From: Candidatus Auribacterota bacterium
GTDB taxonomy: Bacteria; Auribacterota; Ancaeobacteria; Ancaeobacterales; Ancaeobacteraceae
Assembly: GCA_022711655.1 (NCBI GenBank)
Contig: JAKLEM010000002.1
Coordinates: forward strand, 1,098-65,097
Direction of reading: 5' to 3'
Length of the DNA: 64,000 nt
Position 1 is the first letter of the stretch. Each line of letters starts with the position of its first letter. Positions 1 to 64,000 of this stretch are shown one piece after another. The notes below the pieces were generated by a model, which saw only the letters and a list, made by a program, of their open reading frames with translations, ran no database searches and was not told the DNA's origin. The position numbers were made by a program, and so were the translations under genes.

Positions 1-587
1 ACGCCCGAACCGGACACATTCAAGGCCGAACCGCTATTGAGCGTGCCGTTAACCGCCAGCGTACCTGCGCTAACATTCATCCCGCTGCTCATATAGGTCG
101 TCCCGGTACCGCCGATGCTTAAATTGCCGTACGAGGTGACGCTCCCCCACATATTAAGCGTGCCATCGTTCTGTATCGTCTGAGAGCCGCCACTGAACGT
201 CACGGAAGAATTGATCGTGTTGCTGGAGCCGTAGCTATTGTACAGGGCGTCATAGTTCTGCAGGGTGAAGTCTGGCATATTCAAACTTGCGTTGCCGCCG
301 TTGAAATAAATGCTCCCGAAATAGGCCCCGCCGGATCCCCAGACATTATTATTTTCGTTGAAATACAGGTAATCGGAGGATCCAGGAATCGAGAACCCTC
401 CCGAATCCCAGTTCGGCGCGACATCCCACGGCCCTTCGCCGGAATTGAGCGGCGTCGGCGCGATCCACGATTGGGAATCCTCATCCCAATAGGCATCGTA
501 GTCATACCCGCCGGTAAAATCGGCCGCGCTGGCCGCAACGCACATCAGTACCAGACTACAGCAGGCTAATGAGACAAGCGTTTTCAT
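1..587 (-). CDS. Secreted beta-strand-repeat protein, N-terminal fragment (gene runs off the left edge of the window)
   Basis: Absent from the ORF track because there is no stop codon in the window. Minus-strand ATG at 587..585 follows an AAGGGGAA RBS. My translation is MKTLVSLACCSLVLMCVAASAADFTGGYDYDAYWDEDSQSW..., a signal peptide. It continues into Gly/Ser/Asn/Thr-rich repeats (..GTLAVNGTLNSGSALNVSGSG) like those of the giant neighbour. Confidence 0.7.
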   Translation of the reverse strand, partial: MKTLVSLACCSLVLMCVAASAADFTGGYDYDAYWDEDSQSWIAPTPLNSGEGPWDVAPNWDSGGFSIPGSSDYLYFNENNNVWGSGGAYFGSIYFNGGNASLNMPDFTLQNYDALYNSYGSSNTINSSVTFSGGSQTIQNDGTLNMWGSVTSYGNLSIGGTGTTYMSSGMNVSAGTLAVNGTLNSGSALNVSGSG

Positions 588-610
588 CGTATTCCCCTTT
601 TTTGTCCAAC

Positions 611-644
611 AAAAAAACCCCGATCATCGAAAGGATGGCCGGGG
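611..644 (-). terminator. Intrinsic terminator (expression platform of riboswitch copy 1)
   Basis: RNA CCCCGGCCAUCCUUUCGAUGAUCGGGG followed by UUUUUUU. It lies about 25 nt upstream of the start codon at 587. Confidence 0.75.
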
Positions 645-915
645 TCTCAACACCGCGCACAACTACGTGGTGCGCTCACGGCAACTGGCTGCCATCCTCG
701 TACTGCGTTCTGCGTCCCTCGTACTGCGGTTTACACGCTGTACGCAGCACGCTCTACGCTGTACGAGCGAAGGCCCTCTAGCTTTGCAACCCGGCGAATC
801 ATCAGATTCGCGGAGCAGTACCCGCAAGCCGGCGAATCGTATGATTCGCGGACCAACCCCCGTATGGGGACATGGGTACAGTCCCATCCTTTCAGATGGT
901 TTGCCCTTAACTCAA
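611..915 (-). promoter_or_regulatory. c-di-GMP-I (GEMM-I)-like riboswitch leader, copy 1, with a 93-nt insertion at 788..880
   Basis: Minus-strand RNA reads UUAAGGGCAAACCAUCUGAAAGGAUGGGAC-[93 nt]-GCAAAGCUAGAGGGCC...GGAUGGCAGCCAGUUGCCGUGAGCGCAC. It has the GEMM-I core GCAAACC-stem-GAAA-stem-GGGAC, then GCAAAGC, then a 3' segment like GGUAGC..GUUACCG of Vibrio Vc2. About 90% identical by eye to copy 2 over roughly 170 nt. An intrinsic terminator follows. Confidence 0.65.
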
Positions 916-986
916 TTCTTTTGCTCTTCTCCTGTTTTACACTCCTTAAAGATACATACCCTCCTTTTTCCGTCTTCAACTTCTTT

Positions 987-1014
987 TTTATATCTAAGTA
1001 TCGCGTTTTTTCAA
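987..1014 (-). promoter_or_regulatory. sigma70-type promoter for leader copy 1
   Basis: Minus strand TTGAAA (1014..1009), 16-nt spacer, TATAAA (992..987), in an AT-rich island just after the stop of the giant gene. Confidence 0.5.
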
Positions 1015-1035
1015 GCTTTCCCTTCCGAACGCACC

Positions 1036-4000
1036 TTATTTCTTCGCGGTGCGGAGTTTCCGCCTCAGGCCGAACCCGATCAGCGGCAGGAGCAGCAGCA
1101 GCGTCGACGGCTCGGGAACCTCCCCGCCGCTTTCCTGCTCGAAGCCAACTCCCTGGAACGCCCCCGTGGACGGGTCGTAATTGCCCCACGCCACCTGGCC
1201 GCCGCCACTGATCGTCGGGTACATCTCGTCGCCCAGTTCCGTCGAGACCGGCGTCAAGATGCCCGTATCCAACGAGTACTCATAGATATCCCAGTCGTCC
1301 AACCGCTGGAACGCGACCAGCGATCCCGTCGTATCCAGCACCGGATACATGTCGCTGTAGTATTTGCCCGCGCCGTCGTCCGCACCGATCAGCTCAGTCA
1401 GGTTCAAGATCGTCTCGGGATCTGCCGACGACCAATAGAAGAGGTTCCATACTTCGTTATCAACGTTCCACCCCTGCCACGCGACGTAATAGCCGCCCGC
1501 TTCGTCGTAGGCCAGCCACGGGCACGCGCCCTCAAGGTTGTCGCCGTAGTTGATCTCTACCTCGATATCGGCCCACCCGATATCCGAGTTATCCCAATCG
1601 CCCGTCGAGAGATTGAACATCTTAAGCAGCGACTTCGTCCCGTTCTCCCCGTAATACTCCAGCACGACCTTGTCTCCGGCCACCGACGGATGACGGTTCG
1701 CCGAGCCGGCGGCGAAATTGGTCCACGTTGATTCACTGGGCTTCTTGTAGAACAGTCCTGCCGCCCCCTCCACCACCATCGTCCCGTTGTATATGGCACA
1801 GCCGCCATCGTACGCCGGCATCGCGCCGTCAAAGACCCGGACACTGCCCTCAGCGCTGGTCCACAGATAGTAGCCGTCGGACTTCCGGTACAGCACCTCG
1901 CCGTTCGACACCGCCGGATGGAACGCAACGCCGGCTTCATTCTCAATAGGAACAGCGGATCCCGGATCGCCGAAGTCGGCTGCGTATTTCAGCGTATTGT
2001 CGTCGACATCGATGAAGGCGCCACCGAACCCGCCTACTTGCTGATCGGCAGCTGCTACCACAGGACGCTCAAACAGCTCCGGCGAACCAACGGGCGGGAA
2101 CGGCGGCAGGTCGTAGCGGAAGACGACGCCCAGCTCATCCTGTCCCGGCCCGCCGTTGCCTGTCGTTCCATACGCGTAGTTGCCTACCAGTGTAATCGCG
2201 CCAGACGGCCCATACCCGCTAGACCGATTGAAGCTGTAAATCAGCTCATATCCCGTTCCATCGGTATTGATCCTGAACATCGCGCCGCTCTCATTTTCGC
2301 CGCCTGCATAGGTAAGCCCGTAGAGCATCCCATCGGGCCCCAACGTCAGCCTGCCATATGGCTGTGCGCCTTCGGGGTATCTACCGTTATCCGGGTCATA
2401 CTGGAAAGCATATATCCGGTCGAAAGCGGGGTTGTCGGGATCGCTCAGATCGAGCCGGTATATGGTCCCTGTCCCTCCGTTAAACCAGTCGGATGACGTC
2501 ATCCCGTAAAACATGCCATCGTTAGCCTTCACCAGGCCGCCATAAGGATAGCCGCCATCGGTATTCTGATCGAAATCCCACAGCTTCGTATAGGCGTTCC
2601 CATTGGTCGTATCGATCCTGAAGATCGTCCCGCCGTAGGTGCCGGTCGAATTGCCGTAATATGTCGTTCCGTACAACTTTCCAGCATCGTACAACAACTG
2701 GCCGTACGGATACGCACCATCGGTAAATGACGCGTCAAATGTGTGCAACGGTGTATACGTTTCTGTCGCGGGATCAAAGCTGAACACCGTACCGTTACCC
2801 GTGTTGCTGTCCTGATCTATCCCGCCATTATAGGCCACGCCGTACAGGATTCCACCCGCGCCAGCGGTCAATTGCGTATAGGGATTGGCGCCTTCACTGC
2901 CGGAGTAATTGAACGGCGAATAGGTCATCATCGCGCCCGTTGCGGGATCAAGCTTGAAGATCGCGCCGTTACCATTCGCTCCTCCGTACGCTGTCGTCCC
3001 ATACAGCACCGCGTTCACATCGTCATAGACCATAGACCCATATTGCGGGCTGCTGCCTTCCCCATTATTCTGATCGAGCTGATACACGATCATGAAGGCG
3101 TCATTAGCCGTCGTGTCGACCTTGAATATGCCGCCGCTATAGGTCTGATTATCGCTTGAATAGGTACCGTACAGGACACCGTTCACGTTCGTCAGGTCCG
3201 AACATGAATAACCCGCTCCGTTATCCTTATCGTAAGAAAAGTCATTGACGATGTGGTAGTTCGGGTCGGGCGGCAGGCCGTACGTCAATAGGAGATCGGT
3301 GCCCGACTCGGACCGGCTGAGCGACAGCTTGGACGGGTTGGCATCGTAGAACCAGCTTGATGCGTCCAACTCGATGGTATCCGTTATATTCTCGGGCATA
3401 CCAGCCGAAGCCGTCGCGATCGTCCATGTATAGTAACCCGAGGGATCGAATACAGCAGGAGTACCCGAGCCACCCTCTCCCTCCTGCGAAAAACTGCTCA
3501 TAAGCTGCGCCCCGCCGCCGCCGCCCGAAGACACTAATTTCAAGGTGAACTTATCGTCCGTGATGTTAACATTCAGCGCCCCATCGATATTGATAAAGCT
3601 ATACCCGTCTCCGGCGTTGCCGCCGACATCGCTGACCCTCCACACAAAGCTGCCGCCGCTGTCCCAGACCTGGTCCTTGGTGTTCGTCTGGCACGGGGCC
3701 ATATCCCAGGTCCACCAGTAGCCGTATTTCTGTATATATTTCATCGTCTGCGGATCGATCGAACCGTTCCTCTTTATCTCGACCGAGCCGAACATCCCCG
3801 ACCCGCCTATGATACCCCCATTCTCGACCGTTGTCGCCGAAGAGGAGATATCCCCGTCGACGGTGAGGCGCCCGTTGTCGGTTACGTTCGTGGGGCCGGT
3901 GTAGGAGCACGTGCTTTTAACGGTGACATCGCCGGTGATAGGATTGCCCCACTCATCGGTGTAACCGGTTACGGTCACCGATGCGGCAGTGCTGCGCTCT

Positions 4001-7000
4001 CCCAATTCGGCATTGACCGTCCCGCTGCGGAGCTGGTAATCGTCGGCTTTCACCTTCCCGCCGCCCGCGCTGTCGCTGATCTGGCCGCCCATCAGCGTAA
4101 CGGTGCTCGCGCTTTGCTGGTGCCCGGCTATATCCAGCGTCCCGGCATTGACAGTCACCGCGCCGCCGTCAGAAAGGGCATTATTGTTGCCCAGCGCAAC
4201 CGTCCCAGCGCCATTTATCACAGTCCCGCCGGTATATTGCGGCGTACCGTTCAACGTCATCGTCGTCTGGTCTATGACCGATGTGACCACTGCCCCTGTC
4301 CCGCTGATCGAGTTGACGTCGATCGATTCCACGTCGGCGGTATTGGACAGAACGAGGACTGCGTTGTTCTGTATATTGCCCTGTACGCTCGGAGTATACA
4401 TGACCAGCGTGCCTTCGCTGACCGTCGTGCCGCCGGAGTAGGTGTTCGTGCCGGACAGGGTCACGGTGCCATCGGTCGTCTTGACAAGCTCTCCACCGGC
4501 AAGCGATACGCTAGCACTGCCACACTGGAAATCGAACAGATCCGCCTCAATTGTGCCCGCTCCAGTGATATTTCCCGGCTGAACCCAGGTCCCTCCCCAC
4601 GAATAGGTACCGGAGATCTGCTGCAACGAGACCTCATTCGCCTCGAGAGAACCTCCTTGGTCAATATTCAGGGTGCCGCCGTTGACGACAACATGATTAA
4701 CAGTATCCGAATGATCCACCATATTTATCGTGGCGTTAATTGTCACCGTGCCGATATCAGGCAATACGTTATCTGCGCCATAGAGCAATATCCCCTCGTT
4801 GACCATCGTGCCGCCCTCGTAGGAATTCTCGTTCGAGAGGGTGAGCGTCCCGGCGGTGCTCTTCGTCAGCGCGGCGGCGCCGCTGAGCTTTGCGGCGATC
4901 GTGCCGCCATAGGCATTTATGACATTATTCACCGTAAGCGTGCCTGTTCCCAACACCTCGGCCTGCCCGTTAAGACTGCCGTAGGATCCCTTAGGAGTTC
5001 CGCCGCCGACATCCAGTTCGTTGACAGTCTGGTCAAAGGACGAAATATCGAGAGCACCGTGGAATGCCTCTTGTTCGTGCCATATATAATATGGAGGCTG
5101 ATCCAGGTACTCAGGGCCCCAATTGGTATAACCTTCCACAGAAACAACCCCCTCGGAAGGAAGGGCATTCGCCGCACCGCATACCAGCGTGCCTTCGTGC
5201 AGCAGCAGCGTCCCGGTCCCGGAGATCTTGCCGCTGAACGTCGAGACCCCGTCTCTCTTTGATAACGTCAGAGTGCCGGCTCCCATCAGCACCTCGCCTT
5301 CTCCGGACAGTGCGACAAATGTTTGATCGTCACCATTCATATCCAGCACACCCTCGGAGCCAACGGTCATCATGGAGGAGACTCCCAGAGCGTTCGTCCC
5401 GGCAGTCACCAGCGTCCCGCCATTCACCGCGATGCTGCCTGTATAATTGCTTGAGCCGGTCAACGTCATTGTGCCATTACCCGCCTTGATCAGATATGCC
5501 TTCGTCTCGTTATCCGTGTACGGGTGGTACTCGTTTATCTGTCCTGAAAAAACCGTGTCTGTGCCATCTGCGCCAACGGTAAGCTGGTAGGAGCACAGAT
5601 AGCTCCCTCCTAAGTAAAGATCGCCAGCGCCCGCGAGAGATCCGATCGTGTCGCTCAGATCTAATTCATATGTAGAATGATTGCCGGCAGACGCCCACAT
5701 CTGCGTACCCGCCTCCAACACGACCGCCGAGGCATCGCTCATGACATCCGATAAGAACGGAGACGCATACAATGCCCCCTGCGTGACATGCGTTTCGCCT
5801 TCATAGCTGTTCGAACCGGATAACGTAAGACTGCCCGCCCCCGTTTTAATAAGCGCGCCGCTGCCGCCCATCGCGCCCGCATATGTGCCGGACGCAGACA
5901 TGTCGAACATAACGGCCGCATTATTCGTGATCGCGCCCTGTATCCCGCTGGCATTCCCCTTCAGCGTCCCATCGTTCACCGTCGTCCCGCCGCTGTACGA
6001 ATTGCCGCCGGCGAGTGTCAGGATACCAACGCCGTTCTTGATCAGCGAGCCGGCGTCGCCGATAGCACCATTGATGGTGGTCGCACCGTCACCCGATACT
6101 GTCAGTACTTTCCCTTCAGTGTCGACAGTACCATTGACCGTCAGGGACCCGGCGCTGTTGAAGTTTTCCCAGAGCGAATCGTTGCCGAGGATAATCGGCA
6201 CGTTGATGACGTCTGCCGATGCCGACTGCCGCGTGATCCCCGTATTGATCGTCAGGCTCTGACTGCCGTTCACCGAGAAACCGCTGGTGTTATCGAAGAT
6301 CATGTTATTTACGATGGCCGGCTGAGTATCGTTCAGGGAGACCGTCCCGCCGCTTGCGAATTTGACGTTCTTTCCTTCGCCGGGAGCGTTGCCGCCCTGC
6401 CAGTTCGATCCCGACCACCAATTCGTGTTTGTCCCGCCGTCGCCGCTCCATATGTAGACCGGCGTCGTATCCGGGTTGAACTTGAGGACAACGTCATTAC
6501 CCAGCGTATCCAGCGAGAAGGTACCGCCATTGAGAGGGTTGGCGAAATTGCTGTAATTCAGCGTGAACTTGTCGGCTGAGAAGCTCCCCAGGCCGTTGGA
6601 GGCGCTCAGGATCGTCCATGTATGCGTTGTCGTATTGACAAAATCGTGCACCAGCCCTGCCGTGTTATCCTCTTTCAGCGAGGTGATGTCGATCATGAAC
6701 CGGCTCGACGGCGTGCTGGAAATCGTCAGGTTGGCGGTGGTCATCAGGTCCCATTCAGTTCCCGCAGTGCCGACAACGCCATTGACCTCCCAGAGATAAT
6801 GGCCGCCGCTCGCCAGCGTCAGGTCGGTCATCGCGAGCGTTCCCGGGCTGGTCCCTGGTGACACGGTACCCCCGTCATTCACGACCACGCCTGCAACTGT
6901 GCCCGCACCCGCCAATGTCGTCCCGCTGTTCGTCGTAAAGGTCGTCAGGTTGCCGTTGCCGCTCACGATCAGCTTGCCCTCGTTGATATCGACGCCGCCC

Positions 7001-9399
7001 GCAACCGTGTTGGAACCCGACATCGTCAGCGTACGTGCTCCGTCCTTGACCACCTTGCCGGATCCGGAAATGCTCCCCGTAAACGCGCTGTCAAGCGCCC
7101 ACTGATTGAAATTCATGACAGCATTGTTCTGGAACGCCCCCCCCAGGTCCCATGCATTTAATGACAATGTTCCACCCGTTATGATCGTTCCTCCAGTGTG
7201 GCCCAACGTGCTGTAACTTAAGTTCAATGTGCCGTCTCCCACTTTCTCCAGGCTCCCGCCGGCACCATAAATGTATCCGAGAAGATTGCCGCTCCCGACA
7301 GTAAGGCGGCCACTGCCGAGCAGGATCTGGCAAGAATTTGCACCCGTCAAATCGGCGACTGTTTGGTTGTGGCCGTCCAGGTCTAAAACAAAATAGCGGT
7401 TACTCCCCCCCGCAATTGACGTTCCGGCTGGGAGAACATCGTTCGCACCAAGACGGAGCGTTCCCCAGTCCATCGTCGTTGCGCCATTGAATGTGCAGGG
7501 GCTCGATATCGTTACCGTGCTTGGCATGCCGCCCGAGCCGATGTGAATGCCCGCGTTACCCGCAAGTTCAACCGCAACAGTCCCGTTGCGAAGTGCGAAT
7601 TCGGCCGCCGTGGTCATCAGCTTCCCACTGCCCATGATCGTCCCTTCAGTAAGCGTCACCGCGCCGACAGTTTCATTGTTGTTGCCGATATCAAGCGTGC
7701 CGCCGTTCTGGATAGTCAATCCGTAGTAATCCGGCAACGTATTAGCTGCTGCCAACACGAGCTTCCCCCCGGAAACAACTGTACCGCCATAGTTGTTGCC
7801 CTGGCCGGTGCGGATGATCGTCCCGGGGCCCTCCGTGATGAACTTTCCTGTCCCGTCGATAGCACCGCCCAACGTCAGGTTCGTACCCGCCGCGGCTTTG
7901 ATCGTTGCGGTGGTAGTATTAATTGTGATCGGCGCGTTGAATGTGTTGTCCCCGACAAGGTTCTCCATACCGTTCGACAGCGTAACCCGGTTGCCGTCGA
8001 TCAGATAGCCGCCGTCATTTAATGTGATCTTCCCGAACGACGAACCTGCCGTATAATTGTTGGTGTTCGTTTTCTGAGCGGCAGCGCCAAACAAGATCGC
8101 ATCATTCGTTCCCGGCGCCCAATCCCAGTTATTTCCGTTCGTCCAGGTGCCGTCGCCGCTTGCCAGGCCGCTCCAAATGCACGGACCCAGGCTGAGCCGC
8201 ACCTTGAAGATCGTCCCGAGGTTGCCGTCGCCACCAGCGCTAGTCATGCCGTAACCAGTGTTACCCGAAACAACAAGGTTGCCCCACGGGTCCTTTCCGT
8301 CGTTCGCCCCGCCGGCGAATTTGTGCAGGATGGTATAGCCGCTGCCGTCCGTTCCTACTGAGAAAATGGTGCCGTTACCTTCACTGCCGTCCCCATAAAC
8401 GCCGATACCGCCGTCGCTCGTCATGCCGTAAAGCGTGTTCCCGGACAGCGTCAAACTACCTCTCGGGATCGCCCCATCGTTAGCTGTGCCGACAAATGAA
8501 TGCAGCAACGTCACCGCGCCGCCCGTTTCGCTGACCTTGAATACCACGCCGCGGCCGTCGCCGTCGTCGAGGGTGCTGCCACCGTGTGAGGTCATGCCGT
8601 AGAGGACCCCGTCTGCGGCGGTCACGTCACTATAGTATGGATACGATCCGTCGGCCGTACCGCCGGCAAAATTATGGATCACCGAATACTGCGACCCGCT
8701 AACGTCGGTCTTGAAGATCGTTCCCATGTCACCGACGCCGCCATTGCCGCCCGTTGTCGTCATACCGTAAAGGTTGCTACCCGATACCGTCAGACTCCCG
8801 ACCGGCGCACTGCCGTCGCTTGGGGCACCGGTAAAGTAATGCAGTATTGTGGTCGGGCCACCGCTCGTACTAACCTTGAAGATTGTTCCCGGTTTATAAT
8901 TATCACCCGCATCCCACCCTCCTTCGGTCATTCCGTAGAGATCGCTACCGACCAAAACCAGGCTGCCGTTAGGGCTTACACCATCACCGGGCGCACCGGT
9001 GAACGTGTGCAACGCCGTAAATGCATTACCGTTAGCCGTGTCGATTTTAAAGACATTACCGCCGCCTCTATACGTCATGCCGTAAATATTCGAGCCATCA
9101 ACCAGTAGCGTCCCTCCCCAGGGATTTCCCGATGCGCTGCCGCTAAAATTGTGCAGGATCTCGACAGGGCCTCCGTTGACGCTCATCCTGAATACAGTCC
9201 CCTGATCCGAGGTTCCGCCACTGTACGTCATACCGTAAAGATAATTATTTGAAAGGGTTAACGAACCATTCGGGCTACTCCCGTCGCTTGTCCCTCCAGC
9301 AAATTCGTGGAGCAGCTGATCGGTCGCCCATGAGACGTTCGTCACGCAACACATCGCTGATACGAGAACTGCCCACATAAGCCTCATTGCGTTTCTCAT
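1036..9399 (-). CDS. Giant (2787 aa) secreted PEP-CTERM protein with two GloVer-type repeat blocks and a long run of autotransporter-associated beta-strand repeats
   Basis: One uninterrupted 8364-nt ORF with a signal peptide (MRLMWAVLVSAMCCVTNVSWA). Seven ..LYGMTxxGG..GT(I/V)FK.. repeats lie at aa ~30-400. GxGTLTLSGxNxYxGGTxVxxGTL-type repeats fill aa ~420-1850. A second block of seven LYG(T/M/V/L)T repeats lies at nt ~2100-3240. The C-terminal sorting signal is GGEVPEPSTLLLLLPLIGFGLRRKLR. Confidence 0.9.
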   Translation of the reverse strand: MRNAMRLMWAVLVSAMCCVTNVSWATDQLLHEFAGGTSDGSSPNGSLTLSNNYLYGMTYSGGTSDQGTVFRMSVNGGPVEILHNFSGSASGNPWGGTLLVDGSNIYGMTYRGGGNVFKIDTANGNAFTALHTFTGAPGDGVSPNGSLVLVGSDLYGMTEGGWDAGDNYKPGTIFKVSTSGGPTTILHYFTGAPSDGSAPVGSLTVSGSNLYGMTTTGGNGGVGDMGTIFKTDVSGSQYSVIHNFAGGTADGSYPYYSDVTAADGVLYGMTSHGGSTLDDGDGRGVVFKVSETGGAVTLLHSFVGTANDGAIPRGSLTLSGNTLYGMTSDGGIGVYGDGSEGNGTIFSVGTDGSGYTILHKFAGGANDGKDPWGNLVVSGNTGYGMTSAGGDGNLGTIFKVRLSLGPCIWSGLASGDGTWTNGNNWDWAPGTNDAILFGAAAQKTNTNNYTAGSSFGKITLNDGGYLIDGNRVTLSNGMENLVGDNTFNAPITINTTTATIKAAAGTNLTLGGAIDGTGKFITEGPGTIIRTGQGNNYGGTVVSGGKLVLAAANTLPDYYGLTIQNGGTLDIGNNNETVGAVTLTEGTIMGSGKLMTTAAEFALRNGTVAVELAGNAGIHIGSGGMPSTVTISSPCTFNGATTMDWGTLRLGANDVLPAGTSIAGGSNRYFVLDLDGHNQTVADLTGANSCQILLGSGRLTVGSGNLLGYIYGAGGSLEKVGDGTLNLSYSTLGHTGGTIITGGTLSLNAWDLGGAFQNNAVMNFNQWALDSAFTGSISGSGKVVKDGARTLTMSGSNTVAGGVDINEGKLIVSGNGNLTTFTTNSGTTLAGAGTVAGVVVNDGGTVSPGTSPGTLAMTDLTLASGGHYLWEVNGVVGTAGTEWDLMTTANLTISSTPSSRFMIDITSLKEDNTAGLVHDFVNTTTHTWTILSASNGLGSFSADKFTLNYSNFANPLNGGTFSLDTLGNDVVLKFNPDTTPVYIWSGDGGTNTNWWSGSNWQGGNAPGEGKNVKFASGGTVSLNDTQPAIVNNMIFDNTSGFSVNGSQSLTINTGITRQSASADVINVPIILGNDSLWENFNSAGSLTVNGTVDTEGKVLTVSGDGATTINGAIGDAGSLIKNGVGILTLAGGNSYSGGTTVNDGTLKGNASGIQGAITNNAAVMFDMSASGTYAGAMGGSGALIKTGAGSLTLSGSNSYEGETHVTQGALYASPFLSDVMSDASAVVLEAGTQMWASAGNHSTYELDLSDTIGSLAGAGDLYLGGSYLCSYQLTVGADGTDTVFSGQINEYHPYTDNETKAYLIKAGNGTMTLTGSSNYTGSIAVNGGTLVTAGTNALGVSSMMTVGSEGVLDMNGDDQTFVALSGEGEVLMGAGTLTLSKRDGVSTFSGKISGTGTLLLHEGTLVCGAANALPSEGVVSVEGYTNWGPEYLDQPPYYIWHEQEAFHGALDISSFDQTVNELDVGGGTPKGSYGSLNGQAEVLGTGTLTVNNVINAYGGTIAAKLSGAAALTKSTAGTLTLSNENSYEGGTMVNEGILLYGADNVLPDIGTVTINATINMVDHSDTVNHVVVNGGTLNIDQGGSLEANEVSLQQISGTYSWGGTWVQPGNITGAGTIEADLFDFQCGSASVSLAGGELVKTTDGTVTLSGTNTYSGGTTVSEGTLVMYTPSVQGNIQNNAVLVLSNTADVESIDVNSISGTGAVVTSVIDQTTMTLNGTPQYTGGTVINGAGTVALGNNNALSDGGAVTVNAGTLDIAGHQQSASTVTLMGGQISDSAGGGKVKADDYQLRSGTVNAELGERSTAASVTVTGYTDEWGNPITGDVTVKSTCSYTGPTNVTDNGRLTVDGDISSSATTVENGGIIGGSGMFGSVEIKRNGSIDPQTMKYIQKYGYWWTWDMAPCQTNTKDQVWDSGGSFVWRVSDVGGNAGDGYSFINIDGALNVNITDDKFTLKLVSSGGGGGAQLMSSFSQEGEGGSGTPAVFDPSGYYTWTIATASAGMPENITDTIELDASSWFYDANPSKLSLSRSESGTDLLLTYGLPPDPNYHIVNDFSYDKDNGAGYSCSDLTNVNGVLYGTYSSDNQTYSGGIFKVDTTANDAFMIVYQLDQNNGEGSSPQYGSMVYDDVNAVLYGTTAYGGANGNGAIFKLDPATGAMMTYSPFNYSGSEGANPYTQLTAGAGGILYGVAYNGGIDQDSNTGNGTVFSFDPATETYTPLHTFDASFTDGAYPYGQLLYDAGKLYGTTYYGNSTGTYGGTIFRIDTTNGNAYTKLWDFDQNTDGGYPYGGLVKANDGMFYGMTSSDWFNGGTGTIYRLDLSDPDNPAFDRIYAFQYDPDNGRYPEGAQPYGRLTLGPDGMLYGLTYAGGENESGAMFRINTDGTGYELIYSFNRSSGYGPSGAITLVGNYAYGTTGNGGPGQDELGVVFRYDLPPFPPVGSPELFERPVVAAADQQVGGFGGAFIDVDDNTLKYAADFGDPGSAVPIENEAGVAFHPAVSNGEVLYRKSDGYYLWTSAEGSVRVFDGAMPAYDGGCAIYNGTMVVEGAAGLFYKKPSESTWTNFAAGSANRHPSVAGDKVVLEYYGENGTKSLLKMFNLSTGDWDNSDIGWADIEVEINYGDNLEGACPWLAYDEAGGYYVAWQGWNVDNEVWNLFYWSSADPETILNLTELIGADDGAGKYYSDMYPVLDTTGSLVAFQRLDDWDIYEYSLDTGILTPVSTELGDEMYPTISGGGQVAWGNYDPSTGAFQGVGFEQESGGEVPEPSTLLLLLPLIGFGLRRKLRTAKK

Positions 9400-9490
9400 A
9401 CACCCTCCCTTGCTTTCGGATCGTTCAATGTGATTTTCATTAGTTATCCTTTATAGTGAACCGCACCGCGCGGTCATTTTCGAAGGCAAA

Positions 9491-9700
9491 TAAAAAACCC
9501 CGATCATCGAAAGGATGGTCGGGGTCTCAACACCGCGCACATCACGTCGTGCGCTCACGGCAACTGGCTGCCATCCTCGTACTGCGTTCTGCGTCCCTCG
9601 TACTGCGGTTTATACGCTGTACGCAGTACGCTATACGCTGTACGGGCTAAGGCCCTTCAGTTTTGCGTCCCATCCTTTCAGATGGTTTGCACTTAACTTA
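9491..9700 (-). promoter_or_regulatory. c-di-GMP-I (GEMM-I)-like riboswitch leader, copy 2 (no insertion)
   Basis: Minus-strand RNA UUAAGUGCAAACCAUCUGAAAGGAUGGGACGCAAAACUGAAGGGCCUUAGCC...GAGGAUGGCAGCCAGUUGCCGUGAGCGCAC. Compare Vc2 GGCAAACCAUUCGAAAGAGUGGGACGCAAAGCC...GGUAGCGGGGUUACCG. It has a GAAA tetraloop hairpin (CCAUCU/GGAUGG). An internal loop CCUUAG/GAUGG resembles the GAAA receptor CCUAAG/UAUGG. A terminator follows. Confidence 0.8.
9492..9524 (-). terminator. Intrinsic terminator (expression platform of riboswitch copy 2)
   Basis: RNA CCCCGACCAUCCUUUCGAUGAUCGGGG followed by UUUUUU, about 90 nt upstream of the giant gene start at 9399. Confidence 0.75.
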
Positions 9701-9785
9701 TCTCTTCTGCATTCCTCCTCTTTTCCTTTTCCTCCGCTGAACAACCAATAGCAAGAATACACATTTCTTTTTTACTTCAAGATTT

Positions 9786-9815
9786 ATTATATATCGGATC
9801 GCCATATTTTGTCAA
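9786..9815 (-). promoter_or_regulatory. sigma70-type promoter for leader copy 2
   Basis: Minus strand TTGACA (9815..9810), 18-nt spacer, TATAAT (9791..9786), in an AT-rich divergent intergenic region. Confidence 0.6.
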
Positions 9816-9864
9816 GGCTTATTTACTTGATGTCTCTATTCAAAAAAGTTACTATCGAACTTAT

Positions 9865-11790
9865 ATGATACCGGCAATCAAGCGTCTGATAGGAACAACA
9901 AGGTCAAAGGCTTTCGCCTATACCGCTATCATCCTTGTCGCCGCTTATGCCGCCCTCTCGCCGTCACTACAGAACGGTTTCACCAACTGGGACGATGACA
10001 CTCTTATCCAGCGAAACCCCCATATCATTGGGCTTTCCGCAGCGAACATTACGGCTATCTTCACCCTGCGTAACATCGAGAGCTATTATCCCCTTCCGCT
10101 GCTCTCTTTCGCGGCCGAGCGGGCTTTGTTCGGCCCGTCCCCCAAGGCGGTCCACGCCGTCAACCTGGCCGTGCACATGCTCAACTGCATGGCCGTCTGC
10201 ATCCTCGCGCTGCTCCTGTCGGGCAGCGCCGCAACCGCTGTTACCTGCGCGATCCTGTTCGGCGTCCACCCGCTTAACGCCGAGGCCGTCGCCTGGGCCG
10301 CGGGGCGGGTGATCCTCCTCTACGCTTTTTTCTCGCTTGTCACGCTCGCGGCCTACGTCCGCTCGCAAAAAGGAGGCCCGGCTGTCTGGTTCTACCTTTC
10401 GATCGTCACTGCTATCCTGGCATGTCTCTGCCACCCGGCCGCAATCGTCCTGCCGCTGCTTCTCCTGGCATGCGACTATCTCATCAAGCCAACCGTCTCC
10501 CTCCAGGACTCGGAGATGAAGGCGCCGTTCATCGCAATTGCGGCGGCATATGCCGCCGCCCTGTTCTGGCTTTTCCGCCCGCAGCAAGCGGCAGACGGCA
10601 CGTCCCGCTCCATGCTCGACGCCGGCCTCCTGACGGTCCATGGTATCGTATCGTCTTTCGTAAAGGCATTCGTGCCTGCAAATCTTTCCTGTTATTATCC
10701 GCCGCCTCCGACGGGGCAGCTGCCGTGGGAATATCTCCTCGCGCCGGCCGGTCTCCTGGCGATCGCGGCGGCGGCATACTGCCTGACCCGGCGGTCAAAG
10801 ACCGCTATGTTCGGGTTCCTGTTCGCGGCCACCGCGCTGGCCGCGCCGGCCGTCGTTTCCCAGGGTCGATCCTATCGGGCCGACTATTTCTGTTATCTCC
10901 CGCTGTTCGGCATCATCTATCCGTGCGCCGCAGGGATAGCGGCGCTCTGGCGGGGCGGGCCCGACAGGCGGATCTTGCGCGCGGCAACGGTGTCCATAGT
11001 TGCGGCGGCAGTCTGCGCCGCGATCGTCCTCTCGCGCGGCCGCTGCGCAGAGTGGAAAGACAGCATCACGCTCTGGGAGAGCTTTTTCAGGGCAAACGGG
11101 GCTTCCTGCACGAGCACCACGCCGTACATCAACCGCGCCAACGCATATATCGACACGAAACGCTATGACGAGGCGATCGCAGACCTGACCGCCGCGCTGG
11201 AGATCGACCCCGACCATCCCGGCGCCCTGTCCAACCGGGGCAACGCCTATTTCTTCAAGGGAGACCTGACGCGCGCGCATAACGATTACTCCCGGTCGCT
11301 CAGCATCGAGCCGAACTCCGCCAAAACGATCTACAACCGCGGCAACGTCCGGATCGCACGGCGCGACCTGACCGGAGCGATCGGCGATTATACCCGCGCG
11401 ACGAAGATCAGCCCCGGCTACGCGGAGGCGCACAACAACCTCGGGAATGCGTACGCCGAATCGGGAGACCCCGAACGGGCCGAAACCGCGTACCGCCGGG
11501 CGATACGCTCGAGGCCCGACTTCCCCGACCCGTACCTCAACCTCGGCAACCTGTTCTCCGCCTCCGGCAGGCCGGCGCGGGCAATCGTCAACTACGACAG
11601 GGCCCTCGCGCTCAAGCCGGACTGGGAGCAGGCCCTCCACGGCCGCGCCGTGGCGCATTTCCTGTTAAAGGAGTATGACCTGTCGAGACGGGACGTCGAG
11701 CGTATGCGGTCGCTCGGTTACGCCGTCAAGCCCGAATTGATCAGACGGCTGAACGCGGCGGCCGGAGAAACCACGGAGGTAAAACAATGA
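9865..11790 (+). CDS. Polytopic membrane protein with C-terminal TPR repeats (TMTC/DUF1736-like GT-C glycosyltransferase candidate)
   Basis: About 400-aa multi-TM N-terminal domain with an acidic FTNWDDDTLIQRNP motif in the first loop. The C-terminus has 6-7 TPR units (..NRANAYIDTKRYDEAIADLTAALEIDP..). Paralogous to 34096..36003. Confidence 0.75.
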   Translation: MIPAIKRLIGTTRSKAFAYTAIILVAAYAALSPSLQNGFTNWDDDTLIQRNPHIIGLSAANITAIFTLRNIESYYPLPLLSFAAERALFGPSPKAVHAVNLAVHMLNCMAVCILALLLSGSAATAVTCAILFGVHPLNAEAVAWAAGRVILLYAFFSLVTLAAYVRSQKGGPAVWFYLSIVTAILACLCHPAAIVLPLLLLACDYLIKPTVSLQDSEMKAPFIAIAAAYAAALFWLFRPQQAADGTSRSMLDAGLLTVHGIVSSFVKAFVPANLSCYYPPPPTGQLPWEYLLAPAGLLAIAAAAYCLTRRSKTAMFGFLFAATALAAPAVVSQGRSYRADYFCYLPLFGIIYPCAAGIAALWRGGPDRRILRAATVSIVAAAVCAAIVLSRGRCAEWKDSITLWESFFRANGASCTSTTPYINRANAYIDTKRYDEAIADLTAALEIDPDHPGALSNRGNAYFFKGDLTRAHNDYSRSLSIEPNSAKTIYNRGNVRIARRDLTGAIGDYTRATKISPGYAEAHNNLGNAYAESGDPERAETAYRRAIRSRPDFPDPYLNLGNLFSASGRPARAIVNYDRALALKPDWEQALHGRAVAHFLLKEYDLSRRDVERMRSLGYAVKPELIRRLNAAAGETTEVKQ

Positions 11791-13862
11791 GGCGCCTTTT
11801 CCAGCTCGGCTACATCGACCCGGGGACCGGGTACACGATCTTTTCGATGGGGGCGTGGGCGGCCGCCCTTTTGGTTGGATTATTCGGAACGGTTCTGGTA
11901 TTCTTCAAACGGTTCTATTACGCGGTCAAGGCGCGCTGGAAGACGGCGGCACTGGCCGTCGCGGCGGCGGCCGCCGCAGGCGGCATCGCGGCATATATCA
12001 CTATGGCTCCACGCTCATCAAATTTCACCGGCAGGATAATCATCATCGGATTCGACGGCCTTTCTCCGGAGATCGTCGAACCGATGATGCGCGACGGACA
12101 GCTCCCCAACTTCGCCCGCCTCAAGGAACAGGGATCGTACAGCCGGATCGCGACCACGAACCCGGCGCAGTCGCCGGTGGCCTGGGCCGGATTCGCCAGC
12201 GGGCAGAACCCCGGCAAAACGGGGATCTTCGACTTTATCGTCCGCGATCCGAAAACATACGGCCTTTCACTGTCGCTCTCGCGCATGGAGCGCGGCAGGT
12301 TCCAAAAGGTCATGAACAGCAGGGCGTTCTGGGACTACACCTCGGATAAAGGTATCCCCGCCGCGATCGTCGCCTGCCCGCTAACCTTTCCTCCCTGGCG
12401 CATCGCCGGCAGGATGCTTTCAGGGATGGGAGTCCCCGACGTCCTCGGCACCGAGGGGACCTTCACTTTTTACACATCCGAATTCATCAACACCGAGAAA
12501 GAGACGGGAGGCAAGGTATTCCACGTCAAGCGCTCGCCGACGATTTTCATCCGCCTGATCGGCCCGAAACGGGGCGGCGCCGGAGGCAGCGCGGAGAACG
12601 TCACCGTTCCCGCGAAAGTCTCCCTCGCGAAGGACGGCCGCTCCGCCGCCGTCGAATTCCAGGGGCGCACGGCCACGCTCACCCCGGGAACGTGGAGCGG
12701 ATGGCAGGAGGTCTCGTTCAACCTGGGGCTCTTCAAGACGATGAAGGGGATCTTCAAATTCTACCTCGTCGAGACAGAGCCGGGATTCAAGCTCTATATC
12801 AGCCCTATCAACTTTGACCCCCGCGCCCCCTATTTCCCGATCTCTTATCCGGGCGGGTACAGCGCCGAGCTTGCGAAGACGATCGGCCTGTATCATACCA
12901 TGGGGATGCCGATGGACACCTGGGCGGTCAACGAGCTCCGCCTGACCGAGGCGCCTTTCCTCGAGCAGGCCGAGGAGATCTTTCTCGAACGGAAAAAAAT
13001 GCTCGAATTCGAGCTCGGGCGCTGCGACAAAGGGGTCTTCTTCTGCTATTTCGAAACGCCCGATATCATCCAGCATATGTTCTGGCGGTGCCGCGACGCG
13101 GGCCACCCCCTCTACGATGCGCAAGCCGCCGCCCGGCACGGCGAAACGATCGCGGAATGGTACCGCAAGACCGATGCGGCTCTGGGGACGGTGATGGAGC
13201 GGTGCCGCGAAGGCGACACGCTGATCGTGCTCTCCGACCACGGCGTGGCGTCTTTCAGGAGGAGCGTCCATCTCAACGCCTGGCTCCGCGACAACGGCTA
13301 CCTCGCGCTGAAAGGGGCGGGGACGCGATCCGGCGGCGAACTTCTGGCGGATATCGACTGGCCGAAGACGCGCGCCTACGCGATCGGCTTCGGCGCGATC
13401 TATATCAACATGAAGGGGCGCGAGCGGGACGGCGCCGTCGCGCAGGGTGCGGAAAGCGACGCGCTTGCGAAAGAGATAGCGGCGAAACTCGGGGAATGGC
13501 GCGACGAGAAGACCGGTGAGCCTGTCACCGATGCGGTCTTCGCTCGCGGCGAGATATTCCGCGGGCCGTTCGCGAAGGACACTCCGGACCTCTACGTCGG
13601 CTTCAGCGCCGGCTACCGCGCATCGTGGCAGACAGCCGTCGGCGCGACGCCCGAAGCGCTGATCGAAGACAACCTCAAGAAATGGTCGGGCGACCACCTC
13701 TTCTCGCCGCAGCTGATACCGGGCGCCCTCTTCACCAACCGGAAGATCGCCGCAGGCGACCCGTCTCTCTACGACATCGCGCCGACCGTCCTCGCCCTCG
13801 CTGGCTTCAGCGAGGACGAGATCGCGTCATGCGATTTCGACGGCCGCGATCTCTTTCACTGA
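11787..13862 (+). CDS. Alkaline-phosphatase-superfamily protein (type I phosphodiesterase/nucleotide pyrophosphatase family), membrane anchored
   Basis: ATGA start/stop overlap with the upstream gene. N-terminal TM helices. Motifs IIIGFDGLSPEIVEPMM and LIVLSDHGV are typical of this family. Confidence 0.75.
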   Translation: MRRLFQLGYIDPGTGYTIFSMGAWAAALLVGLFGTVLVFFKRFYYAVKARWKTAALAVAAAAAAGGIAAYITMAPRSSNFTGRIIIIGFDGLSPEIVEPMMRDGQLPNFARLKEQGSYSRIATTNPAQSPVAWAGFASGQNPGKTGIFDFIVRDPKTYGLSLSLSRMERGRFQKVMNSRAFWDYTSDKGIPAAIVACPLTFPPWRIAGRMLSGMGVPDVLGTEGTFTFYTSEFINTEKETGGKVFHVKRSPTIFIRLIGPKRGGAGGSAENVTVPAKVSLAKDGRSAAVEFQGRTATLTPGTWSGWQEVSFNLGLFKTMKGIFKFYLVETEPGFKLYISPINFDPRAPYFPISYPGGYSAELAKTIGLYHTMGMPMDTWAVNELRLTEAPFLEQAEEIFLERKKMLEFELGRCDKGVFFCYFETPDIIQHMFWRCRDAGHPLYDAQAAARHGETIAEWYRKTDAALGTVMERCREGDTLIVLSDHGVASFRRSVHLNAWLRDNGYLALKGAGTRSGGELLADIDWPKTRAYAIGFGAIYINMKGRERDGAVAQGAESDALAKEIAAKLGEWRDEKTGEPVTDAVFARGEIFRGPFAKDTPDLYVGFSAGYRASWQTAVGATPEALIEDNLKKWSGDHLFSPQLIPGALFTNRKIAAGDPSLYDIAPTVLALAGFSEDEIASCDFDGRDLFH

Positions 13863-15691
13863 ATATATCCCAGCGACTTCAGGTCCTTGAGCTGTTCTTC
13901 GGAGAACTTCGGCTGGCGCTGTTTCCCTTTGGGCCGTTTCGGTTCGATCTGCTCATCCCAGGAACGGAGTATAGAGTGGAGCCGCTCGCGCTCAGGCTCC
14001 GAATCGCCCGTGCGGTTGGCCAGCTCTCCCGGGTCTCCCGCGAGATCGAAGAGCATCTGCGCGCTCGTCTTCCGGTCGAAGACCAGCTTCCACCCCTCGC
14101 GAGTCACCGACTCGGCCGGGTGGTCGACATGGGTCGTCTCGCTGACGATCTCCCTTCCCCTCAGCGAAGCAGGGTTCCCGGCATCGATCGGCTCGCCGTC
14201 ATGCTCGTAGCCGCGCGGCATGGCGACGCCGGCCCAAGCGGCCGTCGACGTCATCATGTCGATAAGCCCCACATACTCGTCGATCACGCGCCCCTCTTTC
14301 TGGCCGGGAAGCTTCACGATAAGCGGCACATGCACCTGTTCCTGATAGAGCGTGCCGCCGTGCCCTATGGTGCCGCGCTCGAGAAACTCTTCGCCGTGGT
14401 CGGCGACGAAAACGATCAGCAGGTCGTCGTACAGCCCCAGCTTGCGGACGGTATCAAGGAGCCGGCCGATATATTCGTCGGTGAAACTGATCTCCGAATC
14501 GTACAGAGCGGTGATATAACGCAGGTCGTCGGGCAATACCTCGGGGATCCGCTTGAGCAGATCAACATGCTGCTGGTCGCTGAAGAACCGGCCCCGGTAC
14601 TCGGGAAAATAATTGTAGTTTTCGTGCAGGATATAATCGTAGTGCGGGTCAAAATAGTGGACGAACAGGAAGAATTTTTCGCCGCCGTGCTCCTTGAGGA
14701 AGCGGATCGCCTTCGCCGTCACGGACGGCGACGATATGTAGTCGGCCGCGCGCGCATCGCTCTCCTCATAGGCTTCGTATCCCTGCTGAAACCCCATACG
14801 CGAGCCGATATGGACGTTCGAAACGATCCCCCTGGTGGTATAGTTGCGCTCCCGGAACAGCTCGGCAAGCGTCACGAACCGCGGCCCCATCATTCCCCGG
14901 ACCGATTCCTTGAGAGAGCTGCCGAACAGCTCGATCCCGATCGCCGCAGGGTACTGGCCCGTGATCATGCTGCCGATCGAGGCGCTCGTCCATGGAGCGG
15001 CCGCTATCGCATTCTTAAACAGCGTCGCCTCTTTCGCAAAGAGGTCGACGCAGGGCGTCGTCTTCCGCCCGTAACCGTAACAGCTCATGTGGTCGGCACG
15101 CAGGGTGTCGACGATAATAAAGAGGACCGATGGCCCTCCCGGCGGATGCATCTTCTTATCGGCCCCCGTAACGATCCAGGGCGCGATCGCCGCGACGAGA
15201 GCGCACGCCGCCGCCATGCGAAGAACCTTGCTGGGCCGGCCTTCCGCCCTGTATCGAACCGCCATAAGCCAGGAGAGGAGCACCACGAGGACGCCAAGAT
15301 CGCCCAGCGCGTAGTTGACCGCCGGAACGTCGCCAATCAGCCACAGGGCGTCGGCGGCCATCAGCGCCGCAAAAACGGCCGTCAGGCCGACGGCCGCGAT
15401 GAGCGCGCACCTTCCCCTATGCCGTTCTATAAAGCCCCTCACCGGGCCAGCCAGCCTCAGAAGCGGCCGCAGGAAGATCACGACCAACGGCACAACCACC
15501 ACCGCGCCGCCTGCGGTCAGCAGGACCCACTTGGACAATTGCTGGGCGGCTGCCGCCAGCGCCATCCGGTACATACCGTATTCTACATAACGATGCGCCA
15601 TGACCGTCTGCAGCGTAAAGAAGACCCCTGCGCAGAACCCCACGACCAGGACCGCCGATGCGGCATCTATCCAACGCTTCACTGTTGCCAT
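13856..15691 (-). CDS. Sulfatase-family (alkaline-phosphatase superfamily) membrane protein, probably a phosphotransferase rather than a true sulfatase
   Basis: Several N-terminal TM helices, then LFIIVDTLRADHMSCYGYGRKTTP. The nucleophile region reads APWTSASIGSMITGQ (Thr, with no C/S-x-P-x-R FGly motif), as in LtaS/EptA-type enzymes. Convergent with the upstream gene, with a 7-nt overlap. Confidence 0.7.
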   Translation of the reverse strand: MATVKRWIDAASAVLVVGFCAGVFFTLQTVMAHRYVEYGMYRMALAAAAQQLSKWVLLTAGGAVVVVPLVVIFLRPLLRLAGPVRGFIERHRGRCALIAAVGLTAVFAALMAADALWLIGDVPAVNYALGDLGVLVVLLSWLMAVRYRAEGRPSKVLRMAAACALVAAIAPWIVTGADKKMHPPGGPSVLFIIVDTLRADHMSCYGYGRKTTPCVDLFAKEATLFKNAIAAAPWTSASIGSMITGQYPAAIGIELFGSSLKESVRGMMGPRFVTLAELFRERNYTTRGIVSNVHIGSRMGFQQGYEAYEESDARAADYISSPSVTAKAIRFLKEHGGEKFFLFVHYFDPHYDYILHENYNYFPEYRGRFFSDQQHVDLLKRIPEVLPDDLRYITALYDSEISFTDEYIGRLLDTVRKLGLYDDLLIVFVADHGEEFLERGTIGHGGTLYQEQVHVPLIVKLPGQKEGRVIDEYVGLIDMMTSTAAWAGVAMPRGYEHDGEPIDAGNPASLRGREIVSETTHVDHPAESVTREGWKLVFDRKTSAQMLFDLAGDPGELANRTGDSEPERERLHSILRSWDEQIEPKRPKGKQRQPKFSEEQLKDLKSLGYIQ

Positions 15692-15722
15692 GTCCCCTTT
15701 CAGACGGGCCGAACGCCGGCCG

Positions 15723-16964
15723 TCATCGACCGATCTCCGTCACCAATCCGACGCCGCACACACAACCCGCCGACTCCATGACGAAGCGTCCGAATTCGTC
15801 GGCGGCCCCTGACGCTTCCACGAGAAAGGGCTTTTCGCAATTGACCGTCACCCGCGCCGTCTCGTTGGCGCCGAGCGAACGGGCATCTTCCTCGATCACC
15901 GCCATCGTGGACGAGTCGATCCTGGCCTTTATCGACCCGACCGAGCACCGCCCTTCCTGCGTGGCGCACCGCAACAGGTACTCGGACCGCATATCGAGCG
16001 GCTTTTCCGCCAGCCACAGGAGATTCGCCTCAAACGACTTCGCGAGCGGCGGCTCGGCGCCGGGGCCGCACAAAACCGCGCCCCTCCCGAGGCCCGCATC
16101 ATTATCGAGGACAAGACCGACGCATTCCCCCGCGCCCGCCAGCTTGCGGTCATGTTCGCCGAACACCTTTATCGACCGTATGACCGCCTTGCGCTCGGGC
16201 GGCAGGACCAGCACTTCGCCGCCGCGGCGGAAAGACCCCGATTCGACCCTGCCGACCAGGATCCGCTCCCCGCCGCGCTCATAGACGTCCTGGACGGATA
16301 ACCGCGCCAGCCGGTCTTCCGGGACAGTAGTCGCCCGCAGAGATTCCAGCAGCTCGAGCAACACAGGACCTTTGTACCATTTCATCGAACGGCTTCTCTT
16401 CGATATATTGTCGCCCTCTCTGGCCGACACGGGGATGATGCAGAGCGGCTTGAGCCCGATCTTTCCCAGAAACACCGCCAGATCGCCGGCAACGCTGTCG
16501 AAACGGCCCTCGGCAAACTCCACCAGGTCCATCTTATTCAGGACGACGATCACCTGCTGGATACCGAGCATCCGGGCGATATAGGCGTGGCGCGTGGTCT
16601 GCTCCATCACCCCTTCGTTCACGTCCAGCAGGAGAAGGGCGGCGTCGGCCTGCGCGGCGCCGGTCATCATGTTCTTCAGCAGCTCGACGTGGCCCGGGTT
16701 GTCGATGATCACGAAATTCCGCTTCCGCGTCCGGAAAAATATCTGCGTCGTGTCGATCGTCATGTCGTGCTCGCGCTCTTCCTTGAGCTGGTCGGCCAGG
16801 TAGGCCAGCTCCGCCTCTTTGCCGAGCTCGCGGGAGATCTTCGCGATCTCCGCCATCTTTTCTTTCGGCACCGAACCGGTGTCGAGCAGGACCCGGCCTA
16901 TGAGGGTCGATTTCCCGTGGTCGACGTGCCCGATAAATGCGATCTTGATCGTTTCCAACGCCAT
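15723..16964 (-). CDS. cysN: Sulfate adenylyltransferase subunit 1 (GTPase), no fused APS kinase
   Basis: GHVDHGKST, DNPGH and NKMD GTPase motifs with an EF-Tu-like fold. In an operon with cysD. Confidence 0.8.
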   Translation of the reverse strand: MALETIKIAFIGHVDHGKSTLIGRVLLDTGSVPKEKMAEIAKISRELGKEAELAYLADQLKEEREHDMTIDTTQIFFRTRKRNFVIIDNPGHVELLKNMMTGAAQADAALLLLDVNEGVMEQTTRHAYIARMLGIQQVIVVLNKMDLVEFAEGRFDSVAGDLAVFLGKIGLKPLCIIPVSAREGDNISKRSRSMKWYKGPVLLELLESLRATTVPEDRLARLSVQDVYERGGERILVGRVESGSFRRGGEVLVLPPERKAVIRSIKVFGEHDRKLAGAGECVGLVLDNDAGLGRGAVLCGPGAEPPLAKSFEANLLWLAEKPLDMRSEYLLRCATQEGRCSVGSIKARIDSSTMAVIEEDARSLGANETARVTVNCEKPFLVEASGAADEFGRFVMESAGCVCGVGLVTEIGR

Positions 16965-16972
16965 ATCCGCGC

Positions 16973-17809
16973 CTATGGGGAAAGGGTTTTTGTCAGGGTC
17001 AGGAGGCCGAGAAGCAGCGTCACGACGCCGATCACGACCTTCAATTTACGCTCGTTGATCTTCTTGACGGCAAGCACGGCGAACGGGACAGATAACAGCG
17101 CGCCGGTCACGTTATAGGGCGCTAACGTAAAACTCACGTGCGGCACGGTGATCCAATACATGATCACGCCGGTGAGGCAGGTCAGCCCCTCGGCGAGCGA
17201 GGTTATGCCGATAGTGCTTTTCGTCTCGACTCCCGCCAGGAGCTGACCGCCGGTAACGATCGGCCCGTAGCCGCCGCCGCTCAGCCCTTTATTGAACGAG
17301 GCAAGAAGCCCCAGGCCCGTGATCTTTTTCCAGGAGAACGGGTACTCCTTGTTGCGGGTGAAGAAGATCACGAGTCCCATAGAGAAGATGATCAAACCGA
17401 TGATCATCACCATGATGTTCTTCGGCAGCCGCACCGCAAGCAGGACTGCGCCGATCGTCCCGACGATGCTGCACAGAGCCAGGAGCAGCGCTATCTTCAA
17501 ATGCCGCGGCACGCCGTGAGTAAAACTTTTAACGTAGCCGAGCTCCCTGATCCTTCGCGCTATGACGACGACATTCGTCGAGCGCGGGGTAAAATCGACG
17601 TTTCCCATCCGGTGGTGAGTGAACCCGGCGACAACCCCCGTGGCGAACTCGGAGAGCAGCACGGAAGGGACGATCTCCAGAGGAGAATACCCCATTAACA
17701 GGAGCACGGGGGTCAGGATCGTCCCGTATCCCATCCCGAGCGACGAGTCGACGAACTCGGAAAAAAAGGCGATCACGGCTATCAGTATCCCCGACGATAA
17801 TGGCATCAT
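16973..17809 (-). CDS. TauE/SafE (DUF81) family anion exporter/permease
   Basis: Track ORF 16973..18172 trimmed to the ATGATG at 17809, which has an AAAGGGGG RBS. The 5' extension overlaps cysD and is Arg-rich noise. MMPLSSGILIAVIAFFSEFVDSSLGMGYGTILTP.. with about 8 TM helices. Confidence 0.75.
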   Translation of the reverse strand: MMPLSSGILIAVIAFFSEFVDSSLGMGYGTILTPVLLLMGYSPLEIVPSVLLSEFATGVVAGFTHHRMGNVDFTPRSTNVVVIARRIRELGYVKSFTHGVPRHLKIALLLALCSIVGTIGAVLLAVRLPKNIMVMIIGLIIFSMGLVIFFTRNKEYPFSWKKITGLGLLASFNKGLSGGGYGPIVTGGQLLAGVETKSTIGITSLAEGLTCLTGVIMYWITVPHVSFTLAPYNVTGALLSVPFAVLAVKKINERKLKVVIGVVTLLLGLLTLTKTLSP

Positions 17810-17820
17810 CCGCCCCCTTT

Positions 17821-18621
17821 CTACATGTATCCCAGGCTTCTCAGCTTCTGCATCGTATAGGCGTCTTCCTTGTCCTGCGCCCTGCCGCTCCGCTCCGCGA
17901 CGCGCGTCGTCTCCAGCTCTTTCACGATCTTCCTGATCGTATCGGCCCTGGAATCCACGGGGGCGCAGCATGATTCGCAGCCTATGCTCCGGTAGCGCTT
18001 GCCGCCTTTCTCGAAATAGAGGTCGACCACCGGCATCTTCTCCCGCTCGACATACCGCCAGATATCGAGCTCGGTCCAGTGAAGCATCGGGTGGATCCTG
18101 AAGTGCTGGCCGGCGTCGAGACCGGTCCGATAAAAGTCCCAGAGCTCGGCCGGCTGGTTGCGGTAATCCCACCCGAACGATATCGTCCGGGGAGAGAACA
18201 CCCGCTCCTTGGCGCGGATGCCGTGCTCGTCCCGGCGTATCCCCAGGAGGAGCGCGTTAAAGCCGTGTTCGCCGATGGTATTTTTGAGCGCTTCCGTCTT
18301 GAGGGCGTTGCAGCACTCCAGCTTCCCCGTCTTGGGGCTCATCCCCTTTTCAAGCGCGCCGCTGTTCCGGCTGATCATCAGATCGAGCCCCCATTCCTTC
18401 GCATACCTGTCCCTGAAGGCGTATATCTCTTTGAACTTGTAGCCCGTGTCGATGTGCAGTACCGGGAACGGGATCTGCCCGAAAAACGCCTTCCGGCAGA
18501 TCCAGAGGAGGGTCGTCGAGTCCTTGCCGATCGACCAGAGCATGGCGATATTCTTGAACCGGCTGTAGCTCTCGCGGACGATGTAGATGGTTTTATTCTC
18601 AAGCTGAGTGAGATAGTCCAT
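17821..18621 (-). CDS. cysD: Sulfate adenylyltransferase subunit 2
   Basis: ..NIAMLWSIGKDSTTLLWICRKAFFGQIPFPVLHIDTGYKFKEIYAFRD.. is the PAPS-reductase-fold CysD signature. Confidence 0.9.
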   Translation of the reverse strand: MDYLTQLENKTIYIVRESYSRFKNIAMLWSIGKDSTTLLWICRKAFFGQIPFPVLHIDTGYKFKEIYAFRDRYAKEWGLDLMISRNSGALEKGMSPKTGKLECCNALKTEALKNTIGEHGFNALLLGIRRDEHGIRAKERVFSPRTISFGWDYRNQPAELWDFYRTGLDAGQHFRIHPMLHWTELDIWRYVEREKMPVVDLYFEKGGKRYRSIGCESCCAPVDSRADTIRKIVKELETTRVAERSGRAQDKEDAYTMQKLRSLGYM

Positions 18622-18642
18622 AGCGCGCTCGCGTCATCAGGG

Positions 18643-19209
18643 TCAGGCCCGTGAGAGGTAGAATGTTACGCCTTTCTTTTCCATCCGGCCGGAGGCCCGG
18701 TCGATGGCGGGCTGGTCAATAGTGCAGCGGTCTTTGCGGAAAAGGAGACAGGTCGTCTTGCGGCCGCTCTTGCGGAGGATATCCATGCTCTCGAACATCT
18801 TGCGCCATTGGCTTTTCTCGCTCAGGTCCACGAAGATCACCGAGGCGATCTCCGGGTCGGCCTCAATCTGAGCCATTACGACCTTATCGATGGCCACCTG
18901 TTCGCCGCGCAGGTCTTTGACATCGTACGACTTGCCGGACTTCGCGACCGCGACCGGGGCGTTCTCCCCGGGGACGTCGTTTTTCACCATCAGGAGGGCA
19001 AGCGGCGCCGCGGCCGACGCCACGCTCGTCGCCGGGCCCACCAGGGAGAAAAGGCCGCCGATCAACGCCATCGGAAGGGATACCAGCAGGGACAGCAGCG
19101 CGGCGGGGGCCGCAAGGAGCGCACAGCCGTTGAGCTGAAACATCGCGAACGGCAGGAGCAGTATGACGATGAGCTGTTTGACTCTGCGCATGAGAGGATT
19201 GTAACCCAT
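18643..19209 (-). CDS. Hypothetical membrane/lipoprotein
   Basis: Lipobox-like LNGC, hydrophobic segments, then a soluble C-terminal domain. No family recognised. Confidence 0.5.
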   Translation of the reverse strand: MGYNPLMRRVKQLIVILLLPFAMFQLNGCALLAAPAALLSLLVSLPMALIGGLFSLVGPATSVASAAAPLALLMVKNDVPGENAPVAVAKSGKSYDVKDLRGEQVAIDKVVMAQIEADPEIASVIFVDLSEKSQWRKMFESMDILRKSGRKTTCLLFRKDRCTIDQPAIDRASGRMEKKGVTFYLSRA

Positions 19210-19352
19210 GGCCGAACGAAAGACAAATCAAAAAGCGGAATGTGCCGCAACAACCGGGTTATCTTCTCGACTTCGCTCGAAGAATAGCAGGAAAAATCAC
19301 CGGCATCCGCACTTCGCAGGGAACAGCATGCCTGTTCCCTGCCACGAATACC

Positions 19353-19892
19353 TTACCAACAGCGGCGCCGGTAGCCGTGTCCCCAGCCCCAGCCGCCGCC
19401 CCAGCCGCCTCTCCGCCAGCAGGGACCGCCGCCCCAACCGCTGTAATAACCGAAGCTGAACGACACCGGCGGAGGCGGGTCGTAATAATAGTCGCGGACT
19501 ATAACGGTCTCGGCCGGCGCAACGACGGTCGCGGCAGGAACAACATAAGTGACCGGCGACGCTTTCGGAATGGCCGTCGCCCGGCGAGCGGCGGGCGCGT
19601 TCTGCGCGTTGATCATGTAGTTGATGACGGCATCGCTCACCCCTTCGTTCTTGAGCGAGATGATGTCGTTGACCGAAAGGCGGAACGACGCGCCTGACTG
19701 GTCGATCTTGTTGATGATGACGCTGTCGCTGAGGCCCGCCTTGCTCATCTTGAGGACATCGAGCGGCGTCGCCGGTCCCTGGTCGTCAGCGGCAACAGGC
19801 ATGTCTGCCGGCAGCGCCTTCCTCACCTCGGCGGACGCATACGCGGCAACGGACAGCATGACGATAACTACGGCACTGGTGATGATTCTCAT
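19353..19892 (-). CDS. Secreted hypothetical protein with Gly/Trp/Arg-rich C-terminal tail
   Basis: Signal peptide MRIITSAVVIVMLSVAAYASA. Two G(L/V)SDxVIxxxI motifs. Tail GYYSGWGGGPCWRRGGWGGGWGWGHGYRRRCW. Confidence 0.55.
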   Translation of the reverse strand: MRIITSAVVIVMLSVAAYASAEVRKALPADMPVAADDQGPATPLDVLKMSKAGLSDSVIINKIDQSGASFRLSVNDIISLKNEGVSDAVINYMINAQNAPAARRATAIPKASPVTYVVPAATVVAPAETVIVRDYYYDPPPPVSFSFGYYSGWGGGPCWRRGGWGGGWGWGHGYRRRCW

Positions 19893-19966
19893 ACGGCACT
19901 CCTCCCTTTACAAGCGGTTGTCAGACGGAAAGTCCCGTCTTTCGCACATTATGACGGAGAGGCGCG

Positions 19967-20611
19967 CTAATAGGTTCCCTTTGTCAGGGCGCGATATTTC
20001 CTGTGACAGTCGGTGCAAAAATCGAAATCGAGGAAATCGACGTCCGAGACCTCTTTGACTATCCCCATGACGCACCGCGGCTTGTTACAGCTCCCGAGAC
20101 CGTATGTCTGAGCGATCGCGCGCACCGCCATCTTCTGGACCCTATCGGCGAACTTGTACCGGTCGGGTACCCGCTTGTAGAAATCCTCTCGCAGCCGCGT
20201 CATCGACACGACAGCCCTCCCCGTCCCAAGATTGGCGTCGTAATAGACGAACGGGGTGCCGGGCGCGAAGATGTCTGCATCGAGGACAACCAGCGTCCGC
20301 TCGTACCTGTTGGATTGGCCGATCTCGCGGAAGAGGTTATACCCTTCGAGCGCGTTCATTATCATCGTCGACGAGTACTGCAGCCGGTAGTTGTCGTACC
20401 CGTCCGACGGGAGGCGTATCTCCTCGCCGATGTCGGTGTCGCGGCCGAAGACGTGCGACACGGTCTGCTTCATGTCCTGCAAGATACCCCTGTCGACGGA
20501 CCCCGCGGGGATCAGGAGGATCCTCTTCTCGGCCGCGTCGGCGGCGTTTCGGCCATGCAGGCAGACGGCGGCCACGACTGCGCACAGAACGGCGATCACG
20601 AGCTTTTTCAT
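19967..20611 (-). CDS. Archaemetzincin-like protein lacking the catalytic HExxH (pseudo-peptidase), with signal peptide
   Basis: Trimmed to MKKLVIAVLCAVVAAV.. (ATG 20611, GGAG RBS). The C-terminus VRAIAQTYGLGSCNKPRCVM-x16-CTDC aligns with the archaemetzincin motif HExxHxxGx3Cx4CxMx17CxxC. His/Glu/His are replaced by Arg/Ala/Gln. Confidence 0.55.
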   Translation of the reverse strand: MKKLVIAVLCAVVAAVCLHGRNAADAAEKRILLIPAGSVDRGILQDMKQTVSHVFGRDTDIGEEIRLPSDGYDNYRLQYSSTMIMNALEGYNLFREIGQSNRYERTLVVLDADIFAPGTPFVYYDANLGTGRAVVSMTRLREDFYKRVPDRYKFADRVQKMAVRAIAQTYGLGSCNKPRCVMGIVKEVSDVDFLDFDFCTDCHRKYRALTKGTY

Positions 20612-20699
20612 AGCATCTCCTCTCACCTTGACATTTCTGACGCGCCGGCACACGGCGAGGCCGGGACACAGGCGCTCAAGCCTCGCCAATTCAGACGCA

Positions 20700-21086
20700 T
20701 TATTTCCTGATATGTTCGGCGATCGTCTTGAGCAGCGTTTCGCTTTTGATCGGCTTCTCGAGGACCGCCCTGACGTTCAGCCATTCTTCGTTGGGCTCGA
20801 AGCCGAACGGCAGGTTGAGGTCGTTGCGGATGCCGGTGATGAGGACGACCGGCGTGCCGCCGAGCGCCTTGTCCTCGTGCAGCTTGCGAGCGACGTCGAA
20901 CCCCTCGGTGCGCTGGCGCATCATCACGTCGAGCAGGATGATGTCAGGGGCGCCGCTCTTCGCCTTCGCGAAGCCGGCCTCCCCGTCGTACGCGCAGCTC
21001 ACCGCGTACCCCTTGGCGTCGAGCAGGACGCTCATCGCCTCGACGAAATCGACGTCGTCGTCTATGATCAATACTTTATTCGCCAT
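20700..21086 (-). CDS. Single-domain response regulator (CheY-like receiver)
   Basis: KVLIIDDDVDF.. ..PDIILLDVMM.. receiver residues. 128 aa with no output domain. Confidence 0.85.
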   Translation of the reverse strand: MANKVLIIDDDVDFVEAMSVLLDAKGYAVSCAYDGEAGFAKAKSGAPDIILLDVMMRQRTEGFDVARKLHEDKALGGTPVVLITGIRNDLNLPFGFEPNEEWLNVRAVLEKPIKSETLLKTIAEHIRK

Positions 21087-21115
21087 TTTTGCTTCCTCCT
21101 ATTGAAGTAGCATAC

Positions 21116-22405
21116 TTAATTATCGGCGTTAACGCCACTATCTTTTGTCGCCGCCCGGCTGCGCTGGCGGCGGAATTCCTCAGCGGCGGCCGGGAACGGC
21201 GACAGTACGCGCCCGAGCACCCCCTGCACGTGCGAGATGCAGATACCGTAATTGGTGACGGCGACGCCGCGCTCCCTCGCCCGCCGGATCCGCCAGAGCA
21301 TCTCCCGGCGCGTCAGCATGCACCCTCCGCAATGGATCACCAGCTTGTACGATTCAAGATCGGCCGGGTAGTCACGGCCGGAAAAGGTGTCGATACAAAC
21401 GTCTTTCCCCAGGTACTGTCGAAGCCAGCGCGGTATCTTGACCCTGCCGATATCGTCTTCGAGCGGATGGTGGCTGCACGATTCCGCGACCAAAACCCTG
21501 TCTTTTGCCGAGAGGCGGTCGATCGCGGCGGCGCCGCGTACCATCTCGACCAGGTCGCCCTTATTGCGCGAGAACAATATCGAGAAGGTGGTGCAGCGGA
21601 CGCCGGGCGGCGTGTCGGCTACCATTTTCAGGACGACCTGCGAATCGCAGACGACCAGGTCGGGCGGCCTCTTCATATTGGCGAGCGCCGCTGCGTACTC
21701 CCGCTCCTTGACGACAAGCACCGACGCGTCGTTGTCGAGCGCGTCCCTGATCGCCTGCACCTGGGGAAGGATGAGCCGCCCCTTCGGCGCCTGCAGGTCG
21801 ATCGGCACGATCATGACGGCGGTGCCGCATGAAGGGACTAAATCGCCGAGAAGCGCCGGGGCGTTCAGGAAATCGTCGGGACATACCTTTATGAGCAGCC
21901 CCTTGAATGCGTCGACGGCATGTTCGCGGGCGCCGGCGTCGGCGCAGGAGCATGTCATACAGCCGGCGGACAGCCCGGAAACGGTTTGCATGAAATCATC
22001 GCGGGGGGGGTGCCGGTCGATCTTGTTGACGACGACGATCAGCGGCGCGGCGTGCCGGCGCGCTTCGGAGGCAACCCGCTCTTCGAACTCGCCCCAGGCC
22101 CCGGGCTCGACGACCAGCACATATATGTCGGCGCGGGGAAAGATCTTCTCGGTTTTTTCGAGACGCCTGCCGGCGAGCCCGGAAACGTCGTCGAGGCCCG
22201 CCGTATCGAGGAACAGCACCGGGCCGATCGGCAATAGCTCCATCGGCTTCTCGACGACATCGGTCGTCGTCCCGGGGACCGGCGAGGTGATCGCGATATC
22301 CTGTCCGGCGATATAATTCAGGAAGCTCGACTTCCCGACATTGGTCCTGCCGAAGATGCCGATCTGGAGGCGCAGCGATTTAGGCGTCTTTTCGTTCATG
22401 GTCAT
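21116..22405 (-). CDS. hydF: [FeFe]-hydrogenase maturation GTPase HydF
   Basis: GTPase motifs GRTNVGKSS, DTAGLDD, NKID. C-terminal cluster motif CSHH...HCGGC. The start (22405 or 22399) overlaps the end of the aspA-like gene. Confidence 0.85.
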   Translation of the reverse strand: MTMNEKTPKSLRLQIGIFGRTNVGKSSFLNYIAGQDIAITSPVPGTTTDVVEKPMELLPIGPVLFLDTAGLDDVSGLAGRRLEKTEKIFPRADIYVLVVEPGAWGEFEERVASEARRHAAPLIVVVNKIDRHPPRDDFMQTVSGLSAGCMTCSCADAGAREHAVDAFKGLLIKVCPDDFLNAPALLGDLVPSCGTAVMIVPIDLQAPKGRLILPQVQAIRDALDNDASVLVVKEREYAAALANMKRPPDLVVCDSQVVLKMVADTPPGVRCTTFSILFSRNKGDLVEMVRGAAAIDRLSAKDRVLVAESCSHHPLEDDIGRVKIPRWLRQYLGKDVCIDTFSGRDYPADLESYKLVIHCGGCMLTRREMLWRIRRARERGVAVTNYGICISHVQGVLGRVLSPFPAAAEEFRRQRSRAATKDSGVNADN

Positions 22406-23774
22406 ACCCCAGAGAGGTGAGGCGTTCCGGCGAAAGGAGATCGTCGATCGCGGCGCGCCCCAGCGCGCGGGCAAGGAACGCCCTGACGTCTGTCTCGCCC
22501 GATGCGCCGAATTCTTTCACCAGCGCCGCGGCGCGGTCGTATCCGACAGCCGGCAGCAGCGCGGTCACGATGGAAACGCTCCGGTCTACGGTCTCCCGGC
22601 ATCGCTCCTCGCCGTGGCGGATACTACGGACATGACCCGCCAGGATCTCGTCGGCCCGCCGCAGGAGCCCGAGCGACTCGAGGAGCGCATGCGCCGCCAG
22701 CGGGAGGAACTCGCTTATCTGAAGCGTCCCGCGGGACACGGCGTCGGCCACCAGCGCGTCGTTGGCCACCGCTTTCATCCCCGCCTGGATCGCCATCTCG
22801 CATATCACCGGGTTGACCTTGCCCGGCATGATCGACGAGCCCGCCTGCGCGGCGGGGAGGGCGATCTCGCCCGAGAGGTTCATCAGGCGCAGGTCGCCCG
22901 CGATCTTGATCAGGTTTACCGCGTGCGCCTTGAGGATCGCCGAGGCCTCGACGAAGGGGTCGGCGTTCGCGGTCTCGTCGACCAGGTTGTCGGCGCGCGC
23001 GAGCCCGAGACCGGTGATCTCACGCAGCCGTTCGACTGCCAGAAAGATGAACTGCCGCGGCGCCGTCAGGCCGGTGCCGACCGCGGTCCCGCCGAGGTTC
23101 ACCACGCGGAGCCGCTCTTCGCACTTGAAGGTCCGCCATCGGTCGCGGCCGAGCGCTCCCGCGAAACCGGAAAACACCGCGCCGAGCGTCATCGGGACCG
23201 CTTCCTGGAGCTCGGTCTTCCCTACCATGACGACGCGGGCAAACTCCTTCTCTTTTTGCTGGAAGGCCCCCTGAAGATCCTCTGCGGCTTTGCTCAGGGA
23301 ACGGAACCCCCGGATTGCGGCGATCTTCAGCGCCGTGGGATAGACATCGTTGGTCGACTGGTGGCGGTTGACGTCCTCGATCGGGTGGACCAGCGCGTAA
23401 TCGCCTTTTGTTCCGCCGAGCAGTTCGATGGCGCGGTTGGCGATCACCTCGTTGACGTTCATGTTGGTCGAGGTCCCGGCGCCGCCCTGCAGCGCGTCGA
23501 GGGGGAACTGATCCGAGAATCCGCCCGCGGCGATCTCGTCGCACGCGCGGAGCATAGCCGATTCTTTATCGGCGCCGAGGAAGCCGAGCTCGCGGTTCGC
23601 CCGGGCGCAGGCCTTTTTCACCGCCGCCAGCGCCTGTATCAGCGCCGGGGCGACGCGCAGGCCGCTCACGGAAAAGTTCTCGAGGGCGCGGACGGTATGG
23701 ATGCCGTAGAAGGCGTCCGGCGGGACGCGCCGCTCGCCCAGCAGGTCTCGCTCGATCCTGTTATTCGAATTCAT
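22380..23774 (-). CDS. Aspartate ammonia-lyase / class II fumarase family protein embedded in the hyd maturation genes
   Basis: 464 aa. Family signature GSSIMPGKVNPV. Confidence 0.8.
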   Translation of the reverse strand: MNSNNRIERDLLGERRVPPDAFYGIHTVRALENFSVSGLRVAPALIQALAAVKKACARANRELGFLGADKESAMLRACDEIAAGGFSDQFPLDALQGGAGTSTNMNVNEVIANRAIELLGGTKGDYALVHPIEDVNRHQSTNDVYPTALKIAAIRGFRSLSKAAEDLQGAFQQKEKEFARVVMVGKTELQEAVPMTLGAVFSGFAGALGRDRWRTFKCEERLRVVNLGGTAVGTGLTAPRQFIFLAVERLREITGLGLARADNLVDETANADPFVEASAILKAHAVNLIKIAGDLRLMNLSGEIALPAAQAGSSIMPGKVNPVICEMAIQAGMKAVANDALVADAVSRGTLQISEFLPLAAHALLESLGLLRRADEILAGHVRSIRHGEERCRETVDRSVSIVTALLPAVGYDRAAALVKEFGASGETDVRAFLARALGRAAIDDLLSPERLTSLGYDHERKDA

Positions 23775-23849
23775 GACACGCCCCTTGAGAGAAAGAAGCC
23801 GGGACGTTTATCCCCCGCCCCGGCCTCTTCTTTCCGATACAACGCCCGA

Positions 23850-24107
23850 CTATTTCATCGCGATCTCGACAAGCTTGGTCTTCACGCCCTTGATGAGGTT
23901 CAGCTTGCGGGCCATCTCCTTGATCTTCGCGGGCGCGCCGACGAGCTCGAGGATCAGGAGGCCGTGGTTGGAGCACTTGTCGAGGACGCCGTCGTGTATG
24001 CCGAGGCGCGTCTTGATGAGGCAGCCCCAGAACGTCAGGATCTGCTGGACCTTCGGCGCCTCTTCTTTTCTCTTGTCCACCATCACGATCAGGATCGTCT
24101 TCTTCAT
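23850..24107 (-). CDS. TM1266-type small putative iron-only hydrogenase system regulator (ACT/NikR-C-like)
   Basis: Trimmed to MKKTILIVMVDKRKEEAPKVQQILTFWGCLIKTRLGIHDG... ATGA overlap with the hydE stop (24104..24107). Confidence 0.7.
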   Translation of the reverse strand: MKKTILIVMVDKRKEEAPKVQQILTFWGCLIKTRLGIHDGVLDKCSNHGLLILELVGAPAKIKEMARKLNLIKGVKTKLVEIAMK

Positions 24108-25216
24108 CTGCCGCCCTCCTTTTGGTTTTTTTTCAACGAATCGCCTTTGCCGTAATCGACGCACCTGCCGATCGACTTCGCCATCCCCTCGATGCAGAAG
24201 GCGCACTGGCCGACCGGCTCCTCCACGCAGCGCTTGTCCGGGTAGATCTCGTACATCTTGCGGTACGGCGAGGGCGTGAAGTTCGGCATCATCACGTTCG
24301 CACCGGCTTTGAGGCCGTCTATCCGGTGGTCTTTTCCCATGCTCCCCAGCGCCGTGGTCGCGGGCAGATGCGCGTTCTTCGTCACGATCCGCGTCAGCGC
24401 GACCGCCTTGAGGACCATGTCGACCGAGCCCCGCGCCTGACCGGCGAGCGCGGTCTGCCCGTGCGGGATGAACGGGCCGATCCCTATCATATCAAAATCG
24501 TTCTCTTTGAAGAACAGGATATCGCGCGCGATCGCCAGGGGGGTCTGCCCGGGGAGCCCGATCAGGTCGCCCGAACCGGTCTGGTAGCCGAGCTCTTTCA
24601 GGTCGCGCAGGCACCTGAGCCTGTTACCGAAGCTCATGCCGGGGTGGAGCGCCGCGTAGAGCTTTTCGTCGGTGGTCTCGATCTTGAGGAGATAGCGGTC
24701 GGCCCCCGCCTCGCGCCACAACGCGTACGCGTCGCGGCTCTTTTCGCCGACCGAAAGGGTGACCGAGACGTCGAACCGGGACTTGACGTCGCGGACGACC
24801 TCGGCGAACAAGGCGGGGTCGAGCTTCGACGACTCGCCGGACTGCAGGACGACCGTTTTGAGGTTGTGAGACACGACCCGTCCAACGCTCTCGATAATTT
24901 CTTCTCGCGACAGCGTGAAACGCGGCAGCCTCGCGTTGTTCCTGTTCAGGCCGCAGTAGTGGCAGGTCCCGTCGCACTCGTTGGAGAACTCGACGATCCC
25001 CCGCAGGAGGATCCCCTCGCCCATCTGCTCCTGACGGACGCGGTCGGCGAAGGCGTAGATCTTTTCGAGGTCGCTCTTATCGGTTACGGAGAGCAGCGCG
25101 ACGAGATCCTCGAGGGACGGGCGATCCGCCGACGAGACCCGCGCAAGGGTCTGTTCGAACTCCATCTGGTTGCTTATTTCCTTCATCGATACACCGCCTA
25201 ATGACCAATGATCCAA
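24104..25216 (-). CDS. hydE: [FeFe]-hydrogenase maturase HydE (radical SAM)
   Basis: CDGTCHYCGL radical-SAM motif, BioB-like, in hyd gene context. The start may be the internal MKEISN.. at 25186. Confidence 0.85.
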   Translation of the reverse strand: MDHWSLGGVSMKEISNQMEFEQTLARVSSADRPSLEDLVALLSVTDKSDLEKIYAFADRVRQEQMGEGILLRGIVEFSNECDGTCHYCGLNRNNARLPRFTLSREEIIESVGRVVSHNLKTVVLQSGESSKLDPALFAEVVRDVKSRFDVSVTLSVGEKSRDAYALWREAGADRYLLKIETTDEKLYAALHPGMSFGNRLRCLRDLKELGYQTGSGDLIGLPGQTPLAIARDILFFKENDFDMIGIGPFIPHGQTALAGQARGSVDMVLKAVALTRIVTKNAHLPATTALGSMGKDHRIDGLKAGANVMMPNFTPSPYRKMYEIYPDKRCVEEPVGQCAFCIEGMAKSIGRCVDYGKGDSLKKNQKEGGR

Positions 25217-25274
25217 TGTCCAACAAGGTATTCGATGAGGATATGGTCATTGGATCATTGGACATTGGTCATTA
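25199..25274. repeat. CCAATG/CATTGG heptad palindromic repeat, copy A (hydE-hydG intergenic)
   Basis: Left arm taATGACCAATGATCCAATGTCCAA, about 20-nt spacer, right arm GGTCATTGGATCATTGGACATTGGTCATT. The arms are imperfect inverted repeats. Confidence 0.8.
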
Positions 25275-26672
25275 TCACACATACGTGTCTCGGGCGCCCT
25301 TGTCGACCGCGTCGAGATAGCGCTTGAGCTCGGCCTTGCCTTCGTCGTCGAGCGCAGCCTTCAGCTTCTCGATCATCCGGTAGCCGTCCTCTTTGACCTT
25401 CTTGGACGCGAAATCGTCGAGGTACTCTTTCAGGGTGATCACCGCGTTGAGCGCGCACTTTTCCTTGATCAGCCCCGGCTTCGCCAGGTCCATGAAATGC
25501 CCGCCCGTCCGCTCCTTGCGGTAGCAGGCCGCGCAGAAGCTGGGGATAAAGCCATGCGCGATGATCGACGCGATCACCTCATCAAGCGAACGGTGATCGT
25601 TCAACGAGAACTGCGTCCCGGGCTGACACGTCTCGCGCGCATCGGCATATCCGCCCGGCGACGTGCTCGATGCCGCACTGACCTGCGACACACCCAGGGT
25701 GAATAGCTCGTCGCGCATCTGCGCGGTCTCGCGGGTCGACAGGATGATGCCCGTGTACGGGACCGCGAGGCGCAACACCGCAACGACCTTCTTGAAATCG
25801 CTGTCGGACACCCGGTGCGGGATGTTCCTGCTCAAGGCGGACCCGTCGGCCGGCTCGATCCGCGGCACCGATATCGTATGCGGGCCGACGCCGAAGGTCC
25901 TCTCCAGATGCTCGATGTGCATCATAAGGGCCAGCGTCTCGAACCGGAAATCGTACAACCCGTAGAGGACCCCGACACCGACATCGTCGATGCCGGCCTT
26001 GAACGCGCGGTCGATCGCATCGATACGGTTGTCCGGATCGCTCTTGGGACCGCGCACGTGCACCTTCCGGTAGGTCTCCTCGTGGTAGGTTTCCTGGAAA
26101 AGCTGGAACGTCCCGATCCCCGCCGTTTTCAAGACCTTGAACTCGTCGACAGAGAGCGGCGCGCAGTTGATGTTCACCCGCCGGATCCGGTGCGGACCGA
26201 CCTGCACCGAATACACCGCGTCGATCGCTTCCCGGTAATAATCGACCGGGGTCCTTCCCGACGGGGCCGACTCACCCGCGACCACCAACACCCGCTTGTG
26301 CCCGCGCTGCAAGAGCGACGCGACCTCCGTCTTGATCTCGTCTGCGGTCAGCGCCTTGCGCGTTAACTGGCGGTTCCCCGCCTGGAACGCGCAGTAGAGG
26401 CAGCTGTTCGAGCAGAAGTTGCTGATATACAGCGGCGCGAACAGGACCACCCGCTTCCCGTAGATCGTGTCCTTCACATAGGCCGCCGCGTCGAATATCT
26501 TGCGGACGGACGCAGGGTCGTCCGCGCACAGCAGCAACGCCGTTTCCTCGAGCGTCAGCCGCTTGAGGGCGCGGCTCTTCGCAAGGATCGCGTCGATATC
26601 GCCGGCGGTCGCCTTACCGGCGACCGCCAGGAGATTGCCGATCCGTTTTTCGTCGATATGTATCATAAGCAC
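25275..26672 (-). CDS. hydG: [FeFe]-hydrogenase maturase HydG (radical SAM tyrosine lyase)
   Basis: FCSNSCLYCAF radical-SAM motif, ThiH-like body, C-terminal Cys motif SFCAACYRK..(x)..KCALN. Confidence 0.9.
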   Translation of the reverse strand: MLMIHIDEKRIGNLLAVAGKATAGDIDAILAKSRALKRLTLEETALLLCADDPASVRKIFDAAAYVKDTIYGKRVVLFAPLYISNFCSNSCLYCAFQAGNRQLTRKALTADEIKTEVASLLQRGHKRVLVVAGESAPSGRTPVDYYREAIDAVYSVQVGPHRIRRVNINCAPLSVDEFKVLKTAGIGTFQLFQETYHEETYRKVHVRGPKSDPDNRIDAIDRAFKAGIDDVGVGVLYGLYDFRFETLALMMHIEHLERTFGVGPHTISVPRIEPADGSALSRNIPHRVSDSDFKKVVAVLRLAVPYTGIILSTRETAQMRDELFTLGVSQVSAASSTSPGGYADARETCQPGTQFSLNDHRSLDEVIASIIAHGFIPSFCAACYRKERTGGHFMDLAKPGLIKEKCALNAVITLKEYLDDFASKKVKEDGYRMIEKLKAALDDEGKAELKRYLDAVDKGARDTYV

Positions 26673-26722
26673 GCACCGCTTTCTCTCTGCAGCGGGTGAC
26701 CGGGCAGCGGTTTTTCCGCACC

Positions 26723-27226
26723 CTACCCCTGTTTCCGGTAATTATTCAATATCTCCGTCACCTTCTTCGGCGTCAGCGTCCCGTAGATCTTGTCGTTGAT
26801 CATCATCACCGGCGCGATCCCGCACGCGCCGAGACACCGGGCCTCCTGCAGGGTGAAGAGCTTGTCGGGCGTGGTCTCGCCGACCTTGATCTTGAGCTCG
26901 TCCTTGATCTTCGACATGATCTCGTCGGCACCTTTGACGTAACAGGCGGTGCCGAGGCAGACCGATATCACGTACTTCCCCTTGGGCGTCAGGCAGAAAT
27001 AATGGTAGAAGGTCGCAACGCCCCAGATGTGCGCCGTGGGGATCTTCATCGTCACCGCGACCTCGTCCATCGCCTCGACGCTCAGGTAGCCGTAGAGCTC
27101 CTGCGCCTTGTGGAGGATCGCGATCAGCGACGCCTCGTCGTTGTACTGCGTCTTCTTCTGCTCGGCCATGAACTTCCTGAGCTCGGCCATCTTCGGATCA
27201 GCTGTCTTTACGACTGTGTCAGCCAT
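26723..27226 (-). CDS. NuoE-like [2Fe-2S] subunit of the NAD(P)-linked [FeFe]-hydrogenase (HydC/HndA)
   Basis: CLGTACYVKG and CLGACGIAPV thioredoxin-like ferredoxin motifs. Confidence 0.85.
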   Translation of the reverse strand: MADTVVKTADPKMAELRKFMAEQKKTQYNDEASLIAILHKAQELYGYLSVEAMDEVAVTMKIPTAHIWGVATFYHYFCLTPKGKYVISVCLGTACYVKGADEIMSKIKDELKIKVGETTPDKLFTLQEARCLGACGIAPVMMINDKIYGTLTPKKVTEILNNYRKQG

Positions 27227-27238
27227 GACGTGTCTCCT

Positions 27239-29041
27239 CTATTTATTCGCCGGTTCGGCTGGTTTCTGCTGTTTCAGGCTCTCCGGTATGATCCCCACCG
27301 GGAAGTGCTGCTTGTAGTGGGTATGGAGCAGCTTGTGCGAGGCCGGGCTCCCGGGCCTGCCAAGGAACTCCTTGTAGAGCCGCTGGATGTCCGGGTTCTC
27401 GTGGCTGCGCCGGATCGTCTTGTTCCGGTCGAGCGTATAGAGCGCCTCGGCCCGCTTCATCAAACACTCCTCGTCCAGCGGGATCGAGTTGCTGTTCGCG
27501 TACGGCTGGCCGCCGCCGCCGACGCACCCGCCGGGACAACCCATGATCTCGATGAAGTGATACCGGTTCGGGTCCTTGCGGGCGATGTCGAGCAGCTCGG
27601 CCGCGTTGCCGAGGCCGTGGGCGACCGCCACGCGGATCTCCTTGCCGTCCATGACGACCTTCCCTTCCTTGATCCCCTGCAGGCCTCTCACCGCGCCGAT
27701 CTCGATGTCGAGGAGCGTCTCGCCGGTCGCCAGCTCGTAGGCGGTCCTGATCGCAGCCTCCATCACGCCGCCGGTCGTCCCGAAGATCGTCCCCGCGCCC
27801 GACGACAGGCCGAGCGGATGGTCGAACTCCTCTCCCTTGATCGCGAGGAAGTCGATCCCCGCAGACTTGATCATCCAGGCAAGCTCGCGCGTGGTGATCA
27901 CCAGGTCGGTGGCGCGCATCCCGTTCACCTCGAGCTCGGGCCGTGCGGCCTCGTACTTCTTCGCGGTGCAGCACATGAAGGCGACGCTCAGGATCTCCTT
28001 CGGGTCGCGCTTGATCTTGTCCGCGAAGTAGGTCTTCACCATCGCGCTCTGCATCGACATCGGCGACTTGCAGGTCGAGATATGGTCGATCAGGTCCGGA
28101 TGGTACTGCTCGAGGCACTTCATCCAGGCCGACGAGCACGACGTGATCATCGGCAGCTTCCCCTTCCCCTGCAGCCGCTCGAGGAACTCGTTCGCCTCCT
28201 CCATGATCGTGAGGTCGGCCGAGAACTGCGTGTCGAACACGTAGTCGAACCCGAGGCGGCGGATCGCCGCGGCGAGCTGTTTCTCCATGGTGCGGCCCGG
28301 CTCGATGTTGAACGCCTCGCCGATCGCCGCGCGCACCGACGGGGCGCACTGCGCGACCTTGAGGATCGACTTGTCGTTGAGCTTCTTGAACAGCTCCTGC
28401 GTGTAGTCCTTCTCGAGGAACGCCGCGGTCGGGCAGACGTTGATGCACTGGCCGCACGCGGTGCAGCTGCTGTCCCTGAACGGCATGTTGTAGGCAGGCA
28501 TTACGACCGTCTTGAAACCGCGGTGCGCGTAGCCGAGCACCGACGTCTTCTGGATCTCAGAGCACATACGGACGCAGCGGCCGCAGAGGATGCACTTGTT
28601 CGGGTCCCTGATCACGGCGACGCCCGACACGTCCTTCTCGTAATGCTTCATCTCGCCCTCGAAATGGCGCTTGCGGATCCCCATCGAGTAGGCGAGGCGC
28701 TGGAGCTCGCAGTTGCTGTCGCGCTCGCAGGTGTGGCAGTCCATCGGGTGGTTGTCGAGGATCAGCTCGACGATGTCGCGCCGCGCGCTCCGGAGCTCGG
28801 GCGTGTTGGTCCTGATCTTCATCCCGTCCGCGACGGGGTAGGCGCAGGAGGCGATAAAGTTGCGCGCCCCTTCCAGCTCGACGATGCAGACGCGGCACGC
28901 CCCCTCGATCGAGAGCTTGGGATGGTAGCAGAGCCGCGGGATGCGGAACCCGACCTTGTCTGCCGCCTGCATGACCGTCTGCCCGGCCGCGACCTGGTAG
29001 GGCTTGTCGTCTATGTATATCGTTATCATCTTCTTATCCAT
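27239..29041 (-). CDS. hydA: [FeFe]-hydrogenase catalytic subunit (HydA/HndD, CpI-like M3 architecture) with atypical H-cluster motifs
   Basis: N-terminal plant-type 2Fe-2S, a His-ligated cluster region (HPMDCHTCERDSNCELQ) and 2x CxxCxxCxxxCP. H-domain motifs are TSCSSAW (28124..28144), FMCCTAKKYE (27950..27979) and EIMGCPGGCVGGGGQP. Confidence 0.9.
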   Translation of the reverse strand: MDKKMITIYIDDKPYQVAAGQTVMQAADKVGFRIPRLCYHPKLSIEGACRVCIVELEGARNFIASCAYPVADGMKIRTNTPELRSARRDIVELILDNHPMDCHTCERDSNCELQRLAYSMGIRKRHFEGEMKHYEKDVSGVAVIRDPNKCILCGRCVRMCSEIQKTSVLGYAHRGFKTVVMPAYNMPFRDSSCTACGQCINVCPTAAFLEKDYTQELFKKLNDKSILKVAQCAPSVRAAIGEAFNIEPGRTMEKQLAAAIRRLGFDYVFDTQFSADLTIMEEANEFLERLQGKGKLPMITSCSSAWMKCLEQYHPDLIDHISTCKSPMSMQSAMVKTYFADKIKRDPKEILSVAFMCCTAKKYEAARPELEVNGMRATDLVITTRELAWMIKSAGIDFLAIKGEEFDHPLGLSSGAGTIFGTTGGVMEAAIRTAYELATGETLLDIEIGAVRGLQGIKEGKVVMDGKEIRVAVAHGLGNAAELLDIARKDPNRYHFIEIMGCPGGCVGGGGQPYANSNSIPLDEECLMKRAEALYTLDRNKTIRRSHENPDIQRLYKEFLGRPGSPASHKLLHTHYKQHFPVGIIPESLKQQKPAEPANK

Positions 29042-29094
29042 GACATCTCCTTTTTCGCGCCGCCCGGCGGGACCTCCCGCCGGCCGCGGCGGCG

Positions 29095-30888
29095 TTATTT
29101 CTTCGTGATCGCCGAGAATTTACAGGTCTTGAAGCACATGCCGCACTTGATGCATTTCGCCTGGTCGATGACGTGCACCGTCTTGGGCGAGCCCGCGATC
29201 GCCGCCGTCGGGCAGACGCGCTTGCAGGCGCCGCAGCCGACGCACTTGGCGTTGATCTCGTAGGTCACGAGCCCCTCGCAGACGCCCGCGCGGCATTTCT
29301 TCGCGGCGATATGTTCTTCGTACTCGACCCGGAAGTTCTTGATGGTGCTCAGCACCGGGTTCGGCGCCGACTGCCCGAGGCCGCACAGCGACGACTTCTT
29401 GATCATGTTGCCGAGCCGCTCGAGCTTCTCGATGTCGCCGTCGACGCCTTTCCCCTCGGTGATGCGGGTAAGGATCTCGAGCATCCGCTTGGTCCCCTCG
29501 CGGCAGGGCGTGCACTTGCCGCACGACTCGTCCTGCGTGAACTGGAGGAAGAACTTCGCCATGTTGACCATGCAGGAATCCTCGTCGATCACGATCATCC
29601 CGCCCGAGCCCATGATCGAACCGGCCGCGGCCAGCGAGTCGTAATCGATCTGCGTGTCGAGATACTTCTCGGGGAGACAGCCGCCCGACGGGCCGCCGGT
29701 CTGGACCGCCTTGAACTTCTTGTCGTTGGGTATGCCGCCGCCGATATCGTAGATGATCTGGCGGAGCGTCGTCCCCATCGGGACCTCGACCAGCCCCGTG
29801 TTCTTGATCTTGCCGGCAAGCGCGAAGACTTTGGTCCCCTTGCTCTTCTCGGTTCCGATCGAGCTGAACCAGTCGGCGCCGTCAAGGATGATCACCGGGA
29901 TATTCGCCCAGGTCTCGACGTTGTTGATCACCGTCGGCTTGCCGAAGAGCCCCGACTGCGCCGGGAACGGCGGACGGGGGCGCGGCATGCCGCGCGAGCC
30001 CTCGATCGAGTGGATCAGCGCCGTCTCCTCGCCGCAGACGAACGCGCCCGCGCCGAGCCGGATCTCGATGTCGAACGAGAAGCCGGACCCGAGGATGTTG
30101 TCGCCGAGGAACCCTTCCCGCTTCGCGTCGGCGAGCGCCTTCTCGAGGCGCTTCACCGCGAGCGGGTATTCCGCCCTGATATAGACAAAGCCTTCTTTCG
30201 CGCCGATCGCGTAGGCGCCGATGATCATCCCCTCGATCACCGTGTGCGGGTCGCCCTCGATCATGCTGCGGTCCATAAACGCGCCCGGGTCTCCTTCGTC
30301 GGCGTTGCAGATCAGGTACTTCACCGGATCCTTCTCGCGCGCGGTAAACTCCCACTTCAGGCCGGTCGGGAACCCCGCGCCGCCGCGGCCGCGCAGCCCC
30401 GCCTTTTTCACCTCTGCGGCGACCTCCGCCGGCTTCATGCTCGTGAGGACCTTCGCCAGCGCCTCGTACCCGCGGAGCGCGAGATACTCGTCGACGTTCT
30501 CCGGGTCCATGATGCCGCAGTTGCGCAGCGCGATACGCATCTGCTTGCCGAAAAAGTTGACGTCGCCGAACACCCGGTAGAACCGGTTGTAGAGGTGGTC
30601 CTCTTCGATCAGCAGCCGCGCCACCGGCTTCTTCTTCAGAAGATGTTTCTCGACGATCTCGGGGATATCCTTCTCGGTAACGTTACCGTAGATGACGTAC
30701 CCGGGGTTGACGATCATGATCAGCCCCTTGGCGCACATCCCGAGACAGCCGGAGGTAATGACACGGACCTTGTCTGCCAGCCCGGCCTTCTCCAGCTCGA
30801 CCTTGATGACATCCTTCACCTGCTTGGACCGCTTCTGCATGCACGACGGCCCGTCGCACAATGTAATGACATATTTCGATACCGGCAT
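29095..30888 (-). CDS. NuoF-like flavoprotein subunit of the hydrogenase (HydB/HndC)
   Basis: Trimmed to ATG 30888 (AAGGAAAGGGTGG RBS). The upstream residues HWSLVI come from the CCAATG repeat. N-terminal Trx-like 2Fe-2S, GRGGAGFPTGLKW, SCGKCTPCREG, and two C-terminal ferredoxin-type Cys motifs. Confidence 0.9.
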   Translation of the reverse strand: MPVSKYVITLCDGPSCMQKRSKQVKDVIKVELEKAGLADKVRVITSGCLGMCAKGLIMIVNPGYVIYGNVTEKDIPEIVEKHLLKKKPVARLLIEEDHLYNRFYRVFGDVNFFGKQMRIALRNCGIMDPENVDEYLALRGYEALAKVLTSMKPAEVAAEVKKAGLRGRGGAGFPTGLKWEFTAREKDPVKYLICNADEGDPGAFMDRSMIEGDPHTVIEGMIIGAYAIGAKEGFVYIRAEYPLAVKRLEKALADAKREGFLGDNILGSGFSFDIEIRLGAGAFVCGEETALIHSIEGSRGMPRPRPPFPAQSGLFGKPTVINNVETWANIPVIILDGADWFSSIGTEKSKGTKVFALAGKIKNTGLVEVPMGTTLRQIIYDIGGGIPNDKKFKAVQTGGPSGGCLPEKYLDTQIDYDSLAAAGSIMGSGGMIVIDEDSCMVNMAKFFLQFTQDESCGKCTPCREGTKRMLEILTRITEGKGVDGDIEKLERLGNMIKKSSLCGLGQSAPNPVLSTIKNFRVEYEEHIAAKKCRAGVCEGLVTYEINAKCVGCGACKRVCPTAAIAGSPKTVHVIDQAKCIKCGMCFKTCKFSAITKK

Positions 30889-30912
30889 ATTCCACCCTTT
30901 CCTTGAAAAACT

Positions 30913-31008
30913 AATGACCAATGACCAATGTTCCAATGACCGCAAAAACGTCTATGATACACACCGTGTTGGGATCTGGTTCATTGGACATTGGTCATTC
31001 TCCAATGA
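30913..31008. repeat. CCAATG/CATTGG heptad palindromic repeat, copy B (hndB-hydB intergenic)
   Basis: Left arm AATGACCAATGACCAATGTTCCAATGACC (30913..30941). Right arm GGTTCATTGGACATTGGTCATT (30978..30999), plus one extra CCAATG unit. Confidence 0.8.
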
Positions 31009-31042
31009 AACTCCCGTCCTGAAACCCTGTTATCATGAAGCA

Positions 31043-31399
31043 CTAATTGATCACCCATTCCTTGATCACCTCTCCGTTCTTCAGATGGCGCTCGATGATC
31101 TTCGCGGCCATCTCCGGCGTGACCTTCCCGTACTTCACGGGGATCTTGCCCTCCTCGACGACCTCGACGGTCGGCTCGAGGTTGCAGCGCCCCGCGCACC
31201 CCTTCTGGCTGAGATAGACGTCGGTCAACCCCTGCTTCGCCGCGTTCTGGAAGACCTCCATCACCTCTTTGGAACCCGCCGCGATCTCGCAGGTCGCCAT
31301 GCCGACGTAGACCCGCTTCGTCGACAGGTACCCCTTGCCAACGATCCGGTTGATCGCCTCGGCTCGTTTCTTTTTGACGATGTCTAACGGTGTAACCAC
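31043..31399 (-). CDS. Small thioredoxin-like [2Fe-2S] ferredoxin (HndB-like)
   Basis: GTG start. ..GMATCEIAAGSKEV.. and ..QKGCAGRCNLEPTVEVV.. motifs. Confidence 0.75.
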   Translation of the reverse strand: MVTPLDIVKKKRAEAINRIVGKGYLSTKRVYVGMATCEIAAGSKEVMEVFQNAAKQGLTDVYLSQKGCAGRCNLEPTVEVVEEGKIPVKYGKVTPEMAAKIIERHLKNGEVIKEWVIN

Positions 31400-31416
31400 A
31401 TGCCCCCCTTTTTCCC

Positions 31417-31440
31417 GAAACGGCGGTTATCCGCCGTTTC
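31417..31440 (-). other. Perfect 10-bp stem-loop between the kinase stop and the hndB start
   Basis: GAAACGGCGG-AUAA-CCGCCGUUUC with no U tract. The hndB RBS (AAAAAGGGGGG) follows directly. Confidence 0.5.
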
Positions 31441-31447
31441 GCATTAG

Positions 31448-33298
31448 TTAAACGTACGTTTCCCCTTGCGGGATTTCAAAAATAAACGCGTTTCCTTTTT
31501 CGCGCGGCTCGACCCGTATCGCGCCGCCGTGTTTCTCGACGACCTCCTTGGTAATAAAGAGACCCAGCCCCGTCCCATGGACCTTTTCGCCTTTCGGCTG
31601 CAGCCGCGAGAACTTCCTGAAAAGCTTCTCCTTGTCTTCAGCCGTAATGACCCGCCCGTCGTTGTACACCTCGACCCGGACCTTCGACCGATCGATCGAG
31701 GCGTTCACCGCGATCCTGCCGCCGGCCGCCCCGTACTTCACCGCGTTGCCGAGGAGGTTGTTGAGGACGATCTGCATCAGTCCGACGTCCCCCTTGCAGA
31801 CGATGCCCGGCGGAACCCCGTTCTCGACCGTCATCTCCTTTTCGCTCGCCTGCTTGGCGAATGCGTCGACGGAGAGGTCGACGATGTCCTCTTTCAGGCG
31901 GAACTCCGCGCGCTTGAGGGTCATCTCGCCCTTCTCCATCCTGCTCAGGTTGAGAAAATTCTTCACCGTCGAGTCGAAATAGTCGAGGTTGCGCGCGATC
32001 GAATCGAGCGCCTTGCGCTGCTTGAAGTTGATCATCCCGAGGTAGCCGTCACGCACCGAGTAGGCGTTGAGGATCGTCGAGGCGAGGATCCCCTTGAGCT
32101 CGTGCGCGACGAACCCGACGAGGTCGAGGTAGGCCGTGTTGAGCGCGGCCAGCTTCTCGTTGGTCTCGTGAAGGCTCGCCTCCCGATGCATCAGCTTTTC
32201 GGCCATCTCGTTGAATGAGGCGGCCAGCTCGTTGAGCTCGCTGATCGACGAATCGGTCGCCATCTTCTGCGTGAGGTCCCCGGCCGACATCACCCGGGTC
32301 GCCCCCAGCATCGCCTTCACCGGACCGGTCACACGCCCCGCGAGGAGATAGGCGATGAACGAGGCGGCGATCACTGCGGCTGCCACGATCGCGAACAGCA
32401 CCCACAGGATGTTCCGCTTAAGGTCGACGAACGGCTTCTCGAGCCTTCCGACATACAGTATCCCTATGATCTTCCCCTCGATATCCCTGATCGGTTCGTA
32501 CGCCGTCAGGTACCAGTCTGTCACGACGAACGCCCGGTCGACCCAGCTCTTCCCTTCGGCCACCACCTTCTTGTAGACCGTATCGGAGACGCGCGTGCCC
32601 ACCGCGCGGTTCCCTTCGCTGTCGAGGACGTTGGTCGCGATGCGGACGTCGTCGAGGAATATCGTGACCGTGCCGATCGGCTTGTTCGCGTACATCCTGT
32701 TCTCGAAAACAAGGTTGTGGATCCGGTCGATCAGCTCGAAATCCCGGTTCAGGATCCGGCCCCCGTACAGCGCCGCGGCGACCTTGCCGTCCTGCCCCGT
32801 CAACGGCGCCGCATACTCGATCGCGAGGGCGCTGTCAACCGTCGTACGGCCGGTCGGCCCGGCTTTGGGCGTTTGCCGCACGTTGATCAGGCACCTGTCC
32901 CTGACCTCAGGCCCCATATTCGCCAGCTCCTCCGGCCCGACGATGCGCGTCCCTCCGGCGGCGCGCCCCGCCAGCGCCTCGCGGGCGATATCGCTCTTCA
33001 GCGCGCCGGCGCCGGCAACGTCGACGACATAGAGATAATCGAGGCCGATCTTTTTCCTGAGCTCGTCGATGCGGCGCGGGTCGACGGTGAGGAGGCCGAA
33101 CGCCTTCCGTATCGTCGCGATCTCGCCGTCATACAGGATCCGGGCGACCTTGAGGTTGTTCTTCACCTCTTCCTGCGCGCGGTCGATGATGTTCTTGTTC
33201 ACCACATGGATACGGTGGATGGCGATGATCACGCCCAAAAGGGCGATCACCACGAAGAACGACAGCAGGAGCTGCGTCTGGAGCGACCGGGCCTTCAT
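31448..33298 (-). CDS. Sensor histidine kinase (two TM helices, ~270-aa periplasmic sensor, HAMP, HisKA, HATPase)
   Basis: H-box VAHELKGILAS. N/G boxes LLGNAVKYG and GTGLGLFITKEVVEKHGG. ATGA overlap with the rex stop. Confidence 0.85.
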   Translation of the reverse strand: MKARSLQTQLLLSFFVVIALLGVIIAIHRIHVVNKNIIDRAQEEVKNNLKVARILYDGEIATIRKAFGLLTVDPRRIDELRKKIGLDYLYVVDVAGAGALKSDIAREALAGRAAGGTRIVGPEELANMGPEVRDRCLINVRQTPKAGPTGRTTVDSALAIEYAAPLTGQDGKVAAALYGGRILNRDFELIDRIHNLVFENRMYANKPIGTVTIFLDDVRIATNVLDSEGNRAVGTRVSDTVYKKVVAEGKSWVDRAFVVTDWYLTAYEPIRDIEGKIIGILYVGRLEKPFVDLKRNILWVLFAIVAAAVIAASFIAYLLAGRVTGPVKAMLGATRVMSAGDLTQKMATDSSISELNELAASFNEMAEKLMHREASLHETNEKLAALNTAYLDLVGFVAHELKGILASTILNAYSVRDGYLGMINFKQRKALDSIARNLDYFDSTVKNFLNLSRMEKGEMTLKRAEFRLKEDIVDLSVDAFAKQASEKEMTVENGVPPGIVCKGDVGLMQIVLNNLLGNAVKYGAAGGRIAVNASIDRSKVRVEVYNDGRVITAEDKEKLFRKFSRLQPKGEKVHGTGLGLFITKEVVEKHGGAIRVEPREKGNAFIFEIPQGETYV

Positions 33299-33930
33299 GG
33301 CTTCCTCCCCGTCTTCTGCATCGCGTTCACATAATAGATGACGTTCTCGAGCTCGTATTCGACGTTGATGTTATTGATGATGCAGTCCTCCGCACCCTTG
33401 AGCCTGATCGGCGCGAAATTCAAGACACCCTTGATCCCGGCGGAGAGCATCATGTCGTGCACCTGCTGCGCCGCGATATCAGGGACGGCGATGATGCCGG
33501 TCTTGATGCCGTTGGCCTTGACGTATTCCTTCAGCTCTTCGAGCGGCAGGACCGGCGGCGCCGCGGCGCGGTTGACCTTCGCCGGGTCGATATCGAAGCC
33601 AGCGGCGATCCTGATCCCCTCTTTTTCGAACCCCTTGTAGCGGAGCAGGGCCGAGGCGATATGGCCGCAGCCGACGATCACCACCTTGTGGACCTCGTCT
33701 TTGCCGAGGATGCTATTGAGCTTTTCCAGGAGCTGGTCGATCTGGTAGCCCCCTTTTTTATTGCCGGATATCCCGAACAGCGAGAAATCCTTGCGGACCT
33801 GCGCGGGGGTCACCCCGACGGCGTCGCCGAGATTGTCCGAAAAGACCTTCACGAACCCCAGCGACCTGAACCTGTTCAGCGCGTTGCGGTACCGCGAAAG
33901 CCGTATGATGCACTGCTTATTGATATTCAT
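33295..33930 (-). CDS. rex: Redox-sensing transcriptional repressor Rex
   Basis: IIRLSRYRNALNRFRSLGFVKVFSDNLG..VRKDFSLFG.. wHTH plus a Rossmann motif VVIVGCGHIASALL. Confidence 0.9.
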   Translation of the reverse strand: MNINKQCIIRLSRYRNALNRFRSLGFVKVFSDNLGDAVGVTPAQVRKDFSLFGISGNKKGGYQIDQLLEKLNSILGKDEVHKVVIVGCGHIASALLRYKGFEKEGIRIAAGFDIDPAKVNRAAAPPVLPLEELKEYVKANGIKTGIIAVPDIAAQQVHDMMLSAGIKGVLNFAPIRLKGAEDCIINNINVEYELENVIYYVNAMQKTGRKP

Positions 33931-33960
33931 TATGCACCTTTTATCACAATAACTGCCTCT

Positions 33961-33988
33961 ATTATAGGACTATTGGCGCCCTTGTCAA
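33961..33988 (-). promoter_or_regulatory. sigma70-type promoter of the rex-hydrogenase operon
   Basis: Minus strand TTGACA (33988..33983), 16-nt spacer, TATAAT (33966..33961). Confidence 0.6.
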
Positions 33989-33995
33989 TGGCTTT

Positions 33996-34013
33996 TTGTG
34001 ATTTATTTCACAT
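33996..34013. promoter_or_regulatory. Rex operator (ROP) candidate
   Basis: TTGTGATTTATTTCACAT against the consensus TTGTGAAnnnnTTCACAA: 12 of 14 specified positions match. It lies 7 nt upstream of the -35 and immediately downstream of a second TATAAT on the minus strand. Confidence 0.7.
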
Positions 34014-34095
34014 TATAAATCCTGTGCATCGATTTTGCTAAATTGGTACTATGTGCCTCGGCATCAACAACAAAAAGAGATCCGCCTGAGCTGAT

Positions 34096-36003
34096 ATGAT
34101 CGCTGACGCAAAGAAAACTTCCGCACATCCCGACACCAATCGTAGAGGCTCTCTCATTCTTTGCCTGATCCTGGTCGCGCTGGCGGCGATATGCGTATAC
34201 GCCAACACCGTCGGCAGCGATTTTGTCTGGGATGATAACGGCCTCGTCGTCGACAACCCCCTGATCAGGAGCTGGTCTTCCATTCCCCGGTTCTTTTGCC
34301 AAGGGATCAACAGCCGGCCGGACGAAGGATCGTATTTTCATCGCCCGCTGCAGATGATCTCCTATACTCTTGATTATTCCCTGTGGGGTCTGCGCCCGGC
34401 GGGATACCATATCACCAGCATCCTGCTCCACGCCGCTGCGGCTGCCGCTGTAGCCTGGCTCGCCTATCTTATTACCGGAGCGCTCGCTCTCGCCGGCGCG
34501 GCCGGGCTGTTATTTGCCGTGCACCCGGTGCATACGGAAGCCGTCGCCTACATATCGGGAAGGGCCGATCTCCTGTCGGCGCTCTTCATGCTCCTCGGTT
34601 TTGTCTCGTATGTGCGCTGGATCCGCTCTCGCACCGCATCACCCTTGTTTCTCACGTTGTCATGCTTCGCTCTCGCCCTGCTATCGAAAGAAAGCGCGCT
34701 GATCCTTCCTCTCCTCCTCTTACTCTATAACGCCTCATTCAAGGAGAGATGCCGCTGGGGCGGCCTTTCGGCGATCGCCGGGATCGCCCTGGCATACATT
34801 ATTGTAAGGGCAGCTCTTCTGCCCGAACTGATCCCGCCGATGGAAAAGGCGGCCGGGGCGCCGGGAATCGTTGAGAGAGCGCCCGGTTTCTTCGCCGCCG
34901 TTGCGACCTATCTCAAGCTGCTTGTCGTCCCCGCCGGCCTTCACATGGAACACGGCAAGAAGGTTTTCAACTCGTTCCACCCGCTCGTACTGTGCGGCCT
35001 CTCCGCGACCGTCGCATCGCTTGCCGGCGCATGGGCGGCCAGAAAACGCGCCCCGCTTGTTTCCTTCGCTATCGCCTGGTTCTTCATCGGGCTGCTGCCC
35101 GTCTCCAACCTGTTCCGCCTGAACGCCTATCTCGCAGAACACTGGCTCTATGTTCCATCGATAGGTTTCTTTCTCGTCATCGCCGCCTTCTTCAACGGGA
35201 CCTTCGAGAAAGCCGCGCACAAAAAAGCCGTCGTCGCCGCGTTCTGCTGCCTGCTTGTCTGTTTTTCCTGCCTGACGGTCCTGCAGAACAGATACTGGAA
35301 AGATCCGATCGCCTTGTTCACGAGGACATTGCTGTACTCGCCCGGCAACCACCATGTCTACAACAACCTCGGCATCGCGTACGGAAAGAAAGGGCTGGAG
35401 CAGGATGCCGAGGCGATGTTCCGCAAGGCGATCGAAGCCAACCCGCGATCTTTCCTGGGCTATTATAATCTAGCGAATGCCTACGCCGCCAAAAACCGGC
35501 ATGACGATGCGATCGCTCTGTTCGAGAGGGCCCTAGAGATCAACCCGAGGTATCTCAGGGCATACGTCAACCTCGGCAACAGCCTGATCGTACTCGGCCG
35601 GCACGATCGGGCGATCACCGCATACAGCCGCGCCATCGAGATCGATCCGGCGTACATTAATGCCTACAACAACCTGGGGAACGCCTGGAGCGCGATAGGC
35701 AATAACGAGAACGCCGTGAAAACCTACAAGCGAGGCTTAGATATTAATCCCCGCGATCCCGTTTTGTATTATAATATCGGCGAAAGCTACGCGGCGCTCG
35801 GCGACCGCGAAAATGCGGTCAGCTCGTATATGCAGTCCATCAGGCTTGCGCCTCGTTTCGCGGCCCCGTATTACCGGATGGCCGAACACATGTTCGAGGG
35901 GAAACGGTTTTCGGATGCCCGCGAATATCTCAGGAAAGCCGAGGGCCTGGGCTATGCGCCCGACCCTCGGTTCGCGGAAAAGTTAAAAAACGCAGGCGAA
36001 TAA
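34096..36003 (+). CDS. Polytopic membrane protein with C-terminal TPR repeats (TMTC/DUF1736-like GT-C glycosyltransferase candidate), paralog of 9865..11790
   Basis: SDFVWDDNGLVVDNPLIRSW motif after TM1, about 10 TM helices, then 6-7 TPR units (..YNNLGIAYGKKGLEQDAEAMFRKAIEANP..). Confidence 0.75.
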   Translation: MIADAKKTSAHPDTNRRGSLILCLILVALAAICVYANTVGSDFVWDDNGLVVDNPLIRSWSSIPRFFCQGINSRPDEGSYFHRPLQMISYTLDYSLWGLRPAGYHITSILLHAAAAAAVAWLAYLITGALALAGAAGLLFAVHPVHTEAVAYISGRADLLSALFMLLGFVSYVRWIRSRTASPLFLTLSCFALALLSKESALILPLLLLLYNASFKERCRWGGLSAIAGIALAYIIVRAALLPELIPPMEKAAGAPGIVERAPGFFAAVATYLKLLVVPAGLHMEHGKKVFNSFHPLVLCGLSATVASLAGAWAARKRAPLVSFAIAWFFIGLLPVSNLFRLNAYLAEHWLYVPSIGFFLVIAAFFNGTFEKAAHKKAVVAAFCCLLVCFSCLTVLQNRYWKDPIALFTRTLLYSPGNHHVYNNLGIAYGKKGLEQDAEAMFRKAIEANPRSFLGYYNLANAYAAKNRHDDAIALFERALEINPRYLRAYVNLGNSLIVLGRHDRAITAYSRAIEIDPAYINAYNNLGNAWSAIGNNENAVKTYKRGLDINPRDPVLYYNIGESYAALGDRENAVSSYMQSIRLAPRFAAPYYRMAEHMFEGKRFSDAREYLRKAEGLGYAPDPRFAEKLKNAGE

Positions 36004-36015
36004 CGGCATATCGGC

Positions 36016-37239
36016 ATGGACCAGACGAAAAAAGCTCTCTGTGCGGGAAGATCCGTCCCCGCTTTCGCGATCTTCGCATTGATCGCCCTATGCGCGTGCG
36101 CGTACAGGGTGCTGACGCTCGGCCCCGTCGCCCTGAACGGTTTTGACGAGCACGCCTACCTGTTCTTCATAAAAACGTTCGCGGCGAAAGGCTTCGCCGG
36201 GCTGCGCGAGCTGATCGCGCAATTTCCCGTAAACGAGAACTTAAGCAAGGGGCCGCTCCCGTTCCGCATAGGTTTTATCGTCGCCGGGTGGCTGAGCTGC
36301 CTGCTGCTCGGTTCTTATTCCGTAGAGAGCCTGGCGGCCCTCTCGTTCATTGCCGGCATTCTCACGATCGCAGTCGCCTATCTTCTCCTGAAAGAATGGT
36401 TCTCCCGGGGAACCGCGTTCACAGCAGCCCTGCTGCTTATCGTCTCCCCGCTTATGACCGGCCTGTCGAGACGGGCGCTGCAGGATCCATTCTTTGCGCT
36501 TATCGTCGTCACCGCGATGTGGCTGTATCACCTGTCGTGGACCCGCCCCCGTTTCTCCACTCTGCTGTTCCTGGCGGCCGCGCTGCTTGCCGGTTTCCTT
36601 ACCAAGGAATCGATGCTGTTCCTGTATCCCGCCTTCGCGGCCGCCGCGTTGTATTACCGGCAGACAGTGCCCGTCAACCCCGGGTTCAGGATAGCGATCC
36701 CCTTTCTCATCGCCCCCGCGCTGTATGCCTGCTTTTGCTCGTGGCTGGCGGGAGGTTTTCACAATGTTTTCAGCGCATACGCGGCGTACGCCGCTATGCA
36801 GGACACGATCGCGTACGCACTGAAGTTCCAGAAAGGCCCGTGGTTCCGCTATATGGTCGATTTCATGCTCGTCTCTCCGGCAACCTGTCTGCTGTCTGTT
36901 GCCGGCATGATCTGCGCGGCCCGCGATACCGATACGAGGGGACGGTCGTTTTCCGCGATTTATCTCCTCGGGGGCCTTGCGGTATTCAGCATACTCCCGC
37001 TGCTTAATCTGCGGATGGTATTATTCCTCGATCTGCCGCTGAGGGCGCTGGCGGCCTTGGGCATACTGGCCCTCGCTCGCACGCTTACCCCCGGACGGGC
37101 CTTTTCCGCCGGCGTTATCGCGCTGACGGCAATTATCCTGGCATTAGACGTCAGCCAGTTCTTCAGGTTGTTCGTCATGGCGCACGTCTACGACCCCGTG
37201 ACCAGCGCGCTGATCGCCGCAAACGGTTTTGTCAGATGA
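36016..37239 (+). CDS. Polytopic membrane protein, GT-C (ArnT/PMT-like) glycosyltransferase candidate
   Basis: At least 10 hydrophobic helices. Acidic loop motif NGFDEHAY after TM1. The family call is tentative. Confidence 0.5.
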   Translation: MDQTKKALCAGRSVPAFAIFALIALCACAYRVLTLGPVALNGFDEHAYLFFIKTFAAKGFAGLRELIAQFPVNENLSKGPLPFRIGFIVAGWLSCLLLGSYSVESLAALSFIAGILTIAVAYLLLKEWFSRGTAFTAALLLIVSPLMTGLSRRALQDPFFALIVVTAMWLYHLSWTRPRFSTLLFLAAALLAGFLTKESMLFLYPAFAAAALYYRQTVPVNPGFRIAIPFLIAPALYACFCSWLAGGFHNVFSAYAAYAAMQDTIAYALKFQKGPWFRYMVDFMLVSPATCLLSVAGMICAARDTDTRGRSFSAIYLLGGLAVFSILPLLNLRMVLFLDLPLRALAALGILALARTLTPGRAFSAGVIALTAIILALDVSQFFRLFVMAHVYDPVTSALIAANGFVR

Positions 37240-38747
37240 GCTTCGCAAGAAAGATCGCTTCTTTCAACGCCGCCTTCATCGCGTGCATCGCCCTCGCCCT
37301 GATCCCGATCTGGTCATGCGCCAATCTTCCTTTCGTCGATTATCCGCAGCACCTGGGGATCGTCCACATCCTGAACAGATACCACGACCCGGCGGCGCTC
37401 TACTCCCGGTTCTTCGAGCTGAAATTCTTCCCGCGGACCAACATCCTCCATGCGCTCCTCATCCATTGGTTCTCATACGCCGTTCCGCTCGAAACAGCCG
37501 GAAAGATCTTCCTGTCGCTGTATGCGATTCTTCTTCCCGTCTCGATCCTTATGCTCATACGGGCCTTGAACGGGAACCGCTGGATGAGCCTTCTGTCGTT
37601 TCTCCTCGTCTACAACTACAATATGATGTGGGGATTCATCGGCTATTGCTTCGGGACGGCGCTTTTCTTCGCGACCTTTGCTCTGATGCTCAGGCACCTT
37701 TCCGGGGAGGGAAGAAAATGGATACCCCCGGCGATCGCCGCTCTCTGTATCCTCGTCTTTCTTGCCCATCCGCAGGCGTATGGTTTTCTGCTCGTAACGC
37801 TTATCGTTTCCGCCGCGATATGCGGCGGCGGCCTCCGGGATATGCTGAAGAAATGCGCCGTCATCATTCCTTCATTTGTCTTTCTCGTCCCGTGGGTCTG
37901 CTCGTTCATCGCCGAGCGGCGCGGAAGCCTCGGCGGCGATCTCGGCGCGGCGTTCGCGTCGCCCGCGAACAGCCTCCGGATCAAGGCGGCCGATCTTCTC
38001 GGCAACCTCACGGCGCGGCTCTTTTATTCAGACATCGTCCTTGCCGTGCTGCTGGTCGCGCTGATCTATCTGTTCGTCAGGGGGTTCGGCAGGGATCTTT
38101 TCGCGGACAAAAAGTTCCGCGCGGTCCTTGTCATGGCCGCGCTTTCGGTGACCGTCTATTTCGCCGCCCCGCTTGAATTCGGCGGCTATCATGTCGTCTA
38201 TCCCCGTTTCGCCCTTCTCGCGGTCCTGTTATTCGCCGGGCTGGCCAGCAGGGTCTCCATACCCGGAGAGCGGGCGCTGCGCGCCGCGCTCGCCATGGCG
38301 ATCCTCATCTGCTGCGTCGAGACGATGGCAGCTTTCGCGCGGTTCGACCGGATGGCGCAACCGGCCCGCGAGCTGATCGCGCAGGCCGAGCCGCATGGAA
38401 AAATGGTAGAGCTCTATTACAGGGGGACTTTCCCTCGGCCGGTCAGCTACCCCGCCTTCCTGCACTTCGCGTGTTATTATCAGACGCAGAAGGACGGCCT
38501 CGCCGGGTTCATATTCCCCCATTTCAACCGCTGGCACATCGTCAGGCTGAAGAAGAATTACGTCTCGAAACGGATAGACGAATGGCGGGCGTCAAGATCC
38601 ATCTTCCCCGGCGGATGGCAGGAATTCGACTACTTCCTGCTGTGCGGATCGCCTCCGAGAAGCGAGGCGCGGTATTTGGAGCAGTTGGAGTTTGTCGGAA
38701 GAAAAGGGATCTGGACGCTGCTGAAAAACAAGCACCCCGCATCCTGA
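37236..38747 (+). CDS. Polytopic membrane protein of unknown family
   Basis: ATGA overlap with the upstream gene. 8-10 TM helices followed by a ~130-aa soluble C-terminal part. Confidence 0.5.
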   Translation: MSFARKIASFNAAFIACIALALIPIWSCANLPFVDYPQHLGIVHILNRYHDPAALYSRFFELKFFPRTNILHALLIHWFSYAVPLETAGKIFLSLYAILLPVSILMLIRALNGNRWMSLLSFLLVYNYNMMWGFIGYCFGTALFFATFALMLRHLSGEGRKWIPPAIAALCILVFLAHPQAYGFLLVTLIVSAAICGGGLRDMLKKCAVIIPSFVFLVPWVCSFIAERRGSLGGDLGAAFASPANSLRIKAADLLGNLTARLFYSDIVLAVLLVALIYLFVRGFGRDLFADKKFRAVLVMAALSVTVYFAAPLEFGGYHVVYPRFALLAVLLFAGLASRVSIPGERALRAALAMAILICCVETMAAFARFDRMAQPARELIAQAEPHGKMVELYYRGTFPRPVSYPAFLHFACYYQTQKDGLAGFIFPHFNRWHIVRLKKNYVSKRIDEWRASRSIFPGGWQEFDYFLLCGSPPRSEARYLEQLEFVGRKGIWTLLKNKHPAS

Positions 38748-38761
38748 CGTCCGGCGTCAGG
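38743..38761. terminator. Hairpin between convergent genes (possible bidirectional terminator)
   Basis: CCTGACG-TCCGG-CGTCAGG, overlapping the stop codon of 37236..38747. No clear U tract. Confidence 0.3.
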
Positions 38762-38793
38762 ACACGGGGTTATCACGACCTCAAGATCGCACG

Positions 38794-39909
38794 TTAATCC
38801 CTTTTTCTCCGAATCAGCCCGGCGGCCGCAGCCAGCGGCAGCAACAGCAGCAACGTTGACGGCTCGGGAACCTCTCCGCCGCCCCCTTCTCCCTCCTGCC
38901 CGAAAGTGCTGCCGACCGTGCCCACGCCGTTGTTCGCAAGCCACGCGACCTGCCCGCCCCAGACGGAAGGGTTGGTCTCGTTCATGTCATCGGTAAATGT
39001 GATCTGCCGGACGTTGGTCCCGTCGTAATTCCCCATCCATATGTTGTAGTCGTCGTACTGCTGCCATGCGATCGTATCCCCGTTGATGTCGGGATATTCG
39101 TCGTCGAGACCGACAGCGCTGCCGGCGTAACGCTGAAGCCCGTTTGTGCTGTCCCATGTAAATATGTCATAATCGCTATTATACCCCAACTCGGGATCAT
39201 ATAGCTGGCCCGCCATGACGACTTTCCCGTCATAGACCTTCGGCGCATAATAAAAACTGCCATACGGATCGCCCTGGGCGATGCATAGAGCCGTGTCATA
39301 GCCCATAGTCGTATCCCAATAATAAATGCTGTAACTCAATTGATCATAGAAAGCGGCCTGCACGACCGTTCCGCCATCGCTCCAGATACTAGGCCCCGAA
39401 CTTAATTGCCACGAATAGTTCGTATCGACGACTTCGTGCACGGTGTTCCCGTCATAATATTTAAAACTGGGATCCCAATCGCTCCACGCTACGACACCAT
39501 TCGAAGCGCTGACTCCCCGGATCTGATTCCAAGATCCGGATCCGGGCACCTGCTGAGTCTGCTCTGTCGAGCTGTCCCAGTAATACACGCTGTTGGTCCC
39601 GGAATCAGCATCGGGGGACACATAATAGACCTTGCCCCCGTAATTAGCTGTCTGACTAGCCCCCTGGAGTGCATTTGTCGCTATCGGGGTGGTGGTTATC
39701 TGTCGGCTGCCCGGGTCATAGACCGAATACTGTATGCTGGAGTACCAGACATATGTCTGCTCGTCTTGCCACGTGATGTTATCATTATAACTGAAGGTGT
39801 TCTCATACACAGAAACGCCTGTCGGGTCTGGGTTCTTATACGCATACACCCCTGACTCTCCGGCCAACAGGACTATCACACATATCACGCCGATAACCGT
39901 TGTCTTCAT
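38794..39909 (-). CDS. Secreted PEP-CTERM protein (371 aa), beta-propeller-like
   Basis: Signal peptide MKTTVIGVICVIVLLAGESGVYA. The C-terminus GGGGEVPEPSTLLLLLPLAAAAGLIRRKRD is nearly identical at nucleotide level to the giant protein's tail. The preceding ..DDYNIWMGNYDGT..NPSVWGGQVAWLANN module is shared with the giant protein's C-terminal region. Confidence 0.85.
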   Translation of the reverse strand: MKTTVIGVICVIVLLAGESGVYAYKNPDPTGVSVYENTFSYNDNITWQDEQTYVWYSSIQYSVYDPGSRQITTTPIATNALQGASQTANYGGKVYYVSPDADSGTNSVYYWDSSTEQTQQVPGSGSWNQIRGVSASNGVVAWSDWDPSFKYYDGNTVHEVVDTNYSWQLSSGPSIWSDGGTVVQAAFYDQLSYSIYYWDTTMGYDTALCIAQGDPYGSFYYAPKVYDGKVVMAGQLYDPELGYNSDYDIFTWDSTNGLQRYAGSAVGLDDEYPDINGDTIAWQQYDDYNIWMGNYDGTNVRQITFTDDMNETNPSVWGGQVAWLANNGVGTVGSTFGQEGEGGGGEVPEPSTLLLLLPLAAAAGLIRRKRD

Positions 39910-39970
39910 GCTGTCCCCCCTTTGTTGAATTTCGTTTCATTCTTTCGCTATTATGACTGCTTAATCGCAA

Positions 39971-40230
39971 TAAAAAACCCAACTTCTTTTCGGCTGTCTC
40001 GATCCGAAATGAGGTTGGGACGTGATAGTCAGTTTCAATCGCCACGCGAGCGGCACACACCCTCGCTCGCACGATGATATTTACGTGGATCGCTCCACGG
40101 CAACTGGCTGCCTTTCCGCGAAACTCGCTGCCGGATAAGGCCCTCTAGCTTTGCAGGCCGGCGTATCATGGATCCGCTGACCTGTTCCCCTCGGGAACGT
40201 CCCACCCTTTCGGATGGTTTGCCCTTCTTT
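39971..40230 (-). promoter_or_regulatory. c-di-GMP-I (GEMM-I)-like riboswitch leader, copy 3, with a 44-nt insertion at 40155..40198
   Basis: RNA AGAAGGGCAAACCAUCCGAAAGGGUGGGAC-[44 nt]-GCAAAGCUAGAGGGCCUUAUCCGG...GGAAAGGCAGCCAGUUGCCGUGGAGCG, followed by a terminator. Confidence 0.65.
39972..40019 (-). terminator. Intrinsic terminator (expression platform of riboswitch copy 3)
   Basis: RNA CCCAACCUCAUUUCGGAUCGAGACAGCCGAAAAGAAGUUGGG followed by UUUUUU. Confidence 0.65.
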
Positions 40231-40293
40231 AACTTTTCCTACGCTCCTCCTTTATAAAAGTACACATTTCCTTTCTTTCCAACTAACAGTTTG

Positions 40294-40322
40294 ATTATAG
40301 CCTGCCTGACGATTTTTGTCAA
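40294..40322 (-). promoter_or_regulatory. sigma70-type promoter for leader copy 3
   Basis: Minus strand TTGACA (40322..40317), 17-nt spacer, TATAAT (40299..40294). Confidence 0.65.
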
Positions 40323-40396
40323 TAGTAAAGTTGTCATCGAAGCATCTGCATGCTATGGTATTGTTATCATCAATCGTAACAGGGCGGATCTGACAC

Positions 40397-41041
40397 ATGG
40401 ATATCGTCGAAGCGATCACTCAGAGAAGAAGCATTCGCGTCTTCACCGAAGCCGCCCTCGATGCGGAGACGGTACAAGAGCTCGTCCGCGCCGCACAGCA
40501 CGCCCCCTCGGCGTGCGGGATGCGCGGAGCGAGGTTTATTTTTATCGACGAAAGGGAGAAGCTCGCGCGCATCCGCGCGAATGGCGGAGCCTCTTTTCTC
40601 GATGACGCTCCGTGCGCCGTGCTTGTCATGTATAACAACCGCACCGACAACACGGAATACCGCGACGATGTCCAATCGGCCGCAGCGGCGATCGAGAACC
40701 TTATCCTGAGAGCGCATTCTCTCGGTATCGGCGCCTGCTGGGTATGCCATCTCCCTTCCAAGAGAGCATTACGGAAGATGTTTCGCATCCCCTCCTATTA
40801 TGATCCGATCGCACTCGTCGCGCTCGGCAGGTATGACCGCCTGCCGCCGGCAAAGTCTCCCCTTCCCGTTGAAACCGTCCTATGCCGGAACGTTTTCTCT
40901 CTCGCCGAACCGCGCCTGCCGCTGATGCCGATCGGGCTCTATGCGCGAAGGATCGCCCGGCGGTTGTACTATTTCTTCCCGCTTAGGAGAATGCTCGAAC
41001 CGATCGCAAAAAAATATGAAAAGAGATTCGACGATCGATAA
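40397..41041 (+). CDS. Nitroreductase family protein
   Basis: MDIVEAITQRRSIRVFTEAALDAETVQELVRAAQHAPSA.. is a typical nitroreductase N-terminus. Confidence 0.8.
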   Translation: MDIVEAITQRRSIRVFTEAALDAETVQELVRAAQHAPSACGMRGARFIFIDEREKLARIRANGGASFLDDAPCAVLVMYNNRTDNTEYRDDVQSAAAAIENLILRAHSLGIGACWVCHLPSKRALRKMFRIPSYYDPIALVALGRYDRLPPAKSPLPVETVLCRNVFSLAEPRLPLMPIGLYARRIARRLYYFFPLRRMLEPIAKKYEKRFDDR

Positions 41042-42662
41042 GAAGGTCTATCTTGATGCGGTGTTGTCGCAGACCCCGCGCCTCCTCGGGCTGATCAACG
41101 GCAACCCCGCTTCAAAAAGCTACGGGTGCTGCGACCGCCAGTACTGGCACAGCAACTGCGTCGCCTTCCCGAACGCCCGCCACCAGGAAGCGGTGCTGAC
41201 CCTCGCCCTGCTCTACCTCAACTTCGATACGCCATACCGCTCGAGCCCGCTGTTGCAACGGCTGATAAACGCCGGCGTTTCCTTCTGGTGCTCGATACAG
41301 GAGCGAAACGGTTCGTTCAACGAGTGGTACCCGCATGAGGGGAGCTATGTCGCCACGGCCTTCTCGGCCTACGCGATCTCCGAGACGCTGCTGCTGATGG
41401 GGGCGGACCGGATCGCCGACTACGATCGGGCGGTCGCGGCGCTGTCGCGTGCGGCCGGCTGGATCAAAGACAGGACGGAACAGCGGGTGTGCAACCAGCA
41501 GACGGGCGCGCTGCTCGCGACCTACAACACCTATCTCCTGACAGGCGACGACCGTCTGATGGCGGCGGTAAACGGCTATGAAGACGCCCTCGCTCGGGCG
41601 CAGAAACGGGAGGAATGGTTCCTCGAGTACTCCGGCGCGGATATCGGCTATCTCTCGCTCAGCATAGATTACCTGGCCAAGTACTTCAAAAAGACCGGAT
41701 CCCGGAAAACAGAAGAGATCGTCGCTCATGCGATCAACTTTATCGTCAATTTCATCCACGCCGACGGCAGCTCCGGAGGGGTCTACGGCAGCCGGCACAC
41801 CGAGTATTTGATCCCTGACGGATTCGAGATCTTCGCCCCGATCAGCGAGCAGGCCCGCTTCGCCGCATGGAACATCAGGGCAGGTCTGGAGAGAGGCAGA
41901 GGGATCTCGCTCCACCAGCTCGACGACAGATACCTGACCTACATATCGTATACATTCCTGCAGGCGGCGCTCGACGGGATGGACGAGATCGATGAAACGC
42001 CGATCGCGCGCGCAGACTACCGTTACTATCCGGAAGCGGGGCTCTTCGTCCGCCGGTTCGGAGATCTCGAGCTGATAGCAAACGTACATATGACCGGCGC
42101 GCTTGTCTGCATCGCTCGCGGGAAACGGCTTGCCGACAGCGGCGTCGTCATTGACGGAGCCCGGCAGCTTTTCAGCGGATACGAAACAGGGGCGACAACC
42201 GTCAGCGTGGACGAAAACGGGTTCAGCGTCGAAGGTCCGTTCAGGGAAACACGCGAAAACATCCTCTCCCCGATCAAGCAGATCATTCTCTATCTGTTCC
42301 AGCTGACCGCGGGACGTGTCTCTTTCGCTAATCACCTCGTAAAGGAACGTCTCCGACGCAGGATGATCCTCTCTCATCGCCGCGCCCCGGCAACGCTCAA
42401 AAGGACCGTCGCCATCGATGGCGGAGGGATACTGATAACCGATGAGATCGCAGGGACAGGCCGGTTCAAACGGATGATAACGGGTACACAGATATCGTTC
42501 ATTTATGTCCCGTCATCCCGCTGGTTCCAGCGCGAAAATTTAACAGACGAACCGCCGGTGCTCGTCCAGCCGGTTGACGTTCCTCCCGGCGACGGGAATA
42601 TCCTGATCGAGCGGCATTTCCCCTCGGGGAAGATCACCATAACAAGAAGGCCTGCGCATTGA
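41016..42662 (+). CDS. Hypothetical protein, possibly alpha/alpha-toroid fold (polysaccharide-cluster type)
   Basis: Trimmed to MKRDSTIDKK.. (ATG 41016). ..YGCCDRQYWH.. and ..NGSFNEWYPHEGSYVATAF.. recall alpha/alpha-barrel proteins. The function is not established. Confidence 0.45.
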   Translation: MKRDSTIDKKVYLDAVLSQTPRLLGLINGNPASKSYGCCDRQYWHSNCVAFPNARHQEAVLTLALLYLNFDTPYRSSPLLQRLINAGVSFWCSIQERNGSFNEWYPHEGSYVATAFSAYAISETLLLMGADRIADYDRAVAALSRAAGWIKDRTEQRVCNQQTGALLATYNTYLLTGDDRLMAAVNGYEDALARAQKREEWFLEYSGADIGYLSLSIDYLAKYFKKTGSRKTEEIVAHAINFIVNFIHADGSSGGVYGSRHTEYLIPDGFEIFAPISEQARFAAWNIRAGLERGRGISLHQLDDRYLTYISYTFLQAALDGMDEIDETPIARADYRYYPEAGLFVRRFGDLELIANVHMTGALVCIARGKRLADSGVVIDGARQLFSGYETGATTVSVDENGFSVEGPFRETRENILSPIKQIILYLFQLTAGRVSFANHLVKERLRRRMILSHRRAPATLKRTVAIDGGGILITDEIAGTGRFKRMITGTQISFIYVPSSRWFQRENLTDEPPVLVQPVDVPPGDGNILIERHFPSGKITITRRPAH

Positions 42663-43342
42663 ATATAAGCGTTGTGATCCCCGCTCTTAACGAAGCCGAT
42701 ACGCTCGAAGCGCTCTGCGCGCGGACAGTCGAGATCCTCTCAAAGATCGCGCCGCTGCACGAGGTCATCGTCATCGACGACGGCAGTACGGACGGCACAA
42801 CGGCCGTTCTCGAGAAACTCCGAAAGAGATACGGCACCGTCCGCGCGATCGGATTCCCGTCGAATAGGGGGAAGACAGCCGCATTGGTCGCCGGTTTCCA
42901 GGAAGCCCGCGGCGACGTCATTATCACCATGGACGGCGATCTGCAGAACGACCCCGACGATATCCCTCTCTTTATCGCCGCCCTGCAAAAGGGACAAGAC
43001 CTGGTCTGCGGGTGGCGATGGAAAAGACAGGATCCGCTGATGAAGGTGCTGGTATCTTATGTCTTTAATTGCTTTTTACGCCTGACCTGCAAGACAGCCA
43101 TCCACGATATCAACTGCGGGTTCAAGGCGTTCAACAAGCGCTCGATCGAAGGGATCAGATTCCACAAGGACGAGCACCGTTTCATCCCTATCCTTGTCGA
43201 GAAACGGGGCGGCAGGGTCTCGGAGATCAGGATCAGGCACCACCCGAGAAGATTCGGCGCGTCGAAATACTCGACATTTCGATACAAGGCATTCTTCGAT
43301 ATTGTGCGGCTGGTCTTCAGGGGAACAACTTCCCACAACTGA
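42659..43342 (+). CDS. GT2 polyprenyl-phosphate sugar transferase (DPM1/GtrB/ArnC-like)
   Basis: TTG start overlapping the upstream stop. ISVVIPALNE, VIVIDDGSTDGT, NRGKTAAL, MDGDLQNDPDD. Confidence 0.8.
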   Translation: MNISVVIPALNEADTLEALCARTVEILSKIAPLHEVIVIDDGSTDGTTAVLEKLRKRYGTVRAIGFPSNRGKTAALVAGFQEARGDVIITMDGDLQNDPDDIPLFIAALQKGQDLVCGWRWKRQDPLMKVLVSYVFNCFLRLTCKTAIHDINCGFKAFNKRSIEGIRFHKDEHRFIPILVEKRGGRVSEIRIRHHPRRFGASKYSTFRYKAFFDIVRLVFRGTTSHN

Positions 43343-43369
43343 TCAACGACAAGCCGCAGCGCCTATCGT

Positions 43370-44140
43370 CTATTTTTCCCCGATGAACAGCGTGGCACTT
43401 CCGAAGGCGAGCGGTATGATGCGGACGTTACGGAGGCCGGCGCGGGCCATCATCCCGGCGATGACGCCGCTTTCCGGAATGGCGAGGATCGTCTCGGTCA
43501 GGTAGTCGTAGGCATCCCTATTTCCCGTGACCGCACCGCCGACGAGCGGGAGAAGCGCCCTGAGGTACCGGCGGTAGAGGCCCTGCAAAAAAGAATTGCG
43601 CGGCAGCGTCAACTCGAGGGCGATCACCTTCCCGCCCTCCCTGACGCTCGCCGCCATCGCACGGAAGACCTGCTCAACGTCCCTGACATTCCGCAGGCCG
43701 AAGGCGATCGTCGCGCGGTCGAAGGCGCCGTCGCGTACCGGCGGTTTCTCCGCCAGCGCATTGACGTACCTGAGCCTGCCGGCGTTCCCCTCTTTGCGCG
43801 CCTTCTCCGCGGCTACCCGGAGCATCCCGGGCGACAGGTCGATGCCGACGCCGGAGGCGATGCCGCTGCGTTTGAGGAACCCCTCCAGGACCTTCCCTGT
43901 GCCGGTGCAGAGATCGACGACGGAGCCGCCCCGCGGGCACTCCGCCTCGCGCAGGAGCCGCGCGCGCCACACGTACACGACGCCGAGGCTGAGCGCCGCG
44001 TTGAGGAAGTCGTACCAGCGGGCGATCCTGTCGAACATTTCCCGGACGTAGACGCTTCGCTCGGGGGCGGGGTTATTGAAAGAGGTGAACGATCTGCCGG
44101 AGCTCATGGTGGTTTTGACATTGGGGGATGATCCGCCCAT
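43370..44140 (-). CDS. ubiE: Demethylmenaquinone/ubiquinone C-methyltransferase
   Basis: VREMFDRIARWYDFLNAALSLG.. and the SAM motif VVDLCTGTG. TGATG one-nt overlap with the upstream prenyltransferase. Confidence 0.8.
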   Translation of the reverse strand: MGGSSPNVKTTMSSGRSFTSFNNPAPERSVYVREMFDRIARWYDFLNAALSLGVVYVWRARLLREAECPRGGSVVDLCTGTGKVLEGFLKRSGIASGVGIDLSPGMLRVAAEKARKEGNAGRLRYVNALAEKPPVRDGAFDRATIAFGLRNVRDVEQVFRAMAASVREGGKVIALELTLPRNSFLQGLYRRYLRALLPLVGGAVTGNRDAYDYLTETILAIPESGVIAGMMARAGLRNVRIIPLAFGSATLFIGEK

Positions 44141-45051
44141 CAGAAAAGATTATCGATTATGAGCCCGGCCGTCATGAGGACGCCGATCGACGCGTGGAGG
44201 CCGATCGTTATCGCGTTCGCGGGGATGAGCTCGAACACCTTGTCGTAATTGTTTCGGGAGATCATATAGGCCCGCGCCGCCAGCGGCAGAGTGAGGAAAA
44301 CGATCGAGCAGGCGAACGGCAGCACGCGGGACAGTATCAGGAAGAGGACCGACAGATAGACAAGAACCACCGCCGCGTGATAGACCGCGACCGCTTTCTT
44401 CCTGCCGAGGATCACGACCAGCGTCCTCTTGCCCGCCGCCCGGTCGCCGTCATGGTCGGGGAACTCGTTGATATAGAGGATGAGAGCGATCAGGAGCGAC
44501 ATCGGGACAGACACGAAAAAAACGCCCGCGGGCAGCGCCTGCGCCTGCACGTAAAAAGCGCCGGCCACCAGGAGCGGCCCGAAGCCTATCCCGACGGCTA
44601 TCTCGCCGAGGCCGTTGTACGCCATGCGGAACGGCCCCGCCGTGTAGACGAGGCTGAGGCCGACGCCGGCGACGCCCAGCAAAAGCACGACGTTCGTCCC
44701 GCACAGATAGTTGAGAAAAAGCCCGATGCCGCCGCCCGCGGCGAAAAGCGCCAGCGAATAGATCAGGACCTGCCCCGGGGTCATCAGGCCTTCCTGGATC
44801 ACGCGGCTCCCGCCGCTGAAGGGCGTGGGCGTCCGGTTCAGCTCGTCGCAGCCGGACAGGTGGTCGAAATAGTCGTTGATGAGGTTTGCAGCGCCGTGGA
44901 TAAGGACGGCGCCGAGGACGGTCAGAAGGAACCGCGGCCAGAGGAAAACCCCGCGCGCATACCACGCATAGACGGCGCCGAGGACGACAGGTATGACCGC
45001 CCCGGTGAAAAACGGAGCCCGGACCGCCTTGATGAGGACGCGCGCTTTCAT
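44140..45051 (-). CDS. UbiA-family prenyltransferase, MenA-like (1,4-dihydroxy-2-naphthoate polyprenyltransferase type)
   Basis: 8-9 TM helices. Asp-rich motif HGAANLINDYFDH. Confidence 0.7.
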   Translation of the reverse strand: MKARVLIKAVRAPFFTGAVIPVVLGAVYAWYARGVFLWPRFLLTVLGAVLIHGAANLINDYFDHLSGCDELNRTPTPFSGGSRVIQEGLMTPGQVLIYSLALFAAGGGIGLFLNYLCGTNVVLLLGVAGVGLSLVYTAGPFRMAYNGLGEIAVGIGFGPLLVAGAFYVQAQALPAGVFFVSVPMSLLIALILYINEFPDHDGDRAAGKRTLVVILGRKKAVAVYHAAVVLVYLSVLFLILSRVLPFACSIVFLTLPLAARAYMISRNNYDKVFELIPANAITIGLHASIGVLMTAGLIIDNLF

Positions 45052-45096
45052 GGTAGATCTCCCCTGCTGCGCGCGTCTGCCGCGCAGCCGCTCCCG

Positions 45097-45999
45097 TTAA
45101 TTCCCCTGTGCCACCTTTTCGGCCAGCGTAAAGACGAACAGCACGATGCTGAACCAGGTGTTCGCGACGAAGAAACCGCTGTCGTACCTCCGCTTGTCTA
45201 TCACCACCAGGCCGTGCTCGTAGATCAGGATCATCGCGCCGACGCTGACACCGATGTAATAGACGGAATGCATGTCGAGCATCACCCCCGCCGCCAGCAG
45301 CAGCAGTATCGTCACGGCGTGGAAACCGAGCGCGATGTTCAGCGCGTTATCGACGCCGAAGCGGATCGGTATGGAGCAAAGCCCCTTTTCCCTGTCGAAG
45401 TCGTGGTCCTGGCACGCGTAGATCACGTCGAATCCCGCCACCCAGAACATCGTCGCGCCGGCAAAAACGGCGATCGGCAGATCGACCGATCCCCGGATGC
45501 CGATCCACCCTCCCAGCGGCGCGCACGCCAGGATAAGCCCGAGGAAGAAGTGCGACGCCCAGGTAAAACGTTTGACGTGCGGATAAACGCAGGTCAGCAG
45601 GAACACGAGCGGGAACAGCACCACCGACAGCGGGTTGAGGCTGTAGGACGAGTAGAGCAGGAGCGCGATCGATACCGTCATGCTGAACGCGCCCGACGAC
45701 CGCCGCATGCGCCGAAGCGAGAGCGACTGGTCGCCGCTTCGCGGGTTCATCGAGTCGTACTTGAAGTCGATGATCCGGTTCAGCGTTATCCCGGCCGTCC
45801 GGGCGGAGACGATCGCGACGATGACGCAGAGCCACTTTTCGTACGACGCCAGGATACCGCCGGCGAGCAGCGCGCCGGTGCAGGCGAACGGCAGAGAAAG
45901 CAGGGTCTGCTCGATCCTGATAAGCTTCGCGAAATCCTTGGTCCAGCGCTCGATCAGCTTCGAGTAATACGTTATGACCCTGGCTGCCTTGCTGCTCAT
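45097..45999 (-). CDS. UbiA-family prenyltransferase, 4-hydroxybenzoate polyprenyltransferase/MqnP-like
   Basis: Motifs ARTAGITLNRIIDFKYDSMNPR and ACQDHDFDRE. 8-9 TM helices. Confidence 0.7.
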   Translation of the reverse strand: MSSKAARVITYYSKLIERWTKDFAKLIRIEQTLLSLPFACTGALLAGGILASYEKWLCVIVAIVSARTAGITLNRIIDFKYDSMNPRSGDQSLSLRRMRRSSGAFSMTVSIALLLYSSYSLNPLSVVLFPLVFLLTCVYPHVKRFTWASHFFLGLILACAPLGGWIGIRGSVDLPIAVFAGATMFWVAGFDVIYACQDHDFDREKGLCSIPIRFGVDNALNIALGFHAVTILLLLAAGVMLDMHSVYYIGVSVGAMILIYEHGLVVIDKRRYDSGFFVANTWFSIVLFVFTLAEKVAQGN

Positions 46000-46003
46000 G
46001 CCC

Positions 46004-46969
46004 CTACCTTTGTTCGCACGTTGCGCGGTACTCCTGAAAGAAATCGAGCGTCACGACCTGAGCGCCGGGCGCCGACCGCTCGAGCTCCCCGATCACGCCG
46101 ATAGTCGCAAAGGGGAACGGCACGACACCGTTCTCCAACGGGTTGAAATAGTTGTCGTAATGCGTCGGCATGATGACCTTCGGTTTCGTGAGGGCCGCCA
46201 TCCGCCCGGCGGACCCGGGCTCGAAAACAGTCACGTTGACCATTGCCAGATCGCTCTCGAAACCCTTCGCGTCTCGCTCGTCGATCTCGACGCCCGACGT
46301 CGCGAAAAAGCGGTACCCGCCCGACTCGAAATGGAAACAAAGGTTCTGGAGGTTGCCGTACTCCCAAACGTACAACGGCGGCCGCGACCGCGCGTCGACG
46401 TCATAGAGGAACGGCTTCACGACCAGGATCGTTCCGTGCCGCGCGCGAGCGACCCGGACCGTGAACGGCCCCGCGCGCAGCGTCTCTCCGCCGCGCGCCT
46501 CGACGATCTGCCGCTCCGAGACCCCGTGGATGCGCAGCAGCTTCGCCGTCGTCGTCGACCCCACCACCTTGGCGCCCGTCCTGAGCGCGATGGCCGGCAC
46601 GTCCATGAAATGGTCGAAATGGCTGTCGGTAACGAAGATAAAATCCGCGCGCGGTATCTTTTCCCTGATCAGCCGCTCGTTCGGACGCAGCGGCGCGATG
46701 AACAGCTCGTGGAGCGGCACCCGGGTGAGGTACGGGTCGATCAGGATGACCGTATCCCCCTTCTGGACCCTGAAGCCGGCCGTGCCGAGCCACTGAAAAG
46801 AGATCTCGCCGTCGCTGAGCGGCGTACGGTACTCGGCCTTCCACCGCTTCCCGGCGAAATTGTCGGACGCCAGCGGCGACAGCGCGTCGCTCACCAGAGA
46901 GAGCGGCATAAAGGCGAATGACGCCGTCAACACCAGCGGCGCTATCCGCGCTCGCAGCAGCTTTTTCAT
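46004..46969 (-). CDS. MBL-fold metallo-hydrolase with signal-like N-terminus
   Basis: Trimmed to MKKLLRARIAPLVLTASFAF.. (ATG 46969, directly after the upstream stop at 46972). Metal motif FVTDSHFDHF. Confidence 0.7.
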   Translation of the reverse strand: MKKLLRARIAPLVLTASFAFMPLSLVSDALSPLASDNFAGKRWKAEYRTPLSDGEISFQWLGTAGFRVQKGDTVILIDPYLTRVPLHELFIAPLRPNERLIREKIPRADFIFVTDSHFDHFMDVPAIALRTGAKVVGSTTTAKLLRIHGVSERQIVEARGGETLRAGPFTVRVARARHGTILVVKPFLYDVDARSRPPLYVWEYGNLQNLCFHFESGGYRFFATSGVEIDERDAKGFESDLAMVNVTVFEPGSAGRMAALTKPKVIMPTHYDNYFNPLENGVVPFPFATIGVIGELERSAPGAQVVTLDFFQEYRATCEQR

Positions 46970-46971
46970 GG

Positions 46972-47523
46972 TCAAAGGATCCTGTCGCCCGGTATCGCGA
47001 AACGCCGCCCGCCGAGATGGTGCAGCGTTTTCCCCGCCGCCTTTTCGGCGAAGAGCCGTTTGCCGAAAGCCGTGGTCTCGGCGCCGGCCGCAAGATATTC
47101 TCCGACGAAGATGTCGACGAATTCGACCCGCAGCGTCTTGATCAGGCGGCACTCGACGTAGCCGACGCAGCCGGCCGGGATGAGCGCATCGACCTTCTGC
47201 CCGCCGAACGCATCGATGCCGAATGTATGGAACTTGTCGGCCTTTTTTCCCGAGACCGACCCTGCCTCCTTCACCAGGCGCGCCTGGGAGACATGCGGCA
47301 CCGACACGATAAACGACTTCTGCTTCCGGATATTGGCGGCCGTCGCGTGGTTTTTATCAACCACGACGAGCAGGCGCGTCGGGTCATCGTTGACCGCGCA
47401 GTTCCATGCGACCGGGGCGATGTCGTACCGCCCTCTCTGCGAGCGCGTCGAGACAAGGACAAGCGGCCCGTGGCCCACCAGCCGGTACGCCTCGTTTGCC
47501 GCTAAAGACCGATAGCAGTTCAT
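46972..47523 (-). CDS. Flavin reductase-like FMN-binding split-barrel protein
   Basis: ..GPLVLVSTRSQRGRYDIAPVAWNCAVNDDPTRLLVVVDKNHATAANI.. Confidence 0.75.
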   Translation of the reverse strand: MNCYRSLAANEAYRLVGHGPLVLVSTRSQRGRYDIAPVAWNCAVNDDPTRLLVVVDKNHATAANIRKQKSFIVSVPHVSQARLVKEAGSVSGKKADKFHTFGIDAFGGQKVDALIPAGCVGYVECRLIKTLRVEFVDIFVGEYLAAGAETTAFGKRLFAEKAAGKTLHHLGGRRFAIPGDRIL

Positions 47524-47677
47524 TAGTGCCTCCTCTTGTATATCGGCATCGGATTGTAGCAGGAAAACAATGCGCCTGAAAGCTTAAATATCGCAGGCGG
47601 ATTACTATTGCAGCAGGGATACGAATGCTATACTGTATTGCCTGCGCCGATGAAGGCGCGCAACCACGGAGGAAACG

Positions 47678-48157
47678 ATGCGTTATCGCAATTATCTGTT
47701 GAGCTTATCGGTCGCATGCGGATTGGCCGCCGTCCTGAGCGGCTGTGAAACGGTGGATGTCAATTACATGGGAAAAACCGCGGCGCCGACGGCCGCTGCA
47801 GCCGTCTTCTACGACAAGAAAGACGTCCCGGATAACGCCTACACCGTGATGGGTAAGGCTATCGTCACCGCGCCCGAGGATATTTCAGGCAAAAACATCG
47901 AGGCGCGTATCGTACAGGAGGCAGAAAAGCAGGGCGCCGACGCCGTCCTGATCGGGGAAGCGCGTGAAGTTGCGACCGGCGAGACCACCGACTGGGCGAC
48001 GGAGGGGTTCGGGCCGTTCGATGAATATGAGGGATGGGGATGGGGGTTCGGCCCCGCGACATGGGAATGCGTGGGCCCTGTCCGCGCGATAGGCCCCGTG
48101 GACACCGTCTACAACTACTCTCTGAAGATCAAGGTCCTCTTCCTGAAAAAGAAGTAG
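47678..48157 (+). CDS. Hypothetical lipoprotein
   Basis: Lipobox LSGC after a signal peptide. 159 aa. Confidence 0.6.
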   Translation: MRYRNYLLSLSVACGLAAVLSGCETVDVNYMGKTAAPTAAAAVFYDKKDVPDNAYTVMGKAIVTAPEDISGKNIEARIVQEAEKQGADAVLIGEAREVATGETTDWATEGFGPFDEYEGWGWGFGPATWECVGPVRAIGPVDTVYNYSLKIKVLFLKKK

Positions 48158-48163
48158 GATACG

Positions 48164-50503
48164 TCAGCTGCTGCTCTCGACCGGCGACCCGGCGGTAAAC
48201 TCCCCCGGCGCCGGAAGCGGCACGGCGTCCAACTCCTTCTGCGGCGGCAGGACGCGCATCGACAGGAGCTTCTCCTCCACCTCTTCCGGAGATTTGAACG
48301 CCCACTCGTTCCAGACGGCCTCGCAGCGCCGTATCGCATCGTCCATCTTTTCCAACACGCGCTCCGCCGAAACCTTGCCCTGTTTGAGCATTGAGGGGTT
48401 ATCCGCAATTTTCTTTCTGATGCCACGCAGCGTCTCCAGGTCCGCCTGGAGAGCCGCGAGCGCGGCGGGCAGGCGGCGCGCGGCGTCGGCGACCGTCCGC
48501 GCCTTTTCCTCCCGATACAGCTCCAGGGTGACGATCAGGTCATCGGAATAGCCGAACGACGACGTCGGCGGCATCGGCTTGCCGCCGCTCGAAAGAGCGA
48601 TCAGCCCCTTCCCGCTCAGCCGCTCCATGTTGTCCTCGCAGGCGCGCAAAACAGCGGCGGCGGAACTGACGCACCGGTCGATCTCTTCCCCGCTGTCAGC
48701 GTCGTAGAAAGCGGCGCGGACAGCCAGCAGCGGCCCGAAGATCGTCGCGAAGCCCTCGCTGATATAGAGCGCGCACTGCGTCCTGAGGAACAGGCGTCTG
48801 GTATCGGCGGGAGAAATCGCCGCCGCATCCGGCCGGTACTCGGCCTGCACCGGCATGACGCCCAGCGCGGCGCACGCGGCCTCGATCTCTTCGGGCGTCT
48901 TGCGCGTCCACGCCTCGAGCTGACGCGTCAGGAGCTGGGTGGCGTCGTTAAACATCTTCATCACGCCGTCCGGAGACTCGCCGTCTGCCACCGGCACCTG
49001 TTTCTTGAGCAGCCGGAATTTCAACGACGACACGGCGGCAAGGTCATCGGTCAGGTCCGCGAGCAGATCGAGGGCATCGCCCCACATCTCCAGGACGGCC
49101 GCCTTCCCTTCCGGCGCATCGAGGCGGTACGCCCCGATCATGTCGGGAGCGTGGGCTTCCCCGTCCTGCACGAACACCCTGCCGCCCGAAGCGGGTATGA
49201 AACGAAAATCTTCCGTGAACGCCCGCATCCTCTGCACGATCTGCGCGTTCCTCCCGCGCCGCATGACCGTAAGGTCTTCAAAGGCCTTTCGGTCGCTTTT
49301 GTCTTTGAGCCTCATGGCGGCGCGAAGCAGCGACATATACGCGGTCATGACGCCGTCGTATCCCCAGAGGAACGCCTCCGTTGAGAGCAGGAGCCGCCTG
49401 ACGTCGTGGGGCGAGAGCATCTCCGCAGTGACGACCCTGGCGCCGAACCAGCGGTGAGGCGTCACCCCCTCTTCCTTGGCGGAGTCCAGGCCGGGATCCG
49501 CCCTCAGATAGACGCCTGCGCGCTGCGCGGCGAGGTACATCGCGAACGTCTCGTTCCTGTCGGGCGAATCGAAGAAGATGACGCCGCCCGGCCTGACCAG
49601 GCGGAGCGCCGCGCCGAACGCGTCGGTCAGCTGGCGCATATCGTACCCGGCGAGCGCCCAGCCGGTGAACGTGACCGCCCGCGCCCCGCCCGCGCCGATC
49701 AGGCCTTTCGACGCGATATCCCTGATGTCCGCCTGAATGAACTTGATGTTCGTCAGCTTCCGTTCCGCGGCCTTGAGGATCGATTCGCGGAGGTTGCGGG
49801 CGTTCGCGTCGACCATGACGACCTGAACGGCCGGATACTTCTGAGCGATCCCCGCCGCCTCGTCGCCGACGCCGCCCATCAGGTCGACGTAGGTGTCGCC
49901 GTCCCGCAGGCCGAGGAAATCCCGGTAGACGCTGCTGGTGTGATAGGGCTGGCGCTTGATGAGCGACTCGTCTCCCCGCCGGGCGTAGTAATAGCCGTGC
50001 TTCCAGTTCTTCTTGAGCGCGCTGGAGAAATAGCCTTCGTAGGCGCCCTGCATATCGAAAGCCCGATAGGCCGTCGGGAAGATGCCGGAGATCTCCTTGG
50101 GCGAGATACCGCAAAGGATAAGAAAGTCGCAGATATCCCAGATCTCGTCCTCATTGCTGTTCTCCGGCGCGATAAGAAATTTTCCTCCCTCGGCAAAAGC
50201 CTTGTACCGTTCGACGAGAGAAATACGCCTCCCGATCTCCGCGAGGTCATACGGGCCGTATTCGATAAGGGCGGACAGGCTTTCCGGCAGGCCGGCCTCA
50301 CCGATGACCATCCCGCTCAAAGCGTCCGCCAGGCGACGCGCGTACCGCCTAGCCGCCCCGGCCCTCTCCGCTCCACGGTAGGTTTCAAGGAACTCGGGAG
50401 AGGCCGTTTGCGTGTGCGGCGCAAGCGCGAACCTCCCGCCAGCGCCGGCGGCCGACGCTGCATGCGCGCAGCATAACAGGTAAATGACGATTTTCCTGAC
50501 CAT
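48164..50503 (-). CDS. Large (779 aa) hypothetical protein with hydrophobic N-terminus and a central class I SAM-methyltransferase-like segment
   Basis: N-terminus MVRKIVIYLLCCAHAASAAGA. Centre ..GDTYVDLMGGVGDEAAGIAQKYPAVQVVMVDANARNL.. resembles methyltransferase motifs I/II. Confidence 0.55.
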   Translation of the reverse strand: MVRKIVIYLLCCAHAASAAGAGGRFALAPHTQTASPEFLETYRGAERAGAARRYARRLADALSGMVIGEAGLPESLSALIEYGPYDLAEIGRRISLVERYKAFAEGGKFLIAPENSNEDEIWDICDFLILCGISPKEISGIFPTAYRAFDMQGAYEGYFSSALKKNWKHGYYYARRGDESLIKRQPYHTSSVYRDFLGLRDGDTYVDLMGGVGDEAAGIAQKYPAVQVVMVDANARNLRESILKAAERKLTNIKFIQADIRDIASKGLIGAGGARAVTFTGWALAGYDMRQLTDAFGAALRLVRPGGVIFFDSPDRNETFAMYLAAQRAGVYLRADPGLDSAKEEGVTPHRWFGARVVTAEMLSPHDVRRLLLSTEAFLWGYDGVMTAYMSLLRAAMRLKDKSDRKAFEDLTVMRRGRNAQIVQRMRAFTEDFRFIPASGGRVFVQDGEAHAPDMIGAYRLDAPEGKAAVLEMWGDALDLLADLTDDLAAVSSLKFRLLKKQVPVADGESPDGVMKMFNDATQLLTRQLEAWTRKTPEEIEAACAALGVMPVQAEYRPDAAAISPADTRRLFLRTQCALYISEGFATIFGPLLAVRAAFYDADSGEEIDRCVSSAAAVLRACEDNMERLSGKGLIALSSGGKPMPPTSSFGYSDDLIVTLELYREEKARTVADAARRLPAALAALQADLETLRGIRKKIADNPSMLKQGKVSAERVLEKMDDAIRRCEAVWNEWAFKSPEEVEEKLLSMRVLPPQKELDAVPLPAPGEFTAGSPVESSS

Positions 50504-50608
50504 ATCGTTTAACCTCTATCTGCCGTTATTTTACCCTATGTTCGCCCGCTTGTCAAACGGCCGGCCATTTGGCATAATGCCTGCGGCCCATCGATACGGA
50601 GGCATACC

Positions 50609-50971
50609 ATGATAAAGAAGGCGAACCTACAAAAAACGGAGGCGCGCAAGAATATGCGCGGCGCTCCCGGCGAGGTAAAGATCCGGCACTATTTCGGCGG
50701 CGGCGAGCTCAACTTCCCCTGCCGCCTTTGCGCCGAGCTGACGATCCCGCCCGGCGCGGGGATCGGGCTCCACGAGCATATCGGCGAAGACGAGATCTTC
50801 ATCGTCCAGCGGGGGTCCGGGGTCGTCACCGACAGCGGCAGGGAATCCGCTGTCGCCCCCGGCGACGCGATCGTCACCGGCAAAGGCGGATCCCACGCCG
50901 TGATGAACACCGGCGCCGAAGACCTGGTCATGACGGCGATCATCGTCGTATACGGAAAACAAACGACATGA
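50609..50971 (+). CDS. Cupin domain protein
   Basis: GAGIGLHEHIGEDEIFIVQRGSG...GGSHAVMNTG cupin motifs. TTGTCA-17-CATAAT promoter upstream. Confidence 0.75.
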   Translation: MIKKANLQKTEARKNMRGAPGEVKIRHYFGGGELNFPCRLCAELTIPPGAGIGLHEHIGEDEIFIVQRGSGVVTDSGRESAVAPGDAIVTGKGGSHAVMNTGAEDLVMTAIIVVYGKQTT

Positions 50972-51024
50972 CCGGTTATCCATCGGCCGGCACAGGTCTC
51001 GACGCCGATACGATCTTGGGATTC

Positions 51025-51046
51025 GGTCAATTGGACATCGGACATT
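51025..51046. repeat. Degenerate half-copy of the CATTGG heptad repeat
   Basis: GGTCAATTGGACATCGGACATT resembles the right arm GGTCATTGGACATTGGTCATT of copies A-C. Confidence 0.4.
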
Positions 51047-51053
51047 AGCGCAT

Positions 51054-52166
51054 ATGGACATACCATCCGAACTGCTGATCCCCGAAAAAACGCTCTTCAA
51101 AAAAGATGCGGCCCTGGCCCTCGGCGCCGAAGCGTCGGTTTTCGGGTCGAAGGGAATGATCGTCTACGGCCGCTCCCTGGAAAGCCCTGACAAACTGAGC
51201 GGGATCCTCGGGCATCTGCGGCCGGCGATGACGGCCGTCCGCTATTGCCGCGCAAAGAGCGGCGAGCCGGAGCTGGAAGAGATCAGCGCGGTCATCGACG
51301 ACGGCAGAAAGCACGGCGTGGAGTGGATAGCGGGGATCGGCGGCGGCAGCGTCCTCGACCTCGCGAAGGCGGCGGCCGGCCTCTTTCGCGCGGCACGCCC
51401 GCCCGCCTATTATCAGGAGGGCGGCGTCCTGGAGGAGCGCGGCATACCGTTCATCGCCGTACCCACGACCGCGGGGACCGGGTCGGAAGCGACAACCAAC
51501 TCGGTGATCATCAACCCCTCGAAGAAGACGAAGCTGTCGATACGGGACAGCTCGTTCCTCGCGCGGCGCGTCATCCTCGACGCCGGCCTCATGGAAGGGA
51601 TACCGCCTGAGATCGTAGCGCACGCGGGGATGGATGCCCTGGTCCAGGCGTACGAATCGTATATTTCGAAGAACGCCAGCTGGCTGACGCGATCGCTGGC
51701 GCTCAAGGCGGTTTCGCTTATCAACGAACATCTCGCCGGCGCGTACAGGACGCGAGGCGAAGACGACCTCTCGGCGCTGCTCCTGGGGAGCTACCTGTGC
51801 GGGATCGCGTTCTCCCATTCGCGCCTCGGCGTCATCCACGGCGTCGCCCACCCGATCGGAGCGCTGTACCACCTGCCGCACGGCCTCATCTGCTCGCTCT
51901 GCCTCATCCCGTCGATCCAGATCAACCGGAAGGCGATGGGAGAGAGATACGACGAGCTGAGCGCGGCTGTAGGCGTCGACCTGCTCGACCGGGTGGCGGA
52001 GCTCCTCGCCTCGCTCGAGATCACGTCGCCGTTCAAGAACCTGCCGGTGATCGAGCGGGAGAAGATCATCGAGGAGACGCTCGCGTCGGGGTCGACCGCG
52101 GCAAACCCGAAGAAGATCAAAAGAGACGACGTCGAGCAGATCCTCGGAGCGCTGTTCGAACAATAG
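51054..52166 (+). CDS. Iron-containing alcohol dehydrogenase family protein
   Basis: ..IAGIGGGSVLDLAKA.. ..VPTTAGTGSEAT.. ..GVAHPIGALYHLPHG.. Confidence 0.85.
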   Translation: MDIPSELLIPEKTLFKKDAALALGAEASVFGSKGMIVYGRSLESPDKLSGILGHLRPAMTAVRYCRAKSGEPELEEISAVIDDGRKHGVEWIAGIGGGSVLDLAKAAAGLFRAARPPAYYQEGGVLEERGIPFIAVPTTAGTGSEATTNSVIINPSKKTKLSIRDSSFLARRVILDAGLMEGIPPEIVAHAGMDALVQAYESYISKNASWLTRSLALKAVSLINEHLAGAYRTRGEDDLSALLLGSYLCGIAFSHSRLGVIHGVAHPIGALYHLPHGLICSLCLIPSIQINRKAMGERYDELSAAVGVDLLDRVAELLASLEITSPFKNLPVIEREKIIEETLASGSTAANPKKIKRDDVEQILGALFEQ

Positions 52167-52184
52167 GAACGAAACGGCGGGTCT

Positions 52185-52448
52185 TCAGCGTTTCGTTTCA
52201 GGCGGGTTTTGCAGTTCTTCGACCGGCTGAGAGGCGGGCTTGCGCAGCGGCTGGAGCAGGGTGCCTTCTTTTGTCCTCATATTGACCCCCGCGCCCTCTA
52301 CCTCGATCAATGCCGATTCAGGCAATCGATACCTGATCTGCTCGCGTTTCCGGTTCGCCTCTTCCTCAGCGCCGACGCGCGGGATCTGGGCGAAGGCCTC
52401 AGCGCAGAGCAGGCCGATCGTTACAATTGCCATCACGCTTTTTATCAT
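52185..52448 (-). CDS. Small secreted hypothetical protein
   Basis: 87 aa with signal peptide MIKSVMAIVTIGLLCAEAFA. Confidence 0.45.
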   Translation of the reverse strand: MIKSVMAIVTIGLLCAEAFAQIPRVGAEEEANRKREQIRYRLPESALIEVEGAGVNMRTKEGTLLQPLRKPASQPVEELQNPPETKR

Positions 52449-52463
52449 GGGAGACCCCTATGG

Positions 52464-52545
52464 AATGACCAATGACCAATTATCCAATGCCCTACAAGGA
52501 ATTATAAAAATGTTCGCGCTGGGGTTTGGTCATTGGTTCATTGGG
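52464..52545. repeat. CCAATG/CATTGG heptad palindromic repeat, copy C
   Basis: Left arm AATGACCAATGACCAATTATCCAATGC (52464..52490). Right arm GGTCATTGGTTCATTGGG (52528..52545). Confidence 0.75.
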
Positions 52546-52556
52546 AATTCAGGGTT

Positions 52557-53795
52557 TCAGATGACCGTCCCCGCCGGTATCACGGTGTTCTTGGGTATGA
52601 CGATGATGCCGTTGCGGATCACGCAGTGCTCGTTCTCGAACTCGGAGATCTTCTCACGGTTAACGAGCTGGACGCCGTCGCCGATGTGGACGTTCTTATC
52701 GATGATCGCCTTCCGTATCACGCAGTTACGGCCTATGCCCAGCGGCGGCCTCCCGGCATCGCCTCCGTTGCGGCCGTAGAAGTCATTGCCCAGGATGATC
52801 GAGTCCTCGATCACCGTCCCTGCGCCGATGACGCTCCGCAGGCCGATGATCGAATGCGTGATGCGCGACCGCTCGACGATCGTCCCCTCCGCGATATCCG
52901 CGGCGTCTATGGTGCTGCCGGTGAACTTCGACAAAGGCAGGTAGCGGGGACGCGTGAAGAACTGCCAGTTCTCGTCGAAGAGGTCCAGCGGCGGGCGCGG
53001 GTCGGTAAAGACGAGGTTCTCCTCGTAGAACGACTGTATCGTCCCGATGTCCTTCCAGTAGCCGTTGTGGATGAAGGCGTGGGTCTTGCGAACCGGGATC
53101 GCGTCGGGGATCACTTCTTTGCCGAAATCGGCCTTCTTGTTGTTGGCGAGCAGCTCGAAGAGCACTTCCTTGGTAAAGACGTAGATGCCCATCGAGGCGA
53201 GGTATTTCGCCGTGCCGTCGAAATCGACCGCGAGCTTGTCCAGCGGCGCATCCGCGCCGGGCTTCTCGATGAACGTCTTGATGCGAAAATGGTCGTCGAT
53301 CCCCATGATCCCCAGGTCGTGCGTCTCCTCCTTGACCACCGGGTTGCACGCGATCGTGATCTCCGACTTGCGCTGTATGTGGAAGTTGACGAGGCGCGAA
53401 TAGTCCATCTTGTAGACCTGGTCGCCGGAGAGGATCAGGATGTATTTGACGTGGGGGTCGCGGAAATGCTTGATGCACTTGCGCACCGCGTCGGCCGACC
53501 CCTCGAACCACGACGCCTCCTCGATCGACTGCTCCGCCGCGATGATGTCGACGAACCCGTCCGAGAAGGTATCGAGCTTGTACGACCTGAATATGTGCTT
53601 GTTGAGCGATTCGGAATTGAACTGCGTGAGGATGACGATCTTGCGCAGTCCCGAATTGAGGGCGTTGCTCACCGGTATGTCGACGAGCCGGTACTTCCCC
53701 GCCAGCGGCACCGCCGGCTTGGCGCGGTATTTCGTGAGCGGATAGAGGCGCGTCCCGCGCCCACCTCCCAGTATGACCGTTAAAACGTCTTTCAT
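52557..53795 (-). CDS. glgC: Glucose-1-phosphate adenylyltransferase
   Basis: VILGGGRGTRLYPLTKYRAKPAVPLAGKYRLVDIPVSN.. and a C-terminal left-handed beta-helix. Confidence 0.9.
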   Translation of the reverse strand: MKDVLTVILGGGRGTRLYPLTKYRAKPAVPLAGKYRLVDIPVSNALNSGLRKIVILTQFNSESLNKHIFRSYKLDTFSDGFVDIIAAEQSIEEASWFEGSADAVRKCIKHFRDPHVKYILILSGDQVYKMDYSRLVNFHIQRKSEITIACNPVVKEETHDLGIMGIDDHFRIKTFIEKPGADAPLDKLAVDFDGTAKYLASMGIYVFTKEVLFELLANNKKADFGKEVIPDAIPVRKTHAFIHNGYWKDIGTIQSFYEENLVFTDPRPPLDLFDENWQFFTRPRYLPLSKFTGSTIDAADIAEGTIVERSRITHSIIGLRSVIGAGTVIEDSIILGNDFYGRNGGDAGRPPLGIGRNCVIRKAIIDKNVHIGDGVQLVNREKISEFENEHCVIRNGIIVIPKNTVIPAGTVI

Positions 53796-53837
53796 GACTG
53801 TTGTCCCTTTTGGCTGTCGGCGGTCCGCGAAACGCCG

Positions 53838-55940
53838 TTACGTCCGTCTCTTGAGCAGTAACCGGATGCGCGCCAGGAGCCGTTCGGTGTCGAACGGCTT
53901 CGTCACGTAGTCGTCGGCGCCGAGGTCGAGCCCCTTCACCTCGCTCGCCTTGTCCTTGACCGCCGTAAGCATCATGATCGGTATGACCGCCGTCTCGATG
54001 CGCGAGCGCAGCTGCCTGACCGCTTCGAACCCGTCCATCTCCGGCATCATCACGTCGAGTATCGCGAGGTCAGGCCGCTCGCGGACGGCCATCTCGACAC
54101 CTTCGGCGCCGTTGGCGGCGCGGATCGTGTCGTAGCCGGCGTCCTCGAGAGTGATGCCGAGTATCCTCGCCAGGTCCGGCTCGTCCTCGACGATGAGGAT
54201 GAGCGGCTTCTCGCGTTTCCGGGGCAGCGCCTTCTCATCCTCGCTCTCGCTCACGTCGGTCCTCTTGGCCACCTCTTCGAGGGTGGTGATCCCCTGCTTG
54301 AGCTTGATAAACGCCGAGTCGGCAAGGAGCGTCATCCCGCCGCGCAACGCTTCCTTGAGGATCACGTCCTCGCCCGCCTTCTCGGCTATCAGCGTGCGGA
54401 TCTTTTTCGTTATCTCGAGCATCTCGAAAACGCCCGTCCTCCCGAGATACCCGGAAAAGTTGCACCGGGCGCACCCTTTGCCCTTCATGAACCTGGTGAT
54501 GCGGTGCCGCTCGAGCGACCCCAGGTATTTCTCGACGAGCTCGGGGGCCGGCTGGTATTCGTCGCGGCAGAACTCGCAGTTCACCCGGACGAGGCGCTGC
54601 GCGATGACCAGCGTCAGCGACGAGCCGATGAGGTACGGCTCGAGGCCGAGGTTCAGCAGGCGCGTCACGGAGGCGACGGAACTGTTGGTATGGATCGTCG
54701 ACAGCACCAGGTGCCCCGTGAGCGAGGCCTTGAACGAGATCTCGGCCGTCTCGAGGTCGCGGATCTCGCCGACCAGGATGACGTTCGGGTCCTGCCGGAG
54801 GATGCTCCGCAAGCCGTTGGCGAAGGTGACATCCTTTACCGGGTTCACCTGGATCTGGTTGACGCCGTCCATCAGGTATTCGATAGGGTCCTCGATCGTG
54901 ATGATGTTCTTGGTCGGGCACTTGATGGCGTTCAGCGTGGCGTACAGCGTCGACGTCTTCCCGGATCCCGTGGGGCCGGACACCAGGATGATCCCCTGCG
55001 GCCGCGCGATCGATTTTCTGAAAAGCGTCATCTCCTTCTCGGAGAAACCGAGCGCATCCAGGTCGGTGTGCGCGACGGTGGCGTCGAGGATGCGGAGCAC
55101 CGCCTTTTCGCCGAAGTGCGTCGGTACCATCGACACGCGCATGTCGATATAGCGGCCGCTCAGGTAGATCTTGGTGCGGCCGTCCTGCGGCTTCCTCGTC
55201 TCGGCGAGGTCCAGGCTGGCCATCACCTTGATGCACGAGATGACGAACGAGTGGAGCTTGGAGGGGATCTCCATCACTTCGCGCAGGTCGCCGTCGATGC
55301 GGTACCGGATCTTGGTCTTGTCCTTCCCCGCCTCGATGTGGATGTCGCTCGCGCGCGCCTTGATGGCGTCGGTGAGAAAAAGGGTGACGAGCTTCATCAC
55401 CGGCCCCTGCTTGGTGTCCTTGAGCGCGCTCTCCTGCTTTTCCTTGCTCTCGCGGAGCACGTCGATGTCTGCCGACGCGACGATGTGAGAGAAGAGGTCG
55501 TACAGGCTTTCGTCCGACTGGTAGACGCTCTCGATAAGCTCGGCCAGGTTGCTCTTCGGGCACATCACCGGCATGACGTCCATGTTGGTCAGGAGCTTGA
55601 CGTCGTCGACGGCGATGACGTCGAGCGGATTGCTCATGGCGAGCAGGAGGTGCTCGCCTTCCTTGCGCACCGGGAGGACGCCGTATTTTTTCGCGAGCTC
55701 GTAGGGGACCAGCACCGACACCTCCGAGTCGATGTCGTCCTTCTTGAAGCTGACGACCGGCATGCCGTAGGCGCGGGACATGATCTCGAGCATCTCTTTC
55801 TCGGCGATAAAGCCCATCTCGACAAGGATATCCTGCAGGGGACGCTTCGCCCCCCGCTGCCGTCCCTTGGCTTCGACGAGGTTCTCTTTCGTGAGCAGGT
55901 TCTCGCTCACCAGCATGTCTTCGAGGATGTTCTTCGGCAT
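53838..55940 (-). CDS. PilB/GspE-family secretion ATPase with MshEN-like N-domain and C-terminal receiver domain
   Basis: Trimmed to MPKNILEDMLVSENLL.. (ATG 55940, GGGAG RBS). Walker A GPTGSGKTS, VGEIRD, tetracysteine CEFC..CARC. The C-terminus LILIVEDEPD..LDVMMPEMDG.. is a receiver domain. Confidence 0.85.
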   Translation of the reverse strand: MPKNILEDMLVSENLLTKENLVEAKGRQRGAKRPLQDILVEMGFIAEKEMLEIMSRAYGMPVVSFKKDDIDSEVSVLVPYELAKKYGVLPVRKEGEHLLLAMSNPLDVIAVDDVKLLTNMDVMPVMCPKSNLAELIESVYQSDESLYDLFSHIVASADIDVLRESKEKQESALKDTKQGPVMKLVTLFLTDAIKARASDIHIEAGKDKTKIRYRIDGDLREVMEIPSKLHSFVISCIKVMASLDLAETRKPQDGRTKIYLSGRYIDMRVSMVPTHFGEKAVLRILDATVAHTDLDALGFSEKEMTLFRKSIARPQGIILVSGPTGSGKTSTLYATLNAIKCPTKNIITIEDPIEYLMDGVNQIQVNPVKDVTFANGLRSILRQDPNVILVGEIRDLETAEISFKASLTGHLVLSTIHTNSSVASVTRLLNLGLEPYLIGSSLTLVIAQRLVRVNCEFCRDEYQPAPELVEKYLGSLERHRITRFMKGKGCARCNFSGYLGRTGVFEMLEITKKIRTLIAEKAGEDVILKEALRGGMTLLADSAFIKLKQGITTLEEVAKRTDVSESEDEKALPRKREKPLILIVEDEPDLARILGITLEDAGYDTIRAANGAEGVEMAVRERPDLAILDVMMPEMDGFEAVRQLRSRIETAVIPIMMLTAVKDKASEVKGLDLGADDYVTKPFDTERLLARIRLLLKRRT

Positions 55941-56179
55941 ATGACCGTCCGCTCCCGTAAATCCGCCCTGATTGTAACACAACCGCCGCTCGCTGTCGCA
56001 GGGAAATTTGCGCCCCGAAATGGCGGATAACAGTCCGTCTGCGGCGTTGCAGGCCACCGCTCTCTTGTGCGGCGTACTTCCCAGTACGCCTCCGCGGTCG
56101 CTGGCCTGCGCCTTGCAGCCGAACTGTTCTTCGCCATTTCGTATTTCAAACAGGTTCTATATGAATTATTATCTTATTC

Positions 56180-56210
56180 GCTAAACTGGGTCGCGGGTCC
56201 GCGCTTTAGC
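56180..56210 (-). terminator. Terminator-like hairpin downstream of the GHL10-like gene
   Basis: RNA GCUAAAGCGCGGACCCGCGACCCAGUUUAGC followed by the A/U-rich GAAUAAGAUAAUAAUU. Confidence 0.35.
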
Positions 56211-56260
56211 TTGCGTCCTCTCTGCAACTACCACATCCCCCCGTTCGTTGAAGGGTACCG

Positions 56261-57469
56261 CTAGCGGATCGCCTCTTTCATCCCCGGGCGAGAGACGTCG
56301 TCGTACGAATAGAAGACGACGCCCGCCGGACGCAGCTTCTCGAGGGCGCGCAGGCTCCTGACCAGGACGTCTCTCCTGTCCTTCAGCATGTAGGCGCCGA
56401 GGCCGACCCGGATACGGGCGGGGCTGCCTGCGGCCAGGGCATCGCGCGCGTTCCGCGCGAAGATGCTGTCGTCGCGGGTGTAGTTCATCAGAACGACGTA
56501 ATCGACGACGCCTGTATTGATCCACGACGCCCAATCCTGATACGCCCCGGCGGCGGCGCGCGCCGGCGACGGGAGGACGGCGCAGGAGACATTCCAGCCG
56601 GGATGCTGCTTCTTGACTCGGGCGGTGATCTGCCGGGCGAGGGCGGTCACGCGGCCGCGCATCCACGCGTTCCACTCCGCCGTCAGGCCGATGTGCCAGC
56701 CGCCCGCCTTGAACGGGTCGAGGCCGGTCGTCCGCTTGAAGCGGGCGACGTTCCGCTCGCCGTAACCGAACCCGGCGCCCGCACTGCCAAAGAATATCTT
56801 CGACGAAAAATTATACGGATAACGGATATAGTCGAGATGGAAGCCGCTCAATCCCGGGTAGCGGTCCATGATCTCCTGCACGACCGACAGGGTGAAGGTG
56901 ACGACCCGCTCGTCGCCCGGCTCGAGGAAGATCTGCCCCTCGGCGCCGGCGGCCTTTTTTCCTCTCTTGCCTTTCTTCCCCTTCTTCGCTTTCACACGGC
57001 CGGCCCCTGCCGACGGCCGCAGCCCCTTGTCGCGGGTGAGGACCCCCGCGCCGTACTTGCGTATGATCGGCGCCTGCATATTCCCGGCGAGGCTGAGGAC
57101 ATTGATCCAGGCGTAGACCCTGATCCCTTTCGCGTTGGCTTTCGCGATGAGCACGTCGATCGGGTCGCCGCCGGCAGCCGCGGTCATCGCCCGGTAGCGC
57201 GCTTTTCCGGCGATACCGCTGTCATACCACGCCTCGCCGGCGCGGTAGACCTGCAGGTAGATATCGTCTATCGCGTTCCGGGCGCAGAAATCAACAAGAT
57301 CGGCGGCGCTCCCCTTCGAGAAATGGACCCGCTTCTCGGAGAAGACGCTGACCCAGACCCCCCGGGAAAGCGGCCGCGCGCCGGCATCCCCGGACCGTAC
57401 GGGGGAAACGGGCGCCGCCAATACGGCCGCGATCGCGGCCGCCGCAATAATACGCCGAAAATTCTTCAC
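56261..57469 (-). CDS. Secreted glycoside-hydrolase-like protein (GHL10/DUF187, YngK-like)
   Basis: Signal peptide. ..YPGLSGFHLDYIRYPY.. is typical of the family. Confidence 0.65.
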   Translation of the reverse strand: MKNFRRIIAAAAIAAVLAAPVSPVRSGDAGARPLSRGVWVSVFSEKRVHFSKGSAADLVDFCARNAIDDIYLQVYRAGEAWYDSGIAGKARYRAMTAAAGGDPIDVLIAKANAKGIRVYAWINVLSLAGNMQAPIIRKYGAGVLTRDKGLRPSAGAGRVKAKKGKKGKRGKKAAGAEGQIFLEPGDERVVTFTLSVVQEIMDRYPGLSGFHLDYIRYPYNFSSKIFFGSAGAGFGYGERNVARFKRTTGLDPFKAGGWHIGLTAEWNAWMRGRVTALARQITARVKKQHPGWNVSCAVLPSPARAAAGAYQDWASWINTGVVDYVVLMNYTRDDSIFARNARDALAAGSPARIRVGLGAYMLKDRRDVLVRSLRALEKLRPAGVVFYSYDDVSRPGMKEAIR

Positions 57470-57488
57470 GGATCATCTCTCCTATTGC

Positions 57489-59168
57489 TCACCCCGTCAC
57501 CGCCTCAGGCTCCGCGTCCGCGGGCGCGTCGACCGCCCTCAGCGACAGGATCCGGTCGACCCGGAAGATGCGGTCCTCGTTCCGCTCCAGGCAGAAGGCG
57601 CGGACGCCGAGGAATGTCCGCTCGCGGTAGCGCTCGTCGCCGACGCTCGCCGGCCTGATCAGGCGCGTCGTCTTGGTGTCGTCCGGCTTGAGGTAGGTCA
57701 GCTCAAGCAGCCGCCCGTCGGCGATCGCCCGCCTGATCGCGTCGACCTTCTCCTCCAGCGGCATGTCGCGCTCGGAAAGGGCGTACTGGTACTGCGTCAT
57801 GAACCGGACCACCCGCCAGTCCATCATGATGTGACGCTTTTCGACCGGCTTTCTCAAAACGATCCCCTCCAGGGACGTGCAGCGGCTCAGCGCGACATAC
57901 ATCTGCCCGTGCGCGAACATCCCCCTGCCTACGTCGATCGTCACCCGGTCGAAGGTCTTGCCCTGGCTCTTGTGGACCGTCACCGCCCAGGCGAGCTTCA
58001 GCGGGTACTGCTCGAAGCTTCCGACCTCTTCGGACTCGATGGCGCCCGTCTTCTTGTTGAACGTGAAGTGAAATATCTCCCAGGTGTACGGCAACACATC
58101 TTCCTCGGTCCCGTCCGGCATGGCGACGACGACCGCGTCTTCCCCTTTCGCCGCGTCGAACGCGATCTCCTTGACCACGCCGATCGTCCCGTTGACCCAT
58201 CGGCCCGCGGCGTCGTTATTGAGGAACATCACCTGCGCGCCGGCCTTGAGCTTCAGCTCGCTTTCCGTCGGGCTCTGCCGCTCGTCGAAATCGCCGTCGA
58301 CCGAGGCGCGATAGGTGTGCGTTTCCGTCTCGAGCGCGGCGAGATGTTCTTCGTTGATCCTCGCGGCCATGTCGTTGGTCGCCGTCAGCGAGATGGCGTA
58401 TCCCGCGCCGCCCGGGGCGAACTCCGCGCCGACCCGCTCGTTGATGGCCTTGAGCTCGGCGTCGCCGGCGACGTTGTTGCGGATGCTGTTCAGGATGCCG
58501 ATAAAATGGCGGTCTTTCTGCCGGTATATCTTGCGCAGCTCGACGAACTCCATCGCGAGGCCGCCGAACGCGTGCGCGTCGAAGAAATAGGGGCTCTTGT
58601 AGCGCTCGGTGAATATCTCGCGCTCCGCGGAGGACACCACGGGAGGCAGCTGGTAGAGGTCTCCGAAGAATATCATCTGCATCCCGCCGAACGGGAGGTC
58701 CTCGTCGGGGCCGTTGAGCCGGAGGAACCGGTCGACGCAGTCGAGGAGGTCGGCGCGGACCATCGAGATCTCGTCGATCACGACGGCGTCGATCTCGCGG
58801 TAGATCCGCCCCTTGCGCCCCCTGACCTTCTTTATCTTATCGAGCGTGACGTGCGGCTTGAACCCGAAAAACGAGTGGATCGTCTCGCCGCTGACGTTGA
58901 GAGCGGCGACGCCGGTCGGCGCGAGGACGACGACGCGTTTTTTGGACGTATCGCGAAAATAGGACAGCAGCGTCGACTTCCCCGTCCCCGCCTTCCCCGT
59001 AACGAAGACGTTCTTATCCGTACGCTCCATCAGCGTGTACGCCCGCTCGAAATCGGCGGTACACTCGAGCGCCGCCGGCGTCTTCGCCATAAAGGCGCCG
59101 CCGGCCTCCCATTTCCCGGGGGGCAGCGCCCTGTCAGTTACGCCGACGATCTCGCACGACCGCTTCAT
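57489..59168 (-). CDS. Pif1/RecD-like SF1B helicase with C-terminal WYL-like domain
   Basis: VFVTGKAGTGKSTLL, VVIDEISMV, TVHKSQGKTFD. The C-terminus ..LELTYLKPDDTKTTRLIRPASV..FLGVRAFCLERNEDRIFRVDRILSL.. is WYL-type, an architecture already known for bacterial Pif1. The start may be the internal MAKTPAAL.. at 59090. Confidence 0.8.
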   Translation of the reverse strand: MKRSCEIVGVTDRALPPGKWEAGGAFMAKTPAALECTADFERAYTLMERTDKNVFVTGKAGTGKSTLLSYFRDTSKKRVVVLAPTGVAALNVSGETIHSFFGFKPHVTLDKIKKVRGRKGRIYREIDAVVIDEISMVRADLLDCVDRFLRLNGPDEDLPFGGMQMIFFGDLYQLPPVVSSAEREIFTERYKSPYFFDAHAFGGLAMEFVELRKIYRQKDRHFIGILNSIRNNVAGDAELKAINERVGAEFAPGGAGYAISLTATNDMAARINEEHLAALETETHTYRASVDGDFDERQSPTESELKLKAGAQVMFLNNDAAGRWVNGTIGVVKEIAFDAAKGEDAVVVAMPDGTEEDVLPYTWEIFHFTFNKKTGAIESEEVGSFEQYPLKLAWAVTVHKSQGKTFDRVTIDVGRGMFAHGQMYVALSRCTSLEGIVLRKPVEKRHIMMDWRVVRFMTQYQYALSERDMPLEEKVDAIRRAIADGRLLELTYLKPDDTKTTRLIRPASVGDERYRERTFLGVRAFCLERNEDRIFRVDRILSLRAVDAPADAEPEAVTG

Positions 59169-59186
59169 AGAAAGATATCCATTTGG

Positions 59187-60086
59187 TTATTTATGCGAGC
59201 GGAACAGGACGCAGATGTCCGCGCCCGGATGCAGCTCGTGCAGCTCCGCCGAAATGCCTTCGCGCATCTTTTCGAGCTCTTGCAGCGTCCGGTCGCGCTC
59301 CGCGAGAAAAGAGACGGTCAGGAACATGCGGCGGCCTGCCTTCCTGACCTTGAGATCGCCGCTGTGCGCCAGGCGGTATTTTTCCCCGATGCGCTTCAAC
59401 ATGTGCTTCAGCTCGTCCTGCTTGTCCTCGTCGATGCTCGCGTCGAGCAGGTCCCTGAAACTTTCGCGGATGATCGCCGCCGGCTTCTTTAACAGGACAA
59501 GCGCGATCGTGATACACATGACCGGGTCGATGACACTCGTGTCGCTCATCCAGGACGACCGGGGCATCATATGCGCGAACCCGAACGCCGCGAACACCCC
59601 CAGGCTGATCAGCCCCTCGGCTATGGACAGCTCCGCGTTCGCGCCGATCAGCGGCGACGCGCACCTCCTCGCGACGTTCTTCATATACAGGCCGTACCCG
59701 GCGCAGACAGACCCCGCCAGCAGGGAAAAGGTAACCGCCGCCCGGATATGCTCCACTGGCTCGGGGTTGACGACATCCTGCACGCCCATGACGATCGCGA
59801 ACACACAGACCGTCGCGAACATGATGCCTTCGACGAAGACCATCAGCGGCTCGTACTTGGCGTAGCCGAAATGGTACCGGCTGTTGGGCGGCTCGTGAAG
59901 CTTGTTGACGACGATGAGCATCAGGAGAGAGATCGCAACGTCCACCATCCCGTACAGGCCGTTCAGGAGCAGCGTCATCGAATCGCATATCACGGAGACG
60001 GCGATATTACCGGCGGCGCACAGCGCAGTCAGCGCCGTCGAGACCCACAGCACGCGCAGCTCAAGCTTCTGTTCTTTCGCATCCAT
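59187..60086 (-). CDS. Cation diffusion facilitator family transporter
   Basis: Six TM helices plus a C-terminal cytoplasmic domain, in the CDF pattern. Confidence 0.75.
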   Translation of the reverse strand: MDAKEQKLELRVLWVSTALTALCAAGNIAVSVICDSMTLLLNGLYGMVDVAISLLMLIVVNKLHEPPNSRYHFGYAKYEPLMVFVEGIMFATVCVFAIVMGVQDVVNPEPVEHIRAAVTFSLLAGSVCAGYGLYMKNVARRCASPLIGANAELSIAEGLISLGVFAAFGFAHMMPRSSWMSDTSVIDPVMCITIALVLLKKPAAIIRESFRDLLDASIDEDKQDELKHMLKRIGEKYRLAHSGDLKVRKAGRRMFLTVSFLAERDRTLQELEKMREGISAELHELHPGADICVLFRSHK

Positions 60087-60119
60087 CCGAGCGCTCTTTT
60101 CGTCTTTACCGTAACAAGT

Positions 60120-60377
60120 TCAGAACCTGAAATGCACGAACAGCCGTCCCCAGTTGTCGCCGTCCTTCTCCACCCGGTGATACATCCCCCGGTTCCGCTC
60201 GAGGAACTTCAAGACGCGCTTCTTGAGCTGGCCGGAGCCCTTACCGGGGATGATCTCGACCAGCCGGATCTTTTTCGCGATCGCGTCCTTCATGACGTCG
60301 TTCAGCGCGCGATCGATATCGCCGCTCCTGTTGAATATGTCGTGCAGGTCAAGCTTCAGCTTGCTCATACGATTCAT
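60120..60377 (-). CDS. Smr domain protein
   Basis: LDLHD....LVEIIPGKGSGQLKKRVLKFL matches the Smr pattern. Confidence 0.7.
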   Translation of the reverse strand: MNRMSKLKLDLHDIFNRSGDIDRALNDVMKDAIAKKIRLVEIIPGKGSGQLKKRVLKFLERNRGMYHRVEKDGDNWGRLFVHFRF

Positions 60378-60432
60378 TCACCTTTCTGATAGTGCGCCTG
60401 TGCCGGGCGCCGTCAGCCGCGGCGCCGCTCTC

Positions 60433-61272
60433 TTACAGCCGTATCTCCTGGTCCTGCGCCGTCGCGAATATCTCCACGTCTGACTTCGCGGTGCGCGCCA
60501 TGCCCCGGCATTCCCCGACGATCGCGTCGACCGCGGCGTCGGAACGGTCCTGGTTGTGATGGAAGAGGCCGAAGCGCTTTACGCCCGCCTCGATAGAGAG
60601 ACGCGCGGCGTCGACATAGGTGCTGTGCCCCCACGTCTTCACCCGCGTGTATTCCTCGGGCGTGTATTCGGCGTCGTGGATCAGCAGGTCGGCGCCGCGG
60701 GAGAACGCAAGGTAGTCCTCGTACGTGAGCCCGCCGGGATGCACGTGCGAAAGCTCGTTGTCGGTCAAAAAGACGAACTGCTTCCCGTCCTCGATGAACT
60801 TGTACCCGATCCCCTGGTTGGGATGGCTCAGCAGGATCGGCACGATCTCCAGCGACTTGAGACGGAACGGCTTCGTGCACGCCTCGTCGACGCATATCTG
60901 CGCCTGCACCTGGTCGAACTTGATAGGGAAATAGGGCGGCTTCATCGGCTCTGATATCAGCTCTTTGATCGACTGCTTCGCGAACGGGCAGCCGAACATC
61001 GTGATCAGCGTCTTGCTGAAGTAGATCGGCTTGAAGAAAGGGAACCCGAGGATGTGGTCCCAGTGCGCGTGCGTGAATATCAGCGCGAACTCGCGGCGCT
61101 TTTCCTTTATGAGCGCGTTGCCCAGCCGCCTGATGCCGCTCCCCGCGTCGATAATAACGATGTCGTCGTCTTTCGTCCGTATCTCGATACAGGTCGTATC
61201 ACCGCCGTATGTGAGATAGTCGCGCCCCGAAACGGCGATCGATCCCCGAGCGCCCCAGCATCTGACGATCAT
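60433..61272 (-). CDS. MBL-fold metallo-hydrolase
   Basis: FTHAHWDHILGFPFF motif. Confidence 0.8.
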   Translation of the reverse strand: MIVRCWGARGSIAVSGRDYLTYGGDTTCIEIRTKDDDIVIIDAGSGIRRLGNALIKEKRREFALIFTHAHWDHILGFPFFKPIYFSKTLITMFGCPFAKQSIKELISEPMKPPYFPIKFDQVQAQICVDEACTKPFRLKSLEIVPILLSHPNQGIGYKFIEDGKQFVFLTDNELSHVHPGGLTYEDYLAFSRGADLLIHDAEYTPEEYTRVKTWGHSTYVDAARLSIEAGVKRFGLFHHNQDRSDAAVDAIVGECRGMARTAKSDVEIFATAQDQEIRL

Positions 61273-61332
61273 CTTTTCCCTCCCGTGTTCATGTGTGCCC
61301 CCGAGCTGACGATCCTTCAGGCCCCTTTTCGC

Positions 61333-62703
61333 TCAGCGGACGTCCGCCGCCGCTTTCACCGCGGCCGCCACTTTATGATGCAGGGCGCTGTTCATGAAGT
61401 TCGGCACGACCTCGTGCTTGCCCGCGAGCGCCGCGAGCGTCTCCGCGGCGGCGAACTTCATCGCGTAGGTGATGCGCGCCGCGCCGGCGTCGAGCGCGCC
61501 CCTGATCACCCCGGGGAACACCAGCGCGTTGTTGATCGTCCTTCCGTCCATCGCGATCGCCGCGCCCGCTTCGAGCGCATCTTTCGGCCATATCTCCGGC
61601 ACCGGGTTGGCCATGGCGAACACGATCGCCTTTTTGTTCATCGAGCGCACCATCTCCCGCGTCACCACGCCGGGCGCCGACAGGCCGATAAAAACGTCCG
61701 CGCCCGCCATCGCCGCGGCGAGCGGCCCGGCGATCTTTTTCAGGTTGGTGCGCCGCGCGATCGCCTCCTTGTACGGGTTCATGTCGTGTGGTCTCCCCTG
61801 ATAGATCGTCCCGGCCCTGTCGCTGAGGATGATATGCCGGAAGCCGTATTCGAGGAGCATCTTCGCCGCGGCCGTGGCGGCGGCGCCTGCGCCGTTGATC
61901 ACGATCCTCGCGTCCTGCTTCTTCTTACCGGTCATCTTGAGCGCCTTGATCAGGGACGCAAGTATCACCGTCGCCGTCCCGTGCTGGTCGTCGTGGAACA
62001 CGGGGATCTGCACCCGCTCCTGGAGCTTCTCTTCGACCTCGAAACAGAGCGGCGCCGCGACGTCCTCGATCATGACGGCGCTGAATGTCCGGGAAACGCC
62101 GGCAAGCACATCAACGATCCGGTCCGCCTGGCTGCAGTCGATCAGGAGCGGCACGCAGCTGACGTCCGCCATCTTGTTCAGGATGAGCGACTTTCCCTCC
62201 ATCACCGGCATCGCCGCAAGGACGCCGATGTTGCCGAGCCCGAGGACCGCCGTGCCGTTAGTGGCGATGCAGACGGTGTTGCCGATCGAGGTGTACCGCC
62301 GCGCCTCCTCCGGATGCTTGACGATGTAGTTGCACACCTGCGCGACGCCCGGCGTGTAGATCATCCGCAGGTCGGTCAGTGTCTCGACCTTGACGAGCGG
62401 CTTGACGGCGATCTTCCCGCCCTTGTGGATCCGCAGCACCTCGTCCTCGACCTCAAGTACCGTGTATCCCTTCAGCTTTTTCACCGCCGCCATCGTCGCC
62501 TGGAAATGCCTCGCGTCGTCGAAGAAGATGACGATGTCCCGGATCACGTAATGGGAGGTGATCTCGATCTTCGTGATATCTCCCAGGATCGCGTTCTGGT
62601 TGCCGATCTCCAGCGCCAGCTTTCCCAGCGCCCCGGGGACATCGGGGATCTTGAACCTGATCTTCTTCACGATCTTGTGACTGTATTTCTCGCCCGCGTG
62701 CAT
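61333..62703 (-). CDS. NAD(P)-dependent malic enzyme with N-terminal ACT domain
   Basis: ..LRMIYTPGVAQVC.., ..NGTAVLGLGNIG.., ..INGAGAAATA.. Confidence 0.85.
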   Translation of the reverse strand: MHAGEKYSHKIVKKIRFKIPDVPGALGKLALEIGNQNAILGDITKIEITSHYVIRDIVIFFDDARHFQATMAAVKKLKGYTVLEVEDEVLRIHKGGKIAVKPLVKVETLTDLRMIYTPGVAQVCNYIVKHPEEARRYTSIGNTVCIATNGTAVLGLGNIGVLAAMPVMEGKSLILNKMADVSCVPLLIDCSQADRIVDVLAGVSRTFSAVMIEDVAAPLCFEVEEKLQERVQIPVFHDDQHGTATVILASLIKALKMTGKKKQDARIVINGAGAAATAAAKMLLEYGFRHIILSDRAGTIYQGRPHDMNPYKEAIARRTNLKKIAGPLAAAMAGADVFIGLSAPGVVTREMVRSMNKKAIVFAMANPVPEIWPKDALEAGAAIAMDGRTINNALVFPGVIRGALDAGAARITYAMKFAAAETLAALAGKHEVVPNFMNSALHHKVAAAVKAAADVR

Positions 62704-62737
62704 CGTTCATCCTCCTTTTATGTCAGCCGCCGGGGCG

Positions 62738-63976
62738 TTATTGCCCCGCTGCCTTGTATTTCTTGAAGAACTCGTTCACCCGCTCTACCGCGTTCTTCCT
62801 GATACTCTCGTAAAAAAGCGCGTAATCGAACAAATGGTAATCGCCGGACTTGCAGTTGAGGACAGGCAAGCCGCTCGACAGGTCGAACCCCGGTACGGCC
62901 GGTTTGGCGATGATGAGGACCTTGCCGGAAGCGTCCGCGCCGGTCGCCCCGGCCACGAGCGCGGGGACCCCCGTCTTGTTTTCGCCGTCATACGGAAGAG
63001 ACCCGGGATTCTGCCGGGCAGGCACCGCTTCCCCGTTGAGCTTCCACGAAAGCGGGTTCACCTGGATCAGCGGCAGGCCGCCGACCTTCTGATACGAGCC
63101 CTTGAGCCAGATCACCGCGCCGTCGGTAAAGAAACCGGGGACGCCTTCGGCGGTGAAGCTGGTCCACGATATCAGGATATTGCTGTTCCCGAGAAAAAAC
63201 GACCCCGGAAAATAGAGGACATCCTGCGGGACCGCGTATCCGATCAGGTACGCCGCAACGAGCCGGCGGGCGAGCGGGGTCCCCAGTATCTCCTCCTGCA
63301 GAAGGCGCATGCCGTGCAGGCTCCCCTGGCTGTGCCCGGCGATAATGAACGGCCTCCCCTGGTTATAGTATTTCAAATAATGGAAAAATGCGAGCTCCAC
63401 ATCGCCGTAGGCGAGATCGAGCGACCGGATCCCCGACTGGCTCTTGCCGTCGAAAAAAGCGTACAGCGCCGCCTGGCGGTACCGGGGGATATAGACCCGC
63501 CCGGCCGCGTTGAAGGCGCTCGCGCAGTATTTCATGACGAGGGTCAGCGCTCGTACCGCCTCGGGGTCGTCTATCGGCGCATTCCAGGGCCCGGCGGATA
63601 CGCTTCCCGTCGGATGGATAAAGAAGACATCGACCTGCGCCGTCTTCTGCGCCTCGGGATAGCTCGTGTTCGGCGGTGCAACGTCCGCGTCGTCCTGCCT
63701 CCCCGGCAGGGCGGCCCATGCGCCGGCCGACCAGTAATCGGGAGCCGGCGGCGTATCGGCACCGAACGGGGCCGGCGGCCTGAGTTGTTCCATCCTCGCC
63801 TCAGCCTCTCCCGTCAGGTTTCCGCCCGTGACTATCCCTCCGGGAACATACGAAACGGCCTCTTTTTGCTCCTGCGCGGGGCACCGGAAAGCGGATAGAA
63901 CGATAACCGCCGCCGTAACTCCGATACGCGCCGCGCTCGCCGTTGTCTTCATTCGCCTCCTCCTGTGCGGTTTCAT
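62738..63976 (-). CDS. Secreted alpha/beta hydrolase (DUF3089-like)
   Basis: Signal peptide. Nucleophile elbow IIAGHSQGS. Confidence 0.6.
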   Translation of the reverse strand: MKPHRRRRMKTTASAARIGVTAAVIVLSAFRCPAQEQKEAVSYVPGGIVTGGNLTGEAEARMEQLRPPAPFGADTPPAPDYWSAGAWAALPGRQDDADVAPPNTSYPEAQKTAQVDVFFIHPTGSVSAGPWNAPIDDPEAVRALTLVMKYCASAFNAAGRVYIPRYRQAALYAFFDGKSQSGIRSLDLAYGDVELAFFHYLKYYNQGRPFIIAGHSQGSLHGMRLLQEEILGTPLARRLVAAYLIGYAVPQDVLYFPGSFFLGNSNILISWTSFTAEGVPGFFTDGAVIWLKGSYQKVGGLPLIQVNPLSWKLNGEAVPARQNPGSLPYDGENKTGVPALVAGATGADASGKVLIIAKPAVPGFDLSSGLPVLNCKSGDYHLFDYALFYESIRKNAVERVNEFFKKYKAAGQ

Positions 63977-64000
63977 TCCACAATTTCGACCCGGTCACCC

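Follow-up and report, generated by a model that had tools for sequence, protein, structure and literature searches.

Overall Organization of the Locus

The window, i.e., the whole 64,000-nt stretch of DNA analysed here, contains three riboswitches of the c-di-GMP-I (GEMM-I) class on its minus strand. The region at about 611–1014 (copy 1) is probably a complete riboswitch of this class, consisting of an aptamer, a terminator and a downstream gene for a secreted protein, with c-di-GMP as the presumed ligand. Nucleotides of the aptamer are numbered as in the Vibrio cholerae Vc2 RNA, and the numbering of copy 1 was carried over from Vc2 via the Rfam consensus alignment of copy 2. The features are as follows.

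985..1014, minus strand: promoter-like TTGAAA-16 nt-TATAAA upstream of the copy 1 riboswitch
903..908, minus strand: 5' junction strand AAGGGC (A17-A18, G19, G20, G21-C22)
881..902, minus strand: P1b, with AAA (902-900), stem CCAUCU/GGAUGG (899-894/889-884), GAAA tetraloop (893-890) and G42-A43-C44 (883-881)
818..879, minus strand: helical domain HA in the MFE fold, closing stem GUACCC/GGGUAC (879-874/823-818)
789..816, minus strand: hairpin HB, GCUC-C-GCGAAUC-UGAU-GAUUCGC-C-GGGU
786..861, minus strand: 38-nt tandem duplication found by repeat search (786-823 + 824-861), 79% identical
781..787, minus strand: GCAAAGC, comprising G45-C46 (3' strand of lower P1b), linker A47-A49 and the first nucleotides of P2
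679..780, minus strand: P2, with a tetraloop-receptor-like motif CCUUCG.../...GAUGG and an apical extension of ~62 nt with internal repeats
693-679, minus strand: 3' junction strand GGCAGCCAGUUGCCG, with G83 at 689 and C92 at 681
666..680, minus strand: small hairpin CGUG-AGCGCAC-CACG, beginning at C93 directly after C92
611..646, minus strand: intrinsic-terminator-like hairpin GACCCCGGCCAUC-CUUUC-GAUGAUCGGGGU followed by U7 (RNAfold −16.7 kcal/mol)
3..587, minus strand: regulated gene (start codon ATG, 587-585), cut off by the edge of the window, with an N-terminus resembling a signal peptide
9556..9701, minus strand: copy 2, a paralog without insert (GGGAC-GCAAAAC), preceding the gene for a 2787-aa PEP-CTERM/PATR protein (1036-9399)
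40096..40233, minus strand: copy 3, a GEMM-I aptamer in which 44 nt (HA+HB) are inserted at the junction used in copy 1

The element at 985..1014, recognised by eye, weakly suggests a promoter; the consensus promoter scan requires the sixth base of the −10 hexamer to be T and therefore did not call it. Likewise, the simple terminator scan of the window passed over the hairpin at 611..646 because of an interior mismatch in its stem. No Pfam family matched the available 195 aa of the regulated gene. Copy 3 precedes the gene for a 371-aa PEP-CTERM protein (38794-39909). Generally, the genes downstream of these riboswitches encode signal-peptide, PEP-CTERM, PATR, FG-GAP, type IV pilin-like and RlpA-like proteins, and fit the classic GEMM regulon.

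Aptamer Core of Copy 1

In the 5' junction strand, the counterpart of G20 is the G at 905, and G21-C22 supplies the 5' strand of the 2-bp lower helix of P1b. P1b reads GC-AAA-CCAUCU-GAAA-GGAUGG-GAC...GC at 904-881 and 787-786, i.e., a 2-bp and a 6-bp stem flanking a 3-nt AAA/GAC internal loop under a GNRA cap, as expected for GEMM-I. Four of the six pairs of the P1b stem covary among 59 sequences. The 3' side of the internal loop is broken by a 93-nt insert. The linker that contains A47 (A at 785) is present; this 'AAA' linker between P1 and P2 is almost invariant among GEMM RNAs (PMC1950547). In P2, the receptor GGGCCUUCG.../...GAUGGC resembles by eye the 11-nt receptor CCUAAG/UAUGG, and the near-identical copy 2 aligns with the receptor columns of the Rfam model.

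In the 2009 crystal structures of Vc2, A47 is said to intercalate between the guanines of the ligand. G20 and C92 are ligand partners, and A47 contacts the ligand through its backbone (PMC5888326); the C44-G83 tertiary pair has been documented together with the ligand contacts (PMC5888326, PMC11705072). All contact bases are canonical in copy 1 (G 905, A 785, C 681, C44 at 881, and G83 at 689), and G20, A47, and C92 are canonical in copy 3 also. Since every ligand- and tertiary-contact nucleotide is canonical, the copy 1 RNA would be expected still to sense c-di-GMP. The fold of its whole aptamer has a z-score of −5.0.

The 5'/3' closing helix P1a is weak or absent in the source organism, where a local hairpin follows C92-C93 instead. 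The counterpart of this hairpin in the paralogs is CGUGG-N6-CCACG, and one paralog (L122) shows a compensatory change to CGCGG/CCGCG. In copy 1, GCGCAC/GUGCGC (675-655) could form an alternative hairpin. Another paralog (L125) carries a large hairpin insertion in the 5' strand of P2, and the P2 apex is likewise enlarged in this lineage.

An alternative reading holds that the insertion inactivated copy 1 and that the locus is a relic. Indeed, copy 1 escapes the Rfam model RF01051 even when E-values up to 10 are allowed, and a scan at the gathering threshold (35 bits) gave 0 matches in the window, i.e., none of its three riboswitches. However, the miss of copy 1 is caused by two long insertions (93 nt in P1b and ~62 nt in P2) and not by core mutations, as copy 2 scores 58.2 bits, a value obtained with relaxed filters only. 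Copy 3 reaches 32.4 bits, below the gathering score; the other insert-bearing members fall below 35 bits or match as fragments, and L128 alone passes (38.1 bits). The gathering-score failure is a limit of the model, not a biological criterion, and a small model built here (R1) recovers the insert-bearing riboswitches. Moreover, the core nucleotides, the terminator and the downstream ORF of copy 1 are all intact, and its insert is conserved in the paralog L115, with differences mostly in loops and linkers. Decay of copy 1 is hence scarcely credible.

Anatomy and Origin of the Insert

The junction of copy 1 reads ...GCAAACCAUCUGAAAGGAUGGGAC (ending at 881), followed by 93 nt (880..788, minus strand) and then GCAAAGC (787-781). 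The insert noticed earlier is thus real, and it lies exactly between GGGAC and GCAAAGC of the GEMM-I aptamer. At the corresponding GGGAC-GCAAAAC junction of copy 2 there are zero intervening nucleotides. Outside the insert, identity between the two copies is 89.4% in the 188-nt 3' part (P2 and terminator) and 84% in the 50 nt on the 5' side.

The insert is not random in structure: its MFE is −46.7 kcal/mol (z = −4.18), a value equalled by none of 200 shuffles. All stems that the earlier note had described appear in the MFE fold of the isolated insert. Within HA lie the hairpin CCCC-AUAC-GGGG (869-858) and an HB-like hairpin GGUCCGCGAAUC-AUAC-GAUUCGCCGGCU (854-827), the core of which is GCGAAUC-AUAC-GAUUCGC. 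The outer stem of HB varies compensatorily among copies (GGUC/GGCC, GGUC/GGCU, and GCUC/GGGU). The anatomy reported previously is therefore present, but it is not novel in itself, being a general HA+HB module with a branched HA. Similarly, the 24-nt direct repeat described before exists, with hairpin cores identical in the stems and differing in the loops, but it understates the true unit, which is the 38-nt tandem duplication. This duplication produced the second HB-like hairpin and the branched HA; copy 1 has an enlarged form of the module, in which an HB-like hairpin and the small CCCC/GGGG hairpin were placed within HA.

The same branched HA is found in L115, which is 90.8% identical to copy 1 in P1b and the insert. 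Copy 1 is a mosaic, since its P2 and terminator are 97.1% identical to those of the insert-free paralog L121. The half containing P1b and the insert appears to have been swapped between paralogs by recombination.

Other origins for the inserted segment were considered and rejected. A tandem two-aptamer GEMM does not fit, as the insert lacks the GCAAAC, GCAAAGC, and GCC core motifs, the aptamer cores in the window being three. A second aptamer within the insert is not seen either: it contains no conserved nucleotides and no second GEMM core. Nor is the insert a dispersed REP/MITE-like repeat, because every occurrence of the HB core motif, both in the window and in 124 kb of DNA from the same organism, a fraction of the genome, falls inside a riboswitch insert.

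Recurrence and Covariation of the Two-Helix Module

The insert of copy 1 had been presented as if unique. This does not hold, for the module is also found in copy 3, in paralogs and in other metagenome-assembled genomes (MAGs). The 44-nt insert of copy 3, absent from the earlier account, consists of GUUCCC-GAG-GGGAAC and AGGUCAGCGGAUC-CAU-GAUACGCCGGCCU. At least five paralogs from the same sample carry an insert between C44 and G45 (L115, L128, two copies in L130, and L132), and copy 2, L121, and L122 have near-identical aptamers without it. Insert-bearing and insert-free paralogs, 89–97% identical elsewhere, thus coexist in one organism.

The search for homologous insertions in related genomes and MAGs was successful: ~40 aptamers with an insert at the same junction were found in Omnitrophota, Planctomycetia, and PVC-group MAGs. 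The 34 insert-bearing aptamers from the genome collection all belong to Omnitrophota, uncultured Planctomycetia/Planctomycetales, the PVC group, or MAGs without a taxon label, and none came from Firmicutes or Proteobacteria. Because the scans demanded exact P1b flanks (GCAAACC....GAAA....GGGAC) and the genome scan accepted inserts of 20–50 nt only, the frequency and taxonomic range of the module are lower bounds and may be biased. The first genome pattern also captured ~70 canonical aptamers with a second GCAAARC downstream, which were removed by hand together with at least one spurious match (L049, Pseudomonas). Copy 3 should match the genome-collection pattern and did not, indicating that the species is absent from the collection. 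Its HydF shares only ~70% identity with proteins named Lentisphaerota or Omnitrophota, which gives the organism a rough placement.

The inserts range from 25 to 93 nt, and HA from 12 to 62 nt. Among the 47 inserts compared, 45 fold as exactly two top-level domains that abut one another and extend to both ends of the insert, versus 5.9% of dinucleotide shuffles, and the mean z-score is −4.35; none is a single hairpin. Linkers of zero length were found before HA in 45/47, between HA and HB in 41/47, and after HB in 43/47. The pairing of almost 100% in HA and HB arises partly by construction, as the stems were placed by per-sequence folding; the fair test of the two-helix topology is the dinucleotide-shuffle control, with the proviso that the 47 sequences share a phylogeny and are non-independent.

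All eight basal HA/HB pairs, including the four basal pairs of HB, change on both sides, with 4–6 pair types each. The covariation score was 0.913 for the trimmed alignment (0.182 when shuffled) and 0.580 for the covariance-model alignment of real sequences (0.128 when shuffled), and in either case 0/500 controls were as high; sliding the partners on the covariance-model alignment gave 0.12 or lower. The earlier note had named a lack of conservation or covariation of the inserted stems in homologs as a refutation of its reading; as homologs exist and their stems covary, this refutation does not occur. The 93-nt insert is a large version of a two-helix addition that is conserved in many c-di-GMP-I riboswitches from Omnitrophota and PVC-group bacteria.

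The recurrence could nevertheless reflect neutral expansion. The C44/G45 backbone would be permissive, hairpins would accumulate by slippage or duplication, and selection would act solely against disturbance of the aptamer, which by itself favors compact, self-contained hairpins. Such tolerance is consistent with the wide variation in insert sequence and length, the plain 38-nt tandem duplication that enlarged copy 1, and the large hairpins elsewhere in these RNAs (the P2 apex and the P2 5' strand of L125). Furthermore, as copy 2, L121, and L122 keep the aptamer without the insert, HA and HB are not needed for the aptamer fold and may add little. Yet neutral expansion predicts neither exactly two domains, never one or three (45–47 of 47), nor zero linkers at all three joints in ~90% of cases, nor a module that persists, and changes in a compensatory manner, in MAGs labelled Omnitrophota, Planctomycetia, and PVC group. 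We thus consider it unlikely.

The earlier proposal of a composite aptamer fares worse. The insert lies beside C44, 2 nt from A47, and could affect the pocket (PMC5888326, PMC11705072), and some HA loops are GNRA tetraloops; it might therefore serve as a docking site for a second ligand or a protein, or alter specificity. However, the inserted helices share a structure and no sequence: across the class, neither HA nor HB has a conserved nucleotide in any loop, bulge or junction, the size of HA varies several-fold within the range given above, and G20, A47, and C92 of copy 1 are canonical. As the insert lacks sequence conservation, a second ligand site is unsupported, and this explanation is very improbable.

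Proposed Four-Way Junction

HA and HB lie between C44 and G45, in the 3' strand of the P1b internal loop, and the insertion site is 2 nt before A47. The view that a structured domain occupies this position of the GEMM-I aptamer is upheld, and the four-way junction suggested for it is borne out at the level of secondary structure. In copy 1, GGGAC leads directly into HA, HA into HB, and HB into G45; as no gap exists at any of these joints, lower P1b, upper P1b, HA, and HB form a four-way junction. The C44-G45 backbone of Vc2 runs close to the interface of P1b and P2, and two added helices might disturb the C44-G83 pair. HA and HB may be stacked coaxially beside P1b, where they would act as an architectural peripheral element, buttressing or pre-organising the 2-bp lower P1b helix and the junction. 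Collectively, copy 1 is most plausibly a live c-di-GMP riboswitch with P1b arranged as a four-way junction and the 93-nt insert as a lineage-typical structured expansion. This reading builds on the anatomy, recurrence, covariation and intact core, all of which the analysis demonstrates, whereas the ligand, the stacking geometry, the part played by HA/HB and the direction of the switch are what we infer.

The 5'/3' pairing potential averages −2.8 kcal/mol for insert-bearing aptamers versus −4.3 kcal/mol for insert-free ones, and values of −5 kcal/mol or below occur in 15% versus 40%. This comparison gives a mere hint that the insert compensates for the missing P1a, because taxonomy confounds it and C92 was located by a crude regular expression. 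A more far-reaching proposal is that the four-way-junction form is a functionally distinct, undescribed GEMM-I subclass, confined to Omnitrophota and the PVC group, in which HA/HB replace the stabilisation by P1a and set a different ligand-response regime. Taken as a whole, this proposal is conceivable and rather doubtful.

Expression Platform

The 5' strand of the terminator, CCAUCCUUUC (638-629), is perfectly complementary to the loop and 3' strand of P1b, GAAAGGAUGG (893-884), the two forming a 10-nt perfect inverted repeat. This complementarity is kept in copy 2, L121, L122, L125, L128, and L132, and it could be inherited among paralogs instead of selected. Tentatively, without ligand, the terminator 5' strand would pair with the loop and 3' strand of P1b as an antiterminator, and ligand binding would lock P1b and allow the terminator to form, turning the gene OFF. 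This logic is weakened by the energies, since P1b (−6.3 kcal/mol) and the terminator (−16.7 kcal/mol) are together more stable than the antiterminator duplex (−17.5 kcal/mol).

The insert itself might be a regulatory or kinetic element, delaying the synthesis of P2 after P1b as a spacer or pause during transcription, or supplying strands for alternative pairing. The P1b strand that it directly follows is the one complementary to the 5' strand of the terminator; about 40% of HA stems are of the form YCCC.../...GGGR and copy the 3' end of P1b, HA often being GUCCC...GGGAC; and the coexistence of insert-bearing and insert-free paralogs in one genome would be expected for the tuning of responses. 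In contrast, no conserved complementarity of HA/HB to downstream segments was seen in copy 1, where the sole long-range repeat is that between P1b and the terminator, and expression platforms vary widely among insert-bearing members, whereas the HA/HB geometry is constant. Such a role is quite unlikely.

Comparison with Known Riboswitches

TPP P3a and the peripheral extension of cobalamin riboswitches are lineage-restricted helices of variable length, conserved in structure without sequence, that decorate a conserved core. The HA/HB module differs from these in lying within the ligand-binding junction strand, near A47 and C44-G83, and in always consisting of paired, abutting helices. Copy 1 resembles GEMM-I (RF01051) and Vc2 in its P1b (2-bp and 6-bp stems, AAA/GAC loop, GAAA tetraloop), AAA linker, tetraloop-receptor-like motif in P2, and nucleotides G20, A47, C92, C44, and G83 (PMC1950547, PMC11705072, PMC5888326). 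It also shares with GEMM-I a location in 5' leaders, ahead of genes encoding secreted proteins, pilins and adhesins, and a terminator-type expression platform. Unlike in Vc2, two helices lie between C44 and G45 and convert the P1b internal loop into a four-way junction. In the original account of GEMM, P1 consists of two stems with a highly conserved 3-nt internal loop between them, and optional hairpins are not mentioned (PMC1950547).

The cGAMP riboswitch (GEMM-Ib, A20) and the c-di-GMP-I-GGC and -UAU families (Rfam clan CL00126) share this scaffold. Those groups are defined by substitutions at ligand contacts, whereas copies 1 and 3 keep canonical contacts and have gained a structural domain. 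L121 and L122 match the GGC model best, with scores below its gathering score. Full-text literature searches, in which subscription journals are little covered, returned no description of a C44/G45 insertion, and an earlier mention is possible. Our best reading is that the HA/HB insertion is a variant of the known GEMM-I class for which we found no published account.

Implications

GEMM-I ranks among the most thoroughly studied riboswitch folds, and its P1b internal loop beside A47 and C44 has been regarded as highly conserved. The recurrent, covarying insertion provides a natural test of the Vc2 architecture: it shows that the junction tolerates added helices near A47 and C44, and that an aptamer of three helices can turn into a multi-helix junction. 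The matched insert-bearing and insert-free paralogs offer a ready-made comparison of the effect of the domain. If the subclass proposal were true, one genome would hold two tiers of c-di-GMP riboswitches, and the affinity, kinetics or specificity of the insert-bearing members would differ from those of the insert-free paralogs of the same cell. Since the three riboswitches of the window go unreported at the gathering threshold and copy 1 also goes undetected at E ≤ 10, the c-di-GMP regulons of Omnitrophota, Planctomycetota, and related uncultured lineages are probably under-annotated.

Copy 1 leader and its insertion

Copy 1, a GEMM-I (c-di-GMP-I) aptamer, lies within a complete leader on the minus strand, and its insertion folds into two helices, HA and HB.

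Features of the copy 1 leader
~1014–985, minus strand: promoter-like TTGAAA-16-TATAAA (by eye)
~908–679, minus strand: GEMM-I aptamer, copy 1 (sequence reading)
879–818, minus strand: HA, a 6-bp stem (GUACCC/GGGUAC) around two hairpins, CCCC-AUAC-GGGG and another that resembles HB
816–789, minus strand: HB proper
680–666, minus strand: small hairpin (sequence reading)
646–611, minus strand: terminator-like hairpin and U7 tail (sequence reading)
5' of the ATG, minus strand: purine-rich stretch AAAAAAGGGG
587–585, minus strand: ATG start codon

Copy 1 runs from GCAAACCAUCUGAAAGGAUGGGAC through 93 nt (880–788) to GCAAAGC, whereas copy 2 (9556–9701) reads GGGAC-GCAAAAC with 0 nt between, which bears out the insertion described in the earlier note. 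Outside the insert, the two copies share 89.4% identity over a 188-nt 3' part and 84% over a 50-nt 5' part. Folded alone, the insert reaches −46.7 kcal/mol (z = −4.18; 0 of 200 shuffles as good) and contains exactly the stems listed earlier. The 24-nt direct repeat is likewise real and lies at the core of a longer, 38-nt tandem duplication (786–823/824–861, 79% identity) that accounts for the extra HB-like hairpin in HA. Copy 1 is an HA plus HB module with a one-nucleotide U linker at each of its three joints.

By BLAST, P1b (the aptamer arm that receives the insert) and the insert (769–909) are 90.8% identical over 141 nt to locus L115 (2830–2968), with differences mainly in loops and linkers. 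The other arm, P2, and the terminator (612–785) match the insert-free locus L121 (7604–7777) at 97.1% over 174 nt. By these alignments, copy 1 is a mosaic of two paralog types, so that the insert-bearing 5' half and the P2/terminator half appear to have been exchanged between riboswitch paralogs, by recombination or gene conversion.

Insertions at the same junction in other aptamers

Copy 1 is not alone, contrary to what had been implied: copy 3 and relatives carry inserts at the same junction. In copy 3 (40096–40233), GGGAC is followed by a 44-nt insert and GCAAAGC. This insert consists of GUUCCC-GAG-GGGAAC and then AGGUCAGCGGAUC-CAU-GAUACGCCGGCCU, the latter recognisably akin to both copy 1 hairpins built on GCGAAUC; compensatory differences distinguish the outer stems of these related hairpins (GGUC/GGCC, GGUC/GGCU, GCUC/GGGU). 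Throughout 124 kb of same-organism DNA the HB motif occurs inside riboswitch inserts only, and a dispersed palindromic repeat was therefore rejected.

A metagenome-collection scan for the P1b of this lineage followed by a non-canonical dinucleotide returned 20 loci. L115, L121, L122, L125, L128, L130 and L132 are contigs from samples holding the copy 3 locus (ERZ795055, JGI 3300009771). L115 has a 91-nt insert branched as in copy 1, two-hairpin inserts occur in L128 (45 nt) and L130b (47 nt), and in L130a (91 nt) and L132 (87 nt) a long HA precedes HB. L121 (GGGAC-GU-AAAGC) and L122 (GGGAC-UGU-AAAGC) lack an insert, and L125 (6349–6662, minus strand) is canonical here (GGGAC-U-GCAAAGC).

L125 carries ~75 nt of hairpins after GCAAAGCU in the P2 5' strand, another place where this lineage has an expanded aptamer. 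In L121 (7668–7813) and L122 (533–677), GU replaces GC at positions 45–46 (a G21–U46 wobble), and the c-di-GMP-I-GGC model (RF03167) outscores RF01051, the Rfam GEMM-I model, with 49.2 and 40.9 bits against a gathering score of 59.

A genome-collection scan for P1b, 20–50 nt and GCAAARC returned 109 loci, ~70 of them ordinary aptamers in which GCAAARC happens to recur and 34 with true insertions at this junction. All labelled MAGs among the 34 are Omnitrophota, uncultured Planctomycetia/Planctomycetales or PVC group; the matches from Firmicutes and Proteobacteria were all canonical, with no true insertion. Within search patterns that fixed the P1b flanks, this GEMM-I subclass with a four-way-junction P1b seems to be limited to Omnitrophota and the PVC group.

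Two-helix fold and covariation

Among 47 insert-bearing aptamers, collected with patterns in which the P1b flanks were fixed, the minimum-free-energy fold of the insert alone comprises two top-level domains, abutting and flush with both ends, in 45; the two exceptions have obvious two-hairpin alternatives, and no single-hairpin insert is found. Only 5.9% of dinucleotide-preserving shuffles share this layout, and the real inserts have a mean z of −4.35. Most joints have a linker of zero length: the one before HA in 45 of the 47, the HA–HB joint in 41 and the one after HB in 43. At the secondary-structure level the proposed four-way junction is thereby borne out, formed by P1b-lower, P1b-upper, HA and HB, with HA directly abutting HB.

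When the basal stems are aligned without gaps, all eight HA/HB pairs vary on both sides, with 4–6 pair types each, and the covariation score is 0.913 versus 0.182 for shuffled partners (0/500 as high). A covariance model made from this alignment, R1, retrieved 60 aptamers from the window plus 53 loci; the real sequences were aligned with it. In the R1 alignment of these phylogenetically related sequences, all eight pairs are compensatory, with a score of 0.580 versus 0.128 (0/500) and slid-partner controls of ≤0.12. HA is 99.4% and HB 98.8% paired, partly by construction because the stems were located by folding, the fair control being the shuffle test of the two-domain fold. Conservation and covariation of the inserted stems in homologs, whose absence the earlier note had named as a refutation, are seen in all eight basal pairs.

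A neutral, tolerated expansion would accord with the variable insert sequences and with close paralogs that lack an insert, but neither the covariation nor the constant geometry of two helices with zero-length linkers fits it well.

Ligand-binding core

In the 2009 structures of Vc2, the Vibrio cholerae prototype aptamer, A47 reportedly intercalates between the ligand guanines. The ligand pairs through its two guanines with G20 and C92 and is also touched by the A47 backbone (PMC5888326); P1b and P2 are held by a C44–G83 pair and a tetraloop–receptor contact, and G83C abolishes folding (PMC11705072). With Vc2 numbering carried over through the Rfam alignment of copy 2, copy 1 retains G20 (905), G21-C22/G45-C46, C44 (881), A47–A49 (785–783), G83 (689) and C92 (681), together with the GAAA tetraloop and a receptor-like P2 motif. 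Judged by these positions, its core is intact, and the insertion lies between the flipped-out C44 and G45, inside the conserved P1 internal loop, where optional hairpins go unmentioned in the first account of GEMM (PMC1950547). A decayed aptamer is contradicted by this core and by the conservation of the insert in L115.

Copy 2 has U at the G20 equivalent (9691, minus strand; AAGUGCAAACC), where copies 1 and 3 have G, and its A47 and C92 are canonical; the U20/A47/C92 combination may denote an altered ligand preference.

Proposed role of HA and HB

HA and HB would stack coaxially beside the P1b stack in a Holliday-like arrangement, an architectural element that would buttress both the junction and the 2-bp lower helix. 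That the helices always occur as a pair, never singly, would make sense if P1b-lower and P1b-upper had to stay stacked. The composite aptamer suggested earlier is unsupported, since the lack of conserved sequence in the insert speaks against binding of a second ligand or of a particular protein. HA and HB may have a regulatory or kinetic function.

Expression platform and other hairpins

The terminator 5' strand CCAUCCUUUC (638–629) is a perfect complement of the P1b tetraloop and 3' strand GAAAGGAUGG (893–884), ~245 nt upstream. The motif is kept in copy 2, L121, L122, L125, L128 and L132, in the last although the 3' partner of the terminator has changed. This complementarity loosely suggests an antiterminator that would form when P1b is not ligand-locked, giving an OFF switch. 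The energies (duplex −17.5 kcal/mol versus −6.3 for P1b and −16.7 for the terminator) are only marginally compatible with it. In this candidate long-range antiterminator, the switching strand would be P1b rather than P1a, the 5'/3' closing helix, or P2.

A hairpin stands directly 3' of C92–C93 in all paralogs of the organism (666–680; 40080–40096; L115, L122, L128, L130, L132). It takes the form CGUGG-N6-CCACG, except that copies 1 and 2 have CGUG-N7-CACG and L122 a compensatory CGCGG/CCGCG. The 5' flanks of these paralogs hold no complement for a P1a closing helix, and the hairpin may replace or compete with P1a.

Copies 1 and 2 (697–770 and ~9575–9640), like L121, L122 and L130, are also greatly expanded at a second place: at the P2 apex they share a conserved extension of ~62 nt, made of units, GUACAGCG/CGCAGUACGAGG, that recur within it (direct repeats D2 and D3, inverted repeat I1). 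Short tandem repeats also occur at the P2 apex in Omnitrophota loci L027/L041 (~2420–2470), L072 and L084 (ATAGCTC ×4, and TTGACCA ×3, paired with repeats of GCTGATAG type on the opposite strand).

Annotation and biological context

An Rfam scan of the window at the gathering threshold gave no matches. Relaxed filters recovered copy 2 (58.2 bits) and copy 3 (32.4 bits) but never copy 1. Copy 2 exceeds the RF01051 gathering score of 35, yet goes unreported in gathering mode with default filters, presumably because of its 62-nt P2 insertion. L128 (38.1 bits) is the only insert-bearing copy to clear the gathering score, most falling short of it or matching as fragments. Rfam 15 has no model capturing the HA/HB insertion, and no description was found in full-text literature, mostly outside subscription journals, so that an earlier mention is possible. 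The GEMM-I class itself is known; the HA/HB form is a subclass of it with a four-way-junction P1b.

The downstream genes encode PEP-CTERM, PATR and FG-GAP surface proteins, type IV pilin-like proteins and RlpA-like proteins, which fit c-di-GMP control. The product of an ORF at 53838–56057 (minus strand) is a T2SSE-type secretion ATPase whose N-terminal domain is MshEN, of a c-di-GMP-binding family, and whose C-terminal domain is a receiver. A HydG-like radical SAM protein is encoded in the window too, as is HydF, which shares ~70% identity with proteins labelled Lentisphaerota or Omnitrophota; this gene content indicates that the uncultured organism is an anaerobe with [FeFe] hydrogenase.

Optional helices are common in riboswitch classes, which tempers the interest of HA/HB. 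Still, the insertion marks a surprising expansion site in a very well-studied fold, exposes a practical blind spot in annotation and provides natural matched pairs with and without the HA/HB domain.

Follow-up and report, generated by a model that had tools for sequence, protein, structure and literature searches.

GEMM-I riboswitch units upstream of secreted-protein genes in a Candidatus Auribacterota contig, with a predicted exchange between hairpin P1 and the terminator

Introduction

The c-di-GMP-I riboswitch Cd1 of C. difficile and the SAM-I and TPP riboswitches of Firmicutes are classical OFF-type transcriptional riboswitches. A c-di-GMP-I precedent for an OFF switch is Vc2 of V. cholerae (bioRxiv 10.1101/617340), the prototype of Rfam family RF01051. 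In these systems, the ligand-stabilised aptamer withholds the antiterminator strand and the terminator forms, and the same is predicted for the three RNA units described here (A, B, and C). Unlike in the classical OFF riboswitches, the shared strand in these units would be the internal hairpin P1 (tetraloop and 3' arm) and not the closing helix, and the terminator is as much as about 250 nt distant. The units share with Vc2 and RF01051 the two-hairpin aptamer, the arrangement GC-AAA-stem-GAAA-stem-GAC-GC, the A47 linker, a receptor-like internal loop in P2, the 3' strand AGCC..GUUGCCG with C92, and the placement in a 5' UTR. What sets unit A apart from them is a U at position 20 and a P2 extended by 62 nt; units B and C carry hairpin modules of 93 and 44 nt in the P1 internal loop. 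In all the units the closing helix is weak, and a local hairpin on the 3' side, CGUGG-N6-CCACG, apparently takes its place.

Bc1 of Bacillus thuringiensis resembles the units in combining a class I aptamer with an unusually long expression platform and rho-independent termination, but it has two terminators 28 bp apart (PMC11218506), whereas the units have one terminator after variable spacer hairpins. In Methylophaga nitratireducenticrescens GP59, class I c-di-GMP riboswitches are clustered before PEP-CTERM/VPLPA-CTERM genes (PMC12530212). In both cases, a few tens of kb hold several class I riboswitches, each next to a gene of the PEP-CTERM type; the present locus differs in its organism, in having one giant 2787-aa repeat protein as a target, in its decorated aptamers, and in its terminator-based platform. 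The units are members of a known riboswitch class with lineage-specific variations, and c-di-GMP control of PEP-CTERM genes is already published. They are probably self-contained transcription-attenuation cassettes built on a GEMM-I riboswitch, with an OFF exchange between P1 and the terminator.

Results and discussion

The window is the whole 64,000-nt stretch that was analysed, from contig JAKLEM010000002.1 of a Candidatus Auribacterota bacterium. The host is an uncultured anaerobe with an [FeFe] hydrogenase, sulfatases, and Gloeo_Verruco repeats. All three units and their genes are on the minus strand, to which all coordinates refer. An earlier sequence-only reading had placed a c-di-GMP-I-like core with a GNRA hairpin and a receptor-like loop in unit A and had proposed a cmsearch with RF01051; all three elements were found where it had put them, and the search was positive. 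The RF01051 (c-di-GMP-I/GEMM-I) covariance model matched 9701..9556 with 58.2 bits (gathering score, 35 bits) and E = 8.2e-11, or 8.7e-09 with the whole window searched, over its full length (model positions 1-87), and it was the best-scoring model within the clan for this unit. The aptamer RNA (9556..9701) reads GCAAACCAUCUGAAAGGAUGGGACGCAAAAC...GGCAGCCAGUUGCCG. An Rfam scan with gathering thresholds and default filters gave no matches and missed all three units; for unit A this is a filter effect and not absence of the aptamer, because its P2 extension (9575..9646, folding as an extended stem-loop; 62 nt versus 3 in the Rfam model) defeats the filters.

Hairpin P1 in the GEMM nomenclature (9667..9690; GC AAA CCAUCU-GAAA-GGAUGG GAC) was located by the RF01051 alignment, motif search, and folding. 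Its GNRA tetraloop (GAAA) and conserved internal loop GC-AAA/GAC-GC are intact in unit A (GCAAACCAUCUGAAAGGAUGGGAC-GC). The AAA linker with the intercalating A47 is kept as GCAAAAC in unit A and GCAAAGC in units B and C. C92, the Watson-Crick partner of the second ligand guanine (position 20 contacts the first), is kept in all three units (GUUG-C-CG, aligned to the consensus gCCg, with the register cross-checked on the RF03167 structure line). The tetraloop-receptor position in P2 reads CCUUAG/GAUGG in unit A, CCUUCG/GAUGG in unit B, and CCUUAU/AAAGG in unit C, all different from the 11-nt receptor CCUAAG/UAUGG. Pattern matching for P2 length and receptor motifs missed the 3' strand in 60 of 104 sequences and, being unreliable, was not used. 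Downstream of the aptamer, a hairpin folds at 9533..9556 (GCGCAC..GUGCGC, alternatively CGUG..CACG), the counterpart of the CGUGG-N6-CCACG hairpin that is conserved in the relatives.

Two other members of the clan, which have the same scaffold, were considered. The GGC variant of c-di-GMP-I, RF03167, outscores RF01051 on the relatives L171, L197, L215, and L216; it was rejected since its G47 signature (GCGAA; consensus GACGCGAA) is absent, all units and relatives having A47 (GCAAA), and the relatives score 26.7-56.1 bits versus the at least 59 bits set for this family. The cGAMP-sensing GEMM-Ib riboswitch needs A20 and was ruled out by U20 in unit A and G20 in units B and C. On sequence and covariance grounds, unit A belongs to the c-di-GMP-I family, and units B and C are clear homologues with insertions.

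A promoter and a strong intrinsic terminator had also been claimed for unit A, and both hold. The promoter (9786..9815) has TTGACA at 9815..9810, an 18-nt spacer, and TATAAT at 9791..9786, matching the consensus at 12 of 12 positions; promoters of this type (CTTGACAAAA-N13/14-TATAAT) are conserved in L128, L215, L216, and L245. It is followed by a purine-rich 5' leader (9702..9779). An SD-like motif, AGGAGGA..GCAGAAGA, lies about 30 nt 5' of the aptamer and is kept in all leaders of the lineage. The terminator (9488..9526) folds into a 10-bp stem with one mismatch and the loop CUUUC, followed by U6 (-19.5 kcal/mol); a simple terminator scan missed it because of the single C.A mismatch in the stem. 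GC-rich hairpins with U tracts (U6-U7), as expected of rho-independent terminators, close all three units, at -19.5 (A), -18.6 (B), and -17.1 kcal/mol (C).

The minus-strand order of promoter, aptamer, terminator, and gene is the same in the three units and in six relatives from other metagenomes, where it precedes PEP-CTERM or giant repeat proteins; promoter and terminator are both kept in L128, L197, L215, L216, and L245. A search of genome contigs (596 Gb) used the 15-mer GGCAGCCAGTTGCCG, a query that was too short, and L091, a canonical one, was the only real GEMM-I among the fetched loci. With its own strong promoter and strong terminator, the promoter-to-terminator unit might function chiefly as an independent small RNA (about 290 nt) that acts in trans or as a c-di-GMP sponge, its role in cis being secondary, and short Vc2-containing RNAs do accumulate in V. 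cholerae (bioRxiv 10.1101/617340). This is highly improbable, as all nine copies in the lineage immediately precede a secreted-protein gene in the same orientation, and these genes show no evident promoter apart from that of the unit. Under the preferred reading as attenuators in cis, each cassette has a strong sigma-70-type promoter and a purine-rich leader of about 90 nt ahead of the aptamer, after which come a conserved short hairpin, a spacer that varies, the terminator, and the ribosome-binding site of the gene.

Units B (610..1014) and C (39969..40322) were located by motif searches of the window, which gave exactly three copies (3 matches at 0 mismatches versus 0.49 expected by chance). 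The two further units are where the sequence-only reading had put them, and the window has none beyond these three. Its description of the same unit occurring three times stands for the conserved core, which is invariant in the alignment, but units B and C carry large aptamer insertions, overlooked in that reading, and fall under the RF01051 gathering score of 35. Unit C scores 32.4 bits (E = 1.9e-4) and unit B gives split matches of 19.5 and 19.1 bits, because the insertions are not spanned by the model.

Unit B has the promoter TTGAAA-16-TATAAA (987..1014) and an aptamer (677..915; split RF01051 matches, alignment, and fold) made up of the core, a long P2 extension, and a 93-nt structured insertion between GGGAC and GCAAAGC (788..880), which folds as a branched stem plus a hairpin (dG -46.7, z = -4.7). 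In unit C, the promoter is TTGACA-17-TATAAT (40294..40322), and the aptamer (40096..40233; RF01051, 32.4 bits) contains a 44-nt insertion between GGGAC and GCAAAGC (40155..40198) formed by two abutting hairpins (dG -20.0, z = -2.7) and is followed by the hairpin CGUGG-AGCGAU-CCACG (40084..40099, by folding). The nucleotides of the P1 internal loop are kept in both units, the insertion parting GAC from GC. This two-hairpin module between C44 and G45 of the P1 internal loop recurs beyond units B and C, in four unrelated contigs from metagenomes.

Units B and C could be decaying relics in which insertions of repetitive hairpins broke the aptamer and left the promoter and terminator as the parts that matter. 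Their scores under the gathering threshold, the duplicated hairpin within the unit B insertion, and an insertion site in an internal loop described as "highly conserved" (PMC1950547) would fit such decay. It is nevertheless judged improbable: the conserved core nucleotides beside the insertions are all intact, the inserted hairpins fold flush with the junction, and the four unrelated contigs carry the two-hairpin insertion at the same phosphodiester, two of them above the gathering score (L127, 44.5 bits; L201, 40.1 bits). In addition, the relative L128 carries a 91-nt homologue of the unit B insertion, in which the base changes preserve the stems. Decorated c-di-GMP aptamers are likely undercounted in metagenome surveys because peripheral insertions of 44-93 nt are unmodelled by the Rfam thresholds and filters.

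In unit A, the equivalent of Vc2 G20, which contacts one ligand guanine, is U (9691; alignment to the Rfam consensus, with a register check against RF03167), whereas units B and C have G. The sequence-only reading had overlooked this substitution. U20 is identical in four other assemblies (five in all) and occurs in none of 121 other GEMM-I RNAs sharing P1. The affinity for c-di-GMP is about 0.011 nM for wild-type Vc2 (PMC9049102) and low micromolar for its G20U mutant (PMC4686816). By analogy, U20 probably weakens c-di-GMP binding by unit A by orders of magnitude, and it could abolish sensing altogether instead of tuning it. With tuning, unit A would need far more c-di-GMP to respond than the other two units do; graded thresholds for the three genes owing to U20 are thus plausible but tentative, and the window, if this is confirmed, would hold several sensors with probably different sensitivities. 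The U20 aptamer before the giant adhesin-like gene could sense c-di-GMP with a high threshold, or its ligand could be another molecule.

It is distinctly unlikely that unit A no longer senses c-di-GMP physiologically and has become, through U20, a constitutive attenuator or a sensor of another ligand, such as another cyclic dinucleotide. The distribution of U20 and the low-micromolar affinity of the Vc2 mutant speak for a loss of sensing, uracil at G20 or C92 serves as a binding-site knock-out (bioRxiv 10.1101/617340), and G20A shifts specificity towards cGAMP (PMC6140456). The rest of the aptamer is canonical, however, at 58.2 bits with A47 and C92 kept, micromolar concentrations are within the physiological range of c-di-GMP, and the paralogous G20 units have the same platform; U20 itself is one substitution specific to this lineage, and nothing points to a subclass with U20.

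The terminators contain sequences complementary to P1. In unit A, CCAUCCUUUC in the 5' arm and loop of the terminator (9509..9518) is complementary to GAAAGGAUGG of P1 and is the predicted antiterminator strand. The unit B terminator (610..646; fold, -18.6 kcal/mol) also contains CCAUCCUUUC, and in unit C (39969..40019; -17.1 kcal/mol) the complementarity is between CCAACCUCAUUUCGGAU in the 5' arm and AUCCGAAAGGGUGG in P1. The complementarity runs over 10 contiguous bases in units A and B; in unit C and L197 the pairing covers 8-11 bp, with 14 P1 bases paired at its full extension, and contains one compensatory change (A13-U to G13-C). Pairing the terminator with the entire upstream leader in RNAduplex did not discriminate from shuffles, and folding of truncated transcripts with shuffled arms was used instead. 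With the transcript cut before the 3' arm of the terminator, P1 is invaded by the terminator arm in the MFE structure of eight of eight lineage members (favoured by 0.7-9.3 kcal/mol), and the observed P1 pairing was reached by just 0-3 of 100 shuffled arms. In full-length transcripts, the MFE is the state with aptamer and terminator, tied with the antiterminator in L216; the antiterminator is 0-9.9 kcal/mol higher, a gap at which ligand could tip the balance. Aptamer and terminator are separated by a non-conserved spacer of variable length (30-130 nt), and therefore P1 is the sole conserved partner of the terminator arm. The complementarity was not enriched over controls in 111 further GEMM-I RNAs that share this P1; it is a lineage-specific feature and not general to GEMM-I. 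The lineage members are related and amount effectively to 2-3 independent terminator designs, so recent shared descent could account for part of the conservation of CCAUCCUUUC.

Since the 5' arm of the terminator is complementary to the tetraloop hairpin, the predicted switch is OFF, with termination promoted by c-di-GMP. This arm, together with the loop (CCAUCCUUUC in units A and B, CCAACCUCAUUUCGGAU in unit C), would act as an antisense to the GAAA tetraloop of P1 and the adjoining stem. Without ligand, the emerging arm would invade P1, with the undocked tetraloop as a toehold, and the invaded P1 would serve as the antiterminator, allowing RNA polymerase to continue into the gene. Bound c-di-GMP would hold P1 within the folded aptamer, where its tetraloop docks on P2, so that the terminator hairpin would form and transcription would stop; high c-di-GMP would thus shut down the PEP-CTERM/repeat surface proteins. 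P1 is stable and local and forms 150-300 nt ahead of the terminator, and invasion must therefore overcome a kinetic barrier. That a c-di-GMP-I-class riboswitch acts here by termination is predicted with high confidence; the OFF polarity through the P1/terminator exchange is predicted with only slightly more confidence than doubt. The sequence-only reading had made no ON/OFF call.

The opposite polarity, with c-di-GMP favouring read-through (ON) by way of some alternative pairing, is unlikely, but it would be expected for adhesin and biofilm genes; c-di-GMP usually induces surface adhesins and matrix proteins and does not repress them. In the original GEMM analysis, the terminator usually overlaps the 3' side of P2 and competes with it, the commonest published design and one that predicts ON (PMC1950547), and most c-di-GMP riboswitch transcripts of Methylophaga GP59 are higher in biofilm (PMC12530212). 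Against this, the terminator in the present units is self-contained and lies 30-130 nt 3' of P2 with no overlap, the MFE contains the folded aptamer and the terminator together, and disruption of P1, the one partner of the terminator arm that is conserved, destroys the aptamer.

If the P1 antiterminator of the OFF model is true, the polymerase would read the docking of the tetraloop and not the formation of the closing helix. It is doubtful that the lineage reveals undescribed structural variation of GEMM-I, under-detected by present models, in the form of the C44/G45 two-hairpin module, a natural U20 aptamer, and a P1 tetraloop-hairpin antiterminator. All three features bear on the tolerance of the GEMM-I scaffold beside the ligand pocket.

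Gene A (1036..9399) encodes the 2787-aa secreted protein, with seven PATR and 12 Gloeo_Verruco repeats, autotransporter-type beta-strand repeats, and a PEP-CTERM tail. Gene B (3..587) encodes a signal-peptide protein and is cut by the window edge, its C-terminus lying outside. Gene C (38794..39909) encodes a 371-aa orphan PEP-CTERM protein. Complete PEP-CTERM tails as in TIGR02595/PF07589 (PEP motif, hydrophobic helix, and basic tail; ..GGEVPEPSTLLLLLPL..RRK..) occur in the window only in the 2787-aa and 371-aa proteins. A homologue search with the 371-aa protein matched only the protein itself, and an exact look-up of the 2787-aa protein found no record.

By motif searches and gene annotation, the units are linked exclusively to secreted/PEP-CTERM genes in the window, as had been claimed. 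The regulon of surface proteins dedicated to c-di-GMP that was read from this pattern stands as far as the promoter, the terminator, and the exclusive gene association are concerned; it is not a new kind of system (PMC12530212). If confirmed, it would add an uncultured anaerobe to the organisms with RNA-level c-di-GMP control of PEP-CTERM or giant surface proteins. About 47 ORFs of the window, chosen by GC3, contain no GGDEF, EAL, or HD-GYP domain, which bears out the earlier statement. The window also encodes an MshEN-domain ATPase, overlooked by the sequence-only reading, which is a candidate protein receptor for c-di-GMP.

Riboswitch units

Class I c-di-GMP riboswitches are well known, and an aptamer of this class was found in front of the gene for the 2787-aa PEP-CTERM protein (1036..9399). 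An Rfam search of 9350..9950 with permissive filters gave an RF01051 (c-di-GMP-I) match at 9701..9556 (58.2 bits, gathering score 35; E = 8.2e-11, model positions 1-87), which was also obtained when the whole window was searched (E = 8.7e-09). The cassette to which it belongs (unit A, 9488..9815, minus strand) was read 5' to 3' over 9300..10000 as a TTGACA-18-TATAAT promoter (9815..9786, 12/12 consensus match), a purine-rich leader, the aptamer (GCAAACCAUCUGAAAGGAUGGGACGCAAAAC..., a long GC-rich segment, then ...GGCAGCCAGUUGCCG), a small hairpin, and GACCCCGACCAUCCUUUCGAUGAUCGGGGUUUUUU, with the GGGAGGG-N6-AUG of the 2787-aa ORF 90 nt beyond the last of these. Six U follow the terminator hairpin (-19.5 kcal/mol), whose single C.A mismatch hid it from a simple terminator scan. 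With gathering thresholds and standard filters, the default Rfam scan of the whole window gave no matches despite the 58-bit copy, because the terminal part of hairpin P2 has 62 nt in place of the 3 expected by the model. The filters fail when an aptamer has long peripheral insertions, so a negative default scan does not equal absence. The promoter, strong terminator, and c-di-GMP-I family proposed in a sequence-only reading of this DNA were thus borne out, and its factual statements all hold. Downstream of the terminator, a 14-codon upstream ORF (MKITLNDPKAREGV; 9396..9440, minus strand) has its own AAGGA ribosome-binding site. It ends in a UGA that shares nucleotides with the start codon of the 2787-aa gene (AUGA), an overlap that suggests possible translational coupling.

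The two further homologous units that had been proposed are present on the minus strand at 610..1014 (unit B, before a gene cut by the window edge) and 39969..40322 (unit C, before a 371-aa gene). RF01051 matched unit C at 40233..40096 (32.4 bits, E = 1.9e-4) and unit B as two fragments, 915..863 and 822..677 (19.5 and 19.1 bits). Pattern searches allowing up to three mismatches detected these three copies and no others in 64 kb, each with a promoter ~100 nt upstream and a terminator downstream. In a three-way alignment, the units share the P1 hairpin GCAAACCAUC(U/C)GAAAGG(A/G)UGGGAC, the junction GCAAA(A/G)CU, and an identical 3' strand, GGCAGCCAGUUGCCGUG; the long P2 extension is common to units A and B.

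The 2787-aa protein carries 7 PATR, 12 Gloeo_Verruco, and autotransporter-type beta-strand repeats and a PEP-CTERM tail. The 371-aa protein has a PEP-CTERM tail as its only domain and had no homologues in a search of 5.8 billion clusters. The two tails are almost identical (GGEVPEPSTLLLLLPL) and are the only complete ones in any frame of the window. The unit B gene starts with a signal peptide and runs past the window edge.

Relatives and aptamer architecture

The source organism is uncultured, and the same loci were found on short contigs of several metagenomes and in the NCBI MAG GCA_035453075.1. A metagenome scan with the P1 sequence yielded 120 loci; 99 of 121 P1 matches were standard GEMM-I RNAs in which the GGGAC-GCAAA junction is canonical. 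Six loci (L128, L171, L197, L215, L216, and L245) are of the same lineage as the units, a small sample whose members are related to one another. Five of the six share with the units the CTTGACAAAA..TATAAT promoter and the 3' strand, and also have a terminator and, directly after the aptamer, a conserved CGUGG-N6-CCACG hairpin (CGCGG/CCGCG in L216); the more distant L171 shows neither terminator nor hairpin. The hairpin (9533..9556 in unit A and 40084..40099 in unit C, minus strand; also in L128, L197, L216, and L245) begins at the two nucleotides normally in the aptamer closing helix, and covaries in L216. Because the 5' partner of the closing helix is poorly complementary, this local hairpin may take its place. 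The genes behind these aptamers resemble those of the window in type: PEP-CTERM proteins follow the L128 and L245 aptamers, a giant protein (>2527 aa, Gloeo_Verruco and beta-strand repeats, 26-31% identical to the window's giant) follows L215, and a signal-peptide protein follows L216. The association of riboswitch and surface-protein gene is thus conserved across paralogues and relatives.

L171 has two GEMM-I aptamers ~2.7 kb apart (3006..3112 and 5726..5865), the second followed immediately, with no terminator between, by the gene for a 377-aa protein whose hydrophobic N-terminus is pilin/PilX-like. A conserved Shine-Dalgarno-like purine motif, (A)GGAGGAG..GCAGAAGA, recurs in all lineage leaders at 25-33 nt before the aptamer core (9702..9760 in A, 916..960 in B, and 40234..40270 in C, minus strand; also L128, L215, L216, and L245), with no conserved ORF behind it.

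Compared with unit A, units B and C have an insertion of 93 nt (788..880) and 44 nt (40155..40198), respectively, between GGGAC and GCAAAGC, which is in the conserved P1 internal loop between the equivalents of C44 and G45 of the Vibrio cholerae prototype Vc2. Both insertions fold into hairpins that fill the insert exactly, and L128 also has an insertion there. Four unrelated contigs (L127, L139, L201, and L234) have 46-70 nt at exactly this site, in each case two abutting hairpins without unpaired ends (z -3.5 to -5.6); L127 (44.5 bits) and L201 (40.1 bits) stay above the Rfam gathering score, and L234 reaches 33.3. No insertions are mentioned in the original account of GEMM, where this loop is termed highly conserved (PMC1950547). 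The C44/G45 point appears to tolerate expansion, which may serve a function, and this recurrent site of two flush hairpins may be one not previously described for the GEMM-I scaffold.

The conserved G directly 5' of the P1-opening GC in the Rfam alignment is Vc2 G20. With the register checked against the RF03167 structure line, this position is U in unit A (AAGU-GCAAACC, 9691) and G in units B and C. U20 is also present in four other assemblies identical over 343-416 nt; among 121 other GEMM-I RNAs with this P1, 117 have G, 4 have A, and none has U. Uracil substitutions at G20 or C92 serve as binding-site mutants (10.1101/617340), and Vc2 G20A is bispecific, binding cGAMP too (PMC6140456). Despite having the best Rfam score, unit A probably binds c-di-GMP less tightly than units B and C do. 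It may be a high-threshold sensor; that it is blind or retargeted to another ligand is less probable. The A20 cGAMP type was rejected for all three units from their position 20. RF03167 (c-di-GMP-I-GGC) scored above RF01051 on several relatives, because it treats the top of P2 as loop, yet fell short of the 59 bits that it requires. Every RNA of this set has A47 where the RF03167 consensus has G47 (GCGAA), and on this ground the GGC variant was rejected for units A-C.

Switching mechanism

In full-length MFE structures, P1, the inserted hairpins, P2, the post-aptamer hairpin, and the terminator all coexist. The terminator is clear of P2, unlike that of the common GEMM design, which overlaps P2 and predicts ON switches (PMC1950547). 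In the lineage cassettes, P1 is complementary to the 5' arm and loop of the terminator: CCAUCCUUUC pairs with GAAAGGAUGG in A, B, L215, L128, L216, and L245, CCAACCUCAUUUCGGAU with AUCCGAAAGGGUGG in C, and UCCUUUCGGAU (plus CCA) with AUCUGAAAGGAUGG in L197, which differs from C by one compensatory change (A13-U to G13-C). Because the rest of the stem and the 30-130-nt spacer vary, the arm has no conserved partner other than P1. When transcripts were truncated before the terminator 3' arm, P1 was opened and paired to the arm in the MFE structure in 8/8 cases, favoured by 0.7-9.3 kcal/mol over the P1-forced structure; only 0-3 of 100 shuffled arms matched the observed pairing. In the complete transcript, the antiterminator state is 0-9.9 kcal/mol less stable than the state with aptamer and terminator, a gap that ligand binding could be enough to decide. 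These folding tests support an exchange between terminator arm and P1. Unrelated GEMM-I RNAs that have this P1 show no such complementarity, so the expression platform is lineage specific.

From this exchange, we infer that the cassettes are OFF switches: ligand-locked P1, with its GAAA tetraloop docked, would resist invasion and let the terminator form, and unliganded P1 would be invaded by the arm, giving read-through. Such a polarity is contrary to what would usually be expected, namely induction of adhesins by c-di-GMP. Switches of the c-di-GMP-I class that act as OFF switches have precedent (10.1101/617340).

Methylophaga nitratireducenticrescens GP59 has four class I c-di-GMP riboswitches within 18 kb, before PEP-CTERM or VPLPA-CTERM genes, and so shares with the window a cluster of such riboswitches before PEP-CTERM-type genes (PMC12530212). 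As those clusters were already reported, the three units add to a known kind of control, with lineage-specific variations (U20, junction insertions, P2 extension, and P1-based antiterminator) that leave the category unchanged.

Gene context

Pfam scans of ~47 window ORFs chosen by GC3 found no GGDEF, EAL, or HD-GYP domain, in agreement with the sequence-only reading. A 739-aa protein (53838..56057, minus strand) combines an MshEN domain (7e-20) with a T2SSE secretion ATPase (1e-127) and, at its C-terminus, a response-regulator receiver (3.5e-29). Because MshEN domains are described as binding c-di-GMP, this protein is a candidate c-di-GMP receptor in the window. Two paralogous-looking TPR proteins of ~640 aa are on the plus strand. 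One (9865..11790) is divergent from the unit A promoter and weakly matches PrsT, the TPR protein of the PEP-CTERM system (68 bits, cut-off 312); the other (34096..36003) heads a glycosyltransferase (PMT_2) cluster ending beside the unit C gene. An [FeFe]-hydrogenase cluster (21116..30945, minus strand) encodes the large subunit, NuoE-/NuoF-like partners, and the HydE/HydG (radical SAM) and HydF maturases, and is adjoined by an sCache-HAMP histidine kinase (31448..33298) and a Rex-like repressor (33295..33930). This cluster and its neighbours indicate a fermentative anaerobe.

Follow-up and report, generated by a model that had tools for sequence, protein, structure and literature searches.

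An [FeFe]-hydrogenase locus of Candidatus Auribacterota encodes what is most likely a working NADH/ferredoxin-linked HydABC enzyme with a little-studied extra Cys beside a cluster ligand

The window, i.e. the whole stretch of 64,000 nucleotides that was analysed, contains on its minus strand a hydrogenase locus with the gene order Rex–kinase–ferredoxin–HydB–HydA–HydC–HydG–HydE–HydF, in which HydB is of the long, bifurcating type. The genes are as follows:

33295..33930, minus strand: rex, redox-sensing (NADH/NAD+) transcriptional repressor (NCBIfam NF003996, 240.7 bits; cutoff 138)
31448..33298, minus strand: membrane sensor histidine kinase with Cache, HAMP, HisKA and HATPase domains (Pfam), syntenic in related loci
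31043..31399, minus strand: gene for a small thioredoxin-like [2Fe-2S] ferredoxin-like protein (NCBIfam fdxn_Clost, 1e-08, below the cutoff)
29095..30945, minus strand: hydB, NuoF-like flavoprotein subunit (Pfam)
27239..29041, minus strand: hydA, catalytic [FeFe]-hydrogenase subunit of 600 aa with an ATG start
26723..27226, minus strand: hydC, NuoE-like thioredoxin-like [2Fe-2S] subunit (Pfam 2Fe-2S_thioredx, 1.2e-53; NCBIfam NuoE/HoxE)
25275..26672, minus strand: hydG, H-cluster radical-SAM maturase (TIGR03955, 511 bits; cutoff 312)
24104..25216, minus strand: hydE, H-cluster radical-SAM maturase (TIGR03956, 326.9 bits; cutoff 254.6)
21116..22474, minus strand: hydF, H-cluster maturation GTPase (TIGR03918, 505.9 bits; cutoff 325.6; Pfam HydF_dimer and HydF_tetramer)

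The order Rex-HK-Fdx-HydB-HydA-HydC-(HydGEF) recurs in loci from Omnitrophota, Planctomycetota and Auribacterota. HydB and HydC both adjoin HydA, a synteny kept in at least 13 related loci, and the position of hydC downstream of hydA is repeated in related loci as well. The small ferredoxin-like gene upstream of hydB retains 79–83% identity in the related loci and presumably occupies the same position as HydD in the A. woodii locus. In the related locus L012, a short HydB (386 aa, GGASG), like the non-bifurcating beta subunits in being without GGPSG, was observed beside a second HydA. Translation of the window HydB probably starts at an ATG near position 30888. From the N- to the C-terminus, the protein carries 2Fe-2S, FMN/NADH, SLBB, NADH_4Fe-4S and 2x[4Fe-4S] domains, and its best match in the PDB was A. 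woodii HydB (7q4v_B, E=4.3e-255). The SLBB domain has GGPSG at residue 417, a sequence by which bifurcating beta subunits are recognized (PMC7311640); the N-terminal 2Fe-2S domain, the C-terminal 2x[4Fe-4S] domain and GGPSG, the combination of a bifurcating HydB, are all present. The NuoE/NuoF-type partners anticipated from the DNA in the original prediction are HydC and HydB of a probably bifurcating enzyme.

From its N-terminus, HydA consists of a 2Fe-2S domain and a NuoG-type 4Fe-4S domain, followed by the F-domain (2x[4Fe-4S]), the H-domain and a C-terminus resembling a small subunit, and the Pfam matches were Fe_hyd_lg_C (8.8e-89), Fe_hyd_SSU, Fer2_4 and NADH-G_4Fe-4S_3. With Fe_hyd_lg_C, a small-subunit domain and an M3-type F-domain, the protein has the domain set of the group A enzymes of the HydABC type. 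It scored 826.6 bits against NCBIfam NF040763 ("NADH-dependent [FeFe] hydrogenase, group A6"), above the cutoff of 765, and 167.6 bits against TIGR04105 (B1), under the cutoff of 450. Membership of group B2 was rejected, as motif 1 (TSCSSAW) is without the CCC triad. In the PDB, HydA matched HydA1 of T. kivui (8a6t_A, E=1.9e-175) and that of A. woodii (7q4v_A, E=9.6e-163), and Foldseek superposition of the AF2 model on 8a6t_A/7q4w_A gave TM values of 0.78–0.81. The pLDDT of this model was 85–95 across the H-domain and <50 for F-domain residues 129–210, as expected when the cofactors are missing. A six-frame motif scan of the window detected no second hydrogenase.

The active-site features of HydA are located as follows:

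28144..28124, minus strand: L1 motif T300-S301-C302-S303-S304-A305-W306, read from ACG TCG TGC TCG TCG GCC TGG
27976..27950, minus strand: L2 motif M356-C357-C358-T-A-K361-K-Y-E (FMCCTAKKYE), as read from the sequence
27550..27503, minus strand: L3 motif E498..P513 with M500, G501, C502 and C506, reading EIMGCPGGCVGGGGQP
28076..28198, minus strand: proton-transfer residues E282, E285, R289 and S322 (CpI E279, E282, R286 and S319), placed by the CpI alignment

The TSCSSAW and MCCTAKK motifs, the extra Cys (C357) adjoining the motif 2 ligand Cys C358, and a canonical motif 3 were therefore all read correctly in the original prediction. Residues were mapped by gap-free alignments of HydA to the CpI, T. 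kivui and A. woodii proteins. In L1, which reads ITSCSSAW in its context, C302 corresponds to CpI C299, S303 to C300 (T. kivui C299, A. woodii S301), S304 to P301 and A305 to G302; in L2, M356, C357, C358 and K361 correspond to M353, P354, the ligand C355 and K358; and in L3, G501, C502 and C506 correspond to A498, C499 and C503. The numbering of CpI motif 1 is T297-S298-C299-C300-P301, the relay C299 being the first Cys of TSCCP, and the ligands of the [4Fe-4S]H cubane are C300, C355, C499 and C503 (PMC10147833; bioRxiv 10.1101/2023.06.23.541094). C503 is the bridging Cys and is accompanied by C499, C355 and the fourth ligand C300, a position occupied by Ser in ~20% of sequences (Kertess et al. 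2017; PMC5855289).

Judged by these alignments, the relay Cys is retained as C302, and Ser303 replaces the equivalent of the cubane ligand C300. The original prediction had assigned the Ser to the C299 (relay) position, which was an error of residue numbering. The ligands C506, C502 and C358 are present and the fourth position is Ser303, as with A. woodii Ser301; taken strictly, the textbook strings TSCCP and MPC are both absent from HydA. The CpI proton pathway C299-E279-S319-E282-R286 has its counterparts in C302, E282, S322, E285 and R289, of which E282, E285 and R289 never vary in alignment A1 and S322 hardly does. Since the equivalents of E279, E282, R286 and S319 are all in place, nothing argues for the rerouted proton pathway that had been proposed.

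A Ser at the CpI C300 position was found in 30 of 129 aligned sequences (23%), a set made up of 123 representatives at 50% identity and six sequences from the query's own clade. TSCSPGW was present in 66 of 80 GTDB loci, mostly from Clostridia, and this motif has been noted for confurcating hydrogenases in a Melainabacteria genome paper. Katsyv et al. (2023) reported that Ser301 replaces the Cys at the A1-cluster of A. woodii HydABC, that the infrared signature of the H-cluster is unaffected and that the activity is similar to that of the T. kivui enzyme (PMC10021017). The native Ser of TSC-S is thus a variant already on record and harmless in A. woodii, and on that point the window enzyme is ordinary.

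C357, on the other hand, defines a single clade of 229 cluster representatives (hereafter the MCC clade) from Omnitrophota, Planctomycetota, Auribacterota, Armatimonadota, Margulisiibacteriota and Endomicrobiia, the members of which are labeled by NCBI as "NADH-dependent [FeFe] hydrogenase, group A6". Among them are two named strains, Anaerobaca lacustris (WP_349244097.1; a confirmed axenic isolate) and Anaerohalosphaeraceae bacterium U12dextr. The best 120 homologues of HydA (76–83% identity) all possess TSCS[SA]AW and MCCTAKKYE, and the presence of Cys at 357 in these 120 holds irrespective of how the clade was selected. The 229 members (pairwise identity down to 53%) were chosen for having C357 and C358, so the constancy of these two residues within the set is not independent evidence. 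C302 is found in 229/229, whereas position 303 is Ser in 227 and Cys in two; A498G, which lies beside the ligand C499, and Q325M (M328 in HydA) are invariant throughout. A quick neighbor-joining tree of Kimura distances, computed without support values, placed the MCC clade among HydABC-type sequences with TSCSP relatives at the base; we relied on it for two points only, that the MCC clade is monophyletic and that the exceptions nest within it, and each was checked by BLAST identities.

TSCSP occurs together with MCC in P0327, TSCCPTW together with MCC in P0294/P0295, which are nested in the MCC clade, and TSCSSAW together with MPC in L013, the identity of which is 72% to MCC members vs 55% to non-MCC sequences. 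A strict co-variation of S303 and C357 was hence rejected: all four combinations of states occur, showing that sites 303 and 357 toggle independently. Two other residues were considered as a compensating Cys and discarded, namely C321 (STCKSP), where Cys is the commonest residue in all groups, and C309 (MKC), where Cys is present in only 106/229 clade members. In the literature that could be searched, we found no description of an extra Cys of the C357 type, no hydrogenase paper on TSCSS, TSCSA, MCCTAKK or MCCxxK, and no characterized enzyme from the MCC clade. The provision in the original prediction that its motifs might prove to be common and already characterized with normal activity therefore holds for the Ser (A. 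woodii, PMC10021017), and for MCC only insofar as the motif is common.

Could the unusual motifs be an artefact of sequencing or assembly, or the mark of a pseudogenized hydrogenase? Only the deviation from the consensus counts for this reading, which we find scarcely credible: the 600-aa ORF, its partners and the maturases are intact, the motif pair is common to 229 independent cluster representatives from many phyla, the two named strains included, and 117 of the 580 alignment columns do not vary among its members, those of all catalytic residues included. An error at the Ser codon in particular, which had been raised as a reservation, is countered by an identical protein (P0001) already in the public protein collection and by the 120 best homologues. 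The proposal that a native Ser has taken the place of the proton-relay Cys, leading to a rerouted proton pathway or to a low-activity H2 sensor, could draw on the oddity of the motif, on the impairment of the true-relay variants C169S and C299S (PMC11376134) and on the histidine kinase and Rex encoded upstream. However, it is the first Cys of TSCCP that serves as the relay, and this Cys persists as C302 in every clade member, the pathway residues are all conserved, and A. woodii HydA1 is fully active with the same Ser (PMC10021017). Pfam detected in HydA no PAS domain, PAS/PAC being the mark of the group C sensory enzymes (PMC11376134), and this absence argues that HydA is not a sensor; in addition, the F-domain is of the standard type and hydA stands between hydB and hydC, free of any fusion to signaling domains, in a HydABC operon that also has hydEFG. 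Loss of the relay, with either outcome, is consequently highly improbable. A register-shifted version, with C302 ligating the cubane and Ser303 facing the adt bridge, is conceivable but is contradicted by the normal FTIR states of the A. woodii enzyme.

A further alternative is that Cys357 has become the fourth cubane thiolate, giving a tandem C357-C358 ligation in which Ser303 is a mere hydrogen-bonding neighbor. In the alignment of 50%-identity representatives, Cys at CpI position 354 never accompanies Cys300 (0/97) and is confined to the Ser lineage, which would be in keeping with such a swap, as would the constancy of Cys357 in the best homologues; moreover, A498G co-occurs beside C499 and, together with the equally invariant Q325M, would fit a remodelled ligation. 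Cluster N2 of complex I provides a precedent for ligation by tandem Cys residues. The AF2 model places C302-S303 and C357-C358 each in a two-residue loop leading from the end of a strand to the N-terminus of a helix, so that residue 357 is predicted to be sited like the cavity-facing C302; in CpI, P354 lines the H-cluster cavity (PMC10147833). Pressure for compensation is suggested by CrHydA1 C115S, the engineered equivalent of C300S, which is non-functional, having lost the cubane and all activity (PMC5855289); Ser ligation is thus context dependent, and the MCC clade might need C357 to compensate. Yet residue 303 is only ever Ser or Cys among the 229 and never Ala, Gly or Thr, a restriction not expected after loss of a ligand role; enzymes of the A. 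woodii type function with Ser and MPC (PMC10021017); and L013 and P0294/P0295, all nested in the clade, demonstrate that the two sites are not obligatorily coupled. We consider the ligand swap quite unlikely. The broader proposition, that the MCC clade has rebuilt its cubane coordination, with C357 acting either as a ligand together with C358 or as a reactive thiol in the H-cluster pocket and with S303, G501 and M328 making up the remainder of a new first and second sphere, is rather doubtful. If true, Omnitrophota, Planctomycetota and neighboring candidate phyla would have hydrogenases in which the [4Fe-4S]H potential, the catalytic bias or the response to oxygen has been retuned by nature.

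The reading that we hold to be probable is that of a working A. woodii-type HydABC with a canonical relay, in which Ser303 is retained as a ligand and C357 is a second-sphere residue; this assignment of roles is favored by the reversions seen among clade members, where S303 and C357 change back independently of one another. HydA would be the catalytic subunit of a complex with its NuoE/NuoF-type partners that is produced alongside maturases of its own (HydE, HydF and HydG), with Rex probably as the regulator. The complex would couple NAD(H) and ferredoxin to H2, most likely through flavin-based electron bifurcation or confurcation, of which bifurcation is deduced from the features of HydB only. 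Protons would travel from C302 (CpI C299) via E282, S322 and E285 to R289, and HydA departs from the textbook enzyme in how the ligand sphere around the H-cluster's [4Fe-4S] half is composed. There, Ser303, the counterpart of A. woodii Ser301, probably still binds or hydrogen-bonds the cubane, and C357 would line the cavity and tune the potential or stability of the cluster, as opposed to being a compulsory replacement ligand. Observed directly were the identities of the residues and their conservation, the family to which HydA belongs and the setting of its operon; HydA is presumably catalytically competent, and its catalytic bias may be altered.

The MCC clade represents a large, phylogenetically coherent and apparently uncharacterized subclade of bifurcating-type hydrogenases, with fixed changes at three of the four cubane-ligand neighborhoods (C300S, P354C and A498G). 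In CrHydA1, both the cluster potential and the catalytic bias shift when the ligands are altered by engineering (PMC5855289), which makes the clade a natural experiment in the tuning of the [4Fe-4S]H subcluster. In our searches, the MCC type was the main [FeFe] hydrogenase found in Omnitrophota and anaerobic Planctomycetota, both of them abundant as fermenters in anoxic sediments, and Anaerobaca lacustris offers an axenic source of such an enzyme for biochemical work.

Among known systems, the sensory group C/D (HydS-type) enzymes were rejected as counterparts, given that PAS/PAC domains are absent from HydA and the relay and pathway are conserved; to our knowledge, HydS enzymes are without the canonical relay and pathway. 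The group C enzymes contain PAS/PAC sensory domains (PMC11376134). The group B2 enzymes (CpIII, M. elsdenii II; TSCCCP) resemble HydA in having a natural supernumerary Cys near H-cluster residues, which in their case alters the inactivation behavior (bioRxiv 10.1101/2023.06.23.541094), but there the additional Cys belongs to motif 1, the proteins are of another family (group B) and they have no Ser ligand. CpI of Clostridium pasteurianum, the group A1 prototype, shares the fold, and its proton-pathway and H-cluster pocket residues align gap-free; it differs in being monomeric and ferredoxin-dependent and in five residues, C300, P301, P354, Q325 and A498, the counterparts of which in HydA are S, S, C, M and G. 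The non-bifurcating HydAB(C) of Syntrophus aciditrophicus and Syntrophomonas wolfei are alike in their NuoF-type partner and NADH-linked H2 metabolism. Their beta subunits are without GGPSG (PMC7311640), and an NADH-only, non-bifurcating type was rejected for the window, where HydB includes GGPSG as well as the Fe-S domains at its two ends. T. kivui HydA1 (8A6T) is the best overall match in sequence and structure, with the same F- and H-domains. However, this enzyme and Thermotoga maritima HydA (7P5H), both canonical and bifurcating, possess TSCCP and MPC with all-Cys ligation, unlike HydA. A. woodii HydA1, of the HydABC(D) complex (PDB 7Q4V/7Q4W/8A5E), is about 45% identical over the model alignment and has the same domain architecture, the same relay Cys, proton pathway, MxCTAKKYE and L3 motifs and, likewise, a Ser at the cubane-ligand position (TSCSPGW, Ser301); its locus also includes the matching HydB, a NuoE-like HydC and a small 2Fe-2S protein. 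It has P302 after the Ser, together with MPC, in contrast to S304/A305, C357, M328 (Q325M) and G501 (A498G) of the window HydA, and hydC, which is downstream of hydA in the window, is located upstream in the Clostridia loci with TSCSPGW.

HydA is a 600-aa protein encoded by a minus-strand ORF (27239..29041), and all three motif strings named in the original prediction were recovered upon re-reading that strand:

28144..28124, minus strand, L1 motif T300-S-C302-S303-S304-A-W306
27976..27950, minus strand, L2 motif M356-C357-C358-T-A-K-K-Y-E
27550..27503, minus strand, L3 motif EIMGCPGGCVGGGGQP

The window has a G+C content of 57–64%, and long ORFs on the opposite strand, such as 26696..29263 (plus), are shadow ORFs. 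Pfam domains of HydA comprised Fer2_4, NADH-G_4Fe-4S_3, 2x[4Fe-4S], Fe_hyd_lg_C (8.8e-89) and Fe_hyd_SSU, the architecture of a complete M3-type [FeFe] hydrogenase. With a score of 826.6 bits (cutoff 765) against the NCBI curated model NF040763, "NADH-dependent [FeFe] hydrogenase, group A6", the enzyme belongs to the known HydABC group, A6 by NCBI family name.

HMMER alignments to solved structures contained no gaps across the L1 region, so that the numbering of the window enzyme equals that of CpI, the Clostridium pasteurianum hydrogenase, plus 3.

L1 region in the HMMER alignment
CpI: F-T297-S298-C299-C300-P301-G302-W303
T. kivui HydA1: T-S-C298-C299-P-S-W
A. woodii HydA1: T-S-C300-S301-P-G-W
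Window enzyme: T300-S301-C302-S303-S304-A305-W306

The proton pathway of CpI runs through C299, water, E279, S319, E282 and R286 (PMC10147833; also a group B2 preprint). Since it begins at C299, the relay is the first Cys of TSCCP, which is retained in the window enzyme as C302; the original prediction had assigned C299 to the second Cys, a numbering error. S303 instead takes the place of C300, a ligand of the cubane ([4Fe-4S]) half of the H-cluster. The remaining pathway residues (E282, E285, R289 and S322) correspond one-to-one with CpI and are conserved, and the same correspondence holds for M356 (M353), K361 (K358), M500 (M497), C358, C502 and C506.

Serine at CpI position 300 is not unusual, and a Ser ligand is already known: in the solved A. 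woodii HydABC, Ser301 takes the place of the Cys that ligates the A1 cluster in T. kivui, Cys299 (Katsyv et al., 2023). The equivalent engineered C115S variant of the Chlamydomonas enzyme CrHydA1 loses the cubane, a loss described as surprising given that Ser occupies this position in ~20% of sequences (Kertess et al., 2017; PMC5855289). Our own survey agrees with that estimate: 129 sequences were aligned (123 from the 50%-identity representatives and six from the query's own clade), of which 97 have Cys and 30 have Ser. In GTDB species genomes, TSCSPGW with MPC is carried by 66 of the 80 closest loci, mostly in Lachnospiraceae, Oscillospiraceae, Ruminococcus and other Clostridia; TSCSPGW has also been recorded in confurcating hydrogenases of Melainabacteria (PMC3787301). 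The representative search also returned P0121, a predicted protein of 4122 aa with seven tandem H-domain copies, each containing FTSCCA[SG]W, LMPCTVKK and EIMMC..GC motifs, which may be either a very large polypeptide of several hydrogenases or the product of faulty assembly or gene calling.

The distinctive feature of the window enzyme is C357, a Cys at CpI position 354, where P354 is among the residues lining the H-cluster cavity (PMC10147833). This Cys was found in none of the 97 Cys300 representatives (91 have Pro) and in none of the 23 Ser300 representatives with MPC, and the MCC sequences grouped as a single cluster when an NJ tree was computed with the motif columns left out. Conservation was assessed in 229 cluster representatives with pairwise identities down to 53%.

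Conservation in the MCC clade (n = 229)
C302 (CpI C299): 229 Cys
S303 (C300): 227 Ser, 2 Cys
S304 (P301): 182 Ser, 44 Ala, 3 Pro
C357, C358 (P354, C355): 229 Cys, the selection criterion
M328 (Q325), beside the H-cluster: 229 Met
G501 (A498), beside the H-cluster: 229 Gly

The equivalent of CpI F296 is mostly Ile in this set. Where a source is named, members come from Omnitrophota, Phycisphaerales/Sedimentisphaerales/Anaerohalosphaeraceae, Auribacterota, Armatimonadota, Margulisiibacteriota, Endomicrobiia and Dependentiae; two are named strains, Anaerobaca lacustris and Anaerohalosphaeraceae bacterium U12dextr, of which only the former is a confirmed axenic isolate. The signature of MCC, M328 and G501 marks a sizeable subclade, uncharacterised as far as the literature is searchable. 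Regarding the doubt raised originally that such motifs might be common and characterised, this proved to be so for the serine, as in A. woodii, whereas no mention of the MCC motif was found in the searchable literature.

Exceptions demonstrate that positions 303 and 357 are not locked together. An Armatimonadota group (P0327) has TSCSP[GA]W with MCC; P0294/P0295, among them a Dependentiae MAG, have TSCCPTW with MCC and are 67% identical to MCC members versus 54% to the best non-MCC sequence; and a Cloacimonadota locus (L013) has TSCSSAW with MPC, at 72% identity to MCC members versus 55% to non-MCC sequences. The TSCSPGW forms with MPC (P0305, P0307 and P0308) were basal in the NJ tree. Most likely, C300S arose first from the canonical motif and P354C and P301S/A followed jointly, single sites reverting now and then.

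Could C357 replace the lost ligand, the cubane being held by the tandem C357-C358? The deleterious effect of C115S in CrHydA1, the presence of Cys at 357 in each of the query's 120 best homologues, and the fixation of A498G and Q325M alongside it are in keeping with such a swap, and the AF2 model, whose H-domain has pLDDT values mostly of 85–95, shows C302-S303 and C357-C358 each as a two-residue link from a strand end to a helix N-terminus. Position 303 nevertheless holds only Ser or Cys, and each site reverts without the other; we therefore favour C357 as a second-sphere residue and regard the swap as unlikely, though worth keeping in mind. The rerouted proton pathway and the sensor proposed originally are contradicted by the conserved relay and pathway residues and by the lack of any PAS domain in HydA, respectively; the window contains no second hydrogenase. 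The data likewise contradict an artefact. The MCC subclade would be a natural case of cubane-environment tuning, of modest interest.

The locus comprises 11 genes:

33295..33930, minus strand, rex
31448..33298, minus strand, Cache/HAMP histidine kinase
31043..31399, minus strand, small 2Fe-2S ferredoxin-like gene
29095..30945, minus strand, hydB
27239..29041, minus strand, hydA
26723..27226, minus strand, hydC
25275..26672, minus strand, hydG
24104..25216, minus strand, hydE
23850..24206, minus strand, ACT-like CPF_0552/TM1266-like gene, small putative regulator
22380..23774, minus strand, aspartate-ammonia-lyase-like gene (NF008909, 548 bits, cutoff 510)
21116..22474, minus strand, hydF

The AspA-like and ACT-like genes (22380-24206, minus) separate hydE from hydF, and an AspA-like gene lies likewise between them in a related locus, L016. 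Elsewhere in the window, four PATR (passenger-associated transport) repeats are the sole Pfam match of a 2787-aa ORF (1036-9399, minus), which probably encodes a very large surface or adhesin-like protein; at 53838-56057 (minus), a response-regulator receiver domain is fused to the C-terminus of a type II/IV secretion ATPase (T2SSE with an MshEN domain); and a 779-aa ORF (48164-50503, minus) had no Pfam match at E<=1e-6. Two paralogues of ~640 aa (9865-11790 and 34096-36003, both plus) match Pfam only in C-terminal TPR arrays, the N-terminal half of the latter looking hydrophobic in translation; nearby are a sulfatase (13856-15691, minus) and a phosphodiesterase-family gene (11787-13862, plus).

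MCC-clade loci repeat the order Rex-HK-Fdx-HydB-HydA-HydC-(HydGEF), and part of the clade has HydA-HydC fusions of 750-780 aa with PF01257. Proteins P0122 and P0271-P0304 (746-784 aa; Armatimonadota, Margulisiibacteriota and related MAGs), of this lineage and mostly MCC-type, carry the NuoE-like HydC domain (PF01257) C-terminally, matching the clade's unusual placement of hydC downstream of hydA. In a "bacterium" MAG (L012:7775-11246; JAQUNG010000012.1), an MCC-type HydB-HydA-HydC set is followed directly by a second one, made up of HydC' of 163 aa, a short HydB' of 386 aa that lacks the terminal Fe-S domains and has GGASG in place of GGPSG, and HydA' with TSCSPGW and MPC; as the two sets stand in tandem, an enzyme that is putatively bifurcating adjoins one that is putatively NADH-only.

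HydB of the window is closest to A. woodii HydB (7q4v_B, E=4.3e-255) and possesses an N-terminal 2Fe-2S domain, C-terminal 2x[4Fe-4S] and the GGPSG motif, which occurs in bifurcating beta subunits and is absent from NADH-only ones (Losey et al.; PMC7311640). These features of HydB fit the original suggestion of a possibly bifurcating enzyme. On the best-supported reading, HydA works as the catalytic subunit of a HydABC complex resembling that of A. woodii and probably electron-bifurcating, with a canonical proton relay and Ser where one cubane ligand would otherwise stand. The gene order differs from that of the Clostridia TSCSPGW loci, in which HydC is located upstream, whereas in the window and the MCC clade hydC lies downstream of hydA.
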